DNA of 64,000 nucleotides from a virus, in the IMG/VR virus record IMGVR_UViG_3300028133_000002, positions 6,836 through 70,835 of that record, one strand, 5' to 3'. How positions within the stretch are numbered: position 1 is the first letter of the stretch; every line of letters begins with the position of its first letter. The notes under the pieces were generated by a model. It made no database searches and was not told the origin of the DNA. It was given only the letters and a program-made list of their open reading frames with translations. Of the stretch, positions 1 to 64,000 are shown in pieces. The translations under genes were made by a program, and so were the position numbers.

Positions 1-303
1 AACACTGACGACGCTGTGATGAGTCATATGGCTACTGGTACAGATAACACAACTCCAGCGCTTGCTGACACTACCCTTGGTACTGAAAATGGTAGAGTTG
101 CTTTAGATTCTACTTCGGTAGCTGCTAACGTTGTAACATATCAGGCGACCTTTGCTCCTGGCACTTCAACTGGCGCGCTTGTAGAAGCTGCTGTTTTAAA
201 TGCTTCTTCTGCTGGTACAATGTTATGTCGTACAACCTTTGATGTTGTAAATAAAGCTGCTGCAGATACAATGGTTATCACTTGGGCAATTACAATCTCA
301 TAA
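1..303 (+). CDS. Virion/tail structural protein, 5'-truncated by the window edge
   Basis: Frame is open from base 1 (NTDDAVMSHMATG...). Pattern GALVEAAVLN..GTMLCRTTF.VVNK...D...ITW.I.IS resembles tail-collar/baseplate-associated proteins. Confidence 0.55.
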   Translation, partial: NTDDAVMSHMATGTDNTTPALADTTLGTENGRVALDSTSVAANVVTYQATFAPGTSTGALVEAAVLNASSAGTMLCRTTFDVVNKAAADTMVITWAITIS

Positions 304-323
304 TAAAATAAAGAGAAGTATTA

Positions 324-2291
324 ATGACTGCTGTAATCACTTCATCATTTCACACCAATGTTGCTAATTCTGTTTATGAAGAAATTCAAAGTAGAAGCGC
401 AATTTATCACTATTTTGTCGGGCAAGTGCTGGCGTGGAGTGATGAAAATGATCCCCCTGTTCCTAATGGCTCTTACGTGTATGAAAACAGCGTAAGAAAT
501 AGTATTGTACAAACTAAGCAAATTCAAATTAATGATGTAATACATGTTCTTCCAAGAATAAATTGGGAAGCGCAAACTGTTTATGATATGTACGATGATA
601 CTTATACTTTAGATAATACGTCAGCCACTGGAGCAACGTCATTAGCTGAAGCAGTATTTTATGTTCTTACTGAAGACTTTAATATCTATAAATGTATTTT
701 TAATAACAACGGTGGAGCTTCTACTGTACAACCAACTGGAACTAGTGCCAATTACATAGAAACCGGTGATGGATATGTTTGGAAATTTATTGCCTTTATT
801 CCTTTAGGTTTAAGAAATAAATTCCTAACTACTGCGTTTATGCCTATTACAAGGTCTATTAAAAATAGGTATTACTCAGAAGGAACAATTACTTCTTATA
901 ATATTTTAGATGGCGGTCAAGACTATGATCCAAATGAAACATATGCTGTTATTAGTGGGGATGGCTCTGGCCCATATGCAAAAAGACTATCATCTATAGT
1001 AACTTATGACGTTCAATATAAAGACGGAACTAACGAGAATGGTTTTGGAAAAAAATTCTATATAGACAATACCGTAGCTCCAGAATTATATTTAGTTGAA
1101 GAAAACACTTATAGATTTGACCAATCACATTCAAATAATTCTGGTATAACTATTAAGTTTTCAACAACAGACGATGGAACTTGGCATAGTGGTACCGAAT
1201 ATACAACGGGTGTAACTTATGTTGGAACACCTGGTACTTCTGGTGCATACACACAAATTGTAGTTCCTGAGAGTGCTCCAGATTTATACTATTATAGCGA
1301 AAACGATGAATACGCTGGAAATCAAGTTTACACGTTACAGAACGCTGGAGTAGAAGGTCAAGCAAATATTCAACTTGTAATCGAAAACGGTGTTATCACG
1401 GGCTTACAAATTTTAGATGGTGGATACGGTTATACTTCTGCAAATTTAAGTATTGCTAAAGATATTGGTGATCCTGGAACTGGAGGATCAATTACTTTAA
1501 ATCTTTCAGAAGGTGACTTGGCAACACAACAATCGAACGTTGAGCTTCTTGCTGTTGACGGAGAAATAAGTTATGTCGTAATTGAAAATGGTGGCACTGG
1601 ATATACTAGTGCCAATATTGTTATCACAGGCGATGGTACTGGGGCGGATTTTGATGCTGTATTAGATGCAAATGGAACAATTACTGGTGTAACTATCAAC
1701 AGTAAAGGATCTGGATATAGTTTTGCTAATATAGTTATTACTGGGGATGGCAACGACGCGTCCGCCAGAGCAATTATGGCCCCAACTGGAGGTCATGGGT
1801 CGAATGCTCCAGCAGAATTAATATCAGACACTCTTTGCTTTTATACTTCTTTTGAAAATGAAGCTATTCAAGGTCTTCAAGTTGATAACGAATATCGACA
1901 AATTGGAATTATTAAAGACGTTATGGATTTTGGATCTATACATACAAAGTTTAATAACGAATTAGGTTCTGCGTGTTATGCAATCACTGGTACTTTTAGT
2001 GGAAGTGATTTTCCAGAAGATGCCGATATTATAACCTTTGATGATACAAAAACATTAAAGATTGTATCATCAAACGATAATTCAATGCTAGTTCAATCTT
2101 TAGATGGATCAGTTCCCGTAGATGCTGAAACATATTACAATACCGAAAAAACAATTTCTTTCACTGTTACAAATTTAATAGATCCAACTATTAATAAATT
2201 TTCTGGAAATATGTTGTACGTTGACAATAAGCAAGCATTTACACCATCTGGCGAACAGTTTGTGGTCTTCAGAACATTCATTAAATTCTAA
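324..2291 (+). CDS. gp8: Baseplate wedge subunit (T4 gp8-like) with inserted domains
   Basis: PRINW...YDMYDD, FYVLTEDFNIYKCIFNN, DGYVWKF, GGHGSN, YRQIGIIKD and SGNMLYVDN motifs typical of gp8 in marine T4-like phages. Confidence 0.8.
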   Translation: MTAVITSSFHTNVANSVYEEIQSRSAIYHYFVGQVLAWSDENDPPVPNGSYVYENSVRNSIVQTKQIQINDVIHVLPRINWEAQTVYDMYDDTYTLDNTSATGATSLAEAVFYVLTEDFNIYKCIFNNNGGASTVQPTGTSANYIETGDGYVWKFIAFIPLGLRNKFLTTAFMPITRSIKNRYYSEGTITSYNILDGGQDYDPNETYAVISGDGSGPYAKRLSSIVTYDVQYKDGTNENGFGKKFYIDNTVAPELYLVEENTYRFDQSHSNNSGITIKFSTTDDGTWHSGTEYTTGVTYVGTPGTSGAYTQIVVPESAPDLYYYSENDEYAGNQVYTLQNAGVEGQANIQLVIENGVITGLQILDGGYGYTSANLSIAKDIGDPGTGGSITLNLSEGDLATQQSNVELLAVDGEISYVVIENGGTGYTSANIVITGDGTGADFDAVLDANGTITGVTINSKGSGYSFANIVITGDGNDASARAIMAPTGGHGSNAPAELISDTLCFYTSFENEAIQGLQVDNEYRQIGIIKDVMDFGSIHTKFNNELGSACYAITGTFSGSDFPEDADIITFDDTKTLKIVSSNDNSMLVQSLDGSVPVDAETYYNTEKTISFTVTNLIDPTINKFSGNMLYVDNKQAFTPSGEQFVVFRTFIKF

Positions 2292-2293
2292 CT

Positions 2294-2301
2294 TATAAAT
2301 A
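2294..2301 (+). promoter_or_regulatory. T4-type late promoter (TATAAATA)
   Basis: Exact gp55 consensus in the intergenic gap before the 2375-aa structural gene. Confidence 0.75.
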
Positions 2302-2338
2302 AATGTAACAGATTAATTCAAATTAGAGTGTAGCAACA

Positions 2339-5300
2339 ATGACAATAAATTTTAATACTGATCCTTACTACGATGATTATGATGAAACAAAAGATTTTTA
2401 TAGAATCTTATTTCGTCCTGGTGTCGCAGTGCAGGCCCGTGAGCTTACACAAATCCAAACAATTCTACAAAAACAGGTAAGTAGAGTTGGCGATCATCTT
2501 TTTAAAAATGGTAGTCAAATTATTCCAGGATCAGTTAATGTAGATAATGATGTACACTTTGCTAAATTAAATACTACTTTCAATTCTGTTGAAGTTACTA
2601 CTTATTTAAGTAGTTTCCAGAATATGATTATTACTGGATCTACATCTGGAGTTACTGCAGTTGTTTTAGATTCTTCAGAATGTAATTGCGTTATTGATGG
2701 TACTACTCCAACACTTTATTTTAAATACGAATCAACGGCAGCTGACGGAGAAACTAAAAGATTTATTCCAGGCGAAAATCTTGTTGCTACAGTTGCCGAT
2801 AATACTGTTGCTAATAACTATCGCTTAACTACTCCTTTAGCAGCAGAAATGTCTGTCACTATTTCTGCTCCAGTTGGAAATACTACTTACACTAATAATG
2901 CAAATACAGACGTCATTGGGCGTGGATACGTAGTTGAAGTTAAAGAAGGTATTTACTACATTGATGGGTTCTTTGTTAGAAATGAAGAGCTTCACCTATA
3001 TACCGGTAGATTTTCAAATACTCCAACTGCTCGGGTTGGTTTTAAAGTTGTAGAAGAAACTATTACTCCAGAAGCTGACACTACACTTCTTGATCCTGCA
3101 CAAGGTACATATAACTATACCGCACCAGGTGGTCATAGATATAAGATTTCTTTAGAGCTTACTGAGTTACCTGAAGAATCTAGCGGTACAGATAGCATTA
3201 AGTTTGTTGAACTTGTTCGCTTAAAAAATGGTCAAGTTCAAAGCAAAATTAACAGAACATCATATGCTGAGCTTGAAAAGGCTATGGCTAGACGTACGTA
3301 TGACGCAAATGGCCATTTTGAAGTTAATAAGTTTAAGCTTAACAAGCGTGAGCATTTGGATGATACCACAAACAATGGTGTTTACTTAGATGCCGACGGT
3401 GGAGATGATTCTAAGTTTGTATTAAGCATTGATCCAGGTCGGGCATATGTTTATGGATACGAGGTTGAAGCCATTGCAACTACATTTGTAGATTTTGATA
3501 AAGCTCGTGGAGACGATCATACAGTTGAATTACAGCAGCAACCAATTGGCACACCCGTTGGTAACTATTTGCTTGTTGATAAAGTTCAAGCATACGCTCC
3601 TGACTTTGAAGCTTTCGAAGAAATTGATCTTGTTCGCAAATATACTTCTGTTGACGAAACAAACCACTTTGCTCCAGGATCATTGAGCTCATTCGACGAA
3701 AAAGTTGGTACAGCACGAGTAAAATCCTTTGAGCTTCACTCAGGTTCTTATTCGTCAAATCCTATATTTAAGCTTGGTTTATTTGATATTAAAATGAAGC
3801 CTGGATACTCGTTTACAGATGATGTAAATGGATACCGCGAGGCTGGTCAAACTATTGGTAATATTTGTGGCGGTGGCAACATTGTTGTAGATCCAGATGT
3901 TGGATACGTAACTGGCACAGCGACAAACTCTGCTACTACAATTACTGGCGTTGGTACTCTTTTTGAACAAGAGTTTGCGGCCGGCGATGTTGTAGTAATT
4001 AATGGTGGAGTTGTTGGACAGGTTCATACTGTCGATTCAAATACTCAAATTACGGTTACTGGTACTACTGATGTTTCAACATCTTATAGTGGTCGTGTAC
4101 AAAAATTAAAAGCAATTTTACAAGATTCAGAATATCCTAATCTAATTTACCCTGTAGGCTATCAATATATTGATTCACTTTATAATACTGATGGCACCAG
4201 AGAAGGAACACTGACGGTACGTAGAATTCTTTCTGATACAACAGATGGCGCTGGAACTTGGTCATTTACACTTACGACTCAAGGAGAAACATATCTCTCT
4301 GATCAAGACCTTGAAAATTATACGCTATTTGATTCAAGTGGTAATGTTGTTAATATTGATTCAGGCGACATTTCTTTTGATTCTGATTCTAATAGAAAAA
4401 CAGTATTTATTTCTGGCTTAAGTAACAATGTCGCTTATACTCTTGCAACTACAATTCGTCAATCTGGCACAATTGGTGCTGAAAAAACTAAAACACTTCA
4501 AGAAGATTTTGTAGAAACAATCACTGGTAAGAAAACAGTTACAGCTCAAAGAATTACTCTTTCAAAAGGCGATGTGTTTGGAATTAAAGATATTCGAGTT
4601 ACACCTGGTAATTATTTAGCATATGATGCAAATAACTCTATTTCAATTCTAAATAGTTTTACTCTTGACGATGGTCAAAGGCCAACACACTACCAAGCAG
4701 CAGAATTAGTTTTAAAGGCTACAAAAAAGGTTCCATCTGGAGCACTTCAGGTAACTTATGATTACTTTACGCATTCGGCTAGTGGCAATTACTTTACCGT
4801 TGACTCATACACTCGCCCAGATAACCCAGCTGTTGGTATTGACTATGGTCTAATTGGTACCACTAATTTTGATAATGGCGAAACAGTCAACCTCGCTGAT
4901 GTTATTGATTTCCGACCAATTATTTCTGGCGATAATACAACGTCACCGGAATTACCGGCTGTTGGTTCGGATTTAACAACTGATCTTGCTTATTATATGG
5001 CTCGAATTGACAAACTTCTATTAACATCAAAGGGTGAGTGGAAAGTTATTAAAGGGGTTCCATCAATTGATCCTCAAGAGCCGGCTGATTCTGATGACGG
5101 AATGATTGTTGCTACAATCTTTATTCCTCCATATACAAAGCAAGTTGGAGATGTAAAATTACGTCAACGCGATAACAGAAGATATACCTTTAAAGATTTA
5201 GGCAATATGGATCGTCGTATGGCTTCTATGGAAGAATACGTTGCTCTTGACCAACTTGAAAAACTTACAGCTGATCTTCAAATCACTGACGCTACTACTG

Positions 5301-8300
5301 GTATTGATAGATTTAAGAATGGATTTATTACTGATCAGTTTACTGGTCACTCACTTGGCGACGTCAAACGGGATGATTACAGATTTGCTGTAGACGCTAC
5401 AAATAAACTTGGCCGACCTATGCATTTCACATCTTCATTAGATATTATTGAAGATGTTTCTGATCAAGCCGAAAGAGCTGCTACTAGTTATCAAAAAACA
5501 GGTGACGTAATTACGCTACCTTATACTGAAGAGTCACTAATTTTTAATCCGTATGGCTCTAGAACTATTGATGTTAACCCATATAAAATTGGCGCTTTCA
5601 AAGGAGAAATAACATTAAATCCAGAAGGCGATAATTGGAAAGAAACTGATCGCCGTCCTGATCTTACAGTTACTGATGATAATGGTTATGATGCAATCAA
5701 ATTTATTGCAGATGAAATTGGTATTACTGGTACTCAATGGAACGAATGGGAAACTAACTGGACTGGATCTTCTACTTCAACTAGAACTTGGCAAACAGGT
5801 GACCCAAATAGAAGACGCCAAACTGTTACAGGTTATGAAGAAACAGTAACAACTATTACTGGTTTAGATTCAAGAACTGGTGTTCAAACAAATATTTCTT
5901 CTACTGTAAATTCTCAAAACTATGGCGATAGAGTTGTAGATCTTTCTTATATTCCATATATGAGATCTCGTCCTGTTGTATTTACAGCTAAAAACTTGAA
6001 GCCAGATACTAAATTCTTTCCTTTCTTTGATGACAAATCTGTGACGTCTTATGTGACACCGGCTCAAGTATTTAAAGTATCTTTATCTTCGGCTGCTTCT
6101 TATATCGACTTTGATCCTGTAAATCTACAACAAGGTGTTATTACTGATCAATTTGAAAGAACCGAAAATGGTAAAGTAGAAGCTGCATATGCAGTAGGTG
6201 ATGTAGTTAAAAACTCTACGCATACCGCTACAAATATTGATAGTATTACTAATTTAATATCTGCTGGATCTTCGTTTAATATTGATGTTGCTAATGCGAC
6301 TGGGATTGCTCCAGGTCATCATGTTATGTTTTATAACTTAGGCGCTAATAGAGCAATTGATGCTTCTCCCTCAAATAATAATATCGCAATCCCAGAATCT
6401 ACAATTACAGATTATAGCAGAAGCACTTCTTCTGAATTAAACTTGAAGAAATTTAAAGTAACAGGAGTTTCTGGCACAACAATTACTCTTGAAAACATTG
6501 ATGGATCTAATATTGCAGCGTTCTCTGCATATGACTTAACTGCTTATACTGGTGATGCTGGTAAGTTATTAAGACTTACTGCTTCGGGTGTAGTTGCATT
6601 CCAAGGTGTTCTTGACGATGAAACTGCTCCAACTACTACAAACCGCTTTATCCATGTTGTTAATGTTAAAAATGGATTTGCTGTAGGTGAAACTATTACT
6701 GGCGTAATTACAACAGCTGGTGGTCAAATTAACTCTGTAGATATTGAAGAAATTAATGGCTCAACAAGCCTTACTTCAGCTCCAACAGTATATTCATCAG
6801 CCGATGATTTAAGAACAGATACTTGGGGCTCTGCAATTGGCGTATTTAATATTCCAAATACAGATGCTCTTGCATTCCGTACAGGTGAACGTAGATTCAA
6901 GCTTATTGATAATCGTACTAATAACGATGCTGACTTTGACTCAAAAGGTTCAGCGGTTTATTATTCAACTGGTATCTCATTATCAAAAGAAGCAACGGTT
7001 GTTAACTCAAGAGATGTAAGATTTGTTGAAGATAGATTATATGAAGAACTTCCAGTTCGACGTACATCGACATCTCAACGAGTTCTATATAGCTATTATA
7101 CTGGACATGACCCAGTGGCGCAAACGTTTACTGTTAATTCAGATGGCGGAGCTTCAGTAACTTCTGTAGATATTTTCTTTTCAGAAGCAGGTAATAGACC
7201 AATTACAGTTGAGTTGCGCACAACAAACCAAGGTGTTCCATCAACTAAAATTATTCCATTTTCAGCTATAACTAAGACTCCTCAAGAAGTTAGTGTTTCG
7301 GCTGATGGCTCAGTTGCGACAACATTTACGTTTGATTCTCCAGTCTACTTGATGGAAGGTGAAACCTATGCATTGATTGTTAAAACTGATGAACCAGGTT
7401 GTAGATTCTTTATCTCTGAAGTTGGCCAAACCGACGTTGTCACAGGTAACGTAATTACATCTCAACCTTTAACTGGTTCATTATATCTATCACAAAATAG
7501 CTTGGAATTTGAAATTAATCCGCTTTATGATATGAAGTTTAATCTTCGTAAAGCTTTATATTCTACAAATGATATAAATGTTGATTTAAAAGTTGCTACA
7601 CCTGAATCAATTACACTTCAGTCTAACCCATTTACAATTGCGACGGGAACTAATAAAGTTCGTGTAGCAGCAAGGAATCATGGGTTTAGAGCAAATGATG
7701 TTGTTGTAATTTCAAATGTAGCAGAAGCTGTCTACGGGGCTGATGGAACAAATGGTATTCCAGTAGATCTATTAAATGGTCAACATACAGTCGCATCAAC
7801 TGGACTAGATAAAGATTCATTCATTATTGAAGTTGAAACCGAGGATAGTAACAGCGAATCATTAATCACCGGAACATTAGATGATCTAGTTCGCGGTGAA
7901 TACGGTGGTGAAGGTATCTTATGCACTCGCCAATTAAATATGGATATGATGTATCTTAAATCTGGTGCTGTATCTGTAAAAGGAGCAAACATCGACTGGT
8001 ATGTTAATCATGAATCGTTTGGAAATAATGTTTATAGGCCAATTGTTGGTGATTCAAACTATATGTTTGACGAAAGACAAACTATTAAGTCTTATGAAAA
8101 CCAAACAATTATTCAAGCATCCCCACTTGTTAAAAGAAGTTCAGTATTAGTTAGAGCAACTTTATCTACAGACAATGTCAATGTATCACCACAACTTGAT
8201 TTACAAAAGGGTGCTGCTTACATTGTTTCTAACTTAATTAATGATAGTTCTGAAAACTTAGTAAATGTTCCAGAATTAGATGCAACAGATCTTTATACTC

Positions 8301-9466
8301 CTGCTCTCGAAAGTGTAACAGAAACTGATACAAAGGGTTCTGGAATTGGCACTGCAACAGTGACTTCTGGAAATACAGCAGTAACAATTTCTGCATCGGG
8401 TGATGATATTACTTGGATGGCTGAAGCTGGTGATTATTTACTTAATTCTTCTGGAACCTTTGTGGGAGAAATTCATGATGTAAATAGTGCTTCATCAATT
8501 ACTCTAAGATCTGGAGCTGCTGTACCTATGTCGGCAGAAGCATTCCAAATTCAAAACAATAATCATGTTAAGTTTTATGATCTTGGTACAAAAGGTATTA
8601 TTGAAACAAGCTTTGATACTGCCGATAACTTACTTGCAAACGCTTCTATTGGTAAATATATTACAGTTAACTCAATCTCTGATATTGTAAATGGCACTCA
8701 CCAAATTGAAGATATTGTAATTGAGGCAGCAGATCCGGATCGTCCTGGAAATACTGATGGCGATAGAATTACTATTACACTAGCTGCTCCATTTAATATT
8801 GATGGTGTGATGAGACTTAATATTGTTGCTGATACTTTTGATTTTTATGGGTCTGGAAGTATTACAACAAACGGTTCGACAACTGTGATAGGCTCTGGTG
8901 GTACCAACTTTGTAGAAGAAGTAAATATTGGTGATAAACTAATTAGTTTAGATGGAACTACATTGGGCGAGGTTGCTTCTATTACTTCTGTTACTGAGCT
9001 TGAACTGACTAGCTCTTCAGCTGCTACTATTAGTGGTGAAGATTATACAGTTCGTAAAGAACTTGGACCATCACCAACTTATTCGATCCAACAATTAGAT
9101 AAGTTTGTTGAAGACTATGCTCCTGCTGGATCATATAACTATGCAAACTATATTACTCGTCCATTATACTTAAATGAACCTGCTGACTCTATTAAAATGA
9201 TATTTGATGCTGAAGTATTACCTTCAACAGATATTGATGTATATTACAGAACAGCAGTTGGCACAGAAGATATTCACTCTAAGATTTTTACCAATACGAA
9301 CTTTATAAATAATACTATAAACCCAGAAGGTGAATTTACTCAAAGAGAAATTGACATTAGTGATATTGACCCTTATACAAGAGTTGTTATTAAGATTGTA
9401 ATGAAATCGTCTAATCCAGTAAATGTGCCAAAAATTAAAAACTTAAGGCTTATTGCATACTCATAA
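2339..9466 (+). CDS. Large virion structural protein (DUF4815/VrlC-like)
   Basis: N-terminal PYYDDY...FYRILFRPG.AVQARELTQIQTILQ.Q, internal DRFKNGFITDQF and DPVAQTF, C-terminal PKIKNLRLIA. Located in the baseplate region. Confidence 0.75.
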   Translation: MTINFNTDPYYDDYDETKDFYRILFRPGVAVQARELTQIQTILQKQVSRVGDHLFKNGSQIIPGSVNVDNDVHFAKLNTTFNSVEVTTYLSSFQNMIITGSTSGVTAVVLDSSECNCVIDGTTPTLYFKYESTAADGETKRFIPGENLVATVADNTVANNYRLTTPLAAEMSVTISAPVGNTTYTNNANTDVIGRGYVVEVKEGIYYIDGFFVRNEELHLYTGRFSNTPTARVGFKVVEETITPEADTTLLDPAQGTYNYTAPGGHRYKISLELTELPEESSGTDSIKFVELVRLKNGQVQSKINRTSYAELEKAMARRTYDANGHFEVNKFKLNKREHLDDTTNNGVYLDADGGDDSKFVLSIDPGRAYVYGYEVEAIATTFVDFDKARGDDHTVELQQQPIGTPVGNYLLVDKVQAYAPDFEAFEEIDLVRKYTSVDETNHFAPGSLSSFDEKVGTARVKSFELHSGSYSSNPIFKLGLFDIKMKPGYSFTDDVNGYREAGQTIGNICGGGNIVVDPDVGYVTGTATNSATTITGVGTLFEQEFAAGDVVVINGGVVGQVHTVDSNTQITVTGTTDVSTSYSGRVQKLKAILQDSEYPNLIYPVGYQYIDSLYNTDGTREGTLTVRRILSDTTDGAGTWSFTLTTQGETYLSDQDLENYTLFDSSGNVVNIDSGDISFDSDSNRKTVFISGLSNNVAYTLATTIRQSGTIGAEKTKTLQEDFVETITGKKTVTAQRITLSKGDVFGIKDIRVTPGNYLAYDANNSISILNSFTLDDGQRPTHYQAAELVLKATKKVPSGALQVTYDYFTHSASGNYFTVDSYTRPDNPAVGIDYGLIGTTNFDNGETVNLADVIDFRPIISGDNTTSPELPAVGSDLTTDLAYYMARIDKLLLTSKGEWKVIKGVPSIDPQEPADSDDGMIVATIFIPPYTKQVGDVKLRQRDNRRYTFKDLGNMDRRMASMEEYVALDQLEKLTADLQITDATTGIDRFKNGFITDQFTGHSLGDVKRDDYRFAVDATNKLGRPMHFTSSLDIIEDVSDQAERAATSYQKTGDVITLPYTEESLIFNPYGSRTIDVNPYKIGAFKGEITLNPEGDNWKETDRRPDLTVTDDNGYDAIKFIADEIGITGTQWNEWETNWTGSSTSTRTWQTGDPNRRRQTVTGYEETVTTITGLDSRTGVQTNISSTVNSQNYGDRVVDLSYIPYMRSRPVVFTAKNLKPDTKFFPFFDDKSVTSYVTPAQVFKVSLSSAASYIDFDPVNLQQGVITDQFERTENGKVEAAYAVGDVVKNSTHTATNIDSITNLISAGSSFNIDVANATGIAPGHHVMFYNLGANRAIDASPSNNNIAIPESTITDYSRSTSSELNLKKFKVTGVSGTTITLENIDGSNIAAFSAYDLTAYTGDAGKLLRLTASGVVAFQGVLDDETAPTTTNRFIHVVNVKNGFAVGETITGVITTAGGQINSVDIEEINGSTSLTSAPTVYSSADDLRTDTWGSAIGVFNIPNTDALAFRTGERRFKLIDNRTNNDADFDSKGSAVYYSTGISLSKEATVVNSRDVRFVEDRLYEELPVRRTSTSQRVLYSYYTGHDPVAQTFTVNSDGGASVTSVDIFFSEAGNRPITVELRTTNQGVPSTKIIPFSAITKTPQEVSVSADGSVATTFTFDSPVYLMEGETYALIVKTDEPGCRFFISEVGQTDVVTGNVITSQPLTGSLYLSQNSLEFEINPLYDMKFNLRKALYSTNDINVDLKVATPESITLQSNPFTIATGTNKVRVAARNHGFRANDVVVISNVAEAVYGADGTNGIPVDLLNGQHTVASTGLDKDSFIIEVETEDSNSESLITGTLDDLVRGEYGGEGILCTRQLNMDMMYLKSGAVSVKGANIDWYVNHESFGNNVYRPIVGDSNYMFDERQTIKSYENQTIIQASPLVKRSSVLVRATLSTDNVNVSPQLDLQKGAAYIVSNLINDSSENLVNVPELDATDLYTPALESVTETDTKGSGIGTATVTSGNTAVTISASGDDITWMAEAGDYLLNSSGTFVGEIHDVNSASSITLRSGAAVPMSAEAFQIQNNNHVKFYDLGTKGIIETSFDTADNLLANASIGKYITVNSISDIVNGTHQIEDIVIEAADPDRPGNTDGDRITITLAAPFNIDGVMRLNIVADTFDFYGSGSITTNGSTTVIGSGGTNFVEEVNIGDKLISLDGTTLGEVASITSVTELELTSSSAATISGEDYTVRKELGPSPTYSIQQLDKFVEDYAPAGSYNYANYITRPLYLNEPADSIKMIFDAEVLPSTDIDVYYRTAVGTEDIHSKIFTNTNFINNTINPEGEFTQREIDISDIDPYTRVVIKIVMKSSNPVNVPKIKNLRLIAYS

Positions 9467-9714
9467 TGACTCGATTATCTGTACAAGGTTATTCTAATTT
9501 AGTAAAAGATCCCACTTCTGGTGGGATCGTAAATAATGACCCAAAAGCTTTTGCTGAGTATAAGAAAAAAAGAGAAATAGCTTTACAAAATATTAATGAA
9601 AAAAATGCTCTTGAAAACCGAGTAATAGACGTTGAAAAAGATATAAATAAAGTTAAATCGGACGTCAATGATATTAAAAATATGCTACAGAGCATTATTG
9701 ACAAATTAATTTAG
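9466..9714 (+). CDS. Small coiled-coil hypothetical protein conserved after the DUF4815 gene
   Basis: V.GYSNLVKDPTSGGIVN.D motif plus C-terminal heptads. Start overlaps the upstream stop. Confidence 0.6.
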   Translation: MTRLSVQGYSNLVKDPTSGGIVNNDPKAFAEYKKKREIALQNINEKNALENRVIDVEKDINKVKSDVNDIKNMLQSIIDKLI

Positions 9715-9724
9715 GAAAATACTG

Positions 9725-10435
9725 ATGGCTGCAACATTAACATTAAGATCTGTAAAAGGAATACCTCTTACTAATACTGAGGTAGATGATAATTTTACTA
9801 ACTTAAATACCGAAATTTCTACTTTAGAAACAGATGTAGGTACATTACAAACAGATGTAAGTACTGCTGAAAGCAATATTACTACTTTACAGGGCGAAGT
9901 TGCTGCCTTAGAAACAGCAACAGGAGATAATCTAGCAGAAACAGTTTCTGATATTATTGGCACTATGGTAACAGGTAATAGTGAATCTGGTATTAATGTT
10001 ACGTATCAAGATCTTGATAATACTTTAGATTTTGACGTTGGTGATTTTACTTTAACAATTAATGGTGATGCAGCGGGATCTGCTACTATTACGAATTTAG
10101 CAAGTCAGACTTTGACTTTAGATATTTCTTCTATTACTGGCAACTTATCGGTAAGTGGTGATGTTGAAGCAGCCAACTTTAACACTACATCTGATATTGC
10201 CCTTAAAGAAAATTTAAATATTATTGATTCACCATTATCAAAAATTGAACAATTAAATGGTTATACATTTAATTGGAAAGAAAATAAAAAAGATGCAATT
10301 GGGATTGTTGCTCAAGAAGTTGAGAAAGTATTCCCAGAATTAGTTGTTGCTGGTAAAGACGGAGTTAAACGTGTTAACTACGATTCTCTTATTCCAGTAA
10401 TGTTAGAAGCAATTAAAGAATTAGCGAAACGCTAA
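9725..10435 (+). CDS. Short tail-fibre protein with C-terminal intramolecular chaperone (peptidase S74)
   Basis: LTLRSVKGIPLT..EVDDNF N-terminus and a coiled coil, then FNTT-SD..LKEN...GYTFNWK...GIVAQEVEKVFPELV...VNY S74 signature. Confidence 0.8.
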   Translation: MAATLTLRSVKGIPLTNTEVDDNFTNLNTEISTLETDVGTLQTDVSTAESNITTLQGEVAALETATGDNLAETVSDIIGTMVTGNSESGINVTYQDLDNTLDFDVGDFTLTINGDAAGSATITNLASQTLTLDISSITGNLSVSGDVEAANFNTTSDIALKENLNIIDSPLSKIEQLNGYTFNWKENKKDAIGIVAQEVEKVFPELVVAGKDGVKRVNYDSLIPVMLEAIKELAKR

Positions 10436-10456
10436 TAGTTCATAAGGAGAACGAAG

Positions 10457-11974
10457 ATGGCGATTAAAGTATCAGGCACTACGGTTATTGACGATGCTCG
10501 TGCCTTACAAAACATAACAGATATTCCGAATCTAGCGAAAGCAATATCTATTGAAGCACCGGCAAATGGCTCTACAGACACCGCAACAGGTAGATATCTC
10601 ACAATTGATGTTTCACCATATTTAGCGATTTTTGGTGTTTCATCGGCTTTAGAGGTTCAATTAGATAATAATAGTGATATGAGTTCACCGTTTTACGATG
10701 AAGAAACCACTACTTCAGGTTCTGAAATATCTATTGACTCAACAGTACATTCAATTCCAGTAGGAACAACAATTTACGTAAGAGCGCGATATAAAGATAC
10801 AGACGGTGCTTTTGGAAGTTATTCTCCTATTTCAAGCTTTACTTCTAGAGCATCATTCGATTACCCAAACCAACCGTCAATTACTTCAGCAAGTTCAGGT
10901 CTCGATATAAATCCAACGTTCACTTCATCGGCATTTAGTACAACTGGTGGAAGTACGACACATACATCTTCTAGTTGGCAGGTTGCACAAGATGCCACAT
11001 TTAATTCAATTATCGATCAAGGCGTTGAACTCAGCGGCAACTTGACGTCATGGGGACCAGGATCTGCTTTGAATTACTCGTCAACTTATTATGTAAGAGT
11101 AAAGCACCACTCTTCAACATTAGGCGATTCTGATTGGTCAGCTAGCCAAACGATCACGACTGGACTTGCGCCTGGTGAAGAAGTTTATACGACTCCAGGA
11201 ACTTATAGTTGGGTTCCAACAAATGATGTGAATTGTAGCGCTGTAGCTGTTGGTGGCGGTGGCGGTGGCGTAGGTCCGGTGCACGATAATTGTGGTGCTG
11301 CCGGCGGTGCGTGTTCATGGATCAATAACTTTTCAGCTACTGGTGGACAAGGGTATACTGTCACAGTTGGTGCAGGTGGTTCTGTGGGCACTTCTGGCGG
11401 AAATAGCTCGTTTAACGGGAATGCCACCTGCTATGCTGGCGGTGGCTATGCAGCGCCGGGCTCGGGTAATGGCGCAAACTCGGCGGCGCTATACAACACC
11501 GCGCGGTTTGGTGATGGCGGCGGTGATGGCGGCGGCTTGAATAATGGTTCTAGATCTGGAGCAGGTGGAGCAGGTGGTTATACTGGCCAAGGTGGAGTTG
11601 GTCAAGAAACGGACACCAACCCAACCAATAACCCTGCTACCGGAGGCGGTGGAGGCGCAGGTTTCAACATAAATAACTTCGGCGCTTGGGCCGGCGGCGG
11701 TGTTGGCATTTTTGGTGAAGGGACTTCCGGGGCAAGCGGGACAACCAACAGTGGAGCTGGCAAAGGTGGTTCAGGCGGCGCTGGTGGCTTACCATCTGGA
11801 TCTGGGCGGCATAACCAAATACCGAATGGTGGGGCGTATGGTGGTGGCGCTGGATCAGCTGGAACTGGCGGCTATGGAACTGTTCCTCCCAATGGAGGCC
11901 AAGGCGGTGGCGGCGCTGTCAGAATTATGTGGGGCGGCGGCCGCACTTTTCCAAACAATGCTGATGCGGTTTAA
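10457..11974 (+). CDS. Glycine-rich tail adhesin / receptor-binding protein with FN3/Ig-like N-terminal part
   Basis: MAIKVSGTTVIDD start, two YVR(A/V) beta-sandwich repeats, then poly-Gly motifs (AVGGGGGG, GGGAG, GAVRIMWG). SD AAGGAG upstream. Confidence 0.7.
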   Translation: MAIKVSGTTVIDDARALQNITDIPNLAKAISIEAPANGSTDTATGRYLTIDVSPYLAIFGVSSALEVQLDNNSDMSSPFYDEETTTSGSEISIDSTVHSIPVGTTIYVRARYKDTDGAFGSYSPISSFTSRASFDYPNQPSITSASSGLDINPTFTSSAFSTTGGSTTHTSSSWQVAQDATFNSIIDQGVELSGNLTSWGPGSALNYSSTYYVRVKHHSSTLGDSDWSASQTITTGLAPGEEVYTTPGTYSWVPTNDVNCSAVAVGGGGGGVGPVHDNCGAAGGACSWINNFSATGGQGYTVTVGAGGSVGTSGGNSSFNGNATCYAGGGYAAPGSGNGANSAALYNTARFGDGGGDGGGLNNGSRSGAGGAGGYTGQGGVGQETDTNPTNNPATGGGGGAGFNINNFGAWAGGGVGIFGEGTSGASGTTNSGAGKGGSGGAGGLPSGSGRHNQIPNGGAYGGGAGSAGTGGYGTVPPNGGQGGGGAVRIMWGGGRTFPNNADAV

Positions 11975-11986
11975 GGAGATACTCTA

Positions 11987-12637
11987 ATGCAATTGTATGT
12001 AAAAATAGAAAATAACTTAGCAGTAAATTACTGCGTGACCGAAAGTAATTTACGTGAATTATTTCCAGGCCAAAATATTAAAGATTCTGAAGTTTTAACT
12101 TCTATAGGTTACGCTAAAGTTAAAACCAAAGATCGGCCGATTACTAATAATCCTGCTGAAGCTTGGGAAGAAGTTTATCCAGAAGCTGACGAAAATGGAG
12201 ACTTTCATCAGCACTACAATCTTGTAACTGTAGATGCAACTGACGAAGCAATTTCTACTGCTAAGGCATCATTGAAAACTGAGAAAAAAAAGGTAACTAA
12301 AGGCTATTATGATGCTAAATCTAATAGACCATTAGTAGAATCTGGACTTGGATTTAATGTGGATGGAGGAGCATTAGATTTATTAAGCTTTAAATCTGGC
12401 AAAGCTCAAGGTCAATTAACAATTAGAGATGCTGATAACGTTACGCAAACTCTAAGTTCTGTAGATGATTATGATTTAATTATTGCAGCTATTGAAACCG
12501 AACAACTTAGATTAATTAATAAAAAATGGGAATTAGACGATTTAGTTGAAAATGTAGACACTTCTCTAGATTTTAATGATTATAGCGATGCATTAGATTC
12601 AGTTGCTATATATAGTTCGTCTTTTAACTCAGTATAA
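11987..12637 (+). CDS. Putative tail-fibre assembly/associated protein
   Basis: Directly follows the Gly-rich adhesin with SD AAGGAG. Function inferred from position only. Confidence 0.45.
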   Translation: MQLYVKIENNLAVNYCVTESNLRELFPGQNIKDSEVLTSIGYAKVKTKDRPITNNPAEAWEEVYPEADENGDFHQHYNLVTVDATDEAISTAKASLKTEKKKVTKGYYDAKSNRPLVESGLGFNVDGGALDLLSFKSGKAQGQLTIRDADNVTQTLSSVDDYDLIIAAIETEQLRLINKKWELDDLVENVDTSLDFNDYSDALDSVAIYSSSFNSV

Positions 12638-12657
12638 ACTTATGAGAATTAAATATT

Positions 12658-12939
12658 ATGGAAATAGATGCTAGTATTAAAAACCACTATGAACACCTTA
12701 TTGAAGAATTTGGAGCTTTACCAACATTTTACGATATAAAATATCTGAATCCTAATAATAATCCTGGAATACATAAGTGTGTTCCAGGATTAACGCCAAA
12801 GCAGGCCACCGAAAGGAGCTTAGAATGGCTGTGTTATAGCACGGATTATACTCCTGAAGACTTTACAGTTAATGATGTTTTTGAAACTGAAAGCAAAGAT
12901 ATGCCTTTAGAGCTTATTGAATGGTTAAAAAATCAATAA
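12658..12939 (+). CDS. Hypothetical protein
   Basis: 93-aa ORF filling the gap before a terminator. Confidence 0.55.
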   Translation: MEIDASIKNHYEHLIEEFGALPTFYDIKYLNPNNNPGIHKCVPGLTPKQATERSLEWLCYSTDYTPEDFTVNDVFETESKDMPLELIEWLKNQ

Positions 12940-12957
12940 TTTAAAAATTAATATGAC

Positions 12958-12986
12958 AAATACCCAGCTCTGCTGGGTATTTTTTT
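12958..12986 (+). terminator. Intrinsic terminator
   Basis: AAATACCCAGC-TCT-GCTGGGTATTT stem followed by a T run. Confidence 0.85.
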
Positions 12987-12997
12987 GCTTTGATTAT

Positions 12998-13040
12998 TAT
13001 AAATAGTTATATAAATCTCAATTTGAAAAAATTATAAATA
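12998..13040 (+). promoter_or_regulatory. Tandem T4-type late promoters (TATAAATA at 12998 and 13033)
   Basis: Two exact consensus copies in the intergenic region after the terminator. Confidence 0.75.
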
Positions 13041-13067
13041 GATTAAACAAACTAAAGGTTTTCTATT

Positions 13068-13397
13068 ATGGCAATTTATGCGAATCTTACCGCAGATCAA
13101 GGATCCACTTTTGAATCGTCAATTGACGTGACTGGTTCTGATGGTTCTGCTCTTGATCTTACTACATATACAGTTCGAGCACAAGTTCGCAAATCTTACA
13201 ATTCTTCTACTGCTGTTGATTTTGCAACAACAAGAGATTCTTCTGGGGGCATCGGTCTTTCATTAACAGCTACTCAAACCGGTAATATGAAATATGGCCG
13301 ATATGTCTATGATGTTGAAATCGAATCATCAACAGGAATAGTTTCAAGAGTACTAGAAGGACAATTAGAAATTACACCTAGAGTTACGAGACTATAA
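13068..13397 (+). CDS. Small virion structural protein common in marine T4-like phages
   Basis: NL..DQGSTF...LDLT.YT..AQVRKSY...GRYVYDVEI....RVLEG...ITPRVT pattern. Confidence 0.65.
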   Translation: MAIYANLTADQGSTFESSIDVTGSDGSALDLTTYTVRAQVRKSYNSSTAVDFATTRDSSGGIGLSLTATQTGNMKYGRYVYDVEIESSTGIVSRVLEGQLEITPRVTRL

Positions 13398-13407
13398 GGT
13401 AATATAA

Positions 13408-13770
13408 ATGGCGATTAAAGCTACAGTAAATAGAGCAAATACAGCGGCAATTGCCGCAAGGACTAGTTCTAAGAAAGAAATTCAAGCAAAATCGATCGCT
13501 GTAGGTTCTGCTGGCAGGATTCAAGATCTATCTGATGTAGATCTTGGTGATATTACAGACGGAAAAGTATTAACATATGATGCAGCTACTGGTAAGTTCA
13601 AAGGAATTGAATCAGCAAACTTTGGTAAGCAAAGGCTAAATGATTTAAACGATCTTGATGTTACTCAATTGCGACAAGGGGCAATGGTAGTTTGGGATGA
13701 AGCAACACAGAAATGGGTAGCAAAACAAGATATCCAAGATGGTACTTCGCTAAATGGCGGTAGGTACTAA
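13408..13770 (+). CDS. Virion-associated hypothetical protein with two L.DL.D(V/L)D repeats
   Basis: Repeats IQDLSDVD...GKVLTYD and LNDLNDLD...GAMVVWD; ends LNGGRY. Confidence 0.55.
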   Translation: MAIKATVNRANTAAIAARTSSKKEIQAKSIAVGSAGRIQDLSDVDLGDITDGKVLTYDAATGKFKGIESANFGKQRLNDLNDLDVTQLRQGAMVVWDEATQKWVAKQDIQDGTSLNGGRY

Positions 13771-13799
13771 CTTCATAATAATAACGGAGAGGCAATTAA

Positions 13800-15794
13800 A
13801 TGTCAACTATCATTAGAATTAAACGTTCTACCACAGCCGGTGATCCTAGTACGCTGGCTGACGGCGAACTCGCTTACTCCTCCGCCGACTCGGGTGCCGT
13901 TTCTGGTGGTGGAAGACTTTACATTGGTATTGGTGCAGAAACTGCAGGCGATGCTGCTTCCCACTTAATTATCGGTGGACAATACTTTACAGATAAATTA
14001 GATCATGCGGATGGTACTCTTACTGCAAATTCTGCTATTACTACAGATGGTGATAATAAGATTGACATTCTAAATGTTGATAATATTACACTTAATGGTA
14101 ATACAATTTCTACATCTGATCTAAACGGTAATCTTACTTTAGCACCAAATGGTACTGGTAACATTGTAGGTTCAAACAAACGTATCACAAGTGTTGCTGA
14201 TCCAGTAAATGCTCAAGACGTTGTAACCAAAGCATACCTCGAAAGCAATGTCAATTTGGAATATATCCAAGATGATATTGGTGCAATGGTTGCTGGTGGT
14301 ACTCAAAACGGTATTACAGTAACATACGATGATGCTGGAAACGCTATTAATTTTAATGTTGCTGACCCAACAATTACTATTGCCGGAGATGTAGCTGGTT
14401 CAGCCACAATGACTGATCTTGGTGATGTTACAATTTCGGTAACTCAGCAAGCTGACTCAGTAGATCTTGGTACTCATACAACTGGTAATTATGTTGCCTC
14501 TCTTGTTGCAGGTACAGGTGTTACCCTTTCAAATAACTCTGGTGAAACTGCAACTCCAACAGTTGAAATTGGTAAGGATGTTTCTACAACTGCTGATGTT
14601 ACATTTAATAACGTAACAGTTGATGGTGTTTTAAACTCTGACGATATTACAGCTTCCACCATGACAGCTTCTGGTAACGTTATTGTTCAAGGTAACTTAA
14701 CAGTAAATGGTACAACAACTACTGTTAATTCTAACCAAGTAGATATTGGTGATTCAATTCTCTTATTGAATAATGATGAAACTGGTACTCCATCGCAAAA
14801 TGGTGGTTTTGAAGTTGAACGTGGTACCGCTGAAAATGTTCGTTTTGTCTGGGATGAAGCTGAAGATAAATTCTCTGCTCAGCAATATGATGGTTCTGAT
14901 TGGGTATCAATTGGTATTGTTGCTGATTCATTTAGTGGTGAAGTAACTGGTGATATTACTGGTAACCTTACAGGTAATGTAACGGGTAATCTTACGGGCG
15001 ACGTAACGGGTGATGTAACTGGTGATCTTACTGGTAACGTAACTGGTAACGTAACTGGCAATGTTACAGGCGATGTAACTGGTGATCTTACTGGTAATGC
15101 TGATACCGCTACAACTTGGGAAACAGCCAGAAATCTAACAATTTCTGGTGATGCAACAGCTACATTCTCAAGTGTAGATGGTAGCGCAAATGTTAATGCA
15201 GCTCTTACTCTTGCGAATACTGGTGTAGCTGCTGGATCATATGGCTCAGCTACAGAAATTCCAACATTTACTGTTGATACAAAAGGTAGACTATCTGCTG
15301 CAGGTATTGTATCTGTTGCAACTGCATTAGATATTACTGATGGTACAAATAATAATACTGTTGATCTACTGTCTGATACATTAACATTTACTGGTGGTAC
15401 TGGTTTAACCTCAACTGTTGGTACTGATGAAGTTACCTTTACTCTTGATGATACAGCGGTATCTGCTGGTTCTTATGGTAATGCAACTACTATCTCAACA
15501 TTCACTGTAGATGCACAAGGTAGATTAACAGCTGCTGGTACAACAGCAATTAATATTCCATCTACCCAGATTAATGACTTTACCGAAGCTGCTCAAGACG
15601 CAATGGGGTCAGCAATTAGTGCAGGTGGTCAAACAAACATTACGGTATCTTATGATGATGCGAATAGCGCTGTTGATTACGCAGTAGCAACCGCTACAAC
15701 ATCAGTTAAAGGTGTTGCATCATTTACAAGCGATAACTTCACGGTAGCAGCCGGATCTGTGTCTATAAATAATGTTGATGGTGGATCATATTAA
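13800..15794 (+). CDS. Tail-fibre-like structural protein
   Basis: IRIKRS...L.DGELAYS N-terminus, VQGNLTVNGTTTTVNS, G(N/D)(V/L)T repeats, two GSYG.AT....TVD..GRL.AAG repeats; ends DGGSY. Confidence 0.7.
   Translation: MSTIIRIKRSTTAGDPSTLADGELAYSSADSGAVSGGGRLYIGIGAETAGDAASHLIIGGQYFTDKLDHADGTLTANSAITTDGDNKIDILNVDNITLNGNTISTSDLNGNLTLAPNGTGNIVGSNKRITSVADPVNAQDVVTKAYLESNVNLEYIQDDIGAMVAGGTQNGITVTYDDAGNAINFNVADPTITIAGDVAGSATMTDLGDVTISVTQQADSVDLGTHTTGNYVASLVAGTGVTLSNNSGETATPTVEIGKDVSTTADVTFNNVTVDGVLNSDDITASTMTASGNVIVQGNLTVNGTTTTVNSNQVDIGDSILLLNNDETGTPSQNGGFEVERGTAENVRFVWDEAEDKFSAQQYDGSDWVSIGIVADSFSGEVTGDITGNLTGNVTGNLTGDVTGDVTGDLTGNVTGNVTGNVTGDVTGDLTGNADTATTWETARNLTISGDATATFSSVDGSANVNAALTLANTGVAAGSYGSATEIPTFTVDTKGRLSAAGIVSVATALDITDGTNNNTVDLLSDTLTFTGGTGLTSTVGTDEVTFTLDDTAVSAGSYGNATTISTFTVDAQGRLTAAGTTAINIPSTQINDFTEAAQDAMGSAISAGGQTNITVSYDDANSAVDYAVATATTSVKGVASFTSDNFTVAAGSVSINNVDGGSY
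14937..15101 (+). repeat. In-frame 12-nt tandem repeat encoding about 13 G(N/D/E)(V/L/I)T tetrapeptides
   Basis: GEVT-GDIT-GNLT-GNVT-... in translation; gatgtaactggtgatcttactggtaa occurs twice, 60 nt apart. Confidence 0.85.
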
Positions 15795-15812
15795 TTAAAG
15801 GTCTAAGACGTT

Positions 15813-16376
15813 ATGTCTACAGCGATTAAGCTAAAAAGAAGTACTACACAAGGTTCAACTCCCACAACAGCTAACTTAGCTGAAGGGGAGTTAGCCCTTA
15901 ATGTATATGACGGTAAGCTATTTTTTAAGAAAGATAATGGTACTGCCTCTATTGTTTCATTAGAAGCATATGACGCAAACAATCCATTACCTACTGAAAA
16001 AGGTGGCTTAGGTCAAGGGTTTACTCCTGGTTCGGGCCAAATTCCAATTGGTAACGCCGCTGGCGGATTTACTCTTAATAGAATTTTAGGTGGCAGTGGA
16101 ATTCAAGTATCGAGTTCTGCAGGCCAAGTCGAAATTTCTTATAATGGTGAAAATACTTCTTCTGCTGCCTTTGCTCCACAAGCTAGGACTGATCTTGGGT
16201 TTGTTTATGAAGCAGCTTCTGCTCAGGACGACGAAGATCTTGGAATAGTGGATGAAACTACAACGTTAAGATACGACCTTGGTTCATTGCAACTTGACGG
16301 TATCGTATCACTATCAAATATTGACCAATCGGTGAAAGCTGATTATATTGGTTATTCAATTATTTTCGGATTTTAA
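15813..16376 (+). CDS. Tail-fibre-related structural protein
   Basis: IKLKRSTT....PT..NLAEGELALN N-terminal module shared with the 13800 gene. Confidence 0.6.
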   Translation: MSTAIKLKRSTTQGSTPTTANLAEGELALNVYDGKLFFKKDNGTASIVSLEAYDANNPLPTEKGGLGQGFTPGSGQIPIGNAAGGFTLNRILGGSGIQVSSSAGQVEISYNGENTSSAAFAPQARTDLGFVYEAASAQDDEDLGIVDETTTLRYDLGSLQLDGIVSLSNIDQSVKADYIGYSIIFGF

Positions 16377-16391
16377 AAGGATTACTATAAT

Positions 16392-19253
16392 ATGGCACGC
16401 CAGTTAGTTGAAAAATATATCTTTGCTCCAGATGCTGCAGGACTTGGAACTGTTAAATTTCCAGGAAAAGTTGATGAAACTCAACTTTTAATTATTGCGA
16501 ATAAAACAACCCAAGAAAACATTTATGCGATTGGTGATCCAACACGTACTGGCTCAGTTTCGTACGATGCATCAGATAACGATACATTTTTCTCAGAACA
16601 AGATGGCGTAACAACAGTAACTCTTTCTAAAGATACTTCAACCATGTTGAGTAGTCATAAGATTGCTGTTTATACAGACGCTCCGCGACAAGTTGGTAAT
16701 ATCATCCGCCCATACGCATTTGGTGTTGATGCCGTAGAACGTATGAGAGTAGCTCAACCACAATCACTTATTGATGCTGACTTTGAATACGGTCTACAAA
16801 CAACTAAATGGCAAAACTACGCTAACATTAGAGGAATTCCAGGCATTTTTGAAAAACCTGGTCTTGACTTGTTCTTAGATGATGTTGTTTCTAATGGCGC
16901 ATCTCCTTCAGAAATTACTGTTACAACAACGGCTCCTCACGAACTAAATGTCAATGATCCAATCTTTATCTATGGATTAGGCAACACATCAGACTATGCC
17001 CGTGCTGAAGGTTCTTTTGTAATTACTGAAGTGTCAGATTCAACTACCTTTAAATTTATTGCAAAAGGTATTGTTGGTACTAATGGATTATCAATTGCAA
17101 CTGGTATTACGTACGCAAGACGTGGTGGTTTCTATACCGGAGCTTCTTTGCCTATTTCATCAATTGCTTCCGATGGAGGAAACCCATCTGTAATTACTAT
17201 AACGTGTTCGGCTAATCATGGCCTTGTTCCAGGTGCTCCACTTATTTCTATTGTAACATCTGCAGGTACAAGACACAATCTCGTTACAGGTAACTTCTTT
17301 GCTGAAGAAGTTCCATCGCCAACGACCTTTAAGTTTACTGCTCGAGTTGGTGGTGATGTTGATAATGGTACTACTATTACTTCAGATATTTTCTTAAGAA
17401 CTGATGCGTTTGTTCTACATAGACCTTTTGATGGTGGTGTTCAATTAGGGAACTTTGTTCCATCTCACGGTGCTTCTATTTCAAGACAAACTAAGAAATA
17501 CATGAGATATCAATCCGGTAAAGGTGTTCTTTGGACATCAGGTGTATCTCTTAATCCAGTTCTCAACCTTGACCAAATTCATGCCGATGGTACAGCTCCA
17601 GGATCTGCAATTACTGTTTCAACAGAATTAGATCATGGTCTTCAAGTTGGAGCTGAAGTTACAATTGATGGTGTAGTTACCGAAGGCTATAATGGTTCAT
17701 ATGGTGTAAATACAATTACATCTGAAAATGAATTTACTGTAGTTGCTTCAGCAACATTGGGATCTTCAACTGCTGTTATTACAACTAAGCCAAGAGTAAC
17801 TATTAAGAAATGGCACGGTGCTTCAGTTCGAGTTGGACCATTCGATGATCAAAACGGATTGTTTTGGGAATTTGATGGCCAAGAACTTTCAGTAGTTCGT
17901 AGAGCTTCTACATTCCAAATTTCAGGATTTATTGATGTTGTATCTGGTTCTCAGGCAGTAACAGGTACTAATTGTAGATTTACTCAACAGCTTAAAGTTG
18001 GCGATAACGTAGTTATTCGCGGTATGACTTATAAAGTTGGTACTATTACTGATGATAACAACTTAACGATTAACCCTGAATATCGCGGTGTAAGTAATTC
18101 ATCCGGTATTAAAATGGCTGCTGTCGTAGACCATAGGGTTAAACAATCAGAATTTAATATTGATAAATTAGATGGAACTGGTATTTCTGGTTACAATCTA
18201 AACTTAAATAAAATGCAAATGCTTGGGATTTCGTTCTCATGGTATGGTGCTGGCTTTATCGACTTTATGTGTCGCGGCCCAGATGGTAACATGATTCTTG
18301 CCCATAGAGCAAAACAAAATAACGTTAACGATGAAGCATATATGCGTTCTGGTAACACTGCGGTTCGTTATCAATCGATTAACGAATCTGCTATTGACTC
18401 ATTAACATCTACAATTTCAGCTGCAGCAACAAGTATCCCATTGAGTGATGCTTCTAGATTCCCAACTTCTGGTACTGTTCTAATTGAGAATGAATGTATT
18501 AATTACACTGGTAAATCTCAAAATACATTAACTGGTTGTACAAGAGGTGCAACATTTACGCTATTCATTGGTGGTACTAATAAAGACTTTACGGGTGGAA
18601 GCGCTGCTTCTCACGCTGTAGGGAATGGGAATACTGCTGTAACACTTGTTTCATGTACGGCATCTCCAACACTGAACCACTGGGGTTCATCATATATTAT
18701 GGATGGTGGGTTCGATACAGATCGTGGTTATTACTTTAACTACTCAGCATTGAATAACACAATTGCTGCTGGATCTGATGCATCAGTATTCTTTGTAAGA
18801 TTGGCCCCTGCAGTAAGTAACTCTATTGCTGGTAATCTAGGTGAACGTGATTTGCTAAACCGTTCATCTATGCTTCTACAAAAATTACAAGTTCAATCTT
18901 CACAAGCTGTACAAGTTTACGGTATTTTGAATCCAGGTAATATTAATTCAGGCACTCTTACATGGCAATCAGTTAACACTGTTGCATTAGGATCTCAGCC
19001 TTCATTTGCTCAAATTTCAACCAGCAGTTCTACAACAGCTACTCCAGGCGAACAGATTTTTGCTACATTGGGACAACCTAATGGTTTTTCTGAAATTGAC
19101 CTTTCAAATCTGAAAGAATTATCAAACTCAGCGATTGGTGGTTATAATAACTTCCCTGATGGCCCTGACGTTTTAGCAATTGTTGTAAATAATTTATCAT
19201 CTAGTAGCGCAGATGTTAACTTAAACTTATTCTGGTCAGAAGCGCAAGCATAA
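16392..19253 (+). CDS. Large virion structural protein
   Basis: RMRVAQPQSLIDADFEYGLQ.TKW, RQTKKYMRYQSGKG and repeated H(G/E)L beta-sandwich modules; lies in the late cluster. Confidence 0.65.
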   Translation: MARQLVEKYIFAPDAAGLGTVKFPGKVDETQLLIIANKTTQENIYAIGDPTRTGSVSYDASDNDTFFSEQDGVTTVTLSKDTSTMLSSHKIAVYTDAPRQVGNIIRPYAFGVDAVERMRVAQPQSLIDADFEYGLQTTKWQNYANIRGIPGIFEKPGLDLFLDDVVSNGASPSEITVTTTAPHELNVNDPIFIYGLGNTSDYARAEGSFVITEVSDSTTFKFIAKGIVGTNGLSIATGITYARRGGFYTGASLPISSIASDGGNPSVITITCSANHGLVPGAPLISIVTSAGTRHNLVTGNFFAEEVPSPTTFKFTARVGGDVDNGTTITSDIFLRTDAFVLHRPFDGGVQLGNFVPSHGASISRQTKKYMRYQSGKGVLWTSGVSLNPVLNLDQIHADGTAPGSAITVSTELDHGLQVGAEVTIDGVVTEGYNGSYGVNTITSENEFTVVASATLGSSTAVITTKPRVTIKKWHGASVRVGPFDDQNGLFWEFDGQELSVVRRASTFQISGFIDVVSGSQAVTGTNCRFTQQLKVGDNVVIRGMTYKVGTITDDNNLTINPEYRGVSNSSGIKMAAVVDHRVKQSEFNIDKLDGTGISGYNLNLNKMQMLGISFSWYGAGFIDFMCRGPDGNMILAHRAKQNNVNDEAYMRSGNTAVRYQSINESAIDSLTSTISAAATSIPLSDASRFPTSGTVLIENECINYTGKSQNTLTGCTRGATFTLFIGGTNKDFTGGSAASHAVGNGNTAVTLVSCTASPTLNHWGSSYIMDGGFDTDRGYYFNYSALNNTIAAGSDASVFFVRLAPAVSNSIAGNLGERDLLNRSSMLLQKLQVQSSQAVQVYGILNPGNINSGTLTWQSVNTVALGSQPSFAQISTSSSTTATPGEQIFATLGQPNGFSEIDLSNLKELSNSAIGGYNNFPDGPDVLAIVVNNLSSSSADVNLNLFWSEAQA

Positions 19254-19280
19254 ATAGAATAAAGATTTAGAGGAAAAATA

Positions 19281-20618
19281 ATGGCAACTCAGGTACAGTT
19301 TAGACGAGGCACCACAACGCAAAACAATGCGTTTACTGGCGCGATTGGTGAAATTACATATGATACAGAAATTGAAACACTAAGGCTACATGATGGATCT
19401 ACTGCCGGTGGCGGTGCAATTATTGCTACTACCACTGCTAGCCAGACACTTTTAAATAAAGTATTAAGTACTGGATCTTCTTGGGAAGGTGGTATTATTG
19501 ATCTTGCTTATGGTGGTACAGGAGCTGCATTAACCGCGGATGCTGGTGGCATCGTTTATTCAACTTCAGATGCAATGGGTATTTCCTCGGTCGGCGCATC
19601 TGGTCAAGTTCTTACTTCTGGTGGAACGAATGCGCCTACTTGGGTAAATGCTTCTGCTCTTACTGTTGGTACCTCTACAACAGCTACTTCTGCGGAAAAT
19701 ATTGAAGGTGGTTCTTCTGGTTATCTAGTTTATCAAATTTCGGAAGATAATACTGGATTTATTACACCAGGGCAATCTGGGTTTGTTTTAAGATCCACAG
19801 GTGCTTCTACAGCGCCTAACTGGGTAACATCTGCTATTACTATTGGTACAACTGAATTGCAAGTTGGAGATACTGGTGATACATTTAGTGGTTTAGATGA
19901 ATTAAATTCTATTGGCACAAGCCATTGGACAATCCCAGCCGGTACTACTGCTCAAAGGCCGAGTACTCCAGCCGATGGTCAAATTAGATATAACTCTACA
20001 ATCTCTAGTTTTGAGGGTTATGGTCCAGGTAACGCATGGGGATCATTGGGTGGTGTAAAAGATGTTGACCAAGACACTTACATTACGACAGAAACATCGG
20101 CTGGATCCGACGAAGATACCTTTACCTTTTATAACGCAGGATCGTCTTCATTAACCTTAAGTTCTACTGCGTTCACTGTAGCGAATGGTATTGATACTAC
20201 TTTAAATGGTGCTCTTACTGTACAGGGCAATTTAACAGTTAATGGTACAACAACTACTCTTAATTCTACAACATTAGAAATCGATGATAAAAACATCGTA
20301 TTGGCTTCAGGAGCAGCAAATGCAGCTGCAGCAGATGGAGCTGGTATTACTATCGATGGGGCAAATGCAACAATTTTATATGATGCTAGTGAAGATAAGT
20401 TTTCATACAGCAAAGGTGTAAAATATAATGGCGAAATTGAATATGACAATCCAGTCACATATACTTCTCCATTCCAATATTATGCAACAACAGTAGCCAC
20501 AGATACTACTTTAACTGGTGTTTCAGGTTATGAAATCAGATCAGGCTCTAGCATTATTAATATAACTGCTGGGCAAACACTAACTATTTCCGCTGGCACT
20601 TCTGTTACAATTGGATAA
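19281..20618 (+). CDS. Tail-fibre protein (Mtd-N-like QVQFRRGTT N-terminus)
   Basis: MATQVQFRRGTT...FTGAIGEITYDT...LRLHDGST.GG, followed by IPAGTTAQRP...IRYNS...FEGY. Confidence 0.7.
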   Translation: MATQVQFRRGTTTQNNAFTGAIGEITYDTEIETLRLHDGSTAGGGAIIATTTASQTLLNKVLSTGSSWEGGIIDLAYGGTGAALTADAGGIVYSTSDAMGISSVGASGQVLTSGGTNAPTWVNASALTVGTSTTATSAENIEGGSSGYLVYQISEDNTGFITPGQSGFVLRSTGASTAPNWVTSAITIGTTELQVGDTGDTFSGLDELNSIGTSHWTIPAGTTAQRPSTPADGQIRYNSTISSFEGYGPGNAWGSLGGVKDVDQDTYITTETSAGSDEDTFTFYNAGSSSLTLSSTAFTVANGIDTTLNGALTVQGNLTVNGTTTTLNSTTLEIDDKNIVLASGAANAAAADGAGITIDGANATILYDASEDKFSYSKGVKYNGEIEYDNPVTYTSPFQYYATTVATDTTLTGVSGYEIRSGSSIINITAGQTLTISAGTSVTIG

Positions 20619-20621
20619 CGG

Positions 20622-20629
20622 TATAAATA
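20622..20629 (+). promoter_or_regulatory. T4-type late promoter
   Basis: Intergenic TATAAATA. Confidence 0.75.
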
Positions 20630-20668
20630 GATTAGACAATAAACGTTTTATTAAAGGATAGGAAAAAT

Positions 20669-21856
20669 ATGAGCACGCTAGTCGTTTCAAATATTGTCCC
20701 ATCTGGAAGTTCATTGACAGTAGATACTGCCCAAACGGTATTTGATTCTACAGATTCAATTAAGATTCCGGTTGGTACGACAGCTAATAGATCTGTAGCT
20801 CCTGCTGCAGGTATGATTAGATATAATTCAACTACATCTCAATTTGAAGGTTATGGCCCTGGAGGGTCATGGGGCTCACTTGGAGGCGTTATGGATGTTG
20901 ATCAAGATACATATATCTTGACAGAAACATCTGCTGGTAATGATGATGACACGTTAAACTTATATGCGGCAGGTACTAATATTGCTTCTTTAAGTCAAAC
21001 AGATTTCAACGTTAAAATTGCTGCTGATTTTGATAGTAACGTAAATATAGATGGCAGTTTAACTTTAGGCGGAGTCAATCTTGGTACCGCCTTTGTATCT
21101 GCATCTGTAAGTAATGATACAATTACTTTTACAGACGCTGCAGGATCAACTTCTTCAGTAAGTATTACGGACGATGGCCTTTCAACAGAGGAAGTTCAAG
21201 ATATTGCTGGCGGAATGTGGTCAAGCAATACTGAATCTGGTGTAAGTGTTACTTATCAAGATGCGGATGGTACATTAGATATTAATGTTAATGATCCAAC
21301 TATTACATTGACTGGTGCAGTTACTGGTTCAGCAACCATGACGAATCTAGGTAATGTAAGTATTGCAACAACCGCAACAGCTGATCCTACTCTTACAATT
21401 AGTGGTGACGCTAGTGGTTCAGCAACATTTACAAATTTAGGTAATGCTACACTATCGTTGACAATTACCGATGATTCACACAATCACGTAATTTCTAATA
21501 TTGACAATTTACAATCTTCTTTGGACGGTAAAGCTGCGTTATCAGGAGCAACATTTACAGGCGACGTTACTGCGCCAAACTTTAATACTACTTCAGATGC
21601 TGCAGTAAAAGATGATATTATGACAATTGATTCTCCATTGTCTGTACTTTCTGATCTTCGTGGTGTAAATTTTGACTGGAAACAAACTGGTAAAAAATCA
21701 ATGGGTGTTGTAGCTCAAGAAGTTGAAAATGTGCTACCATATCTTGTTGCCACTGATTCAAATGGTTTGAAATCAGTTAACTATCAAGCGATGGTTGGTC
21801 TACTTATTGAATCTGTAAAAGATCTTCAAGAACAAGTAAAAAAACTTTCTAAATAA
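20669..21856 (+). CDS. Tail-fibre protein with C-terminal intramolecular chaperone (peptidase S74)
   Basis: IPVGTTANR...IRYNS...FEGY module; FNTT-SD..VKDD...GVNFDWK...GVVAQEVE.VLPYLV...VNY S74 signature. Confidence 0.8.
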   Translation: MSTLVVSNIVPSGSSLTVDTAQTVFDSTDSIKIPVGTTANRSVAPAAGMIRYNSTTSQFEGYGPGGSWGSLGGVMDVDQDTYILTETSAGNDDDTLNLYAAGTNIASLSQTDFNVKIAADFDSNVNIDGSLTLGGVNLGTAFVSASVSNDTITFTDAAGSTSSVSITDDGLSTEEVQDIAGGMWSSNTESGVSVTYQDADGTLDINVNDPTITLTGAVTGSATMTNLGNVSIATTATADPTLTISGDASGSATFTNLGNATLSLTITDDSHNHVISNIDNLQSSLDGKAALSGATFTGDVTAPNFNTTSDAAVKDDIMTIDSPLSVLSDLRGVNFDWKQTGKKSMGVVAQEVENVLPYLVATDSNGLKSVNYQAMVGLLIESVKDLQEQVKKLSK

Positions 21857-21865
21857 GGTAATATA

Positions 21866-22615
21866 ATGGCAAATCCAACTACAAGACAGGAATTAGTTGA
21901 CTACGCTCTTCGTAGATTGGGCGCGCCTGTTATTGAAATTAATGTTGATGACGACCAACTAGAAGATCGTGTAGACGATGCTCTACAGTTTTATCAAGAG
22001 TATCATTCAGATGCAACAATGCGTGTTTATCTAAAACACCAAATTACTGCAACTGACGTAACAAATGGTTATATTACATTAAACGATAATATTTTATATG
22101 TGAAGCGTGTATTTCCTATCGGCGATTCACAATCAAGTATTAATATGTTTTCTGTAAAATATCAAATGCATCTGAATGATATTTACGATCTTTCTTATAT
22201 TGGCGACTTAATGTACTATGAAATGGTACAACAATATGTTTCATTGTTAGACATGAAACTAAATGGTAGTGGTGAGTTTGTAAGATTTAATCGTCATATG
22301 AATCAATTACATTTAGATGTAAATTGGGAATCAGATATTAAAGAAAATGATTATGTCATTGTTGAATGTATGAGAATTGTAGATCCATCAACTTATTCTG
22401 ATGTCTATAATGATATGTTCCTTAAGCAATATGTAACTGCTTTAATTAAACAGCAATGGGGTGCTAACCTTATCAAATTTGAAGGTATGCAACTTCCAGG
22501 TGGTGTAACATTAAATGGTCGTCAAATGTTTGATGACGCAACTGAAGAGATCAGACAGATCCGAGAGCAAATGCAGCTCAATTATGAAATGCCACCAGAC
22601 TTTTACGTAGGATAA
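21866..22615 (+). CDS. gp13: Neck protein
   Basis: P.TRQEL.DYALRRLGAPVIEINVDDDQ...QWGANL.KFEGMQLPGGVTLNG; T4 synteny. Confidence 0.92.
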   Translation: MANPTTRQELVDYALRRLGAPVIEINVDDDQLEDRVDDALQFYQEYHSDATMRVYLKHQITATDVTNGYITLNDNILYVKRVFPIGDSQSSINMFSVKYQMHLNDIYDLSYIGDLMYYEMVQQYVSLLDMKLNGSGEFVRFNRHMNQLHLDVNWESDIKENDYVIVECMRIVDPSTYSDVYNDMFLKQYVTALIKQQWGANLIKFEGMQLPGGVTLNGRQMFDDATEEIRQIREQMQLNYEMPPDFYVG

Positions 22616-22619
22616 TCCA

Positions 22620-23534
22620 TTGGCTACTAACGTATACTTCTCGCAAAAGGTAAGAACCGAACAGGACCTTTACGAAGATATTGTCATCGAATCCCTTAAA
22701 ATGTATGGGCAAGATGTGTATTATCTTCCCAGAGAAGTAGTGCAAGAAGATAGCATTCTCAATGAAGATATTGAATCAGTATTTGATGACGCTTACATTA
22801 TTGAAATGTACATCTCAAATATTGATGGCTTTGAAGGCGATGGTAATTTACTTTCTAAGTTTGGTGTTGAGATTCGAGACCAAGCTAACTTTATCGTTTC
22901 AAAGAAACGTTGGAACCAATATATTGGTGTTCAAAACGCAGGGACTAATAGTTTAAGACCGAGTGAAGGTGACTTAATATATCTTCCACTTTCTCAATCT
23001 TTGTTTGAGATTCGTTTTGTTGAACACGAATCTCCATTCTATCAATTATCAAATCTTCCAACATATACACTACAATGCGAATTGTTTGAATACTCAGGTG
23101 AGCAAATTCAAACTGGTATTTCAGATATTGATACAGTAATGGAAGACATATCACAGCAGCTTGTATTAGTTGTCAATAACTCAAATGGAACAGAATTTGC
23201 TATTGGTGAAGATATTCAACAAGAAATTGGCGATACTGACGAATATGTAACAGGCCGAGTAGTTTCTTATGAAACTGTTGATGCTACAACTAAAAAGCTA
23301 TTTGTAACTGGTTGGGCCACTACTGACGGAAAATACCACTCATTCACTAATAATATTATTGACGGTAATACCTCTGGTGCTCAATGGACAGTTACTGATG
23401 TGTATAATATTGATGATCCAATTACAAATAAAGCTTTAAATGATTCTCAATCACGTAACCAAGAATTTGAATTAGAAGCTGAAGGAATTATTGATTTCTC
23501 TGAATCCAATCCATTTGGTGAGATCGGAGGTTAA
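22620..23534 (+). CDS. gp14: Neck protein
   Basis: EQDLYED...ES.KMYGQDVYYLPR, RPSEGDLIYLP, PFYQL, CELFEYS, DFSESNPFG. Confidence 0.92.
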   Translation: MATNVYFSQKVRTEQDLYEDIVIESLKMYGQDVYYLPREVVQEDSILNEDIESVFDDAYIIEMYISNIDGFEGDGNLLSKFGVEIRDQANFIVSKKRWNQYIGVQNAGTNSLRPSEGDLIYLPLSQSLFEIRFVEHESPFYQLSNLPTYTLQCELFEYSGEQIQTGISDIDTVMEDISQQLVLVVNNSNGTEFAIGEDIQQEIGDTDEYVTGRVVSYETVDATTKKLFVTGWATTDGKYHSFTNNIIDGNTSGAQWTVTDVYNIDDPITNKALNDSQSRNQEFELEAEGIIDFSESNPFGEIGG

Positions 23535-23536
23535 CT

Positions 23537-24301
23537 ATGTTATCAGATCATTTTTATCATGCATCAATTAGAAGAACCATTGCAGCATTTGGTACTATCT
23601 TTAATGATATTAAAATTATGCGCAAAGGTTCAGATGGTGAAGTAAAAAATATTATGAGGGTTCCATTAGCATATGGACCTAAGCAAAAGTTTCTTGCAAG
23701 ATTAGAATCACAAGCGTCTCTTACAGATCCAAAAGTGGCAATTAAGTTGCCGAGGATGTCTTTTGAAATTACTTCTTTAGCATACGACGCAGCAAGTAAG
23801 TTACCAAAAATGAACCAAATTGTCCGCGGATCTGGTATTACAAGAGACGCAATTTATACTCATGCTCCATATAATATGGGTATTACTTTATCAATTATGG
23901 CAAAGAACCAAGATGATGCTTTGCAGGTAATTGAACAAATTATTCCGTATTTTCAACCAGAATATACGATTACAATTAATGAAGTACCAGAGCTCGGGAT
24001 AAAATCTGATGTACCTATTATATTATCAAGTGTAGGATTAGCTGAAGACTATGAAGGTGATTTCTTGTCTCGTAGGGCTATTGTCTATACATTGGACTTT
24101 GAATTAAAAGTAAAATTCTATGGTCCAGTTCAACAGCGAGGTGTTATTACTAAAGCAGAAGTTGATATGATTAATGCTGAAGCAGAAGATCCATTTGGAT
24201 TCCTTGAGGAATATATTGCAGATGGAACTAACGCAAATGGCGACTTTGATAATGTTATTGAAGGTAAAGATGAAGTTGATGACGGAGAAATTACTCCATG
24301 A
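23537..24301 (+). CDS. gp15: Tail sheath stabilizer/terminator
   Basis: FYH..IRR.I.AFGT.FNDI, VPLAYGPKQKFLARL, LPRMSFE, EQIIPYFQP. Confidence 0.92.
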   Translation: MLSDHFYHASIRRTIAAFGTIFNDIKIMRKGSDGEVKNIMRVPLAYGPKQKFLARLESQASLTDPKVAIKLPRMSFEITSLAYDAASKLPKMNQIVRGSGITRDAIYTHAPYNMGITLSIMAKNQDDALQVIEQIIPYFQPEYTITINEVPELGIKSDVPIILSSVGLAEDYEGDFLSRRAIVYTLDFELKVKFYGPVQQRGVITKAEVDMINAEAEDPFGFLEEYIADGTNANGDFDNVIEGKDEVDDGEITP

Positions 24302-24648
24302 AGCATGATAAAGACGATGTAGATGACGATTATGATTTTGCTCGAAGTAAATATTATAATCTAGCAGAAAAAGGCGATGAGGCCATAGATCTTATGATGG
24401 AATTAGCTCGTGAGTCTGAGCATCCACGCGCCTTTGAAGTATTATCTAATATGATGAAACAAAATGCAGAAATTGCTGATCGTCTAATGGAATTACAAAA
24501 GAAAAAGAAAGAAGTTCGCTTAAAAGATTCTAAAGGACTTCCAGGTAAATTGACACAAAATAATGTATATGTAGGTTCTTCAACAGACTTACAAAGAATG
24601 CTATTGAAAAAAATGGATGATGCAAATGTCATTGAGTCTGAAGAATAA
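24298..24648 (+). CDS. gp16: Terminase small subunit
   Basis: DYDFAR..Y, A.ESEHPRAFEV, NNVYVGSS.DLQ.ML; immediately before gp17. Confidence 0.88.
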   Translation: MKHDKDDVDDDYDFARSKYYNLAEKGDEAIDLMMELARESEHPRAFEVLSNMMKQNAEIADRLMELQKKKKEVRLKDSKGLPGKLTQNNVYVGSSTDLQRMLLKKMDDANVIESEE

Positions 24649-26224
24649 CGAAGCAGGCTATCTTGGTAACCCTAATGTAAAACGTGACGGTGTTGAACAA
24701 GAGTGGACTCAAAAAGAAATAAAAGAATACGCAAAATGCATGAGAGATCCTGCATATTTTGCTAGAACTTATTTAAAAGTAATTTCTCTTGATAGAGGAT
24801 TAGTTTCATTTGATCTATATCCGTATCAAGAAAAAATGTTTAAACATTTCGAAGATAATAGATTCTCTATTGTTTTGGCCTGTAGGCAATCAGGTAAATC
24901 TATTTCATCTGTAGCATATCTTTTGTGGTATGCAATATTTAATCCCGAAAAAACAATTGCTGTTTTAGCTAACAAAGGTTCTACTGCACGCGAAATGCTA
25001 GCAAGAGTAACCTTAATGTTAGAAAATTTACCATTCTTTTTGCAGCCTGGATGTAAAGCACTTAATAAAGGCTCAATAGAATTTTCTAATAACTCTCGTA
25101 TTATTGCTGCTGCTACGTCTGGTTCTTCTATTCGTGGTATGTCAGTTAACTTACTATTCCTTGACGAATTTGCATTTGTTGAAAACGATGCTGAGTTCTA
25201 TACATCAACTTATCCAGTTGTTTCATCTGGGGAAAGTACAAGAGTTATTATTACGAGTACTGCAAATGGTGTTGGTAATGTTTACCATAAAATTTACGAA
25301 GGTGCTGTTCAAGAAACAAATGAATATAAACCTTTTAGAGTAGATTGGTGGGACGTTCCAGGAAGAGATGAAGCTTGGAAAGAACAGACTGTTGCTAACA
25401 CTTCTGAACTTCAATTCCAACAAGAATTTGGAAACACTTTCCACGGAACCGGTAATACACTAATTGCTCCAGAAATACTTCTTGGACTTCAGGCAAAGCC
25501 GCCAATTAAGCAAAGCACCGAGGTAAGAATATATAAAGAACCTGAAGAAGTTCACGAATATATGATGTTTGTAGATGTTGCAAAAGGTCGTGGTCAAGAC
25601 TACTCTACATTTAATATTATAGATATGTCTGTTAGGCCGTTTGAACAAGTAGCTGTTTTCCAAGATAATAAAATTTCGCCATTGTTATTTCCAGACGTTA
25701 TTTACAAATATGCTAACATGTATAATGAAGCATTTATTGTGATTGAGAGTAATGACCAAGGATCTGTTGTATGTAATGGTTTATATTATGATTTAGAGTA
25801 TGAAAATATTTTTGTAGAGTCTGCTGTAAAAGCCAATTCAATTGGTGTTACTATGACCCGTAAAATTAAGCGCATTGGTACATCAAATATCAAAGACTTA
25901 ATTGAGCAAAGAAAACTAATAATAAACGATGCAGAAACCATTTTAGAACTATCAACCTTTGAAGCAAGAGGTAATTCTTATGAAGCTTCAACTGGTAATC
26001 ATGATGACTTAGTAATGAACTTAGTTCTATTTGGATGGTTTTCAACAAATGCATTTTTCGCAGAGCTTACAGATATTGATATGAAGTCTTTATTATATTC
26101 TGAAAGAATTAAAGCAATGGAAGAAGAAATTGTTCCGGTTGGATTCTTTGAGGATGGCAGAGAAGATAAGTACGAAAGAGAAGGTGGTATGGTCTGGGAG
26201 ACCGTAGATACTGGAATTTACTAA
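24617..26224 (+). CDS. gp17: Terminase large subunit
   Basis: YLGNPNVK, RQSGKS Walker A, LFLDEFAF Walker B, ITSTANG, DVAKGRGQDYS, HDDLVM nuclease motifs. Confidence 0.97.
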   Translation: MMQMSLSLKNNEAGYLGNPNVKRDGVEQEWTQKEIKEYAKCMRDPAYFARTYLKVISLDRGLVSFDLYPYQEKMFKHFEDNRFSIVLACRQSGKSISSVAYLLWYAIFNPEKTIAVLANKGSTAREMLARVTLMLENLPFFLQPGCKALNKGSIEFSNNSRIIAAATSGSSIRGMSVNLLFLDEFAFVENDAEFYTSTYPVVSSGESTRVIITSTANGVGNVYHKIYEGAVQETNEYKPFRVDWWDVPGRDEAWKEQTVANTSELQFQQEFGNTFHGTGNTLIAPEILLGLQAKPPIKQSTEVRIYKEPEEVHEYMMFVDVAKGRGQDYSTFNIIDMSVRPFEQVAVFQDNKISPLLFPDVIYKYANMYNEAFIVIESNDQGSVVCNGLYYDLEYENIFVESAVKANSIGVTMTRKIKRIGTSNIKDLIEQRKLIINDAETILELSTFEARGNSYEASTGNHDDLVMNLVLFGWFSTNAFFAELTDIDMKSLLYSERIKAMEEEIVPVGFFEDGREDKYEREGGMVWETVDTGIY

Positions 26225-26227
26225 TCT

Positions 26228-26235
26228 TATAAATA
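26228..26235 (+). promoter_or_regulatory. T4-type late promoter
   Basis: Intergenic TATAAATA before gp18. Confidence 0.8.
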
Positions 26236-26313
26236 TAATCGAGTGAATAAATAAACGTATTATGATATCATATTATATCCCGAGCTTATAATCTTTTTTG
26301 GAGAGGAATACAC

Positions 26314-27999
26314 ATGGCTTTTCTAGTATCACCAGGAGTTCAAGTCAAAGAAATTGACTTGACGAATGTGATTCCAGCTGTATCTACCAGTATTGGTGGA
26401 TTTGCTGGCGCATTCAACTGGGGTCCTGTAGAAGAAATCCGCACACTAGGTTCAGAAAAAGAACTTGCGGCGGTCTTCGGCACCCCAGATAATCAAACCG
26501 CGGTATACTTCCTAACAGCAGCTAGCTTCCTAACTTATGGTAATGCATTAAAAGTTGTCCGTGCTGAAACAGCCGGCATGCTTAATGCTACCACAGGAGC
26601 AACTGGTCTTTTAGTGAAGAATCGCGATCATTTAGACGACGTAACAACCACAGCCTTTGAATTTATTGCTAAGTATCCAGGTACTTTAGGTAATTCATTG
26701 AAAGTAGATGTATGTCCAGCAGACACAACAGTCTTTACTGGATGGGCATATGCAGATCAATTCGATGCTGCACCGGGTACATCTGACTTTGCAGCTGATC
26801 GTAGCTGTTCAAACGATGAAATGCATATTGCAGTAATTGATGAAGATGGCGCATGGTCAGGAGTTCCAGGAACAGTTCTTGAAACTTTCCCATTCGTATC
26901 ACAAGCATCTGATGCAAAATCAGCGCAGGGCACATCCAACTATTGGATTGATGTTATTAATGGTACATCATCCTATGTTTGGGCTGGAGATGCTCCAGCA
27001 TTATTAACACATGCAGGTGACAGTACTGAAACCCGTGGAGGCGATTACTTAGATGCTATTACCGCCGCTACAATTTCAGAATCATTGGCAGCTGGTGCTG
27101 ATAATAATGTACCATCAGTTGGTGAAATTCAGCTTGGTTTTGATATGTTCGAAGATGCAGAAACTGTAGATGTAAATCTATTGTTTGCTGTACCAGGCGC
27201 AAATGGTGGCGACGACGTTACTCTTGCTAACGATCTATTAAGCATTGCAACATCGCGTAAAGATGTAGTTGCATTTGTTTCTCCTCCAATCGAGGACACA
27301 GTAGGAACTGCTACACCAGCAGCAGATGTTAAAGCATGGGCTGATCAGCTCACATCGACATCTTATGGTGTAATTGATTCTACTGCAATTAAAGTATACG
27401 ACAAGTACAATGATGTGTATCGCTGGATTCCAGCTGCAGGTCACATGGCTGGTCTATGTGCTAATACAGACAACGTGGCCGATGCATGGTTCTCACCAGC
27501 AGGCTTTACACGTGGTCAAATCTTGGGTATTACAAAGATTGCTTTCAATCCTAAGCAAGCTGATCGTGATACTCTTTATAAAGCACGCATTAACCCAATT
27601 GTTTCTTTCCCTGGTCAGGGCACTGTACTATATGGTGATAAGACTGCACAAGCTAAACCTTCTGCATTCGATCGCATCAACGTACGTCGTCTATTCGTCA
27701 CCTTGGAAAAAGCAATTGCAACTGCTGCCAAATTCCAACTCTTTGAATTCAACGACGAATTTACCCGTGCAATGTTCCGCAATATGGTAGAACCATTCTT
27801 GCGTGATGTTAAAGGTCGTCGTGGTATTACAGACTTTGCAGTTGTATGTGATGCAACAAACAACACTGGAGAAGTTGTAGATACAAACCGTTTTGTTGCG
27901 GATATCTACATTAAACCAGCACGTTCTATTAACTTCATCACATTGAACTTCATCGCGACTCGTACCGGCGTTGAATTCTCTGAAATTATTGGTCAATAA
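26314..27999 (+). CDS. gp18: Tail sheath protein
   Basis: SPGVQVKEIDLT, WFSPAGFTRG, FDRINVRRLF, FEFNDEFTR, KPARSINFITLNF. Confidence 0.97.
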   Translation: MAFLVSPGVQVKEIDLTNVIPAVSTSIGGFAGAFNWGPVEEIRTLGSEKELAAVFGTPDNQTAVYFLTAASFLTYGNALKVVRAETAGMLNATTGATGLLVKNRDHLDDVTTTAFEFIAKYPGTLGNSLKVDVCPADTTVFTGWAYADQFDAAPGTSDFAADRSCSNDEMHIAVIDEDGAWSGVPGTVLETFPFVSQASDAKSAQGTSNYWIDVINGTSSYVWAGDAPALLTHAGDSTETRGGDYLDAITAATISESLAAGADNNVPSVGEIQLGFDMFEDAETVDVNLLFAVPGANGGDDVTLANDLLSIATSRKDVVAFVSPPIEDTVGTATPAADVKAWADQLTSTSYGVIDSTAIKVYDKYNDVYRWIPAAGHMAGLCANTDNVADAWFSPAGFTRGQILGITKIAFNPKQADRDTLYKARINPIVSFPGQGTVLYGDKTAQAKPSAFDRINVRRLFVTLEKAIATAAKFQLFEFNDEFTRAMFRNMVEPFLRDVKGRRGITDFAVVCDATNNTGEVVDTNRFVADIYIKPARSINFITLNFIATRTGVEFSEIIGQ

Positions 28000-28011
28000 G
28001 GAGAATAAACA

Positions 28012-28545
28012 ATGGCAATCTTAGGCGTAGATGATTTCAAATCAAAGCTAGTTGGTGGTGGCGCACGTTCTAACCTTTTCAAGGTAGAAATGGGTTTTCC
28101 AGCTGGTATCGCAGGTGCAGCTGAATCTGAAGTAGGTGGTTTCTTAATTAAAGCCGCTCAACTTCCGGCTTCTGTTATTGCACCAATCACTGTTCCATTC
28201 CGTGGGCGTCAACTTCAAATTGCGGGCGATCGTACTTTTGAACCTTGGACAATTACGGTAATGAATGACACAAACTTCTTGTTGCGTGATGCATTCGAGC
28301 GTTGGATGAACTATATCAACTCTCACAATGCAAACAGCGGTGAAGTTACTCCATCAAACTATTTTGCTGATGCATCTGTTTATCAGCTTGATAAAGATGG
28401 AAGTGAAGTCAAAGCATATACATTCCGCGGCATGTGGCCAACGAACGTAGCAGCAATTGATGTTTCATTCGACAATGAAAATGCTATTGAAGAGTTCACA
28501 GTTGAACTCCAAGTACAGTATTGGGAATCAAACACCACTACTTAA
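28012..28545 (+). CDS. gp19: Tail tube protein
   Basis: GGGARSNLFKV, PFRGRQLQIAGDRTFEPWTIT, IEEFTVELQVQYW. Confidence 0.95.
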   Translation: MAILGVDDFKSKLVGGGARSNLFKVEMGFPAGIAGAAESEVGGFLIKAAQLPASVIAPITVPFRGRQLQIAGDRTFEPWTITVMNDTNFLLRDAFERWMNYINSHNANSGEVTPSNYFADASVYQLDKDGSEVKAYTFRGMWPTNVAAIDVSFDNENAIEEFTVELQVQYWESNTTT

Positions 28546-28550
28546 TAGCA

Positions 28551-28592
28551 TATAAATAATAGCAGAGGGGTTTATCTCCTCTGCTTATTATT
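28551..28592 (+). promoter_or_regulatory. Late promoter followed by a leader hairpin before the portal gene
   Basis: TATAAATA at 28551-28558, then AGCAGAGGGG-TTTAT-CTCCTCTGCT stem. Confidence 0.7.
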
Positions 28593-28608
28593 AACGTAGG
28601 AAGATTTA

Positions 28609-30114
28609 ATGGCTGAATTATTTGGTTTCGAAATAAAGCGAAAGAAAGAGCAAGAACAAGAAGACGCTAAAAAGCAATCTTTTGTTGCTCCATTAGAGGA
28701 TGATGGTTCTAGTTATGTTCAAGCTGGTGGTGGCCACTTTGGCCAGTACATTGACTTGTCTGGAACTGAAGGAGCTAAATCTGAAGCTGATCTAATCCGA
28801 CGTTATAGAGATATTGCAATGCATCCAGAGTGTGATGCAGCAATTGAAGATATTATTAATGAGTCTATTGTATCAGATACTAAATCTGCGCCAATTGATC
28901 TAGTAACTGATGATTTAGATCTACCTGATAATGTTAAAAAACTTGTAAGACAAGAATTTGAAAATGTAGTTGAACTATTGCAGTTTAACCATTATGGACA
29001 TGAAACATTCCGTAAATGGTATGTTGATGGCCGTTTGTTTTACCACATCATTGTTGACGAAAAGAGCCCTAAAAAGGGTATTTTAGAGTTACGTCCAATT
29101 GATCCTACACGTATCCGTAAAGTAAAAGAGATTGAAGAAGAAAAAGATCCTAAGACTGGCGCTCAAATTATTAAGAGTGTTAAGGAATATTATCTTTATC
29201 AAGATACTTCAATGTCAAAGTCTAACTCAGGCTTAAAGATTTCTAAAGATGCTATTCAATATACTACATCAGGTTTGTTGGATACATCTCGTAAAAACGT
29301 TCTTTCTTACTTGCATAAAGCAATTAAGCCAGTGAATCAACTTCGTATGATGGAAGATTCATTAGTAATTTATCGCTTATCAAGAGCTCCAGAACGTCGC
29401 ATTTTCTATATTGATGTTGGTAACCTTCCAAAAGGTAAATCAGAAGAATACCTACGTGGTATTATGAACCAATATAGAAACAAATTAGTTTATGATGCAT
29501 CTACTGGCGAAATCAAAGATGACCGTAAACACATGTCAATGTTAGAAGATTTCTGGCTCCCACGTCGTGAAGGTGGTAGAGGTACAGAAATTTCAACGCT
29601 TCCTGGTGGTGAAAACTTAGGTCAAATTGATGACATTTTCTACTTCCAGAAAAAGCTATATAGATCATTAAACGTTCCAGTAAATAGATTAGAGCAAGAA
29701 GCTCAATTCTCACTTGGACGTTCTACTGAAATTTCGAGAGACGAGGTTAAATTTCAGAAATTTATTAACCGTCTTCGTAAAAAATTCTCTTGGTTATTCT
29801 TAGATCTCCTTAAGACACAATTACTTTTAAAAGGTATTATTACTGAGTCTGATTGGAGAAACATTAGAGAGAATATTTCTGTTGACTTTATTCGTGATTC
29901 ATATTTCTCAGAATTAAAAGAAGCAGAAATTATTAGAGAAAGATTAGAACTACTCGCGCAATTAGATGAGTATGTTGGTAATTATTACTCTAAAGAGTGG
30001 GTTCAAAAGAATATTCTCAGACAATCTGATGAGGATATAGATATGATGTCTAAACAGATCGATGCAGAAAGAGCTGCTGGTAAAATTCCAGATGAAGACG
30101 ATCTTGAAATCTAA
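28609..30114 (+). CDS. gp20: Portal vertex protein
   Basis: LFGFEI, WYVDGRL, YLHKAIKPVNQLRMMED, RAPERRIFYIDVGNLPK, EDFWLPRREGGRGTEI. Confidence 0.97.
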   Translation: MAELFGFEIKRKKEQEQEDAKKQSFVAPLEDDGSSYVQAGGGHFGQYIDLSGTEGAKSEADLIRRYRDIAMHPECDAAIEDIINESIVSDTKSAPIDLVTDDLDLPDNVKKLVRQEFENVVELLQFNHYGHETFRKWYVDGRLFYHIIVDEKSPKKGILELRPIDPTRIRKVKEIEEEKDPKTGAQIIKSVKEYYLYQDTSMSKSNSGLKISKDAIQYTTSGLLDTSRKNVLSYLHKAIKPVNQLRMMEDSLVIYRLSRAPERRIFYIDVGNLPKGKSEEYLRGIMNQYRNKLVYDASTGEIKDDRKHMSMLEDFWLPRREGGRGTEISTLPGGENLGQIDDIFYFQKKLYRSLNVPVNRLEQEAQFSLGRSTEISRDEVKFQKFINRLRKKFSWLFLDLLKTQLLLKGIITESDWRNIRENISVDFIRDSYFSELKEAEIIRERLELLAQLDEYVGNYYSKEWVQKNILRQSDEDIDMMSKQIDAERAAGKIPDEDDLEI

Positions 30115-30119
30115 TTTAT

Positions 30120-30127
30120 TATAAATA
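30120..30127 (+). promoter_or_regulatory. T4-type late promoter
   Basis: Intergenic TATAAATA before the prohead core genes. Confidence 0.8.
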
Positions 30128-30143
30128 TATCAAAAGGTGAATT

Positions 30144-30365
30144 ATGACTGAAACAATTGATTTAATTAATGCATTAGCAAATAGCAAAACAGCTGACGCT
30201 AATAATGTATTTAATGATTTGATGGCAAGTAAATTGAATGTGTCTATTGATGCTAAAAAGATTGAAATTGCCAACGATACATATAATGGCGTAACACAAG
30301 AATTAGAACAGGAAATTGGAAACAATGAAGTTCAAGGAACTGAGACAGTCACTGACTCTGAGTGA
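30144..30365 (+). CDS. Prohead core protein (gp67-like position)
   Basis: Small acidic ORF between gp20 and gp21. Confidence 0.6.
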   Translation: MTETIDLINALANSKTADANNVFNDLMASKLNVSIDAKKIEIANDTYNGVTQELEQEIGNNEVQGTETVTDSE

Positions 30366-30543
30366 AGCTTCTGAAAAAGAAGTTAAAACTCTTAAAGTTG
30401 GTAAAAAATCTAAAGCTGTTATTAAACAGAAGGGTTCCAAGTTCTCTGTTTATATCGATGGCACTTTGCTAGACGATAAATATAAGAATGCTAAAGAAGC
30501 AGAAAAGGCTGCGAAGGAATTCGCAGATCTTATGGGAGCATAA
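30325..30543 (+). CDS. Prohead core protein (gp68-like position)
   Basis: Small basic ORF (MKFKELRQSL...) between gp20 and gp21. ATG at 30325 preferred over the ORF-track start. Confidence 0.55.
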   Translation: MKFKELRQSLTLSEASEKEVKTLKVGKKSKAVIKQKGSKFSVYIDGTLLDDKYKNAKEAEKAAKEFADLMGA

Positions 30544-30547
30544 TTAA

Positions 30548-31192
30548 ATGAAGCTTATTACAGAACTTTATGAAGATAATCTAAGCTACGTTACCGAAGA
30601 AAAGAACGGTAAAAAGAATACCATCATTGAAGGTATCTTTATGCAGGCTGAGTCTAAAAATAGAAACGGCCGTGTTTATCCTCGCGGAGTAATGGAATCA
30701 GCAGTTAATAAATATGTTACAGAACAGGTTAGTCGTGGACGTGCTGTTGGTGAATTAAATCACCCAGAAGGTCCAACAATTAACCTTGATAAGGTTTCCC
30801 ACCGTATTACCGAACTGAATTGGGATGGTAATAACGTAATGGGGAAAGCACTTGTACTAGATACTCCTATGGGCCAGATCGTAAAAGGTCTTGTCGAAGG
30901 CGGTGTTCAGTTGGGTGTTTCAAGTCGTGGTATGGGTACTCTTGTAAACCGTAACGGGGTAAACGTTGTAGGCAATGATTTCATTCTTGCAACAGTGGAC
31001 ATTGTCCAGGATCCCTCAGCACCAGAAGCTTTCGTTAATGGGATTATGGAAGGCGTCGAATGGATCTGGGAAAATGGTCTGTTACAAAAACAAGAGATTG
31101 AAAAATATGAGACTGAAATCAAGCGTGCATCTTCATCCCAATTGGCCGAGAGTCAATTGAAGGTGTGGAACGATTTCCTCTCAAAACTTTAA
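30548..31192 (+). CDS. gp21: Prohead protease
   Basis: IEGIFMQAE.KNRNGRVYP, GELNHP, GVSSRGMG, DIVQDPSAPEAFV. Confidence 0.96.
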   Translation: MKLITELYEDNLSYVTEEKNGKKNTIIEGIFMQAESKNRNGRVYPRGVMESAVNKYVTEQVSRGRAVGELNHPEGPTINLDKVSHRITELNWDGNNVMGKALVLDTPMGQIVKGLVEGGVQLGVSSRGMGTLVNRNGVNVVGNDFILATVDIVQDPSAPEAFVNGIMEGVEWIWENGLLQKQEIEKYETEIKRASSSQLAESQLKVWNDFLSKL

Positions 31193-31213
31193 CTCTCAAT
31201 CAAGGAGTAAAAT

Positions 31214-32293
31214 ATGTCTGAAGAGACCAAAGTAGAAGAGTTGGATCTCATTGAAGATGTTACTGAAGTAGAACTCCAAGATGATAACCTCGAAGAAACA
31301 GTTGAAGTTGAGAACGAGGAAAGCATCGCGGAAGATGCCGAAGTTGAAGAAGTAGCTGAAGAAGTAGTAGCAGAAGAAGCTATTGAAGAAGCAGCAGCTC
31401 CTAAAACTAAGGCTGGTATTATTAATGCCATGTACTCAGAAATGTCCAAGATGAAAAAAGCCGACTTACAAGCCGCTTACGAAAGTATGATGGGTAAAGA
31501 TGACGAAGACGGCGACGACGATGATGATGAAGAAGTAGAAGAAACAAAAGGTAAAGTAAAAGAGTCATATGACTTCGAAGCTGACCTTGATGCCTTGGTA
31601 TCTTCTGATGATTCATTATCCGAAGGATTCCAGGAAAAAGCAGCAACAATCTTTGAAGCAGCAGTGAAAACTAAAGTTTCAGCTGAGATTGATCGTTTAG
31701 AAGAAGAGTATACTCAGAATCTAGAAGAAGAAACAGCTGGTATTCGCAACGAATTAGTAGAAAAAGTAGATGGTTACCTTAACTACGTCGTTGAAAACTG
31801 GATGGAAGAAAATCGTGTAGCAGTTGAAAATGGTTTACGCACAGAAATTGCAGAATCATTTATGGATGCGCTTAAAGGCGTATTTACTGAGCATTACATC
31901 GCTGTACCAGAATCAAAAGTTGATATGGTAGACGATCTTGCTGAGCAAGTACAAGAGCTTGAAGGCCAACTTACAAAAGCTACGGAAGATAACATTCGTT
32001 TAAGCGAATCAGTATCAGATTTTCGTCGTGCAGAAATCTTAGCAGAAGCATCTAAAGACTTAGCAGTAACTGAAGCTGAAAAGCTTAAGACACTGGCTGA
32101 AGATGTTGATTTTGAAGATGCAGATACATTCGCAAGAAAAGTAGCTACATTGAAAGAATCTTATTTTGCTAAACCCGTAACAGAAGATGTAGAAGCTGCA
32201 GAAGTATCTATGAATGCCGATAACACTGAAGAAGTTCAGTTGTCGCCAATTATGGAAAGATACACCGCTGCTCTTGCAAAATCAGTAAAATAA
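31214..32293 (+). CDS. gp22: Prohead scaffolding/core protein
   Basis: Acidic; KAATIFEAAV, VDGYLNYVVENWMEEN..AVE.GLRTEIAESF, LKESYF. Confidence 0.93.
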   Translation: MSEETKVEELDLIEDVTEVELQDDNLEETVEVENEESIAEDAEVEEVAEEVVAEEAIEEAAAPKTKAGIINAMYSEMSKMKKADLQAAYESMMGKDDEDGDDDDDEEVEETKGKVKESYDFEADLDALVSSDDSLSEGFQEKAATIFEAAVKTKVSAEIDRLEEEYTQNLEEETAGIRNELVEKVDGYLNYVVENWMEENRVAVENGLRTEIAESFMDALKGVFTEHYIAVPESKVDMVDDLAEQVQELEGQLTKATEDNIRLSESVSDFRRAEILAEASKDLAVTEAEKLKTLAEDVDFEDADTFARKVATLKESYFAKPVTEDVEAAEVSMNADNTEEVQLSPIMERYTAALAKSVK

Positions 32294-32319
32294 AAATATC
32301 CCATTAGGAGAAAACAATA

Positions 32320-33624
32320 ATGTTTAATGCAGAAAATGCATCTCAAAAATGGCAGCCAATCCTCGAGAGCGCTGCGATTCCAGAGATCAAAGACAACTAC
32401 CGTAAGTCCGTAACTGCGGTACTTCTCGAAAACCAAGAAAAAGCAATGCACGAAGAGCGCGCTGCTTTCGGCATGGTAAATGAAACAGCTGCTAACGCAA
32501 CTGGCGCTGGTATCGATACTTTCGATCCAGTACTCATTTCACTTGTACGTCGTTCTATGCCAAACCTTATGGCTTATGACGTTGCTGGTGTTCAGCCAAT
32601 GTCTGGTCCAACAGGCTTGATCTTCGCAATGAAGAGCCGTTATAGCACAAAAGCTGGTGCAGAAGCTCTCTTCGGTGAAGCAGATACAGCTCACTCCGGT
32701 GCAGGTTCACATGCAGGTGATTCCGATTCATTGGGTTCATATGGTACAGATACTACTCCAGCTGATGACATCGAAGATTCATTTGCAACTGGTACTGGTA
32801 TGGCTACTGCAGCAGTTGAAGCACTTGGTAACACAGGTGGCAACTTCGGCGAAATGGCTTTCTCAATCGAGAAAACATCAGTAACTGCAAAATCACGTGC
32901 GCTCAAAGCAGAGTACACAATGGAACTTGCACAAGACTTGAAAGCAATTCACGGTCTTGACGCAGAATCAGAATTGGCAAATATCTTGTCAGCTGAGATC
33001 CTTGCAGAAATCAACCGCGAAGTAATTCGTACAATCAACGTAAAAGCTAAGCTTGGCGCACAAACATCTAACACTGCTGTAAACGGCGTATTTGATGTTG
33101 ACGGTGACTCAGACGGTCGTTGGTCAGTAGAGAAGTTCAAAGGTTTGATCATGCAGATCGAGCGTGAAGCTAACACAATCGCGAAAGAAACACGTCGCGG
33201 TAAAGGTAACTTCATTATCTGTTCCTCAGACGTTGCATCTGCTCTTGCAGCAGCTGGCATGTTGGACTACACACCAGCACTTGCAGCTAACTTGAACGTA
33301 GATGACACAGGCAACACATTTGCTGGTGTTCTTAACGGTCGCACAAAAGTATACATCGATCCATATGCAACACAGGATTATGTAAACGTAGGTTACCGTG
33401 GTACAAACCCATACGATGCAGGTCTTTTCTATGCACCATATGTTCCATTAACAATGGTTCGTGCGGTAGGTGAAGAAGACTTCCAGCCACGTATTGGTTT
33501 CAAAACACGTTACGGCATGGTTGCTAACCCATTCGCGGGTGGCGCAGCTTCTGCTGAAACTGGTACAGATCGTGCAAACCAGTACTACCGTATCTTTGCT
33601 GTTACAAACATCTTAGGCACATAA
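32320..33624 (+). CDS. gp23: Major capsid protein
   Basis: KWQPIL, GVQPMSGPTGLIFAMKSRY, KSRALKAEYTMELAQDLKAIHGLDAE, FQPRIGFKTRYG. Confidence 0.98.
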   Translation: MFNAENASQKWQPILESAAIPEIKDNYRKSVTAVLLENQEKAMHEERAAFGMVNETAANATGAGIDTFDPVLISLVRRSMPNLMAYDVAGVQPMSGPTGLIFAMKSRYSTKAGAEALFGEADTAHSGAGSHAGDSDSLGSYGTDTTPADDIEDSFATGTGMATAAVEALGNTGGNFGEMAFSIEKTSVTAKSRALKAEYTMELAQDLKAIHGLDAESELANILSAEILAEINREVIRTINVKAKLGAQTSNTAVNGVFDVDGDSDGRWSVEKFKGLIMQIEREANTIAKETRRGKGNFIICSSDVASALAAAGMLDYTPALAANLNVDDTGNTFAGVLNGRTKVYIDPYATQDYVNVGYRGTNPYDAGLFYAPYVPLTMVRAVGEEDFQPRIGFKTRYGMVANPFAGGAASAETGTDRANQYYRIFAVTNILGT

Positions 33625-33655
33625 TAAAAAGAGTAGGATTTAACCTACCAACCTT

Positions 33656-33682
33656 AAGGGGCTCTTCGGAGCCCCTTTTTTT
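33656..33682 (+). terminator. Intrinsic terminator after gp23
   Basis: AAGGGGCTC-TTCG-GAGCCCCTT plus T run (cUUCGg tetraloop). Confidence 0.92.
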
Positions 33683-33686
33683 ATCA

Positions 33687-33694
33687 TATAAATA
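33687..33694 (+). promoter_or_regulatory. T4-type late promoter
   Basis: Intergenic TATAAATA right after the terminator. Confidence 0.8.
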
Positions 33695-33725
33695 ATGGTA
33701 TAATCTAATATTAGAGAGAACGATT

Positions 33726-34238
33726 ATGGCATACACAAATGAAATCAATTATTCTATGGAACCAACCTCTACACTTGTAGAGAATATTAACTTTGCGAAT
33801 CCGTCAAGTTTCCGTTTAGTAATCGACAATCTTAAATATCCAAATGCCCAGTACACTGTTCAATTAGCTTCTATTCCTGATATGTCTGTTGATGGTGCTA
33901 GCTTTAATACGCCAAAAAGAAACATTCTTGCTTCTGCTGATAAGATTGTATATGCACCATTACAACTTACATTTATTGTAGATGAAAATTTTACCAACTA
34001 TAAAGAAATTCATGATTGGATGTTTGGTATGGTTGGCCAGGATGATTTTGGTGTTCGTAAAACACGTGATCTTACGCTGATCATATATAATTCCAGTAAT
34101 AACGTAGTACAAGAAATTCAATTTGCTGATGCTCATCCATCAAGTTTATCTTCACTACCGTTTGAAACTACGGGTGAATCAGTGAACTATCTAACAGCAG
34201 TAGCGGAATTTAATTACAGTTATTATAAATTCTCATAA
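33726..34238 (+). CDS. gp3: Tail completion/tube terminator (gp3-like)
   Basis: NF..PSSFRL, L.LTFIVDENF.NYKEIHDWM, F.DAHP.SLS.L.F; position after gp23. Confidence 0.8.
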   Translation: MAYTNEINYSMEPTSTLVENINFANPSSFRLVIDNLKYPNAQYTVQLASIPDMSVDGASFNTPKRNILASADKIVYAPLQLTFIVDENFTNYKEIHDWMFGMVGQDDFGVRKTRDLTLIIYNSSNNVVQEIQFADAHPSSLSSLPFETTGESVNYLTAVAEFNYSYYKFS

Positions 34239-34253
34239 AGGTGAAATTATATT

Positions 34254-34700
34254 ATGTTAAATCTTGAAGAAATTTTTAAAATGTGGGCCAAGGATTCTGA
34301 GATTGATGATCTTAGACTTGACGAAGCTTCAAAGAAAACTGCATCACTTCACGCAAAATACCTAGAAATGCTTTCTGTATCTAAGCTTCAGCTGAAGCGT
34401 AAAGATATGGAATTTAAAGTGCTGCTTAAAAATAAGTGGTTGTGGTATAATGGCAAGATGCCAAGAGATCAGATTGATGAGCTTGGTTGGGAATATGACG
34501 CACTCAATGGATTGAAGATTCTGAAAGGTGAAATGGATTACTATTATAATTCAGATCCACATATTCAAGAAATGCAAGCAAAGATTGACTATCTAAAAAC
34601 ATTAATTGAGACTCTGGAAGAAATCATAAATAATATTCGTTGGAGACATTCAACTATTAAAAATATGATTGATTGGAGAAGGTTTGAGAGTGGCGGATGA
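34254..34700 (+). CDS. uvsY: Recombination mediator UvsY
   Basis: W.KDSEID...L......LHAKYL, IKNMIDWRRFESG; upstream of uvsW. Confidence 0.88.
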   Translation: MLNLEEIFKMWAKDSEIDDLRLDEASKKTASLHAKYLEMLSVSKLQLKRKDMEFKVLLKNKWLWYNGKMPRDQIDELGWEYDALNGLKILKGEMDYYYNSDPHIQEMQAKIDYLKTLIETLEEIINNIRWRHSTIKNMIDWRRFESGG

Positions 34701-36196
34701 GCGACCTTAAAATACATAATAAAAATCATGCTTTCATACATATTGATTGTGAACCATCTGTTGCTAATGAGCTTTCAGATTTTTTCACGTTCTATGTTCC
34801 TGGTTATAAATTTATGCCAGCATATAAGAATAAAATATGGGATGGTAAAATCCGTTTATACGATGTTCGTAAAAAAGAGCTTCCAGCTGGGCTATACAAG
34901 TACGTAGAAGAATTTGCAAATACACCTGGTCGCGATTACCACATCGCCTTAGAGCATGACAATTATTATGGATTAGCTGGATCTAAGGTTGATGTTGATA
35001 TGTCATTCATGAAAGATATGACTATTACATCTAGAGGAAAAGAGATTGAACCCCGTGATTATCAATTAAATGCTATTGAGCAAGGGTTAACTAATAAGCG
35101 CAGTTTACTTATTTCGCCAACGGCATCAGGTAAATCACTTATCATTTATTCTCTTATTCGTTGGTATCTTAAAAATTACGATAAGAAAGTAATTATTGTT
35201 GTTCCTACCACTTCACTAGTAGAACAGATGTACAAAGATTTTGGTGACTATTCTGAATTTGACGATGGCTTTGACGTAGAACAACTTTGTCATAAGATTT
35301 ATTCTGGAAGGGAAAAGATTTTTGACCAAAAGATTGTTATCACAACTTGGCAATCTGTGTATAAAATGCCAGGACATTGGTTTGAAGATTATGGTATGGT
35401 TATTGGTGATGAAGCACACACGTTCAAAGCAAAAAGCCTTACCTCTATTCTTTCAAAGTGTAGAGAAGCTGAGTTTAGATTTGGTACTACAGGTACTCTT
35501 GATGGTACTAATACTCATAAACTTGTTCTTGAGGGCTACTTTGGACCTGCGTATTATGTGACTACAACAAAGAGTCTTATGGATGAAGGTTCTTTATCTA
35601 CTCTAGATATTTCTGTTCTATTGATGAAGTATTCTGATGCTGAATGTAAGCTTATAAATAAAGTTAAGTACCAAGAAGAAATAAACTTTCTTGTTGGTCA
35701 TGAAAAAAGAAATAGCTTTATTTCAAATCTAGCGCTTGATCAAGATGGTAATACATTAGTACTTTTCCAATTAGTGGAAAAACATGGTAAACCATTATAC
35801 GATATTATTAAGAGTAGAGCTCACCCAAGAAGAAAAATCTTTTTTGTTTCAGGCGCCACTGATGTAGATACAAGAGAGCAAGTCAGATCTATTACTGAAA
35901 AAGAAAAGAATGCTATTATTGTTGCGAGTCTTGGCACTTTTTCTACTGGTATTAATATTCGCAATCTGCATAATATTGTATTTGCATCTCCATCAAAATC
36001 TCAAATCAAAGTCCTACAATCAATTGGCCGCGGATTGAGAAAATCTGAAGATGGTAGAGATACAAAGCTTTATGATATTGCCGATGATCTACATTGGAAG
36101 AGTAATAAGAACTATACACTCAACCATGCAGCTGAACGAATTAAGATCTACACAAAAGAAAAATTCAAATATAAAATTTATGAGATAACTTTATGA
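34697..36196 (+). CDS. uvsW: DNA/RNA-DNA helicase UvsW
   Basis: WDGKIRL, PRDYQ, SPTASGKS, GDEAH, GTTGT, STGINI.NLHN, LQSIGRGLR. Confidence 0.96.
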   Translation: MSDLKIHNKNHAFIHIDCEPSVANELSDFFTFYVPGYKFMPAYKNKIWDGKIRLYDVRKKELPAGLYKYVEEFANTPGRDYHIALEHDNYYGLAGSKVDVDMSFMKDMTITSRGKEIEPRDYQLNAIEQGLTNKRSLLISPTASGKSLIIYSLIRWYLKNYDKKVIIVVPTTSLVEQMYKDFGDYSEFDDGFDVEQLCHKIYSGREKIFDQKIVITTWQSVYKMPGHWFEDYGMVIGDEAHTFKAKSLTSILSKCREAEFRFGTTGTLDGTNTHKLVLEGYFGPAYYVTTTKSLMDEGSLSTLDISVLLMKYSDAECKLINKVKYQEEINFLVGHEKRNSFISNLALDQDGNTLVLFQLVEKHGKPLYDIIKSRAHPRRKIFFVSGATDVDTREQVRSITEKEKNAIIVASLGTFSTGINIRNLHNIVFASPSKSQIKVLQSIGRGLRKSEDGRDTKLYDIADDLHWKSNKNYTLNHAAERIKIYTKEKFKYKIYEITL

Positions 36197-36582
36197 TAGA
36201 AGAAAATGATTCTATAGAAGAAATGGATATTCAACATGTAAAGTTATCTGATGGTAGCGAAATTGTGACATATATAAATTCTACTGAAGGTGCTTCAATT
36301 CTTGTTGAAAGACCTATGAATTTAAATCTTGTAACTGCTGCTAATGGATATGACACTTATTACTTTACAAAATATTTCCCATTTGCAAAAAACAATCTGG
36401 TCAAGTTAAACTCGCGAAATGTAATTTCTGCGAGTGAAGTAACTAGTGAAATTAAAGAAAAGTATATTCGAGCGGCTCTTCGGTCTGATAATACTAGTGA
36501 TATAGATAATGGTATGGCAGACCTTGATGACGATGATATGGATCTAAATTTTATGGAATCACCATCTAAGAAGTTACATTAG
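36193..36582 (+). CDS. Conserved hypothetical protein between uvsW and gp55
   Basis: VKLSDGSEIV N-terminus and acidic tail; typical syntenic ORF. Confidence 0.65.
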   Translation: MIEENDSIEEMDIQHVKLSDGSEIVTYINSTEGASILVERPMNLNLVTAANGYDTYYFTKYFPFAKNNLVKLNSRNVISASEVTSEIKEKYIRAALRSDNTSDIDNGMADLDDDDMDLNFMESPSKKLH

Positions 36583-36618
36583 AGATAGTATATCCCCCTC
36601 TCTCACCGGACTCTATTA

Positions 36619-36647
36619 ATTATACCACAGTTTTCCCAATCTGTAAA
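36619..36647 (-). promoter_or_regulatory. Minus-strand T4-early-like promoter
   Basis: Reverse complement reads GTTTACA-17 nt (ending TGTGG)-TATAAT. Confidence 0.7.
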
Positions 36648-36691
36648 CCCCTAAAATGCATTTTTATGAAAATAAATTCATAAAAAAGTAG

Positions 36692-36720
36692 TGTACATTT
36701 CCTTAGAATTAGTTTATAAT
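36692..36720 (+). promoter_or_regulatory. T4-early-like promoter for gp55
   Basis: TGTACA-17-TATAAT with A-rich upstream element. Confidence 0.8.
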
Positions 36721-36750
36721 ATAACTAATAATATATGCTAGGAGTATATC

Positions 36751-37335
36751 ATGGCTAAAATCAAACCAAAAGATAAACCACATTATGTCAACAATAGAGA
36801 ATTCTCTTATAAAGTAGTTGAATACGTCTCATCAGTAAATAAAGCCCAAGAGGAAGGTCAAGCACTTCCAGTTGTTACTGATTATATTGCAACCTGTTTC
36901 CTTAAGATTGCCGAAGGCTTGTCTCACAAATCTAATTTTATTCGATACACTTACCGTGAAGAAATGGTAATGGACGCTGTTGAGAATTGTCTAAAAGCTA
37001 TTATGAATTATAACATAGAAGCTGCAACTCGTACAGGTAATCCAAATGCCTTTGCGTACTTTACTCAAATCTGTTATTATGCATTTTTACGTCGCATTGC
37101 AAAAGAAAAGAAGCAACAAGACATTAAATTCAAATGGATTGAAAAAGCTTCTATTGATGACTTTATGCAAGCAGGCCTTGATGGAGATTCAGACACTGGT
37201 CGATATTTTGTAGATCAACTTCGTTCTCGTATTGATAAAGTAAAAGATACCGACACTCAGCTAAAAGAATTTGCAAAAGAAGAAAAGGTAAAAACTAAAA
37301 ACGCTAAAGGTATTGAATTGTTTATGGGAGAATAA
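36751..37335 (+). CDS. gp55: Late-transcription sigma factor
   Basis: HYVNNREF, YIATCFLKIAEGLSHKSNF..YTYREEMVMDAVENC, NAFAYFTQI.YYAFLRRI.KEKKQ. Confidence 0.96.
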   Translation: MAKIKPKDKPHYVNNREFSYKVVEYVSSVNKAQEEGQALPVVTDYIATCFLKIAEGLSHKSNFIRYTYREEMVMDAVENCLKAIMNYNIEAATRTGNPNAFAYFTQICYYAFLRRIAKEKKQQDIKFKWIEKASIDDFMQAGLDGDSDTGRYFVDQLRSRIDKVKDTDTQLKEFAKEEKVKTKNAKGIELFMGE

Positions 37336-37336
37336 T

Positions 37337-37504
37337 ATGGGACTTAAAGCCAAGTTTATAAGCTTTTGTGAGTTGCAAAAAGCAGCAAATCTTGAGAGAA
37401 GCTTAAAAGGCCACGAACACCGAGATACTATTAAAGCATATGAAAGAGCTAATAAGCTCAAACGTGAAATCCTTGAGGGACTAGATGAAAATAGCAATCA
37501 TTAA
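37337..37504 (+). CDS. Small hypothetical protein
   Basis: ATG at 37337 after GGAG SD; fills the gap between gp55 and gp47. Confidence 0.5.
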   Translation: MGLKAKFISFCELQKAANLERSLKGHEHRDTIKAYERANKLKREILEGLDENSNH

Positions 37505-38546
37505 TGATACCCATTGCGGTATTCGCAATTCATCAGAAATCTTTTTAAATTACCAAGAAAAATTTTATAAAGATGTATTTTTTCCATATTTGAAAGAGCA
37601 TGGAATTAATCAAATTCTGCACCTAGGTGATTATTATGACCACCGCAAATTTATCAATTTCAAAGCACAAAATTCAAATCGTAAAACTTTCTTAGATGTA
37701 CTTAAGAAAGAAGGTATTCATATGGATATTATTCCAGGAAACCACGATGTGTTCTATAAGAATACTAATGATTTGACTTCTTTGAAAGAACTTCTGGGTT
37801 ACTATACATCAAACGTAAATATTATTATGAAGCCAAAAGTGCTTGATTATGATGGTTTGAATATTGCTGTAGTCCCTTGGATTAACTCAGAAAACTATGC
37901 AGAATCAATCGACTTTATTAAGAAGTGTAATGCACCAATTCTTGGCGCTCATTTGGAATTGATTGGCTTTGATATGATGAAAGGTATGCCAAATACTCAT
38001 GGTATGACTTCTGAAATCTTTGAACGTTTTGAATTAGTAATGTCTGGCCACTTCCATACAAAGTCAAACCAAGGGCATATTCACTACCTTGGCACTCAAA
38101 TGGAGTTTACTTGGTCCGATTGTAATGACCCTAAGTTCTTCCATATTCTTGATACTGAAACTCGTGAACTTACTCCAATTCGTAACCCATATACTATTTT
38201 TGAAAAAGTGTTTTACAATGATGAAAAAATAGATTATAATAATTATGATACGTCAAATTTAAAAGATAAGTTTGTAAAAGTTGTGGTAGTCAAAAAGACT
38301 GATCCATTTATGTTTGATAGATTTGTTGATCGTATCCAAAATGAAGATATTCATGAACTAAAAATTGCTGAAACATTTGAAGAGTTTACTGGTGATAATG
38401 TTGAAGATGAGTCTGTATCAGTAGAAGATACTACTGAACTTTTGGATTCATATGTTGAAGCTGTTGAAACAGATCTTGATAAAGGTCGTATTAAAAACTT
38501 AATGAGAACGCTGTACGTCGAAGCACAAAGTATGGAAATCGTATGA
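37485..38546 (+). CDS. gp47: Recombination endonuclease subunit (Mre11-like)
   Basis: DTHCG, LGDYYD, PGNHD, GAHLE, SGHFH metallophosphoesterase motifs. Confidence 0.95.
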   Translation: MKIAIINDTHCGIRNSSEIFLNYQEKFYKDVFFPYLKEHGINQILHLGDYYDHRKFINFKAQNSNRKTFLDVLKKEGIHMDIIPGNHDVFYKNTNDLTSLKELLGYYTSNVNIIMKPKVLDYDGLNIAVVPWINSENYAESIDFIKKCNAPILGAHLELIGFDMMKGMPNTHGMTSEIFERFELVMSGHFHTKSNQGHIHYLGTQMEFTWSDCNDPKFFHILDTETRELTPIRNPYTIFEKVFYNDEKIDYNNYDTSNLKDKFVKVVVVKKTDPFMFDRFVDRIQNEDIHELKIAETFEEFTGDNVEDESVSVEDTTELLDSYVEAVETDLDKGRIKNLMRTLYVEAQSMEIV

Positions 38547-40264
38547 TTGTTTTTGAAAAAATCCGTTGGAAAAACTTTCTGTCAACTGGCAATGACTTTA
38601 CAGAAGTCCAATTAGATAGATCACCTACTACACTAATCGTAGGCCAAAATGGCGCAGGAAAGAGTACTCTTCTTGATGCTCTTTCCTTTGCTTTGTTTGG
38701 TAAACCACATCGCAACATTAACAAACCACAACTAGTAAATACCATCAATGGTAAGAATACTGAGGTTGAAGTTAACTTTACGATTGGTTCTCATACATTT
38801 GCAGTAAAGCGTGGTATCAAACCAACTAAGTTTGAGATCTGGCAAAACGGTAATATGATTAATCAATCATCAGCCGCTAAAGACTATCAAAAGTTTTTAG
38901 AGCAAAATATTCTAAAGTTGAACCATAAATCATTTCACCAAATTGTTGTACTTGGTTCATCTTCATTTATCCCATTTATGCAACTACCAGCAGGCCACCG
39001 TAGAGACGTAATTGAAGATCTATTAGACATTGGTGTATTTTCTAAAATGAATTTAATCCTTCGTGAAAAGGATTCAAAACTTAAAGAAGAAATTGGCAAT
39101 ATTACATACGAATATGATTTGAATAAAGAAAAGATTTCTCTTCAAAAGAAATATATTCGTGATATTACGGAGTTGAATGATGAGCAAATTGAAAAGAAAA
39201 CTGCCCAGATTGATACCAATCAGGACGAGATCGAAGAATTCAATATGGTCAACAACAACTTATCCCAAGAAATCGAAAGTCTTCAAGAAGGCCTTGCTGA
39301 AAGTCTTAAAACCAACCACGATAAAAAGCAAAGCCTCTCTCAATTCAAATTTCAATTCCAATCAAAAATCAAAGAGGTTGTTAAAGACGCAAAGTTCTAC
39401 GAAGAAAATGATGTTTGTCCAACATGTTCCCAAGGTATTGGTGATGATCTCAGACACAAAAAATTGTCCAATGCCAAGTCCAAAGCCCAAGAACTTAACA
39501 CGGCAATTTCTGATGCATCTGAACAGTCAACTATTGTGGAACAGGCTATTGAGCGGCTCAATATCACTGCAGAGCAGGTCAGAGAGAAGACAGCATCTAT
39601 ATCAACTAACAATTCTACAATCGCCGGGCTCCAAAGACAAATACACAATCTTGAGACTGAGATAGATTCACTAAGAGGTTCTACAGGAGATTTATCAAAA
39701 GCTAATTCTGAACTATCAGAACTACAAGAATCTCGTAATGTTTTATCTGAAGAAAAGCTAAAGTTGATTGATACTAAATCATATAACCAAGCTGCGTCAG
39801 AAATGCTAAAAGATACTGGTATTAAGACAAAAGTAATTAAACAGTATTTACCTGTTATGAATAACTTAGTGAATAAATATCTTCAGGTACTTGACTTCTT
39901 TGTAAAGTTTGAGCTAGATGAAAGTTTTAATGAAACAATCAAATCCCGCCATAGAGACTCATTCAATTATGCGAGCTTTAGTGAAGGCGAAAAACAAAGG
40001 ATTGATTTGGCCTTACTCTTCACGTGGCGTCAAATTGCTAGAATGAAAAACTCAACATCTACGAATTTGCTAATTCTAGATGAAACATTTGATTCGTCTC
40101 TAGATCATGATGGTATTGATAACCTAATGAAGATCCTTTATACTCTAGATGATCAAGCAACAAACGTATTTGTTATTTCACACAAGGGTGATCTATTAGA
40201 TGGTAAGTTTAGAAGTAAGATTGAATTTGTTAAAGAACACAACTTTAGTAAGGTAAAAGTATGA
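38543..40264 (+). CDS. gp46: Recombination ATPase subunit (Rad50-like)
   Basis: WKNFLSTGN, GQNGAGKS, CPTC zinc hook, FSEGEKQRID, LILDETFDSSLD, ISHK. Confidence 0.96.
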   Translation: MIVFEKIRWKNFLSTGNDFTEVQLDRSPTTLIVGQNGAGKSTLLDALSFALFGKPHRNINKPQLVNTINGKNTEVEVNFTIGSHTFAVKRGIKPTKFEIWQNGNMINQSSAAKDYQKFLEQNILKLNHKSFHQIVVLGSSSFIPFMQLPAGHRRDVIEDLLDIGVFSKMNLILREKDSKLKEEIGNITYEYDLNKEKISLQKKYIRDITELNDEQIEKKTAQIDTNQDEIEEFNMVNNNLSQEIESLQEGLAESLKTNHDKKQSLSQFKFQFQSKIKEVVKDAKFYEENDVCPTCSQGIGDDLRHKKLSNAKSKAQELNTAISDASEQSTIVEQAIERLNITAEQVREKTASISTNNSTIAGLQRQIHNLETEIDSLRGSTGDLSKANSELSELQESRNVLSEEKLKLIDTKSYNQAASEMLKDTGIKTKVIKQYLPVMNNLVNKYLQVLDFFVKFELDESFNETIKSRHRDSFNYASFSEGEKQRIDLALLFTWRQIARMKNSTSTNLLILDETFDSSLDHDGIDNLMKILYTLDDQATNVFVISHKGDLLDGKFRSKIEFVKEHNFSKVKV

Positions 40265-40824
40265 TTGAAAACTATGACTTTCCAGAAGGATCTTATAGAT
40301 CAATAGTTCATTTGATAAATTTTATGAACTACAAAATTGGATGTGAGGTTGGAGTCTATAGAGGATTAAGTTTATTGAATCTCGCCCAACATTGTAGCTC
40401 TATTGAAAAAATGTATGCTATTGATAATTGGAAACCTCATACTGATTATAAATATGATGAAAATGGACAAGTTTATGACATTAAGGATATAGAATTATCG
40501 AAAACTATTTTTGAGCATAATCTTAAATATTCAGGAGTCGATAGCAAAATAGAAGTTATCGAAAAAGATTCTGAAATTGCTAGTAAAGACTTTGAAAATA
40601 GCTACTTCGATTTTATTTGCCTAGATTGCTATTCTAATTCAGAAGAAATAACAGATAATATTAAATATTGGTGGCCGAAAGTTAAAAGCGGAGGACTACT
40701 TATAGGTCATGATTCTCAGACAGAAATGGTAAGAAGCGTAGTGATTGCCTCTTACAATGACGGGATTTTAAAGTCTGGTACTGGCCTTAGTGAATACGAT
40801 AATGTATGGATTGTAAAAAAATGA
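40261..40824 (+). CDS. Class I SAM-dependent methyltransferase (Methyltransf_24-like)
   Basis: GCEVGVYRGLS, AIDNW, FDFICLD, WWPKVKSGGLLIGHD. Confidence 0.8.
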   Translation: MIENYDFPEGSYRSIVHLINFMNYKIGCEVGVYRGLSLLNLAQHCSSIEKMYAIDNWKPHTDYKYDENGQVYDIKDIELSKTIFEHNLKYSGVDSKIEVIEKDSEIASKDFENSYFDFICLDCYSNSEEITDNIKYWWPKVKSGGLLIGHDSQTEMVRSVVIASYNDGILKSGTGLSEYDNVWIVKK

Positions 40825-41324
40825 ATTTAGCTGAATATAATAACCCATTACTAACTTCGCCTTTGGAGTTTATTGAAACTCCAAGTAAAGATCTTGAAGG
40901 TTTGAAAGAGCTTTCCAAGCAAATGTATCAGCTTGTCGCACAGTTTGGCGGAGCTGGATTATCTGCTAATCAGATTGGTATTAATAAACGAATGTTTGTT
41001 GTAAAATACGGTGAGTACGAACAAACATTTATTAATCCAAAAATTACTTGGTTCTCAGATAAGAATATTGTTTTGGAAGAAGGATGTCTAACCTTTCCAG
41101 GAGTATTCATTGGTGTAAAAAGACCTGATGCCTGTAGAGTAACATTTATGGATGCTGATGGAAATGAGCACGAAGAAATGCTTTTCACTGGGATTTCTAA
41201 TAGAATCATTCAACATGAGTACGATCATATGGAAGGTAAGTTCTATTACGATCATATTTCTAAGCTTCAAATGGGACGCTTAAAGAAAAAAATGAAAAAA
41301 AAATTAGACATCGATCTTAAGTAA
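40821..41324 (+). CDS. def: Peptide deformylase
   Basis: All three PDF motifs: GAGLSANQIG, EGCLTFPG, QHEYDH. Confidence 0.93.
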   Translation: MNLAEYNNPLLTSPLEFIETPSKDLEGLKELSKQMYQLVAQFGGAGLSANQIGINKRMFVVKYGEYEQTFINPKITWFSDKNIVLEEGCLTFPGVFIGVKRPDACRVTFMDADGNEHEEMLFTGISNRIIQHEYDHMEGKFYYDHISKLQMGRLKKKMKKKLDIDLK

Positions 41325-41326
41325 TT

Positions 41327-41348
41327 GATTTCTAAGGAAATCTTTTTT
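41327..41348 (+). terminator. Possible weak intrinsic terminator
   Basis: GATTTC-TAAG-GAAATC followed by six T. Confidence 0.45.
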
Positions 41349-41404
41349 CATAAAAGTGAAAATAATTGTGTACATTTGCTTCTTGTTATGGTAGAATATA
41401 CTTA
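41349..41404 (+). promoter_or_regulatory. T4-early-like promoter, copy 1 of a 56-bp direct repeat
   Basis: TGTACA (41369)-17-TAGAAT (41392); near-identical to 43487-43542. Confidence 0.85.
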
Positions 41405-41421
41405 ACAAATGGAGAAATGGC

Positions 41422-43491
41422 ATGGCTAAACAATCTAAATCTATCTTAGCAAAGCTGCTGGCTAATGAAAATATTGATGTTCAATATGGCAATTACAAGA
41501 CAGCTTTCTTTGACGTTGAAAAGCGTGTTCTTGGTCTTCCACTCTGGAAAGACGTTTCTAAAAATCTTACTGATCTTTTAATTGGCCATGAAGTTGGCCA
41601 TGCGCTTTATACTCCTGCCGATGGATGGCATGACTCTGCAACTACTATTCCTGGTTGCCCTCGCGCATATGTAAATGTTGTAGAAGATATTCGTATTGAG
41701 AAAAAAATCCAATTCAAGTATCCTGGCCTTGTTCGCTGTTTCAAGCTTGGCTATAAAGATCTTTTTGATAAAAACTTCTTTGGTACAAAAGATCGTGTTA
41801 TCGAATCATATTCCTTGATTGATCGGATTAACATTAAAGCAAAGCTTCGTGATTTGATTGAAGTCCCTTTCTCTTCTAAAGAGCAACCATTAGTTGATAT
41901 GGCATTCAAAGTAGATACTTGGGAAGATGTTATTGAAGCATGTAAAGCTTTATATGAATATATGAAAGAAAACGCAGAGGGACAGAAAAATGAGAATGAT
42001 TCGCAAAATGAGCAACTCGATCAGAATGAAGATCTTGGAGATACGAGGGATGATCTACCTATGGCAGGCGAACAGAGCTCTGACGAAGATGGAGAAGAAA
42101 CTAAAGCTTCCCAAGGATTGGAACCAGAAGAAAAATCAGAAGACAAAATAGAAGAAAGCTCATCTGCTGAAGCTAATGGTGGTGATACTTCTCCTGAAAA
42201 TGTAGAAACTGATGAAATCTTTCGTTCGATGGAAGGTGAGTTGCTTGAGCAAGACGCACATGGTCGTCAACCAGTTTATATGAAGCATATTACTCGTCGT
42301 CAATTCAAAGATATGCTATTCACATACAATGATGTTTTATTGTCTCGAGCTATCAAAGGTAGCAATATTGAAGTTGAAGAAAAAGACTATAAAGATTTTA
42401 TTGATGAGACTAAAAAAGTAACTAATCTTCTCGCAAAAGAATTTGAAATGCGTAAAGCAGCATTTCGTACTCGTCGCGCTCAATCAGCTCGTTCAGGTTC
42501 TTTAGATGTAAATAAGCTTTATAACTATAAATTTACTGATGACATCTTTGCCCGTGTAACTAATCTTGCAGATTCAAAATCGCATGGTATGGTTATGATG
42601 ATTGATTTCTCTGGTTCTATGGGAGACATCATGGGTGGAACATTAAAGCAGGTTTTAAACCTTTCAATGTTTTGCAAAAAGGTAAATATTCCTTTTGAAG
42701 TTTATGGTTTTACTGGTGGTGATTCTGCTGGTAGACAATATTCTTATGTGGGTGAAGCTGAAGTAGATCACCGTGACCAGCGTGTATTTGAATTGCTTTC
42801 TTCTAAAATGAAAAAGGTAGTTTATGAAGATGCATTCAAAACTTTGTGGAAACGCTCTCTTGATAGTTACAGCTGGAGAACTCCATCTACTGTAGAAGAG
42901 TGGGGTGGAACTCCATTAAACGAAACTTTGATGGCTTCTAGATATATTATTGAAGATTTTAAAGCTAAAAACCCAGTACAAAAAGTAAATTTTGTACTTC
43001 TCTCAGATGGTGATGGCCATAACGTTCGAGTAAATACTTCAGAATATGTACGTTATAACTATGAAGCTATTATCGATATTAAAGGTAAACTACATAAAGT
43101 AGCTCGACGTTCTAGTGCAGTAACGTCCTTCTTGCTAAATCAACTTCAAAATATGGATGTTACTACAGTTGGCTTTTTCCTTGCTCAACGAGCATATGAC
43201 TTCAATGGAGCCGTTTGGAAAAATTCTGATAGTCACGTTAGTAGCGAAAAATTAAAAGAGCTTCGTAAAAAATACAATAAACAAAAGTTCTTGAATATGG
43301 ATAATGTATCAGGTTTCAATCGTTACTTTGTAGTCAAATCAGATCGTAAATCTATTGACACAGATAATGAAGAACTTGAGATTGATCAAAATGCCTCAAA
43401 GGCTCAGATTGCCAAAGCTTTCAAGAAGTACTCTTCTTCTAAGAAAGGCAATCGGGTTCTATCAGCAAAATTTGCAGAAATAATTGCATAA
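41422..43491 (+). CDS. CobT-like protein: HEXXH metallopeptidase-like N-terminus, acidic linker, VWA domain
   Basis: GHEVGHALYT, NVVEDIRIE, IDFSGSM MIDAS, GGTPLNE, LSDGDG. Confidence 0.8.
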   Translation: MAKQSKSILAKLLANENIDVQYGNYKTAFFDVEKRVLGLPLWKDVSKNLTDLLIGHEVGHALYTPADGWHDSATTIPGCPRAYVNVVEDIRIEKKIQFKYPGLVRCFKLGYKDLFDKNFFGTKDRVIESYSLIDRINIKAKLRDLIEVPFSSKEQPLVDMAFKVDTWEDVIEACKALYEYMKENAEGQKNENDSQNEQLDQNEDLGDTRDDLPMAGEQSSDEDGEETKASQGLEPEEKSEDKIEESSSAEANGGDTSPENVETDEIFRSMEGELLEQDAHGRQPVYMKHITRRQFKDMLFTYNDVLLSRAIKGSNIEVEEKDYKDFIDETKKVTNLLAKEFEMRKAAFRTRRAQSARSGSLDVNKLYNYKFTDDIFARVTNLADSKSHGMVMMIDFSGSMGDIMGGTLKQVLNLSMFCKKVNIPFEVYGFTGGDSAGRQYSYVGEAEVDHRDQRVFELLSSKMKKVVYEDAFKTLWKRSLDSYSWRTPSTVEEWGGTPLNETLMASRYIIEDFKAKNPVQKVNFVLLSDGDGHNVRVNTSEYVRYNYEAIIDIKGKLHKVARRSSAVTSFLLNQLQNMDVTTVGFFLAQRAYDFNGAVWKNSDSHVSSEKLKELRKKYNKQKFLNMDNVSGFNRYFVVKSDRKSIDTDNEELEIDQNASKAQIAKAFKKYSSSKKGNRVLSAKFAEIIA

Positions 43492-43542
43492 AAGTGAAAA
43501 TAACTGTGTACATTCACTGAGAAGTATGGTAGAATATACTTA
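43487..43542 (+). promoter_or_regulatory. T4-early-like promoter, copy 2 of a 56-bp direct repeat
   Basis: TGTACA (43507)-17-TAGAAT (43530). Confidence 0.85.
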
Positions 43543-43570
43543 TAAATGATGATGATGTGGAGACTATATT

Positions 43571-44707
43571 ATGATTAATGAACGTGAACTTCTGGTAGAA
43601 CTGACTCGCCAATACCATAACCGCACTGACTTCAAACCTGATGAAGTTATTGAAGTTGGTAAATCTCTTGGTATGAAAGCTAGCCCAGTTTATAAATACA
43701 TTACGTCGCAACCAAAGGTAAAGCGTGGTGTTTATAGCCTTACTGCGCAAGTTGTCCCTTTCAAACAAGAAGAGGTGAATAAACCTATGGCATCAGTTTC
43801 TTCTGTTGTTAACGACGAAGTTTTTGTCCCTCAAAAAGAAGATACATATGTTGTCTGGGGTAACTTCAAGGATGTAGAAAAAATCATCCAATCTCGAATT
43901 TTCTATCCAACTTATATTACTGGTCTTTCCGGTAATGGTAAAACCATGATGGCAGAGCAAGCTTGTGCTCGAGCTAATCGTGAATATGTACGAGTTCAAA
44001 TAACTCCTGAGACAGATGAAGATGATCTGATCGGTGGATTCCGCCTCGTTGACGGTGAAACAGTTTTTGCAAAAGGACCAGTCATCAAAGCAATGGAACG
44101 TGGCGCCATTCTCCTCATCGATGAAATCGATCGTGGATCAAATAAGATCATGTGTCTACAAGGAGTGCTCGAGGGTAAACCCGTTCTCATCAAGAAAACT
44201 GGTGAGGTCGTTTCTCCTTCAAACGGGTTTAATGTGATTGCTACAGCGAACACCAAAGGTAAAGGCTCAGATGACGGTCGCTTTATTGCTGCGACTATTA
44301 TCGATGAAGCCTTCCTTGAGCGCTTTACAATTACCCTCGAGCAACCTTATCCTTCAGCTGCAATTGAACGCAAAATTGTTATGAAGCACATGGAAAAATA
44401 TAGTTGTGTTGATAAAGAATTTGCAGAGTTGCTTACTGTATGGAGTGAAACAATTCGCAAAACTTTTGAAGATGGTGGTGTAGATGAAATTGTTTCTACA
44501 CGGCGTCTTTGCCATATTGTTCAAAGCTTTTCAATCTTCAATGATCGTCAAAAAGCAATTGAACTTTGTGTAAATCGTTTTGACGAAGATACTAAAGAGG
44601 CCTTCATTGATTTATATACGAAGGTTGATGTTCAACCCACTATTGAAGAAACACTTGGAACAGATGTTTCTTTAGATGAAATTTTACTGGATGCTATAAA
44701 TGATTGA
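43571..44707 (+). CDS. CobS/MoxR-like AAA+ ATPase
   Basis: GLSGNGKT Walker A, ETDEDDLIGG, LLIDEID Walker B, ATANTKGKG, AFLERF, STRRL. Confidence 0.88.
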   Translation: MINERELLVELTRQYHNRTDFKPDEVIEVGKSLGMKASPVYKYITSQPKVKRGVYSLTAQVVPFKQEEVNKPMASVSSVVNDEVFVPQKEDTYVVWGNFKDVEKIIQSRIFYPTYITGLSGNGKTMMAEQACARANREYVRVQITPETDEDDLIGGFRLVDGETVFAKGPVIKAMERGAILLIDEIDRGSNKIMCLQGVLEGKPVLIKKTGEVVSPSNGFNVIATANTKGKGSDDGRFIAATIIDEAFLERFTITLEQPYPSAAIERKIVMKHMEKYSCVDKEFAELLTVWSETIRKTFEDGGVDEIVSTRRLCHIVQSFSIFNDRQKAIELCVNRFDEDTKEAFIDLYTKVDVQPTIEETLGTDVSLDEILLDAIND

Positions 44708-45203
44708 TTATAAATTTAACGAACGTAATTTGATTGAAGAATTTCAGTCGTATATTGACTCTACATATAAGGGTCATTATGCCACTAATAAATTTCAATC
44801 TACTGAAGTAATTATTGAACGTGGTCATGGTACTGGTTTTTGTATGGGCAACGTCGATAAGTATTCAAACCGATATGGTAAAAAAGGCTCTCGTGAAGAT
44901 GCTCGAAAAGATCTGATGAAGGTTCTTCATTATGCTCTTATCCAATTATACATCCATGATACTGAAACTGCAAAAGAGCAAACATTAGATATTCCTGATG
45001 ATCTAACAATTGATTTGACAAATAGTGATAATATTTCACTTTCAGGTATGTACAATGTTGATAATATAGGTTATAATAATATAGATAGCGTTACTGTAGA
45101 TCTTGATAGTGTGACTACATTGACTTATGGAAACTCAATTGATGATGCTACTCCAGAAGAGTGGGATCGTGTATCTAAAAAACATATGGGAAATAAAAAA
45201 TGA
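44700..45203 (+). CDS. Conserved hypothetical protein (DUF3310-like) with low-complexity C-terminal extension
   Basis: YKFNE...YIDSTY.GHY, GFCMGNVDKY..RYGKKG, DLMKVLHYA. Confidence 0.65.
   Translation: MIDYKFNERNLIEEFQSYIDSTYKGHYATNKFQSTEVIIERGHGTGFCMGNVDKYSNRYGKKGSREDARKDLMKVLHYALIQLYIHDTETAKEQTLDIPDDLTIDLTNSDNISLSGMYNVDNIGYNNIDSVTVDLDSVTTLTYGNSIDDATPEEWDRVSKKHMGNKK
45049..45077 (+). promoter_or_regulatory. Intragenic T4-early-like promoter upstream of gp45
   Basis: TGTACA-17-TATAAT inside the 44700 ORF. Confidence 0.65.
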
Positions 45204-45880
45204 AACTAAGTGATGAAACCCTTTCAACATTAAAAAACTTTGCTGGTATCAATTCAAATGTTGTGTTGAATCCAGGCAGTGTTGTAAAAACAATGTCTGA
45301 ATCAAAAACTATTATGTCATCAGCTACTATTGCTGAAGATATTCCAGCTCAAATTGGTATTTACGATTTGAATGAATTTCTCGGTGTTGTTAATATGTTT
45401 GATGATCCAGATCTTATGTTTGATAATGAATTCAAATCCGTTCGTGTAACTGAAGGCAAGCGTGCTGTAAAGTACTTCTTTTCTGAGCCTTCTATTTTGA
45501 CTACACCAAGTAAAGATGTTCAAATGCCTCCGTGTGATGTAACATTTACTCTTACTGGTGAAGACATGTCAAATTTACGTAGAGCTGCTAGTGCACTCGG
45601 AGTTACAGATTGTGTTATTAAATGCGAACCTGGAACTACACCACAACTTGTAGTAACTGACACCAAGGACTCTACATCTAACTCTTATGAAATTGATCTG
45701 GATGAATCTGTTGGTGCTGGATCAACATGTAATTTTGTTTTCAACATTGGTAATTTCAAATTTGTCAATGATGATTATGACGTATCAATTTCCAGCAAAT
45801 TAATTTCAAACTTTAAAGCAAAGAATACTCAAATTGAATACTGGGTAGCTCTTGAAAAAAACTCAACCTTTGGAGGCTAA
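45200..45880 (+). CDS. gp45: Sliding clamp
   Basis: MKLS.ETL..LKNFAGIN, IYDLNEFL, YDVSISSKLIS.F, YWVALE. Confidence 0.95.
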   Translation: MKLSDETLSTLKNFAGINSNVVLNPGSVVKTMSESKTIMSSATIAEDIPAQIGIYDLNEFLGVVNMFDDPDLMFDNEFKSVRVTEGKRAVKYFFSEPSILTTPSKDVQMPPCDVTFTLTGEDMSNLRRAASALGVTDCVIKCEPGTTPQLVVTDTKDSTSNSYEIDLDESVGAGSTCNFVFNIGNFKFVNDDYDVSISSKLISNFKAKNTQIEYWVALEKNSTFGG

Positions 45881-45881
45881 T

Positions 45882-46100
45882 ATGAGTGAACAACCAGAAA
45901 TCGGTCTTGGTGTAGAAGATCTAATGAATGCACTGCGAGTAATTAATACAGCAACTGAACGCGGTGTATTTAAAGCAAATGAATTATCTTTTGTAGGACA
46001 AGTTTATGACAAATTCTCAACCTTTGTACGAGCAGCTCAAGAAGAAGCAAAATCACAACAACCTCAAGATGGAGAATCTTCTGAAGATGGTAGTGAATAA
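45882..46100 (+). CDS. Hypothetical protein
   Basis: ATG at 45882 after GGAGG; DL....VI..A..RG.FKA.EL..VG..Y pattern. Confidence 0.65.
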   Translation: MSEQPEIGLGVEDLMNALRVINTATERGVFKANELSFVGQVYDKFSTFVRAAQEEAKSQQPQDGESSEDGSE

Positions 46101-46335
46101 CCCAACCCAACGTGAAACCATTGTAAACGCTTTAAAGGAATGGTCAAATTCTGCAGTTCGTGTAGAAGCAGAAAAAGATCTTCAAAAAAATATTATTGAA
46201 GATTTGTCTGATAAAGTTGATATTGAAAAGAAATATTTGAATAAACTAGCAACAATGTTTCATAAACAAAACTTTGCACAGTTTCAGCAAGAACGTGAGG
46301 AAATCGAAGAATTGTATGAATCTATCACTTCATAG
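46087..46335 (+). CDS. dsbA: dsDNA-binding protein (T4 DsbA-like)
   Basis: K.LNKLA.MFHKQNF......EEIEELYE resembles the T4 DsbA C-terminus; ATG at 46087. Confidence 0.65.
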   Translation: MVVNNPTQRETIVNALKEWSNSAVRVEAEKDLQKNIIEDLSDKVDIEKKYLNKLATMFHKQNFAQFQQEREEIEELYESITS

Positions 46336-46364
46336 TGTAAAAATCAGTCTAATTGTTATATAAT
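46336..46364 (+). promoter_or_regulatory. T4-early-like promoter for gp44
   Basis: TGTAAA-17-TATAAT. Confidence 0.6.
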
Positions 46365-46391
46365 ATATCTACTAAATCATGGAGTAAGTGA

Positions 46392-47327
46392 ATGTCTGAT
46401 TTTCTATGGGTTGAAAAATACCGTCCTCGCACTGTTGAACAAGCTATCCTTCCTTTGTCCCTCAAGGAAACATTTCGACAGATTATTTCTACTGGTGAAT
46501 TGCCTAATATGCTTTTCACTGGTACTGCCGGCGTTGGTAAGACTACCATTGCTCGAGCTTTGTGTAATGAGCTCGACCTAGATTATATTCTAGTTAATGG
46601 TTCGGAAGAGGGAAACATCGATACCTTGCGTAATAAAGTGAAACAGTTTGCCTCCACTGTTTCACTTCATGGTGGATATAAGGTAGTCATCCTTGATGAA
46701 GCTGATTATCTTAATCCACAATCAACTCAGCCAGCCCTTCGTGGCTTTATTGAAGAGTTTGCGAATAATTGTCGATTCATCTTGACGTGTAATTTCAAAA
46801 ACCGTATTATTGAGCCTCTCCATTCTCGTTGTTCGGTTTATGAATTTGCTATTCCAAATGATCAAAAGCCCGAATTGGCTGGCCAATTTTTTAAACGCGC
46901 AAGTGAGATTCTACAAAAAGAAAATGTAGAATTTGTACCTGATGCAGTTGCTCAATTAATTACCAAACACTTTCCAGATTGGCGTCGTGTTCTAAATGAA
47001 ATGCAGCGTTATTCTGTGTCTGGTAAAATTGATGCTGGAATGCTTGTCGATTTGAATGATACCAATATCAAATCTCTTATGTCAGCTCTAAAAGCTAAAG
47101 ACTTTAAAACTATGCGTCAATGGGTTGTTAGTAATATTGATACCGAACCTCAAGCAATCTTTCGTAAGCTATATGATTCTATGAACGAATATATAGTACC
47201 ACAGTCAATTCCTCAACTAGTTTTGATCTTGGCTGACTATCAATATAAAAATGCTTTTGTCGCTGACCATGAATTGAATGTGGTTGCTTGTATGACAGAA
47301 ATTATGGCAAATGTGGAGTTTAAATAA
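46392..47327 (+). CDS. gp44: Clamp loader large subunit
   Basis: LWVEKYRP, GTAGVGKT, ILDEAD, LRGFIEEF, PLHSRC, FPDWRR. Confidence 0.96.
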   Translation: MSDFLWVEKYRPRTVEQAILPLSLKETFRQIISTGELPNMLFTGTAGVGKTTIARALCNELDLDYILVNGSEEGNIDTLRNKVKQFASTVSLHGGYKVVILDEADYLNPQSTQPALRGFIEEFANNCRFILTCNFKNRIIEPLHSRCSVYEFAIPNDQKPELAGQFFKRASEILQKENVEFVPDAVAQLITKHFPDWRRVLNEMQRYSVSGKIDAGMLVDLNDTNIKSLMSALKAKDFKTMRQWVVSNIDTEPQAIFRKLYDSMNEYIVPQSIPQLVLILADYQYKNAFVADHELNVVACMTEIMANVEFK

Positions 47328-47548
47328 TGCTAACAGTGTATTCAAAAAATAATTGTCCCTATTGTGTTAAACTAAAAAATCAACTTAATACTTGGGGAAT
47401 TGCGTTTGAAGAAGTAAATATTGAACAAGATAAAGATGCAAAGAGTTTTGTAGTTGAACAGGGCCATCGAAGTGTACCTGTTCTTTATAATGAATTAGAA
47501 CATATCAATCATAATAACATTACAAAAGAACAACTACTTAATCTTTGA
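47327..47548 (+). CDS. Glutaredoxin/NrdH-like redoxin
   Basis: VYSKNNCPYC active site and GHRSVP cis-Pro motif. Confidence 0.88.
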   Translation: MLTVYSKNNCPYCVKLKNQLNTWGIAFEEVNIEQDKDAKSFVVEQGHRSVPVLYNELEHINHNNITKEQLLNL

Positions 47549-47565
47549 ACTAAGGTGCTTATATT

Positions 47566-47940
47566 ATGAACTTCTTTGATTACCTTAACTCTATTAACTA
47601 TTCTAAAAAAGACATCATGGTTGATGATATTGCCGAGGACGAATATAACTCCTTTATGGTCAACCGCGGTCTTTCTTATTTTCAAGATACTATTCTCTAT
47701 GCAAATGAGATGAATAAGTATCATCACCTAGACTCTCGTCTTCAATTTGATTTTCTTATAAATATCATTAGAAAGCGAAAACGTTTCAGTAAATGGGCAA
47801 AAAATACTGATCCGGATGCTTTAAGTGTAGTGAAAGAATATTATGGCTATAGTAATGAAAAAGCCCGCCAAGTTCTTTCTCTACTTTCTAATGAACAAAT
47901 AATTGAATTGAAAAAGAGGATGTTCAAAGGTGGAAAATAA
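47566..47940 (+). CDS. gp62: Clamp loader small subunit
   Basis: FDYLNSIN, Y..FMVNRGLS, ANEMN, RKRKRFSKW, YYGYS.EKA. Confidence 0.93.
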   Translation: MNFFDYLNSINYSKKDIMVDDIAEDEYNSFMVNRGLSYFQDTILYANEMNKYHHLDSRLQFDFLINIIRKRKRFSKWAKNTDPDALSVVKEYYGYSNEKARQVLSLLSNEQIIELKKRMFKGGK

Positions 47941-48346
47941 TAATCAAGAAATTCATGACTGGTCTCCAGCCGCTATGCTGGAAATCACATTGAACGAGCC
48001 TGATGACTTTTTGAAAGTAAGAGAAACATTAACTCGTATTGGTGTGGCTTCTCGTAAGGATCGTAAGCTATATCAGTCATGTCACATTTTGCACAAGCAA
48101 GGCAGATACTTTATTGTGCATTTTAAAGAGCTATTCTTGCTCGACTCTAAACCTTCTAATTTGACTGAAAATGATATTCAGCGTCGTAATACTATTGCGA
48201 CTCTTTTGTCAGACTGGGGCTTGATTTCTGTTGTAAATTCAGAGGCTGCATCTAATGTTGCTCCTCTACGACAGATTAAAGTAATTTCTCATAAAGAGAA
48301 AAATCAGTGGGAATTATGTCCAAAATATAATATTGGAAATAATTAA
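47930..48346 (+). CDS. regA: Translational repressor RegA
   Basis: PDDFLKVRETLTRIGVAS, LYQSCHILHKQGRYFIVHFKELF, W.L.PKYNIG. Confidence 0.96.
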   Translation: MENNNQEIHDWSPAAMLEITLNEPDDFLKVRETLTRIGVASRKDRKLYQSCHILHKQGRYFIVHFKELFLLDSKPSNLTENDIQRRNTIATLLSDWGLISVVNSEAASNVAPLRQIKVISHKEKNQWELCPKYNIGNN

Positions 48347-48355
48347 AAAAAACTG

Positions 48356-48384
48356 TTTACATTTGGCTAGCATTGTTGTATAAT
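48356..48384 (+). promoter_or_regulatory. T4-early-like promoter
   Basis: GTTTACA-17-TATAAT. Confidence 0.8.
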
Positions 48385-48408
48385 ATACTTAGAAATTGGA
48401 GAAAAGTT

Positions 48409-48921
48409 ATGAAAAAGACTATCTTAGGACTTACTACGGCACTTACTCTAGCTGCTTCGAATGTTGCAGCAGCTGGCCAAACTGTATATGGTACAATTAC
48501 AAACGTATCTCAAAACTGGACTTATGAAACTCGTCGAGTTCCATACGAAGATTGTACAACGGTTCGTGTTCCAGTAACTGGTAATTACCGTGGTGGATCA
48601 GCCGGTGGTGATGCTCTTGCAGGTATGATTATTGGTGGATTACTAGGTAAAGGCGTTACTGGAAACGATCGTGGAGCCGCTGCAGGAGCTATACTCGGCG
48701 GTGTTATCGGAGCTGATAATCATCGTCCAGTAAATCGTGGCCGTGAGTATCGTGAAGAATATCGTTGTGTAACTAATTATGATTATGTTCGCGAATCAGT
48801 TCAAGCTGGCTACATTGTAGATTATATGTATGAAGGTTATCTCTATCAACTTAAAACTTTCAAACAATATAACATTGGAGATAAAATTCGACTAAATGTT
48901 CGAGTAAGTCCAATTAATTAA
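48409..48921 (+). CDS. Exported glycine-zipper (2TM) protein
   Basis: Signal peptide MKKTILGL..ALTLAA; GMIIGGLLG.G......AAAGAILGGVIG. ATG at 48409 after GGAG. Confidence 0.75.
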   Translation: MKKTILGLTTALTLAASNVAAAGQTVYGTITNVSQNWTYETRRVPYEDCTTVRVPVTGNYRGGSAGGDALAGMIIGGLLGKGVTGNDRGAAAGAILGGVIGADNHRPVNRGREYREEYRCVTNYDYVRESVQAGYIVDYMYEGYLYQLKTFKQYNIGDKIRLNVRVSPIN

Positions 48922-48933
48922 GAAAGATTTATA

Positions 48934-49527
48934 ATGAAAATTGAAAGCCAATTTATAGGATCTTCTTTTATAGAAGAAGATCTATGCGATAATCTAATTC
49001 GCTATTTTGATTCTTGGATTCATGAAGCAGCTCCAGGCACAATCGGCCTCAATAGTGGCAAAAAGCCTTCTAGTGCAGATATTAACTATGACGTAAAAAA
49101 CAGCTTAGACTTACTTATTGGAGATATAGATCTTCAAGAGGCATACTATAACTCTCTAAAAAGAAATTTGGTAGATGATTACAAAAAAGAGTATAGCTGT
49201 TCAGACGACAATGCGCCTTGGGGTATTATCCAGGATTCTCAAATACAAAAATATCCTATAAAAAATGGTGGCTTTAAAGCATGGCACTGCGAAAGAAGCT
49301 CTGGAGTGGTTCAGCCGAATGCATCTAGACATTTAGTTTATATGACATATTTAAACGATATTAATGATGGAGGCGAAACAGAATTTTTATATCAAAATTT
49401 AAAAATTAAACCTAAAAAAGGCTTATCTTTAGTTTGGCCAGCTGATTGGACCTTTACACATAGAGGTAACTCTGCTCCATCTGAAGAAAAATATATTGTC
49501 ACAGGATGGTTTAATTATCTAGAATAG
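48934..49527 (+). CDS. 2OG-Fe(II) oxygenase
   Basis: QIQKY...GGFKAWHCE, YLND..DGGETEF, WPA.WTFTHRG, KYIVTGW. Confidence 0.88.
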   Translation: MKIESQFIGSSFIEEDLCDNLIRYFDSWIHEAAPGTIGLNSGKKPSSADINYDVKNSLDLLIGDIDLQEAYYNSLKRNLVDDYKKEYSCSDDNAPWGIIQDSQIQKYPIKNGGFKAWHCERSSGVVQPNASRHLVYMTYLNDINDGGETEFLYQNLKIKPKKGLSLVWPADWTFTHRGNSAPSEEKYIVTGWFNYLE

Positions 49528-49529
49528 CT

Positions 49530-49537
49530 TATAAATA
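49530..49537 (+). promoter_or_regulatory. T4-type late promoter for hsp20
   Basis: Intergenic TATAAATA 60 nt upstream of the hsp20 ATG. Confidence 0.7.
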
Positions 49538-49541
49538 AAAC

Positions 49542-49599
49542 TGAGATGCGGATAGTCCGGTCTCATACTGTTCTTGCTTGAAAAAGGAGAAAAACAATG
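49542..49599 (+). promoter_or_regulatory. ROSE-like RNA thermometer in the hsp20 5' UTR
   Basis: 5' hairpin TGAGAT-G-CGGA-TAG-TCCG-GTCTCA. 3' hairpin TTCTT(G)CTT-GAAA-AAGGAGAA contains the UUGCU motif with a bulged G opposite the SD. Confidence 0.7.
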
Positions 49600-50067
49600 A
49601 CAGGCGTTAAACAATTATTTCCACGTTCATCTTTCGTGGGTTTCGATCATCTTTTAAATGAACTCGATCAAGTAGCAACTCATGCTAACGATCATTATCC
49701 ACCTCATAACATTATTAGAACTGGTGAGAATGATTATCTTATTGAGCTTGCAGTCGCAGGTTTCTCTCGTGATGAGTTATCAATTGAAGTAAAAGATCGA
49801 ACTCTCGCAGTAACTGGAAATCATACTTCTAAAGGTAGAGAATTTATTCATCGTGGTATTTCGACAAAGAAATTTAAGCGAACCTTTAGGCTGTCTGAGC
49901 ACGTACAAGTGCACGGAGCAGATCTAGTAGATGGTATCCTTGCGGTAGAACTGAAGGTAATCGTCCCAGAAGAAATGCGTCCTCGTAAAATTTCAATTGG
50001 AAAAAACGAGGGTCAAAATGACACAACACATATTAACAGTACACAGCTACTCAACGAGAGCAGTTGA
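49597..50067 (+). CDS. hsp20: Small heat-shock protein (Hsp20/IbpA-like)
   Basis: FVGFDHL, YPPHNI, IELAVAGF, FIHRGIS.KKFKRTF.L, ADLVDGIL, VPEEMRPRKI.I. Confidence 0.95.
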   Translation: MTGVKQLFPRSSFVGFDHLLNELDQVATHANDHYPPHNIIRTGENDYLIELAVAGFSRDELSIEVKDRTLAVTGNHTSKGREFIHRGISTKKFKRTFRLSEHVQVHGADLVDGILAVELKVIVPEEMRPRKISIGKNEGQNDTTHINSTQLLNESS

Positions 50068-50272
50068 ACTAATCCTTGAAACGCTGAAAGGCATTTACAA
50101 TAATCGAATTGAGCGTAAAGCAATTCGTGAAACTGAAAAGGCTTTAAGCGCACTATCTAATAAAGACTTAGCAGACATTGGCATCAACCGCGGCGAGATC
50201 TATGAAATCGCTAGATGTAAATCATCTATTGCCCACGTCAAAGCAAACAAAAATTTGCAGGGATGGGTATAA
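50018..50272 (+). CDS. DUF1127 (YjiS-like) small protein
   Basis: R.T..ALSALSNKDLADIGINRGEI signature; ATG at 50018 after GAGG. Confidence 0.85.
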   Translation: MTQHILTVHSYSTRAVELILETLKGIYNNRIERKAIRETEKALSALSNKDLADIGINRGEIYEIARCKSSIAHVKANKNLQGWV

Positions 50273-50442
50273 TGACTGAAGCAGTAATGAAATATGCATT
50301 TGCACCAGTTAGTGGACTCTTTAGTGGGTTTAATAACTTCTTTCTTTCATTGGGAAGAGCAAGAGCTGCAGCTGAGCTTTCGCGGATGGGTTATCACGCA
50401 GAAGCTAAATATCTAATGACTACTGATGTAGAAGATTTATAG
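50272..50442 (+). CDS. 56-aa hypothetical protein (not in the ORF track)
   Basis: MTEAVMKYAFAPVSGLFSGFNNFFLSLGRARAAAELSRMGYHAEAKYLMTTDVEDL; ATG overlaps the DUF1127 stop (TAATG). Confidence 0.75.
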   Translation: MTEAVMKYAFAPVSGLFSGFNNFFLSLGRARAAAELSRMGYHAEAKYLMTTDVEDL

Positions 50443-50476
50443 CTCAAAAGTAAGGGTCACTACTCAATAAGTGCGC

Positions 50477-50507
50477 GGGAGGCCACGGTAAGCCTCCCAT
50501 TTATTTT
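50477..50507 (+). terminator. GC-rich hairpin, terminator or structured RNA
   Basis: GGGAGGC-CACGGTAA-GCCTCCC followed by ATTTATTTT. Confidence 0.55.
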
Positions 50508-50521
50508 ACAAGGATAGTAGA

Positions 50522-50926
50522 ATGCTTAAGAATATTACTAATAAAATACCCGACTTTTGTATGAGTCACTGGTTGCTAAGAATTCCACTTGCAATCGTAT
50601 TCCTTCAACAAGGATTTGCTAAATGGCCAATTGATGCCGAAACAGCAGCATCATGGGAACTACCTCTTTTAGTTTGGGCATTCGTTGTTCTAGGCGAAAT
50701 TGGAGCAGGCATTGGACTATTAGTCGGTGGATCTCTTTATAAGTATCTAAAAGAGCTCGGCGATATATTAACACGGTTTTCAGGTATTACTATTTGTAGT
50801 ATTATGACCGGTGTTATTTGGATGGCACAACCAGAAAGTTTTACTGAAGTATTATTGTATGACAATTTCCACGTCCTATTATGGGTAGGTGGAATGTTTT
50901 TTGCATTGAGAGGAAATAGAACATGA
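50522..50926 (+). CDS. DoxX-family membrane protein
   Basis: LLRIPLAIVFLQQG..K, E...GIGLLVG and several hydrophobic segments. Confidence 0.75.
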   Translation: MLKNITNKIPDFCMSHWLLRIPLAIVFLQQGFAKWPIDAETAASWELPLLVWAFVVLGEIGAGIGLLVGGSLYKYLKELGDILTRFSGITICSIMTGVIWMAQPESFTEVLLYDNFHVLLWVGGMFFALRGNRT

Positions 50927-51288
50927 CTAAAAACTTAATAGCATTTATTGCTTTTTTTATCGTAGCAGGTTCCACAGCGCATGCTGATAAAGCATTTCGT
51001 AAATGCGCATCTTGCCATAGTATTGAAGAAGGCGGAAAAAACGGTGCTGGACCAAACCTATGGAACGTTATGAATCGTGGCGCAGCTGTAAATGAAGATT
51101 ATCGTTATAGTAAAAAGCTATTAGCATGGGCAGAAGAAAATCCTCAATGGACTCCTGAGCTTATGGATAAGTGGCTAACCAATTCTAAAAAAATGGTAAA
51201 AGGTACTAAGATGAATTTCAAAGAAAAGAAAGAATCAAAGCGCCAAGCTATTATTGAATACCTACAATCAATGGGTACAGAACAATAA
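50923..51288 (+). CDS. Class I (c2-type) cytochrome c with signal peptide
   Basis: Signal peptide ending AHA; heme-binding CASCH, GPNLWNV, GTKM distal Met ligand, IIEYL. Confidence 0.92.
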   Translation: MTKNLIAFIAFFIVAGSTAHADKAFRKCASCHSIEEGGKNGAGPNLWNVMNRGAAVNEDYRYSKKLLAWAEENPQWTPELMDKWLTNSKKMVKGTKMNFKEKKESKRQAIIEYLQSMGTEQ

Positions 51289-51455
51289 AAAATGCATGGC
51301 GAATATGGGCAAAAAGCTTAGGTGAAAAGGTCGGAGAGACTGACACTCAAGCAAACGTGGTTGCCGTCATAAGAACTTTCTGGTGGGTAGTCCATATTGC
51401 TACCTGCTTTATGATTATTATACACAATGGAGCAAAATTAGGATGGTGGCTATGA
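51285..51455 (+). CDS. Small membrane protein, no ATG/GTG/TTG start (ATA candidate)
   Basis: Open frame (I/M)KNAWRIWAKSLGEKVGETDTQANVVAVIRTFWWVVHIATCFMIIIHNGAKLGWWL fills the gap exactly; its TGA overlaps the next ATG. Confidence 0.55.
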   Translation: MKNAWRIWAKSLGEKVGETDTQANVVAVIRTFWWVVHIATCFMIIIHNGAKLGWWL

Positions 51456-51664
51456 CAACACTAAGATGGCAAATGATTAATGCAGCACATGACCATGCCA
51501 AAGCACATGTTGAAAAACACAAAATGAATATTGAAATCTATTTAACGAATCCAGCTGGTATTGGTGAACACTCTGATATTATGGATGCAATCGAAAAAGA
51601 ACTTGAGGAGATGGCAAAGTATGAAGATCATATGGAAATTCTTAACAAGTACTTCCCAAAATAG
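51452..51664 (+). CDS. Conserved hypothetical protein
   Basis: ATG at 51452; H..NIEIYL.NPAGIGEHSDI.DAIE.EL motif seen in marine T4-like phages. Confidence 0.7.
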   Translation: MTTLRWQMINAAHDHAKAHVEKHKMNIEIYLTNPAGIGEHSDIMDAIEKELEEMAKYEDHMEILNKYFPK

Positions 51665-51745
51665 AGACCTGAGTTTGCATAGAGCTCATACCTCTAAATA
51701 CGAAGATCTATGCATGTAAACACACAACACACAAAGGAGACTATT

Positions 51746-51967
51746 ATGTCTAATAAAAATCCGTTTGAAATCCGTTCTGAAATGTTGCAACTCGCAAAAG
51801 AATATATGGATCAACAACAATCTTTGAATATGGCATTTGCTGAAAACATGGTTGAAGCTGGTAGAAAAACAGCTGAAGAAATGCAACAAGCATATCAAAT
51901 GTATTCAATGGAAGATCTTATGGAAAAAGCTAAAGAGATGTACTCTTTTGTTTCGAAAAAAGACTAA
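51746..51967 (+). CDS. Conserved hypothetical protein
   Basis: ATG at 51746 after AAAGGAG; KNPFEIR.EMLQLAK...A.EMYSFV. Confidence 0.75.
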   Translation: MSNKNPFEIRSEMLQLAKEYMDQQQSLNMAFAENMVEAGRKTAEEMQQAYQMYSMEDLMEKAKEMYSFVSKKD

Positions 51968-51972
51968 ATTGT

Positions 51973-51998
51973 AGAGGGACTTCGGTCCCTCTTTTTTT
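51973..51998 (+). terminator. Intrinsic terminator
   Basis: AGAGGGAC-TTCG-GTCCCTCT plus T run (cUUCGg tetraloop). Confidence 0.92.
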
Positions 51999-52013
51999 AT
52001 TATAGGAACTATC

Positions 52014-52292
52014 ATGATTAAAATTATTAGATTAAATTCTGGCGAAGAACTAATTGCTGAAACAAAAATAGAAGATTTAACATATGTTTTAAGTAATGTT
52101 TCAATAATTATTCCGACCGAAAAGGGAATTGGCCTTATGGACTTTATGGCTTATTCTACTGTTCCAGATAAGGGATTAGAAATTAAATCTGACTTTGTTG
52201 CTTTTACTTCTGAACCAGTTGAAGGTCTATTAAAGCAATATAAATCAGTTCACTCAAAAATTATTACTCCAAGCCAAGGATTAATCACATAA
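52014..52292 (+). CDS. Conserved hypothetical protein upstream of gp43
   Basis: IKIIRLNSGEELIA ... Y......IITP pattern typical of the ORF preceding T4-like polymerases. Confidence 0.7.
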   Translation: MIKIIRLNSGEELIAETKIEDLTYVLSNVSIIIPTEKGIGLMDFMAYSTVPDKGLEIKSDFVAFTSEPVEGLLKQYKSVHSKIITPSQGLIT

Positions 52293-52297
52293 AGTTG

Positions 52298-52326
52298 TTT
52301 ACTTTCTCCGCAAACTTTGATATAAT
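52298..52326 (+). promoter_or_regulatory. T4-early-like promoter for gp43
   Basis: GTTTACT-17-TATAAT. Confidence 0.75.
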
Positions 52327-52352
52327 ATTTACTATGTAATGGAGGTAAACCC

Positions 52353-54878
52353 TTGGAATTCTACACTAACGTAACTCGTTACGGCAACAGTCTTCTTTAT
52401 CGTGGCTACAAAAACGGCCAACGTTTTGAAGACCGTATTAAATTCTCACCAACACTCTATCAAGCAGATCCAAATGGAACCGCGTATACCATGAACGGTG
52501 TGCGCGTTTCTCCACGCTTGTTTGATACAATGCGCGAAGTAAAAGATTATCAGCAAGCATGGAAAGATGTTGGTGGTGCTGATAAAACTCTATACGGTCA
52601 AACTAACTTTGTCTCTTCTTTTATTCAAGAAAAGTTTCCAGACAATATTGAATTTGATCGTGATATTATTAATGTGTCAACAATCGATATTGAAGTTGCC
52701 TCTGATGATGGATTCCCAACTCCAGAAGAAGCAGCTTATCCAGTAATCTCAATTACTATTAAAAACAATATTGATAACATTTATTATGTCTGGGGTCTAT
52801 ATGATTATAATCCTTCTGCTTGTACACTTGGTAGTGTCACTGCTAATGATATTGTTTATGTTCAATGTCAAGACGAGCGAGAATTACTCTTACGCTTTCT
52901 TGCTCATTGGAATTCAGATCGTCATTGCCCTGATGTTATTACTGGTTGGAATACCCGCTTCTTCGATATTCCTTACCTCGTAAATCGTATTACTAAATTC
53001 ATTGGCGAAGACTTTGCTAAAAAGATGTCACCTTGGGGTGTAGTCAATCCTCGATCTGTAACAACTATGGGTCGTGAACAACAATACTATAATCTTGAAG
53101 GTATTGCATCTCTTGATTATCTTGAACTTTTCAAAAAGTTTGGTTACTCATATGGTGCTCAAGAATCCTATAAACTAGATCATATTGGTCACGTTGTTCT
53201 TGGTGAACGTAAACTTTCTTACGAAGAATTCTCTTCACTTCATTCTCTTTACAAACACGACTTTCAAAAGTTTATTGACTATAATATCAAAGATGTTGAA
53301 CTAGTTGATCGTCTTGAAGATAAGATGGGTTTGATTACCCTTGCACTTACTATGGCTTATCGTGGTGGTGTAAACTATACTGACACTCTCGGCACAACCG
53401 CGATCTGGGATTCAATTATCTTTCGAGATCTATCTCAACAAGGTATTGTTATTCCTGCTGCTGAAGACAAATTCAAATCCGATTATCCAGGTGGCTACGT
53501 AAAACCGCCTCAAATTGGTTTACACGAATGGGTTGTTTCTTTTGACTTGGCTTCTCTTTATCCAAACATTATTGTTCAATGGAATATGTCGCCTGAAACT
53601 ATTGTCGATGGTAAGCGTGAACAAATGGATCCAGACATGGCCTTGGCTGGCAATATGCCGCAACTAAAAGGTGACTATGCGCTTGCAGCTAATGGTGTAT
53701 ATTTTACCAAAGAAAAGCAGGGCGTATTACCAAAAATCATTGTTGACTATTACAATGAACGTAAAGCTGTTAAGAAACGCATGTTGGCTTCTCAACAAGA
53801 ACTTGAAACAATTGATAAATCAAATGTCGTTGAAAAATATCGAGTTGAGCGTGATATTGCCCGTTATGAAAACCAGCAAATGGCGATTAAAATTCTGTTG
53901 AATTCGCTTTATGGCGCATTGGGCAACAAATACTTTCGTTACTTTGATCTTCGTGTTGCTGAAGGTATTACCTTAACTGGTCAAACTGTTATTCGTTGGG
54001 CTGAACGTTCTGTAAACGAATTTATGAATAAAATTGTTGGTACTGATAACAAAGACTATGTAATCGCAATTGATACTGATTCTGTCTACGTTAATTTTGG
54101 CCCTTTAGTTGATAAGTATGTAAAAGATAACCAAGTAGATAATATTGCTCAAATATGCAAAGATCAATTTGAGCCAATGCTTGAAAAATCATATCAAAAT
54201 TTATATGATATGTTTAATTGCTATATGCCTCGTATGGAAATGGACCGTGAAGCAATTGCTGATCGTGGCATCTGGACTGCTAAAAAACGTTATATCTTGA
54301 ATGTTCATGACAATGAAGGTGTTCGTTATGCTGAACCAAAACTTAAGATCATGGGTATTGAAGCTATTAAGTCTTCAACTCCATCAGCGTGTCGTGATGC
54401 ACTGAAAGCTTTGTTCAAAGTAATTGTAACCGGTGATGAAGGTGCTACACAAAAAGCAATTCAACAATTCAAAGATTATTTTGTTACATTGCCACCAGAA
54501 AATGTATCCTTTCCACGTGGTGTAAATGACACCATCAAATGGCGGGATCGTAAACTGATCTATAAAAAGGGTACTCCAATCCATGTACGTGGGGCACTCC
54601 TATATAATCATAATGTCAAAGACAAAAGCCTTGATAAGAAATATACACTTATTCAAAACGGTGAAAAGATCAAGTTTTGTTATTTGAAAATGCCAAATCC
54701 AATCAGAGAAAATGTTATTTCATTCCCTGATTATCTTCCACAAGAATTACAGCTTCATAAATACATTGACTATGATCTGCAATTCAAAAAAACCTTTTTG
54801 GATCCAATTGAACCAATCCTAGATGCTATTGGCTGGTCTGTTGAAGAAAAGGTATCAATTGAAGACTTCTTTGCATAA
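52353..54878 (+). CDS. gp43: Family B DNA polymerase
   Basis: DIEV, GWN..FFDIPY, YN..DV exonuclease motifs; SFDLASLYP, KILLNSLYGALGN, DTDS, KKRY. TTG start after GGAGG. Confidence 0.98.
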   Translation: MEFYTNVTRYGNSLLYRGYKNGQRFEDRIKFSPTLYQADPNGTAYTMNGVRVSPRLFDTMREVKDYQQAWKDVGGADKTLYGQTNFVSSFIQEKFPDNIEFDRDIINVSTIDIEVASDDGFPTPEEAAYPVISITIKNNIDNIYYVWGLYDYNPSACTLGSVTANDIVYVQCQDERELLLRFLAHWNSDRHCPDVITGWNTRFFDIPYLVNRITKFIGEDFAKKMSPWGVVNPRSVTTMGREQQYYNLEGIASLDYLELFKKFGYSYGAQESYKLDHIGHVVLGERKLSYEEFSSLHSLYKHDFQKFIDYNIKDVELVDRLEDKMGLITLALTMAYRGGVNYTDTLGTTAIWDSIIFRDLSQQGIVIPAAEDKFKSDYPGGYVKPPQIGLHEWVVSFDLASLYPNIIVQWNMSPETIVDGKREQMDPDMALAGNMPQLKGDYALAANGVYFTKEKQGVLPKIIVDYYNERKAVKKRMLASQQELETIDKSNVVEKYRVERDIARYENQQMAIKILLNSLYGALGNKYFRYFDLRVAEGITLTGQTVIRWAERSVNEFMNKIVGTDNKDYVIAIDTDSVYVNFGPLVDKYVKDNQVDNIAQICKDQFEPMLEKSYQNLYDMFNCYMPRMEMDREAIADRGIWTAKKRYILNVHDNEGVRYAEPKLKIMGIEAIKSSTPSACRDALKALFKVIVTGDEGATQKAIQQFKDYFVTLPPENVSFPRGVNDTIKWRDRKLIYKKGTPIHVRGALLYNHNVKDKSLDKKYTLIQNGEKIKFCYLKMPNPIRENVISFPDYLPQELQLHKYIDYDLQFKKTFLDPIEPILDAIGWSVEEKVSIEDFFA

Positions 54879-54889
54879 GGAACTTATAC

Positions 54890-55057
54890 ATGGCTAATAC
54901 AGAAGCATACATACAATCATTAAAGAAAAAGCATAAACATTTGCATCAAACTATTGAAGCTCTTGAAGCAGAAAAAGCTCCAGACGAAGTTATTACTCTT
55001 CGAAAAAAAGAAAAGCTCGCTTTAAAAGATAAAATTTCTGAACTTTCTTCAAAATAA
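54890..55057 (+). CDS. DUF465/YdcH-like small coiled-coil protein (not in the ORF track)
   Basis: MANTEAYIQSLKKKHKHLHQTIEALEAEKAPDEVITLRKKEKLALKDKISELSSK; L..KH..L...I and KK.KL.LKD.I signature; AAGGA SD. Confidence 0.75.
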   Translation: MANTEAYIQSLKKKHKHLHQTIEALEAEKAPDEVITLRKKEKLALKDKISELSSK

Positions 55058-55060
55058 CTG

Positions 55061-55089
55061 TGTACATTCTTTTTTGGTTGTGATATAAT
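55061..55089 (+). promoter_or_regulatory. T4-early-like promoter
   Basis: TGTACA-17-TATAAT. Confidence 0.8.
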
Positions 55090-55115
55090 AGTTCTATACC
55101 AATGAGGAGAAGCGT

Positions 55116-55445
55116 ATGTTTGGTGAAGTCAGCTACGAAGTTTTAGACGAAGTTATCATAGGCTCAAAGAAAAAGCCAGGAACTCACCTTCAATTAGTTA
55201 AAACTAAAAGGGGAAATACTCGTATTTTATGCTGGCATTCAATTGGAAAAAGATGGGCCACTATGTACCGACATGGAGACATTGAAGGTGTATGGGCCTC
55301 TTGGAAACGAATAGAGAAAAGTATCAATGAACGTAAGAAAAGTAGGGCAAAACCAGTGGGTGATCCAGGTAAAGGAAAACCAAGAAACAAAGGAGCTGTA
55401 TCTAGATCTACCAAGCGACGTACTAAATCAAGTCGGGTGGGATGA
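55116..55445 (+). CDS. Hypothetical basic protein
   Basis: GAGGAG SD directly after an early promoter. Confidence 0.6.
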   Translation: MFGEVSYEVLDEVIIGSKKKPGTHLQLVKTKRGNTRILCWHSIGKRWATMYRHGDIEGVWASWKRIEKSINERKKSRAKPVGDPGKGKPRNKGAVSRSTKRRTKSSRVG

Positions 55446-55509
55446 CGGCGATACAATCATTTGGGAAGAGCTCGATGGTGGCAATTGGTCGCTAACTAAG
55501 AAAGATTAG
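55327..55509 (+). CDS. Small AbrB/MazE-like protein
   Basis: ELYLDLP.DVL.QVGW.DGDTI.W pattern typical of swapped-hairpin proteins. Confidence 0.6.
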   Translation: MNVRKVGQNQWVIQVKENQETKELYLDLPSDVLNQVGWDDGDTIIWEELDGGNWSLTKKD

Positions 55510-55511
55510 TT

Positions 55512-56204
55512 ATGAAGTGGATATTTGATGTTGATGGTACTCTTACACCAAGTAGGAGTAAAATGGATTCTGAATTTAAAGAATACTTTTTAAAGTTTGC
55601 AAAAGCTAATCGAGTATATCTTGCGACGGGATCTGATTACCCAAAGACCGTAGAACAAATTGGTTCTAAAATATGTGAAACAGTAAAAGCTTGCTATAAT
55701 TGCTCCGGTAATTCTATTTGGGTTGCTGGTAAAGAAGTATATAGTGCAGACTGGGAACTACCAGAACTTGCAAGGTACTTCTTAGAAAGCTGTTTGTATG
55801 AAAGTAAGTTTAGTATACGCACTGGAACTCATATTGAAGAACGTCCTGGTATGGTAAACTATAGTACTATTGGCCGGAATTGTACTCAAGAAGAAAGAAG
55901 CCAATACATTTTATTTGATAAAGAATTTAATGAACGTCACACAATCGCAGATTCATTTAATACAATGTTTCCTGACCTAGAAGCAAAGGTTGGTGGAGAT
56001 ACTGGAATTGATATTTTTCCAAAGGGATTAGATAAATCTCAAATTGCACAACACATAAAGGGTTCAGCAATTTTCTTTGGCGATAAAATGATGCCAGGCG
56101 GAAACGACAGACCATTAGCAGAACAAATTGTAAAAAGGTTTGGCGGTCGAGCTATTGAAGTAAAAGGCTGGAAAGATACTTGGAAAAGGATGAAAGAAAT
56201 ATGA
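55512..56204 (+). CDS. HAD-IIB phosphomannomutase-like enzyme
   Basis: FDVDGTLTPSR, TGSD, HIEERPGMVNYS.IGRN, GG..GIDIFPKG.DK, FFGDK..PGGND, matching eukaryotic-type PMM motifs. Confidence 0.85.
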   Translation: MKWIFDVDGTLTPSRSKMDSEFKEYFLKFAKANRVYLATGSDYPKTVEQIGSKICETVKACYNCSGNSIWVAGKEVYSADWELPELARYFLESCLYESKFSIRTGTHIEERPGMVNYSTIGRNCTQEERSQYILFDKEFNERHTIADSFNTMFPDLEAKVGGDTGIDIFPKGLDKSQIAQHIKGSAIFFGDKMMPGGNDRPLAEQIVKRFGGRAIEVKGWKDTWKRMKEI

Positions 56205-56374
56205 TTCACTTTAGTTACTATAATTCAGAAATAGAAGAAACTGTAGAAATGCAAACCGATATGGATGATATTTCTACTCATGAACTTTGCAATATGCTTG
56301 AACGATTTATGCTTGCAATAGGTTACGTTTTACCTGAAAATTGCAGTGTACAAATTGCAGAAAATGATGTATAA
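56201..56374 (+). CDS. Small hypothetical protein
   Basis: ATGA overlap with the upstream gene; ERFMLAIGY motif. Confidence 0.6.
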   Translation: MIHFSYYNSEIEETVEMQTDMDDISTHELCNMLERFMLAIGYVLPENCSVQIAENDV

Positions 56375-56375
56375 T
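56347..56375 (+). promoter_or_regulatory. T4-early-like promoter overlapping the upstream stop codon
   Basis: TGTACA-17-TATAAT. Confidence 0.75.
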
Positions 56376-56403
56376 AAACTATATTATGAAAACGGAGAAA
56401 CAC

Positions 56404-56607
56404 ATGGCAAAATACGAGCCAAAAACTTATCCTAGTGATACTATCAAAATGAAAAACCATTGGGCCGTTGGCACAGTATGGGATGTTATTGGTAGCCGCG
56501 GAAATAACTATAACGTAGAATTTTTAGATAAAGGTTTTAGCTGTGATTGCCCCGCCTTTAAAAAATGCAAACATATTAAAAAAATAGAGGAAGCTTTCAA
56601 TGTCTGA
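56404..56607 (+). CDS. SWIM zinc-finger protein
   Basis: GSRGNNY.V.....FSCDCPAF..CKHI; ATG at 56404 after GGAG. Confidence 0.8.
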   Translation: MAKYEPKTYPSDTIKMKNHWAVGTVWDVIGSRGNNYNVEFLDKGFSCDCPAFKKCKHIKKIEEAFNV

Positions 56608-57010
56608 TTGGGCAAATGATATTACTATGATGCACTACAAGTTTGGTGTAAAAGAATGGTTTGAAAAGAATAAGCACGACAAAGAATTGATGAAAAATTA
56701 TCTAAACTTTCGTCTTGCGATGTGTAAAGAAGAACTTGACGAAACAATGGATGCTATTGAAGCAAAAGATCCAGAAGAAATTGTTGATGGTCTTATTGAT
56801 CTTTGTGTTTTTGCAATTGGCACTCTCGATGTATTCGGTGTTGACGCAAACGAAGCATGGGATCGAGTGTATGAAGCAAATATGGCTAAAACACCAGGCG
56901 TAAAAGAAGGTCGTCCAAATCCATTTGGTCTTCCAGATTTGATTAAGCCTGAAGGCTGGACTGCTCCAACACATGAGGCTAATCATGGGAATTTCCCTGA
57001 CGCTGTTTAA
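56600..57010 (+). CDS. MazG-like / all-alpha NTP pyrophosphohydrolase (candidate dCTPase)
   Basis: KEELDE, EEIVDGLIDL, V.EANMAK, DLIKPEGW.AP motifs. Confidence 0.8.
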   Translation: MSDWANDITMMHYKFGVKEWFEKNKHDKELMKNYLNFRLAMCKEELDETMDAIEAKDPEEIVDGLIDLCVFAIGTLDVFGVDANEAWDRVYEANMAKTPGVKEGRPNPFGLPDLIKPEGWTAPTHEANHGNFPDAV

Positions 57011-57914
57011 CAGCATTTTTGATAATAAAACTGATAAAAGAATGGATCTCTCGAATTGGCAACAGTTCGAGAGTCTGCTGTATGATCTTTCCACTGTTGA
57101 ACGAAAAGACAAGAAAGATGCGCAACTCATCTCACCAGCAACTTATCAACCTGATACTACAAGGGCAAATGCTAATGTAGTTAATTGGGCCGGTTGGGCT
57201 GCAGTTGATGTCGACGATCACGTATTTGAAGGTGACTTAGAAAATGAACTATATAATCGTTATGGTGATTGGTATTACATTTGCTACTCAACTGCTAGCA
57301 GCACTATCGATCATCCGAAGTTTCGACTCGTATTCCCACTTAAAGCTTCGATTGGAGTCGATCAAATTAAGAAATTTTGGTTTGCGCTCAACACTGAACT
57401 CGGATCAATCGGAGATCGGCAGACTAAAGATTTATCTCGCATGTATTACATTCCTGCGAGCTATGCTGGTGCTAATAATTTTATTTTTACTAATTCTTCA
57501 GGTTCTTACATTGATCCTTATGCTTTAATTGATAAGCATCCAATCGTTGAAAAGAAAGGTTCAAGCTTTTTTGAACGTTTGCCTGAATCAATGCAAAAGA
57601 CTATTATCCAGCATCGCAAAGATCAAATGCAAAATAACTCTATTAAATGGGTATCTTATCATGATTGCCCATTTATGAATAAGAACTTAGTTGTAGAATA
57701 TAAAGCACTTACTGGAACTGGTTGGTATCATATGATGTATAGAATTATGGTCTCAATTGCTGGTAATGCAATCAAACGTGAATATCCAATCACAGTTCAA
57801 GAAGTAGTTCAGCTATGTAAAGAACTTGACATGGAAACTGGTAATTGGTATGACAACCGTCCACTTGATAAAGAAGCTGAAAGAGCTATCGAATTTGTTT
57901 ATGGAAATATGTAA
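56985..57914 (+). CDS. Archaeo-eukaryotic primase-like protein with helical C-terminal domain
   Basis: DVDD, YSTASS....PKFRLVFPL and D.SRMYYIP correspond to AEP motifs I-III. Confidence 0.65.
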   Translation: MGISLTLFNSIFDNKTDKRMDLSNWQQFESLLYDLSTVERKDKKDAQLISPATYQPDTTRANANVVNWAGWAAVDVDDHVFEGDLENELYNRYGDWYYICYSTASSTIDHPKFRLVFPLKASIGVDQIKKFWFALNTELGSIGDRQTKDLSRMYYIPASYAGANNFIFTNSSGSYIDPYALIDKHPIVEKKGSSFFERLPESMQKTIIQHRKDQMQNNSIKWVSYHDCPFMNKNLVVEYKALTGTGWYHMMYRIMVSIAGNAIKREYPITVQEVVQLCKELDMETGNWYDNRPLDKEAERAIEFVYGNM

Positions 57915-58351
57915 TGAAATTTAATGCTAAAACTGACTTAGATCCTGCAAGGCTATATAATAGAGCTGAAACAGAAGCTAAACTAATCCACAGTAAACCA
58001 TCAACCGCTCGTGGTAGATCTTTAGAAAATATTATAGAAACTGTTATGTATGGCCATGCTGCAGAATTATATCTAATAGACCATGAAAGTTTTAGTGATG
58101 ATCCACGTGAATATAAAGATGTAATTGATACAGAAGGTAATCAAGTAGAAGTAAAAGTTACTGAAGGCGAATATTATGTTCCGTATGTTTTACAAAGATG
58201 TAATGACGCCGCAATAGAAACTTGGCGAAAATATCCAGAAGTTCTTTATGTCTTTATTGGTAATAAAGAAACATGTGATTATAAACTACACGGAATTTAT
58301 TTGTGGAATGGTAAACAATTTTGTTTACAAACCGAAGAAGATAATGTATAA
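57914..58351 (+). CDS. Putative PD-(D/E)XK nuclease-fold protein
   Basis: G.AAE helix followed by DVID....VEVK. Confidence 0.45.
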   Translation: MKFNAKTDLDPARLYNRAETEAKLIHSKPSTARGRSLENIIETVMYGHAAELYLIDHESFSDDPREYKDVIDTEGNQVEVKVTEGEYYVPYVLQRCNDAAIETWRKYPEVLYVFIGNKETCDYKLHGIYLWNGKQFCLQTEEDNV

Positions 58352-58352
58352 T
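58324..58352 (+). promoter_or_regulatory. T4-early-like promoter overlapping the upstream stop codon
   Basis: GTTTACA-17-TATAAT. Confidence 0.8.
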
Positions 58353-58378
58353 ATACCTATTATATTGATGGAGTACCT

Positions 58379-58699
58379 ATGAAATACGATTCAAATAAAC
58401 CACCTTTGCATCTCATTCCACCAGAAATTCTAGTTGAAATTTCTGAAATCTTTGCGTTTGGTGCTGAAAAGTATGGTGAAAACAATTGGCGCGATGATGG
58501 TGGTTCTACAGGTTATGGTAGAACCTATTCGTCTATTCAACGGCATCTAAATACATTTTGGCAAGGTGAAGATATTGATCCTGAATCTGGTAAAAGTCAT
58601 TTAGTTCATGCTCTTACTCAGTTGATTATTCTCCGCATTCACCAACTTGAGCATCCTGAAATGGATGATCGTTACAATATTACGAGACCAAAGAAATGA
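58379..58699 (+). CDS. dATP/dGTP diphosphohydrolase-domain protein (DUF5664-like)
   Basis: KYD..KP...LIPP, FGAEKYG.NNWR, RHL..F..GED.DPESG.SHL.HA. Confidence 0.85.
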   Translation: MKYDSNKPPLHLIPPEILVEISEIFAFGAEKYGENNWRDDGGSTGYGRTYSSIQRHLNTFWQGEDIDPESGKSHLVHALTQLIILRIHQLEHPEMDDRYNITRPKK

Positions 58700-59109
58700 T
58701 TATAGGATTTACATGTTCTACATTTGATCTGCTTCATGCGGGTCATATTGCTATGTTAAGAGAAGCAAAAGCTCAATGTGATTATCTTATTTGTGGTTTA
58801 CAAGTTGATCCTAGTCGAGATCGTAAAGAAAAGAATCCACCAGTACAAAGTTTAGTTGAAAGGCATGTTCAACTTTCTGCTTTAAATTACGTTGATGAGA
58901 TCATTCCGTATTGTACAGAAGCTGATTTACTTGATATAATAAACATGTATCCAATCAATGTTCGTATTCTAGGCGATGAATACAAAGACAAAGATTTTAC
59001 TGGAAAAGATGAATGCCGCAAGCGTGGTATTCAACTTTATTTTAATAAACGAGATCATAGGTTCTCATCCTCTGATCTAAGAAAGAGAGTATGTGATGCT
59101 GCTAAATAG
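58696..59109 (+). CDS. Cytidylyltransferase-family nucleotidyltransferase (TagD/RfaE-like)
   Basis: STFDLLHAGH (HxGH), LICGLQ.DP, YVDEI.PY, R.H.FSSS.LR. Confidence 0.9.
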   Translation: MIIGFTCSTFDLLHAGHIAMLREAKAQCDYLICGLQVDPSRDRKEKNPPVQSLVERHVQLSALNYVDEIIPYCTEADLLDIINMYPINVRILGDEYKDKDFTGKDECRKRGIQLYFNKRDHRFSSSDLRKRVCDAAK

Positions 59110-59794
59110 TGTAAAAGATATTCGTGAATTCTTTATTGGCGAACTAAACGATGAAGCATTTACTATTGACAAAACAGGACAACGCACCATTGAAATGCTT
59201 GGCGCTAATTTTTTAGCAACTGAGCCAGCGATCTTTGGTGAACCAGTTAAGTCTTATATTAATGCTGAGCTTGCTTGGTATGAAAGCGGTTCAACAAACA
59301 TTTACGATATTCATGGTGCTGATAAAGAACCACCTCAAGCATGGCGATATGCTGCTGATCAACATGGCAATATTAATTCTAACTATGGCCATTTAGTCTT
59401 TGCAGACAAGTATCACAATCAATTTTATAATGCTTTTGATGAACTATGGCATAATCCTGATAGTCGCCGCGCTCAAATGGTTTACAATCGTCCATCTATC
59501 TGGGTTGAATTTGATGAAGGTGGTAAATCAGATTTCATCTGTACTAATGCGCAAACCTTCTATATCCGCGATGGCATTTTGCATATGGTGTCGCAGATGC
59601 GCTCAAATGATGTTGTGTTTGGATATAAAAACGATTACGCTTGGGCTCAATACTTAATGGATAAGTTTGTTGCTCAATGGAATGAACAATGCAAACTTCC
59701 TGGCAATAAACACTTTACTATTGAAAAGGGTATGCTTACATGGCAGGTAATGAATTTGCACGTATACGAACGTCACTTTAATTTGGTGAAGTAA
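59093..59794 (+). CDS. gp42: dCMP hydroxymethylase (thymidylate synthase fold, T4 gp42-type)
   Basis: DKTG..TIE, EP.IFG, INSNYG, NPDSRR, SDFICTN (catalytic Cys), MRSNDVVFGYKNDYAW with Asp at the base-specificity position, LHVYERHF. Collinear with T4 gp42 as recalled. Confidence 0.88.
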   Translation: MMLLNSVKDIREFFIGELNDEAFTIDKTGQRTIEMLGANFLATEPAIFGEPVKSYINAELAWYESGSTNIYDIHGADKEPPQAWRYAADQHGNINSNYGHLVFADKYHNQFYNAFDELWHNPDSRRAQMVYNRPSIWVEFDEGGKSDFICTNAQTFYIRDGILHMVSQMRSNDVVFGYKNDYAWAQYLMDKFVAQWNEQCKLPGNKHFTIEKGMLTWQVMNLHVYERHFNLVK

Positions 59795-60030
59795 TGAATA
59801 AATTAATATTAATTAGCGATATTATTGAGCAAAAAGTGCGTAAAGAAAAAGAGCTTCAATACTATCAAGAAGAACTTGAAAAGCTTAAGCAAAAAATGTG
59901 GTTCATTCAAAAAGATATCGATGTTACAAATATAATCATTAATATGATTGAAACAGAAAAAGTAGTAGATTTTAAAGATCAAATGGAAACCAAAATGTTA
60001 GGAGAAGACGATGCCAACTATGAGGGGTGA
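59794..60030 (+). CDS. Hypothetical coiled-coil protein
   Basis: Translationally coupled ORF (TAATG overlap). Confidence 0.6.
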   Translation: MNKLILISDIIEQKVRKEKELQYYQEELEKLKQKMWFIQKDIDVTNIIINMIETEKVVDFKDQMETKMLGEDDANYEG

Positions 60031-60460
60031 ATGGAACAAACGCTATCTTGATCTTGCCCGTACTGTAAGTTCATGGTCAAAAGATCCATCAAAGAAAATC
60101 GGTGCTATTGCTGTTGGTACTAAAGGTCAGGTTCTTGCTCAAGGATATAATGGGTTTCCACGCGGTATTAGTCATTCTAGTAAAAGACTAAAAGATCGCG
60201 ATTTGAAGTATAAGTACGTAGTTCATGCTGAAATGAATTTGATATATAATGCATCGTACAATGGTGTATCCCTTGATGATTCTACAGTCTATGTTACTGG
60301 TCTACCGGTTTGTTCAGAATGTGCTAAAGGTCTTATTCAAGTTGGTGTTCGTCAAGTGATTATGCCAGTACAAAAAGATACACCAGAAAAATGGAAAGAT
60401 TCATTTGAATTTACTAAAGAATTATTTGAGGAGGCTGGGGTTGCCTGGCAGTTTATATGA
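60011..60460 (+). CDS. cd: dCMP deaminase
   Basis: SKDPS.KIGA, GYNGFPRG, HAE, PVCSECAK zinc motifs. Confidence 0.93.
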   Translation: MPTMRGEWNKRYLDLARTVSSWSKDPSKKIGAIAVGTKGQVLAQGYNGFPRGISHSSKRLKDRDLKYKYVVHAEMNLIYNASYNGVSLDDSTVYVTGLPVCSECAKGLIQVGVRQVIMPVQKDTPEKWKDSFEFTKELFEEAGVAWQFI

Positions 60461-61272
60461 TTGAGCATATTATTATTCCCACGCTAGGTCGTATGGATAA
60501 ACAAGTCACATACAATAATCTACCTAAGAAATATCAAGATAAAGTAACCTTTGTAGTTCAAGCTCATGAGTTTGAAGAAATGAGAGAAAGATATGGTTCA
60601 GCTGTTATTGGTCTCCCTGATAATATATCTAGAATCGCGCCTACGAGAGAGTGGATCTTTAACAACTACCGAGAGTGTCGTCATATGGTTTTTGATGATG
60701 ACCTCGATTTTGTTGTAAAAGAGCCAAATCCCGGTGAAGGTACTAAATGGCTATCACGTCGTTTTACAGAACAAGATTTTGATGACACATTTGGTCTAAT
60801 GAATCAATGGATGGATGAAGGTATTGTCTATGGTGGTTTACTTCCAGCTTGGGTAATTCCAGATGTACGTCAATGGCCAGTTCGTGAGTGTCAACGTATT
60901 ATGACAAACGTATTTTATGATGGGCCAAATGTTCCAGATGGAATTGAATGGAATCGAGTAGCAGCTGCTGAAGACTTTGATGTAAATCTTCAATTGCTTA
61001 CAAAAGGTTTTAAAAATCGTATTAGTGCTAAATATATGGTAACATGTTCTGAAACAAATGCCGAAGGTGGTTGTTCTACATGGCGCACTCTTGAAGTACA
61101 TAATGATGCACAAAGAAAACTAGCAGAACTTTGGCCAGACTTTGTAAAGGTTCGCGAAAAAGAAGTTCCTAATGGACCTTGGAAAGGCCAAATAAAATTA
61201 GCAACTACTATTCAACATAAGAAAGCTTATGAGTCCAGCCAACATCAATCGTTGGAGGATTTTTTCGGATGA
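60457..61272 (+). CDS. GT-A fold glycosyltransferase, candidate DNA (hmC) glycosyltransferase
   Basis: IIIPTLGR, I.PTREWI, VFDDD (DxD), EDFD..LQLL..G, GGCS resemble phage TET/JBP-associated and hmC glycosyltransferases; C-terminal SLEDFFG. Confidence 0.75.
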   Translation: MIEHIIIPTLGRMDKQVTYNNLPKKYQDKVTFVVQAHEFEEMRERYGSAVIGLPDNISRIAPTREWIFNNYRECRHMVFDDDLDFVVKEPNPGEGTKWLSRRFTEQDFDDTFGLMNQWMDEGIVYGGLLPAWVIPDVRQWPVRECQRIMTNVFYDGPNVPDGIEWNRVAAAEDFDVNLQLLTKGFKNRISAKYMVTCSETNAEGGCSTWRTLEVHNDAQRKLAELWPDFVKVREKEVPNGPWKGQIKLATTIQHKKAYESSQHQSLEDFFG

Positions 61273-62462
61273 AATATGCAAGTATAGTACCACTCATTGG
61301 TGGTGAAACAATTGCAATGGAAAATGCATTTGGTAAAAGGCCTGAATATATTGTAAGCTATGAACCATTTGCTAATAATGACCAGCATATTGTTGAACAT
61401 TATAATCATGAAGTTCCATACAATGTAATTACTGAAAATAGTTCTACAAAGTTTGAACAGGTGGATGTTGTAAATACTGTTTGCCCGTGTGCGGGTTTAA
61501 GTAGTCTTTCACCTTCATCTGCTAGTGATAACGTTGCTAATGATTGGATGTTTATTACTTCTGAATATGTACTAGGTACTATGGCACCTAAAGTATTCTG
61601 GGGAGAGAATGCACCACGACTTGCATCTAAAATGGGTGAACCTGTAGTCAAACGCCTTCGTGAAATTGGTAAGAAACATGGTTATACATTCTCAATCTAT
61701 AAGACTAAATCTATTCTTCATGGGTTGAGCCAAGTTCGAGATCGTACGTTTTATTTCTTTTGGAAAGATGATCGTGTTCCTGTCTTTGATTACTTCCACC
61801 GTCCTCATGAAAAAATTGAGGATATGATTCGATCAGTGCCAAATAATCCAGATGATCCTATGAGTCAAATGCTGACTAATACTAAAAAGCCTACTGATAA
61901 TCCGTTTTATAAGTATGTGCTTGAAGTTATTGAAGGTGGTATTACTCACCAAGAATTTGCTGCTAAGATCGAAAAGACTACTAATCCACTTGATTACATT
62001 GAAGCCAATGGCATTAAATATAATGAAGTAGGAGAATGGATGGAAGCAAATGGTTTTGAGCGTGAAGCTGCAAAATGCAATCGTATGTATGAAAAGCTAA
62101 AAGCTGGTGGTAACATCATGCGAAAAAATACTGAAATTCCAAAAGATTACTTTGGAGCTTTTGTAGGTCATATGCCAACTTCAACTGCTCATCCAGATGA
62201 AGATAGATATTTAACTGTCCGTGAAGCTATGGAAGTAATGAAGCTGCCTCGTGACTTTGTTCTACAAGGTGGGCTCAAAAATCTAAATCATATTTGTCAA
62301 AATGTTCCGGTGACAACAGCAACAGATATGGCTGAACAAATTAAAAAATACCTTAGTAACAAGTTAGATACTGTTGATGCTGATTTTATGATTCAATGTA
62401 ATAAAACAAAATCACTTGATTACAAACAAATTGGTGTACAGCTAGACGAATTTATGGTATAA
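61269..62462 (+). CDS. Divergent C5-cytosine DNA methyltransferase-like protein
   Basis: CPCAGLS (motif IV PC), WGENAP (VI), QVRDRTF (VIII), RYLTVREA (IX), QNVP (X). Motif I reads VPLIGG instead of FxGxGG. Confidence 0.75.
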   Translation: MKYASIVPLIGGETIAMENAFGKRPEYIVSYEPFANNDQHIVEHYNHEVPYNVITENSSTKFEQVDVVNTVCPCAGLSSLSPSSASDNVANDWMFITSEYVLGTMAPKVFWGENAPRLASKMGEPVVKRLREIGKKHGYTFSIYKTKSILHGLSQVRDRTFYFFWKDDRVPVFDYFHRPHEKIEDMIRSVPNNPDDPMSQMLTNTKKPTDNPFYKYVLEVIEGGITHQEFAAKIEKTTNPLDYIEANGIKYNEVGEWMEANGFEREAAKCNRMYEKLKAGGNIMRKNTEIPKDYFGAFVGHMPTSTAHPDEDRYLTVREAMEVMKLPRDFVLQGGLKNLNHICQNVPVTTATDMAEQIKKYLSNKLDTVDADFMIQCNKTKSLDYKQIGVQLDEFMV

Positions 62463-62463
62463 T
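62435..62463 (+). promoter_or_regulatory. T4-early-like promoter for uvsX
   Basis: TGTACA-17-TATAAT overlapping the upstream stop codon. Confidence 0.8.
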
Positions 62464-62493
62464 ATACTTAATATAAATGAAAAGGTGACTTAT

Positions 62494-63564
62494 ATGTCTG
62501 TAATGGATAAACTCAAAAAGAATTCTAAGTTGAAAAATACTGAAGTTCTTTCAAAATCAAAGTTCTTTACCGAAAAAGATATGGTGCCAACTGAAGTACC
62601 AATGGTAAACGTTGCTTTGTCTGGTTCTGTTGATGGCGGTCTTACTCCAGGTATGACTGTTCTTGCAGGTCCTTCAAAACACTTTAAAACTTCTTTTGCT
62701 CTTTTGATGGCAGCTGCTTATATGAATAAGTACGAAGATGCTGTTATGCTATTTTACGATTCTGAATTTGGTTCTCCTCAATCTTATTTTGAATCATTTG
62801 GTGTAGATCCATCTCGAGTACTTCATACTCCAATTACTAATGTTGAAGAACTTAAGTTTGATTTGATTGGCCAACTTGAAAATATTGAACGTGAAGATAA
62901 AGTAATTGTTGTAATCGATTCAATTGGTAACCTTGCATCTAAGAAAGAACTTGAAGATGCTATTAATGAAAAGTCAGTTGCTGATATGTCCCGTGCAAAG
63001 GCCTTGAAAGGTCTTTTCCGTATGACAACTCCATATTTGACTATGCGAGATATTCCTCTTTTGGCTATTAACCATACATATCAAGAAATTGGTTTGTTTC
63101 CAAAAGCTGTTGTTTCTGGTGGTACAGGTATCTACTATTCAGCAGATAATATCTGGATTATTGGCCGTCGTCAAAACAAAAAGGGTACAGAAATTACTGG
63201 TTACGACTTTGTGATTAATGTTGATAAATCTCGTTATGTAAAAGAAAAATCGAAGATTCCAATCTCGGTATCTTGGGATGGTGGTGTAGAACAATGGTCA
63301 GGTCTTCTTGAAGTTGCAATGGTTGGTAACTTTGTACGTAAACCAAGTAATGGTTGGTATGAAGCAATGGATCCTGCGTCAGGTGAAGTTCTAAGCCCAA
63401 GTAAAGTTCGTGAAGCTGAAACTCTTACTGAAGAATTCTGGAAGCCAGTATTTGAAAAAACAAACTTCAAAGAGTTCTTAAAAGAACATTATACAATTGG
63501 TTATAAATCTACTATTGATGAAGCCGCATTAGAGGGTGTACTTGAGGGAGGAAATGATGTATAA
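62494..63564 (+). CDS. uvsX: RecA-like recombinase UvsX
   Basis: AGPSKHFKT, FYDSEFG, IDSIGNLASKKE, ADMSRAK.LK.LFR, VSGGTG..YSAD, KSRYVKEK. Confidence 0.96.
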   Translation: MSVMDKLKKNSKLKNTEVLSKSKFFTEKDMVPTEVPMVNVALSGSVDGGLTPGMTVLAGPSKHFKTSFALLMAAAYMNKYEDAVMLFYDSEFGSPQSYFESFGVDPSRVLHTPITNVEELKFDLIGQLENIEREDKVIVVIDSIGNLASKKELEDAINEKSVADMSRAKALKGLFRMTTPYLTMRDIPLLAINHTYQEIGLFPKAVVSGGTGIYYSADNIWIIGRRQNKKGTEITGYDFVINVDKSRYVKEKSKIPISVSWDGGVEQWSGLLEVAMVGNFVRKPSNGWYEAMDPASGEVLSPSKVREAETLTEEFWKPVFEKTNFKEFLKEHYTIGYKSTIDEAALEGVLEGGNDV

Positions 63565-63565
63565 T
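63537..63565 (+). promoter_or_regulatory. T4-early-like promoter overlapping the uvsX stop codon
   Basis: TGTACT-17-TATAAT. Confidence 0.6.
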
Positions 63566-63910
63566 AATATCAGTCAATATGATTACGATCAGATTGAATA
63601 TCATAAAGGAACTAATCATGATTCTTTTAAAATCAAAACAGGACGATTTTCTGGTACAGTAATTACATTTGGCGAAATTGCTATCCAAGAACAAATGGAT
63701 GGTAGTAACCCAAAACTAAAATTTCAATATCAAATTGAAGAAGCCCCAACTAATCCAGACGAACTAAAAGATGACGCTGAATTCAATAATTATGTTGGTG
63801 ATATGTTAACACATATTATTGAAGCAGCAATCGAAGATAACAATTTTGCAATTGGTGAGCAACCTGATGGAACCGAATCTACAAACAACAATTCTAAGGA
63901 ATCTAATTAA
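63554..63910 (+). CDS. Hypothetical protein in the T4 gp40 position
   Basis: GAGGGAGG SD; lies between uvsX and the helicase. Confidence 0.6.
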   Translation: MMYNNISQYDYDQIEYHKGTNHDSFKIKTGRFSGTVITFGEIAIQEQMDGSNPKLKFQYQIEEAPTNPDELKDDAEFNNYVGDMLTHIIEAAIEDNNFAIGEQPDGTESTNNNSKESN

Positions 63911-64000
63911 TAATGAAAGCTTTACACGCAAAGTTATCCCTTTTCTAAAGAAAGATTATTTCGAAGGCAGTCAACGTATTGTCTTCGATCAAATCATTTC
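63867..64000 (+). CDS. gp41: Replicative helicase, N-terminal part (runs off the window)
   Basis: MEPNLQTTILRNLINNESFTRKVIPFLKKDYFE matches the gp41 N-terminal pattern (IL..L..NE...RKV.PF.K..YF); follows uvsX as in T4. Confidence 0.8.
   Translation, partial: MEPNLQTTILRNLINNESFTRKVIPFLKKDYFEGSQRIVFDQII

Follow-up and report, generated by a model that had tools for sequence, protein, structure and literature searches.

A T4-style hydroxymethylcytosine replacement and sugar gene set predicted between gp43 and uvsX of an uncultured marine T4-like phage

The gp43-uvsX interval of an uncultured, T4-like marine phage contains what its sequence indicates to be a gene set for T4-style replacement of cytosine by hydroxymethylcytosine (hmC) and for its decoration with sugar. 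The DNA analyzed here, a 64,000-nucleotide window of IMG/VR record IMGVR_UViG_3300028133_000002, comes from a myovirus lineage related to Kyanoviridae. We consider it fairly likely that the pathway is T-even in style, with cytosine replaced before replication and the new base decorated afterwards, and this degree of confidence applies to the explanation as a whole, from the nucleotide pool shift to the methylase, including the assignments of the AEP primase and of an accessory PD-(D/E)XK nuclease. The island is bordered on the left by the family-B DNA polymerase gp43 (52353..54878, + strand; Pfam DNA_pol_B, 3.6e-34), whose best phage match is Phage C48C1 (54.9%), and on the right by the UvsX recombinase (62485..63564, +; PF21134, PF00154). 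All ten genes called in between by the first-pass annotation were found in place on the + strand, mostly with overlapping stop and start codons. Additionally, an early-type promoter motif, T[GT]TACA-N17-TATAAT, matched ten times in the window against 0.11 expected, and five of these matches lie inside the island, the first at 55061..55089 (+) and the others starting at 56347, 58324, 58912 and 62435; the late-promoter motif TATAAATA had no match 3' of position 49530 in the window.

Relatives in IMG/VR share the frame gp43–MazG–AEP primase–(small variable genes)–gp42–dCMP deaminase–[variable decoration cassette]–C5-MTase-like–uvsX, in which the methylase is followed by uvsX in 73 of 76 loci. For 37 of the methylase-bearing loci, 5 kb or more of upstream sequence was available; of these, gp42 was present in 37, the dCMP deaminase in 36, the AEP gene in 33 and the MazG-like gene in 31. 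The expectation that the whole set would be conserved was thus borne out for the core genes, which co-occur in many contigs, but not for a phosphomannomutase (PMM; 4/37) and a nucleotidyltransferase (10/37), which are accessory.

The identity of the base is indicated by the gp42-type core enzyme (59093..59794, +), which matched T4 dCMP hydroxymethylase (PDB 1b49/1b5e) with an E value of 5.9e-57, carries the motif MRSNDVVFGYKNDYAW and is 47.1% identical to T-even-type enzymes. In all eight lineage homologues aligned, this one included, Asp occupies the positions of ThyA N177 and L143 and D169 is kept as Asp, and both the catalytic Cys in SDFICTN and the RSND...KND motif are conserved across all lineage homologues. 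A 5-substituted dC had been proposed before; these signature residues and the identity to T-even gp42 make 5-hydroxymethyl-dC very probable. A different base would result if the enzyme were ordinary or dUMP-directed, or a flavin-dependent 5-hydroxy-dCMP synthase of RB69 type, since RB69-like enzymes formerly annotated as dCMP hydroxymethylases turned out to make 5-hydroxy-dCMP (PMC13326640), and Asp at N177 with an acidic residue at L143 is common to the gp42-type and RB69-type enzymes. However, Asn at ThyA D169 is the published diagnostic of 5-hydroxy-dCMP synthases (PMC13326640); RB69 gp48 has this Asn, reading RSQN where the window enzyme keeps Asp in RSND, and is only 24% identical to it. 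We therefore rejected the RB69-type identity. ThyA chains of E. coli length (264 aa) matched at 7e-5 or weaker, far from the value obtained with T4 gp42, and taken together we regard a base other than 5hmC as very improbable. The gp42-type enzyme would accordingly be expected to hydroxymethylate dCMP, a step strongly suggested by its residues.

Upstream of this step, the nucleotide pool would be shifted by one or both of two pyrophosphohydrolases, turning dCTP and/or dUTP into monophosphates. The first is a MazG-like all-alpha NTP pyrophosphohydrolase encoded by a core gene (56600..57010, +; PF01503, 3.9e-11; phrog_671), a candidate dCTP/dUTP pyrophosphatase and functional analogue of T4 gp56. 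Its dCTPase activity is an assumption because the nearest solved structure, DR2231, is a weak match (1.2e-4) and prefers dUTP. The second is a MazZ/DUF5664-type NTP diphosphohydrolase N-domain (58379..58699, +; PF18909 dGTP_diPhyd_N, 2.3e-28) that occupies a variable slot, filled in many relatives by proteins matching DUF1599 (a cluster of 27 ORFs). Neither T4 gp56 nor a dNMP kinase (T4 gp1, Thymidylate_kin and dNK profiles) was detected in any of five records, one of which is the complete relative G001 (146.6 kb), and no hm-dCMP kinase was found. Such a kinase would raise 5hm-dCMP to the triphosphate for incorporation by gp43. The dCMP deaminase (60011..60460, +; PF00383, 1.4e-17; phrog_174, 2.7e-40) would supply dUMP for dTMP synthesis, as in T4.

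The decoration cassette, variable among relatives, consists in this phage of a GT-A DNA glycosyltransferase with a DDD motif (60457..61272, +; phrog_842, 2.2e-45). It belongs to the TAGT, or beta-glucosyl-HMC-alpha-glucosyltransferase, family (PF20691, 9.9e-21; 75.1 bits against a cut-off of 27.5 bits), the family of the T2/T6 enzyme. Loci with this GT-A also carried the methylase (28/30) and gp42 (19/20). The earlier proposal of glycosylation is strengthened by these family matches, and hmC in the DNA is very probably glycosylated by this enzyme. Furthermore, gp43 (...SIEDFFA), the GT-A (...SLEDFFG) and the methylase (...QLDEFMV) end in similar tails and are the only ones among 202 window ORFs to fit the pattern [LIM][DEQ][DEQSAT]F[FLMIY] followed by at most three residues to the C-terminus. 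The GT-A tail is found in every lineage copy with a readable C-terminus; copies outside this context (L035, L038-40) lack it. In the relatives, 45 of 289 variable ORFs bear such a tail, all of them among the AGT-like GT-B enzymes (15/19), the HMUDK-like kinases (15/16) and an unknown 343-aa family (15/16); none was found in the epimerase, UDP-Glc dehydrogenase, HAD or DUF1599-like clusters of the same 289 ORFs. As judged from these patterns, the tail is a predicted sliding-clamp-type peptide that in relatives marks only putatively DNA-acting enzymes. T4 alpha-GT is described as binding gp45 (PMC13216743), and the TAGT-family enzyme, held at the clamp through its polymerase-like C-terminal peptide, would glycosylate 5hmC in nascent DNA.

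Two accessory genes bear on the source of the sugar donor. The PMM is a eukaryotic-type HAD-IIB enzyme (55512..56204, +; PF03332, 3.3e-29) that matched solved phosphomannomutases at 2.2e-33, keeps the DVDGT motif and is a candidate sugar-6-P to sugar-1-P mutase. The nucleotidyltransferase, similar to TagD, ECT and HldE domain II (58696..59109, +; PF01467 cytidylyltransferase-like, 1.4e-12), matched rfaE_dom_II (1.8e-19) and TagD (1e-18), both under the curated cut-offs, and among solved structures ECT (8.9e-23) and TagD (1.3e-13), and is a candidate for the synthesis of an NDP-sugar or a CDP-alcohol. This pair may allow the phage, like a few close relatives, to make its own NDP-hexose or NDP-heptose donor, as a HAD-APH enzyme and a cytidylyltransferase acting with a GT are reported to yield heptosyl-5hmC (bioRxiv 10.1101/2023.12.21.572611). 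That the phage builds its own donor, as first suggested, remains plausible, but such a donor is not required, given the scarcity of both genes among the 37 loci and their joint absence from the island in 8 of the 11 mapped relatives of the lineage that have this GT-A. These same counts lend support to a reading in which the two are unrelated auxiliary metabolic genes of a plastic region, acting perhaps on host envelope sugars or in CDP-glycerol/CDP-ethanolamine-type metabolism, while the GT-A uses a host UDP-sugar. Cyanophages S-SSM7 and P-TIM68 have PMM homologues (45-53% identity), and in S-SSM7, the one inspected, the gene lies in an unrelated context. Nucleotidyltransferase homologues (49-72% identity) are likewise common in phages lacking such clusters, among them Vibrio, Acinetobacter, Caulobacter and Roseobacter phages and cyanophages, and no annotated thymidylate synthase (TS) homologue lay nearby in Vibrio phage Va1 or Acinetobacter phage Ab1-TPeters, the two cases inspected. 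In addition, the G001 nucleotidyltransferase lies outside the island adjoining a class II aldolase, and the best solved relatives of this protein make CDP-alcohols. On the other hand, PMM never occurred without the nucleotidyltransferase (4/4 unique loci and the window), the two are adjacent in one relative (L060), the window nucleotidyltransferase overlaps the gp42 start and comes after the MazZ-like gene, and cytidylyltransferase-dependent heptosylation of 5hmC provides a precedent (bioRxiv 10.1101/2023.12.21.572611). We give the auxiliary role a substantial chance, somewhat short of even.

Not every gene of the island need belong to the modification pathway. The AEP-fold protein, a core gene product with a helical C-terminal domain (56973..57914, +; phrog_9765 'DNA primase', 3.7e-54), had been counted in the modification set, yet it is probably the replicative primase of the phage. 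It is 48% identical to the 'DNA primase' of C48C1, in a region without gp42; its AlphaFold model (pLDDT 87.4) matched the AEP domain of cyanophage S-2L PrimPol (6zp9, 8.3e-6) and RepB' (2.8e-4) in Foldseek; D79 and D81 are invariant; and the complete relative G001 gave no match to gp61 or Toprim_2. The next gene encodes a small PD-(D/E)XK-like nuclease candidate (57914..58351, +), an assignment moderately supported by its model (pLDDT 92.3), for which the best Foldseek E value was 9e-3 and the top VIA matches (Z 5.0-6.7) were, among other folds, PD-(D/E)XK nucleases (PA endonuclease, Dom3Z/Rai1, NhoI, Eco15I, Hjc). E51, D69 and K81 are invariant in 16 homologues. The protein would be an accessory nuclease. 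Two small ORFs complete the island: a 73-aa protein with a CxC...CxH pattern (56386..56607, +), without Pfam or PHROG match but with a homologue in L011 and weaker labelled matches in L105 and L107, and a 78-aa protein of no significant family (59794..60030, +) conserved in close relatives only.

Lastly, the C5-cytosine-methyltransferase-like core protein (61269..62462, +; PF00145, 5.1e-19) poses a paradox, as complete replacement by hmC would leave a C5-methylase without its normal substrate. Only six records in the phage collection have members of its family, those of the S-TIM5 group and of phage XG4. The clamp tail implies that it works on nascent phage DNA, where it would, speculatively, most simply methylate cytosines missed by replacement. 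Alternatively, it could act on a C5-substituted base, through Cys-C6 activation of 5hmC, or perform another reaction on modified DNA, in which case yet another cytosine derivative, not described so far, would be present in the phage DNA. In line with this, the family stands at the end of three distinct clusters whose TS homologues have Asp at ThyA N177, namely those of the lineage described here (gp42 upstream in 37/37 loci), of Pseudoalteromonas phage XG4, which is RB69-like, and of S-TIM5, in which such a TS homologue lies near the homologue of the methylase; the gene is retained whatever decoration cassette a relative carries, and its motif I reads PLIGG, an invariant column set, instead of the usual FxGxG. 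However, the ordinary catalytic and cofactor-side motifs (PC, ENAP, QxRxR, QNVP) are all invariant too, so the enzyme is most simply read as a plain SAM-dependent methylase of unreplaced C, and we know of no natural precedent for a C5-methylase acting on a C5-substituted base. We consider activity on the modified base unlikely.

The T4 hmC pathway consists of gp56, gp42, gp1, cd and the alpha/beta-GT. The island resembles it in its slot between gp43 and uvsX, in a hydroxymethylase of gp42 type that shares its signature residues, in the dCMP deaminase, in a GT of the T2/T6 TAGT family and in the predicted clamp association of that GT, as for T4 alpha-GT (PMC13216743). It differs in that MazG/MazZ-type enzymes are present and no gp1-type kinase or gp56 was found, in a constant C5-methylase-like partner, in an optional PMM and nucleotidyltransferase, in an AEP primase inside the island, and in that its only GT is a GT-A, described as the second-sugar adder in T2/T6 (PMC13216743). 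The gene combination was initially thought unlike any characterized pathway, a view now outdated, since RB69-type phages are reported to hold a donor-synthesis module in the same slot (PMC6024577; PMC13326640) and a HAD-kinase, a cytidylyltransferase and a GT heptosylate 5hmC in one characterized cluster (bioRxiv 10.1101/2023.12.21.572611). The arabinosyl-5-hydroxycytosine clusters of RB69, DLP3 and HY126 likewise place a TS homologue and DNA glycosyltransferases between gp43 and uvsX and encode an NDP-sugar supply with a HAD phosphatase and a nucleotidyltransferase (PMC6024577; PMC13326640). However, the TS homologue of those clusters makes 5hodCMP and carries Asn at ThyA D169, where the island enzyme has Asp; the GTs there belong to GT-B; whereas the island has a TagD/HldE-type nucleotidyltransferase, theirs is a kinase-fused NTP_transferase of GT-A-like type; and they carry an arabinose-5-P isomerase in contrast to the PMM-type mutase of the island. 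A third comparison is with phage clusters of C5-MT, TET/5mYOX and GT (Burke 2021, PMC8256090; Pyle 2023, bioRxiv 10.1101/2023.12.21.572611), which share a C5-methylase adjoining a TAGT-type GT-A and include the heptosylating cluster; the Pyle 2023 survey also describes GT-A matches adjoining thymidylate-synthase homologues, accompanied by dCMP deaminase. Unlike in these clusters, 5hmC would here be made before replication by gp42 and no TET/JBP was found in the window contig, so the methylase is not needed for the 5hmC precursor, and it comes instead from the S-TIM5/XG4 family.

The interval between gp43 (52353-54878, the left flank of the island) and uvsX (62485-63564, its right flank) was found to contain credible ORFs on the + strand only, with frequent overlaps of 1-17 bases. 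Each of the ten gene calls of the first-pass annotation in this interval was borne out by profile searches, the two proteins without a Pfam match being folded. The MazG/PRA-PH protein (56600-57010; E 3.9e-11), the MazZ-like protein (58379-58699; PF18909, E 2.3e-28), the thymidylate synthase (TS) homologue (59093-59794) and the dCMP deaminase (60011-60460) were all matched by profile. A sequence search for a solved relative gave none for the MazZ-like protein, and the nearest one for the MazG-like protein was DR2231 (only E 1.2e-4), which we take to be dUTP-preferring. In addition, a 73-aa ORF (56386-56607) with a CxC...CxH Cys/His pattern had no Pfam or PHROG family match; a homologue is present in one related locus (L011) and weaker labelled matches were found in two others (L105 and L107). 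The island gave no megablast match against 50,697 phage records, a set from which near-identical entries may be missing. Regarding its expression, the window has 10 copies of an early-promoter-like motif, T[GT]TACA-N17-TATAAT (0.11 expected), between 36619 and 62463, with 9 of the 10 copies on the + strand and 5 of them, all +, inside the island, and the late motif TATAAATA has no copy in the window beyond 49530. These features are consistent with early expression of the island, together with the replication genes.

The TS homologue points to the base that would be modified. It aligns over its full length with T4 dCMP hydroxymethylase (E 5.9e-57), shares 47.1% identity with its counterparts in T-even-type Klebsiella phages and has the TS fold (PF00303, 47 bits; cut-off 24.3), and its catalytic Cys (SDFICTN, aligned to DFMCTN of T4) is invariant in 10 sequences. 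According to a 2026 paper (PMC13326640), dCMP enzymes are recognised by an Asp at ThyA position N177, related to dCMP specificity, together with an acidic residue at L143, and the 'gp42-like' proteins found in RB69 and DLP3 make 5-hydroxy-dCMP in a flavin-dependent reaction, an Asn at ThyA D169 being diagnostic of such synthases. Because of this last feature, the D169 position was also examined. The window enzyme has Asp at N177 (KNDYAW) and at L143 (the D of SDFICTN), and Asp is kept at D169 (MRSND...KND) in this enzyme and in all the lineage homologues aligned, so that it has the residues of a hydroxymethylase and lacks that of a hydroxylase; RB69 gp48, which reads MRSQN at the D169 site, is only 24% identical to it. 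The alternative that the island makes 5hoC through an RB69-type 5-hydroxy-dCMP synthase was rejected on account of the retained Asp, and the TS homologue is a putative dCMP hydroxymethylase of the T4 gp42 type.

The glycosyltransferase (GT; 60457-61272) matched the TAGT family (PF20691, E 9.9e-21, 75.1 bits against a cut-off of 27.5, profile positions 2-205 of 205) and, in PHROGs, phrog_842, 'beta-glucosyl-HMC-alpha-glucosyltransferase' (E 2.2e-45); a sequence search for a solved relative gave none. Its context, namely the gp42-type and dCMP deaminase neighbours and its C-terminus, backs a predicted sugar transfer to 5hmC or glucosyl-5hmC in DNA. Among the 202 window ORFs of at least 50 aa, a strict sliding-clamp-type C-terminal pattern (clamp tail) was found only in gp43 (SIEDFFA), the GT (SLEDFFG) and the C5-methylase-like protein (61269-62462; QLDEFMV), and a looser pattern added the gp55-like sigma factor and one 85-aa minus-strand ORF, probably spurious. 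RB69 gp43 ends in KKASLFDMFDF, presumably the same peptide that was crystallised on the RB69 clamp. All lineage GTs and methylases with a readable C-terminus keep the tail, which is absent from gp42, the dCMP deaminase, the AEP protein, uvsX and the GT homologues of other phage types. Furthermore, among the matches listed, 45 of 289 variable ORFs of relatives carry it, and all 45 are GT-B glycosyltransferases (15/19), kinase-like proteins (15/16) or 343-aa proteins (15/16), with none in the epimerase, dehydrogenase, inositol-phosphate-synthase-like, HAD, DUF1599-like, UDG-like and FkbM clusters of these ORFs. In G001, a relative estimated to be complete (146.6 kb, with terminal repeats), the pattern is present in 6 of 435 ORFs, gp43, the GT-B and the methylase among them. 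The T4 alpha-glucosyltransferase reportedly binds gp45 (PMC13216743). The distribution of the tail across the window and its relatives suggests that it marks enzymes working on DNA at the replisome, which would include both the GT and the methylase of the window, and would provide a simple separation of DNA-acting from small-molecule enzymes in these islands.

Judged by gp43, the closest isolate is Phage C48C1 (Kyanoviridae; 54.9% identity). Its gp43-uvsX slot (L001, 14495-18241) differs from the island: gp42 is lacking, the AEP protein is retained, and a clamp-tailed 294-aa DNA methyltransferase (TLDAFFG) is encoded there alongside a UDP-glucose dehydrogenase and a sugar epimerase. Further relatives came from IMG/VR, where the GT as query gave 37 loci (57-97% identity) and the methylase alignment matched at least 600 stretches by pattern; a methylase relative was confirmed on 582 of these, a lower bound for IMG/VR, and the best 80 of the 582 were kept. 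Tblastn tables and gene-order maps revealed a shared frame, gp43–MazG–AEP–small variable genes–gp42–dCMP deaminase–variable cassette–C5-methylase-like–uvsX. Co-occurrence was counted among the matches listed, which include 90 loci that differ in their methylase DNA; at least 5 kb of upstream sequence is available for 37 of them. The first-pass annotation had treated the island genes as one set that should occur together across genomes; on these 37 loci this therefore holds for the core genes (gp42 37/37, dCMP deaminase 36/37, AEP 33/37, MazG 31/37) and fails for the nucleotidyltransferase (10/37) and the PMM (4/37), with the window's GT-A present in 16/37. The methylase is followed by uvsX in 73 of 76 loci among the matches listed. 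Among 31 distinct GT-A loci, the methylase lies downstream in 28/30 and gp42 upstream in 19/20; L035 and L038(-40), which depart from this, belong to other phage types, and L038-40 keep MazG-gp42-GT. Our literature search found no description of the lineage or of the exact gene set, and contigs of this kind may already appear in the supplements to Pyle 2023 and Lee 2026. DNA of the hmC type appears to be common in this abundant, uncultured marine myovirus lineage.

The stretch between the dCMP deaminase and the methylase is where the relatives diverge, with four cassette types in 41 mapped loci among the matches listed: the GT-A as in the window (5/41), a T4 alpha-glucosyltransferase-like GT-B (19/41; PF11440, E 1.6e-35), often with an NAD epimerase or UDP-glucose dehydrogenase alongside, a four-gene kinase-based set (16/41) and one other gene set (1/41). 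Whole cassettes are swapped in this slot, and what the window carries is one version of a decoration island that is diversifying. The slot represents a natural collection of enzymes and donors for DNA modification, and its diversity bears on restriction and CRISPR evasion, on metagenome sequencing of such DNA and on enzyme tools for 5hmC labelling. The four-gene set (L059, L061-L064, L066-L069, L080, L085, L093, L099, L101, L111 and L114) consists of a myo-inositol-1-phosphate-synthase-like protein, a small HAD, a 5-hmdU-DNA-kinase-like protein (PF18723, E 7.6e-13) and the 343-aa protein, which has no assigned function. It looks like a system for phosphate-activated chemistry on 5hmC in DNA, to judge from these families, and its novelty may exceed that of the cassette in the window. 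Where this set stands in place of the glycosyltransferase, its kinase-like and 343-aa proteins are the clamp-tailed ones. Elsewhere the variable slot (L028:9464-9976, L025:9113-9454 and L034:8451-9644) holds other genes, coding for a homologue of the Thoeris inhibitor Tad3 (E 6.1e-40), a YspA/SLOG protein and a class-V aminotransferase. Additionally, small proteins with weak likeness to the uracil-DNA-glycosylase superfamily (E 2.7e-5 to 4.9e-3) are often encoded directly 5' of the glycosyltransferase in relatives (L019:9183-9563, L025:9624-10004, L034:9646-10035 and L122:12307-12825), and their cluster of 12 ORFs has the clamp tail in 0/12.

The two genes outside the conserved core could be related to the sugar donor. 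The PMM-like protein (55512-56204) is, by its profile and motif matches, a convincing member of the eukaryotic-type family (PF03332, E 3.3e-29, 102.7 bits against a cut-off of 22.4; solved PMMs, E 2.2e-33), with FDVDGTLTP aligned and the HAD DxDGT nucleophile motif kept. The nucleotidyltransferase (58696-59109) is placed only at the level of the cytidylyltransferase-like superfamily (PF01467, E 1.4e-12), its scores for TagD (TIGR01518, 67.6 bits, below the cut-off of 165.4) and HldE domain II (TIGR02199, 70 bits, below 181.5) being about equal; among solved structures, its closest matches are cytidylyltransferases for ethanolamine-phosphate and glycerol-3-phosphate. The first-pass annotation had proposed that the phage builds its own activated donor, and we give a phage-made sugar donor through this pair slightly less than an even chance. 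Among the matches listed the PMM was never seen without the nucleotidyltransferase, the two being adjacent in L060, whose GT is a GT-B, and a published gene cluster puts heptose on 5hmC, for which its GT, cytidylyltransferase and HAD-kinase are all needed (bioRxiv 10.1101/2023.12.21.572611). However, of the 11 lineage relatives mapped that have the window-type GT-A, 8 lack both genes, the nucleotidyltransferase family is widespread in phages, with no TS homologue nearby in the two other contexts inspected (Vibrio phage Va1, Acinetobacter phage Ab1-TPeters), and in G001 the nucleotidyltransferase sits outside the island. There, a class II aldolase gene adjoins it, upstream of gp43, and a FAD-dependent oxidoreductase (DAO, E 3.5e-54) is encoded directly 3' of gp43 (L122:6533-7729 and L122:556-1182 for the oxidoreductase and aldolase observations). 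The 'NAD synthetase' encoded beside the PMM gene of S-SSM7 was rejected as a counterpart, as it is not homologous to the window nucleotidyltransferase; S-SSM7 has only distant copies of the latter, elsewhere in its genome.

The C5-methylase-like protein matched the C5 DNA methylase profile (PF00145, E 5.1e-19), and its family comprises 2451 protein clusters at E <= 1e-10. It keeps the motif IV Pro-Cys, the motif VI Glu-Asn, the motif VIII QxRxR and motif X, with C74, E113-N114, Q155/R157/R159 and Q344-N345-V346-P347 invariant in 11 sequences, and its motif I is PL(I/V)GG, not FxGxG, with P8, L9, G11 and G12 invariant. The catalytic and cofactor motifs are invariant in a protein whose usual substrate would be expected at low abundance in hmC DNA. 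In Pseudoalteromonas phage XG4, a member of this family closes a cluster of the RB69-like type (TS homologue-HAD-NTP-transferase-kinase fusion-two GT-B). This unannotated isolate (vB_Psh_XG4, PP712099.1, L004; 100-6580) has its NTP-transferase fused to APH, a methylase homologue with 32% identity and a TS homologue with Asp kept at ThyA D169. In the cyanophage S-TIM5 (L003), the TS homologue (4766-5602) and a methylase homologue (7986-9203) lie 2.4 kb apart; with Asp in place of ThyA N177 and Cys in place of L143, the former, the 'thymidylate synthase' gp076, is a possible dCMP enzyme. From these three unrelated groups, the marine lineage, XG4 and S-TIM5-type cyanophages, we consider it possible but improbable that the methylase is a constant, clamp-tethered partner of pre-replicative C replacement that does something other than ordinary site-specific methylation. 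It could perform a near-sequence-blind sweep giving every cytosine a C5 group, which would result in a two-layer code of glycosyl-5hmC and 5mC, or a reaction on the substituted base itself. If this improbable reading were true, the gp43-uvsX island would be a plug-in platform in an abundant lineage, where the polymerase clamp-binding tail alone would admit any DNA-decorating enzyme to nascent DNA, and the HMUDK-like kinase cassette of 16 relatives would bring phosphate-activated chemistry to 5hmC.

Two further proteins of the island were assessed by modelling. The 313-aa protein (56973-57914) matched a primase N-domain in PHROGs (E 3.7e-54), and its model (pLDDT 87.4) matched the AEP domain of cyanophage S-2L PrimPol (Foldseek 6zp9, E 8.3e-6, probability 1.00) and the primase RepB' (E 2.8e-4); it is 48% identical to the C48C1 AEP protein. 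The modelled fold and the DxD motif (D79 and D81, invariant in 28 sequences) place it in the AEP superfamily. In G001 no DnaG/gp61-type primase was seen, which fits the AEP protein as primase; T4 gp61 matched 0/5 records searched and Toprim_2 only G002 of the five. The 145-aa protein (57914-58351; pLDDT 92.3) gave weak matches (Foldseek E 9e-3 or weaker; VIA Z 5.0-6.7, below the tool's confidence zone), led by PD-(D/E)XK nucleases, with E51, D69 and K81 invariant; in the Atlas, the family of T4 Endo IV came up as a possible assignment (score 0.92), which the fold searches neither bore out nor contradicted. No TET/JBP protein (PF12851) was found in the window's own contig, a linear 70.8-kb IMG/VR record of which the window covers bases 6836-70835. 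T4 gp1, gp56 and two Pfam families (Thymidylate_kin, dNK) matched 0/5 records, G001 included, in weak single-sequence searches that also covered this 39% complete (estimated) record, and a Walker-A scan of the G001 ORFs gave one 214-aa candidate (G001 32963-33607) without assigned function, the rest being PhoH and larger proteins; therefore, no hm-dCMP kinase was recognised.

All these data indicate that the system is real and coherent, and of an already-known kind, with 5hmC predicted to be made before replication and glycosylated after it. The phage lineage that carries it is new, and so are several features of the system. It has no recognisable hm-dCMP kinase in the five records searched, and it is further set apart by an optional PMM and TagD/HldE-like donor pair, a constant C5-methylase-like partner, clamp tails on the enzymes predicted to act on DNA, and a GT-A as its only glycosyltransferase.
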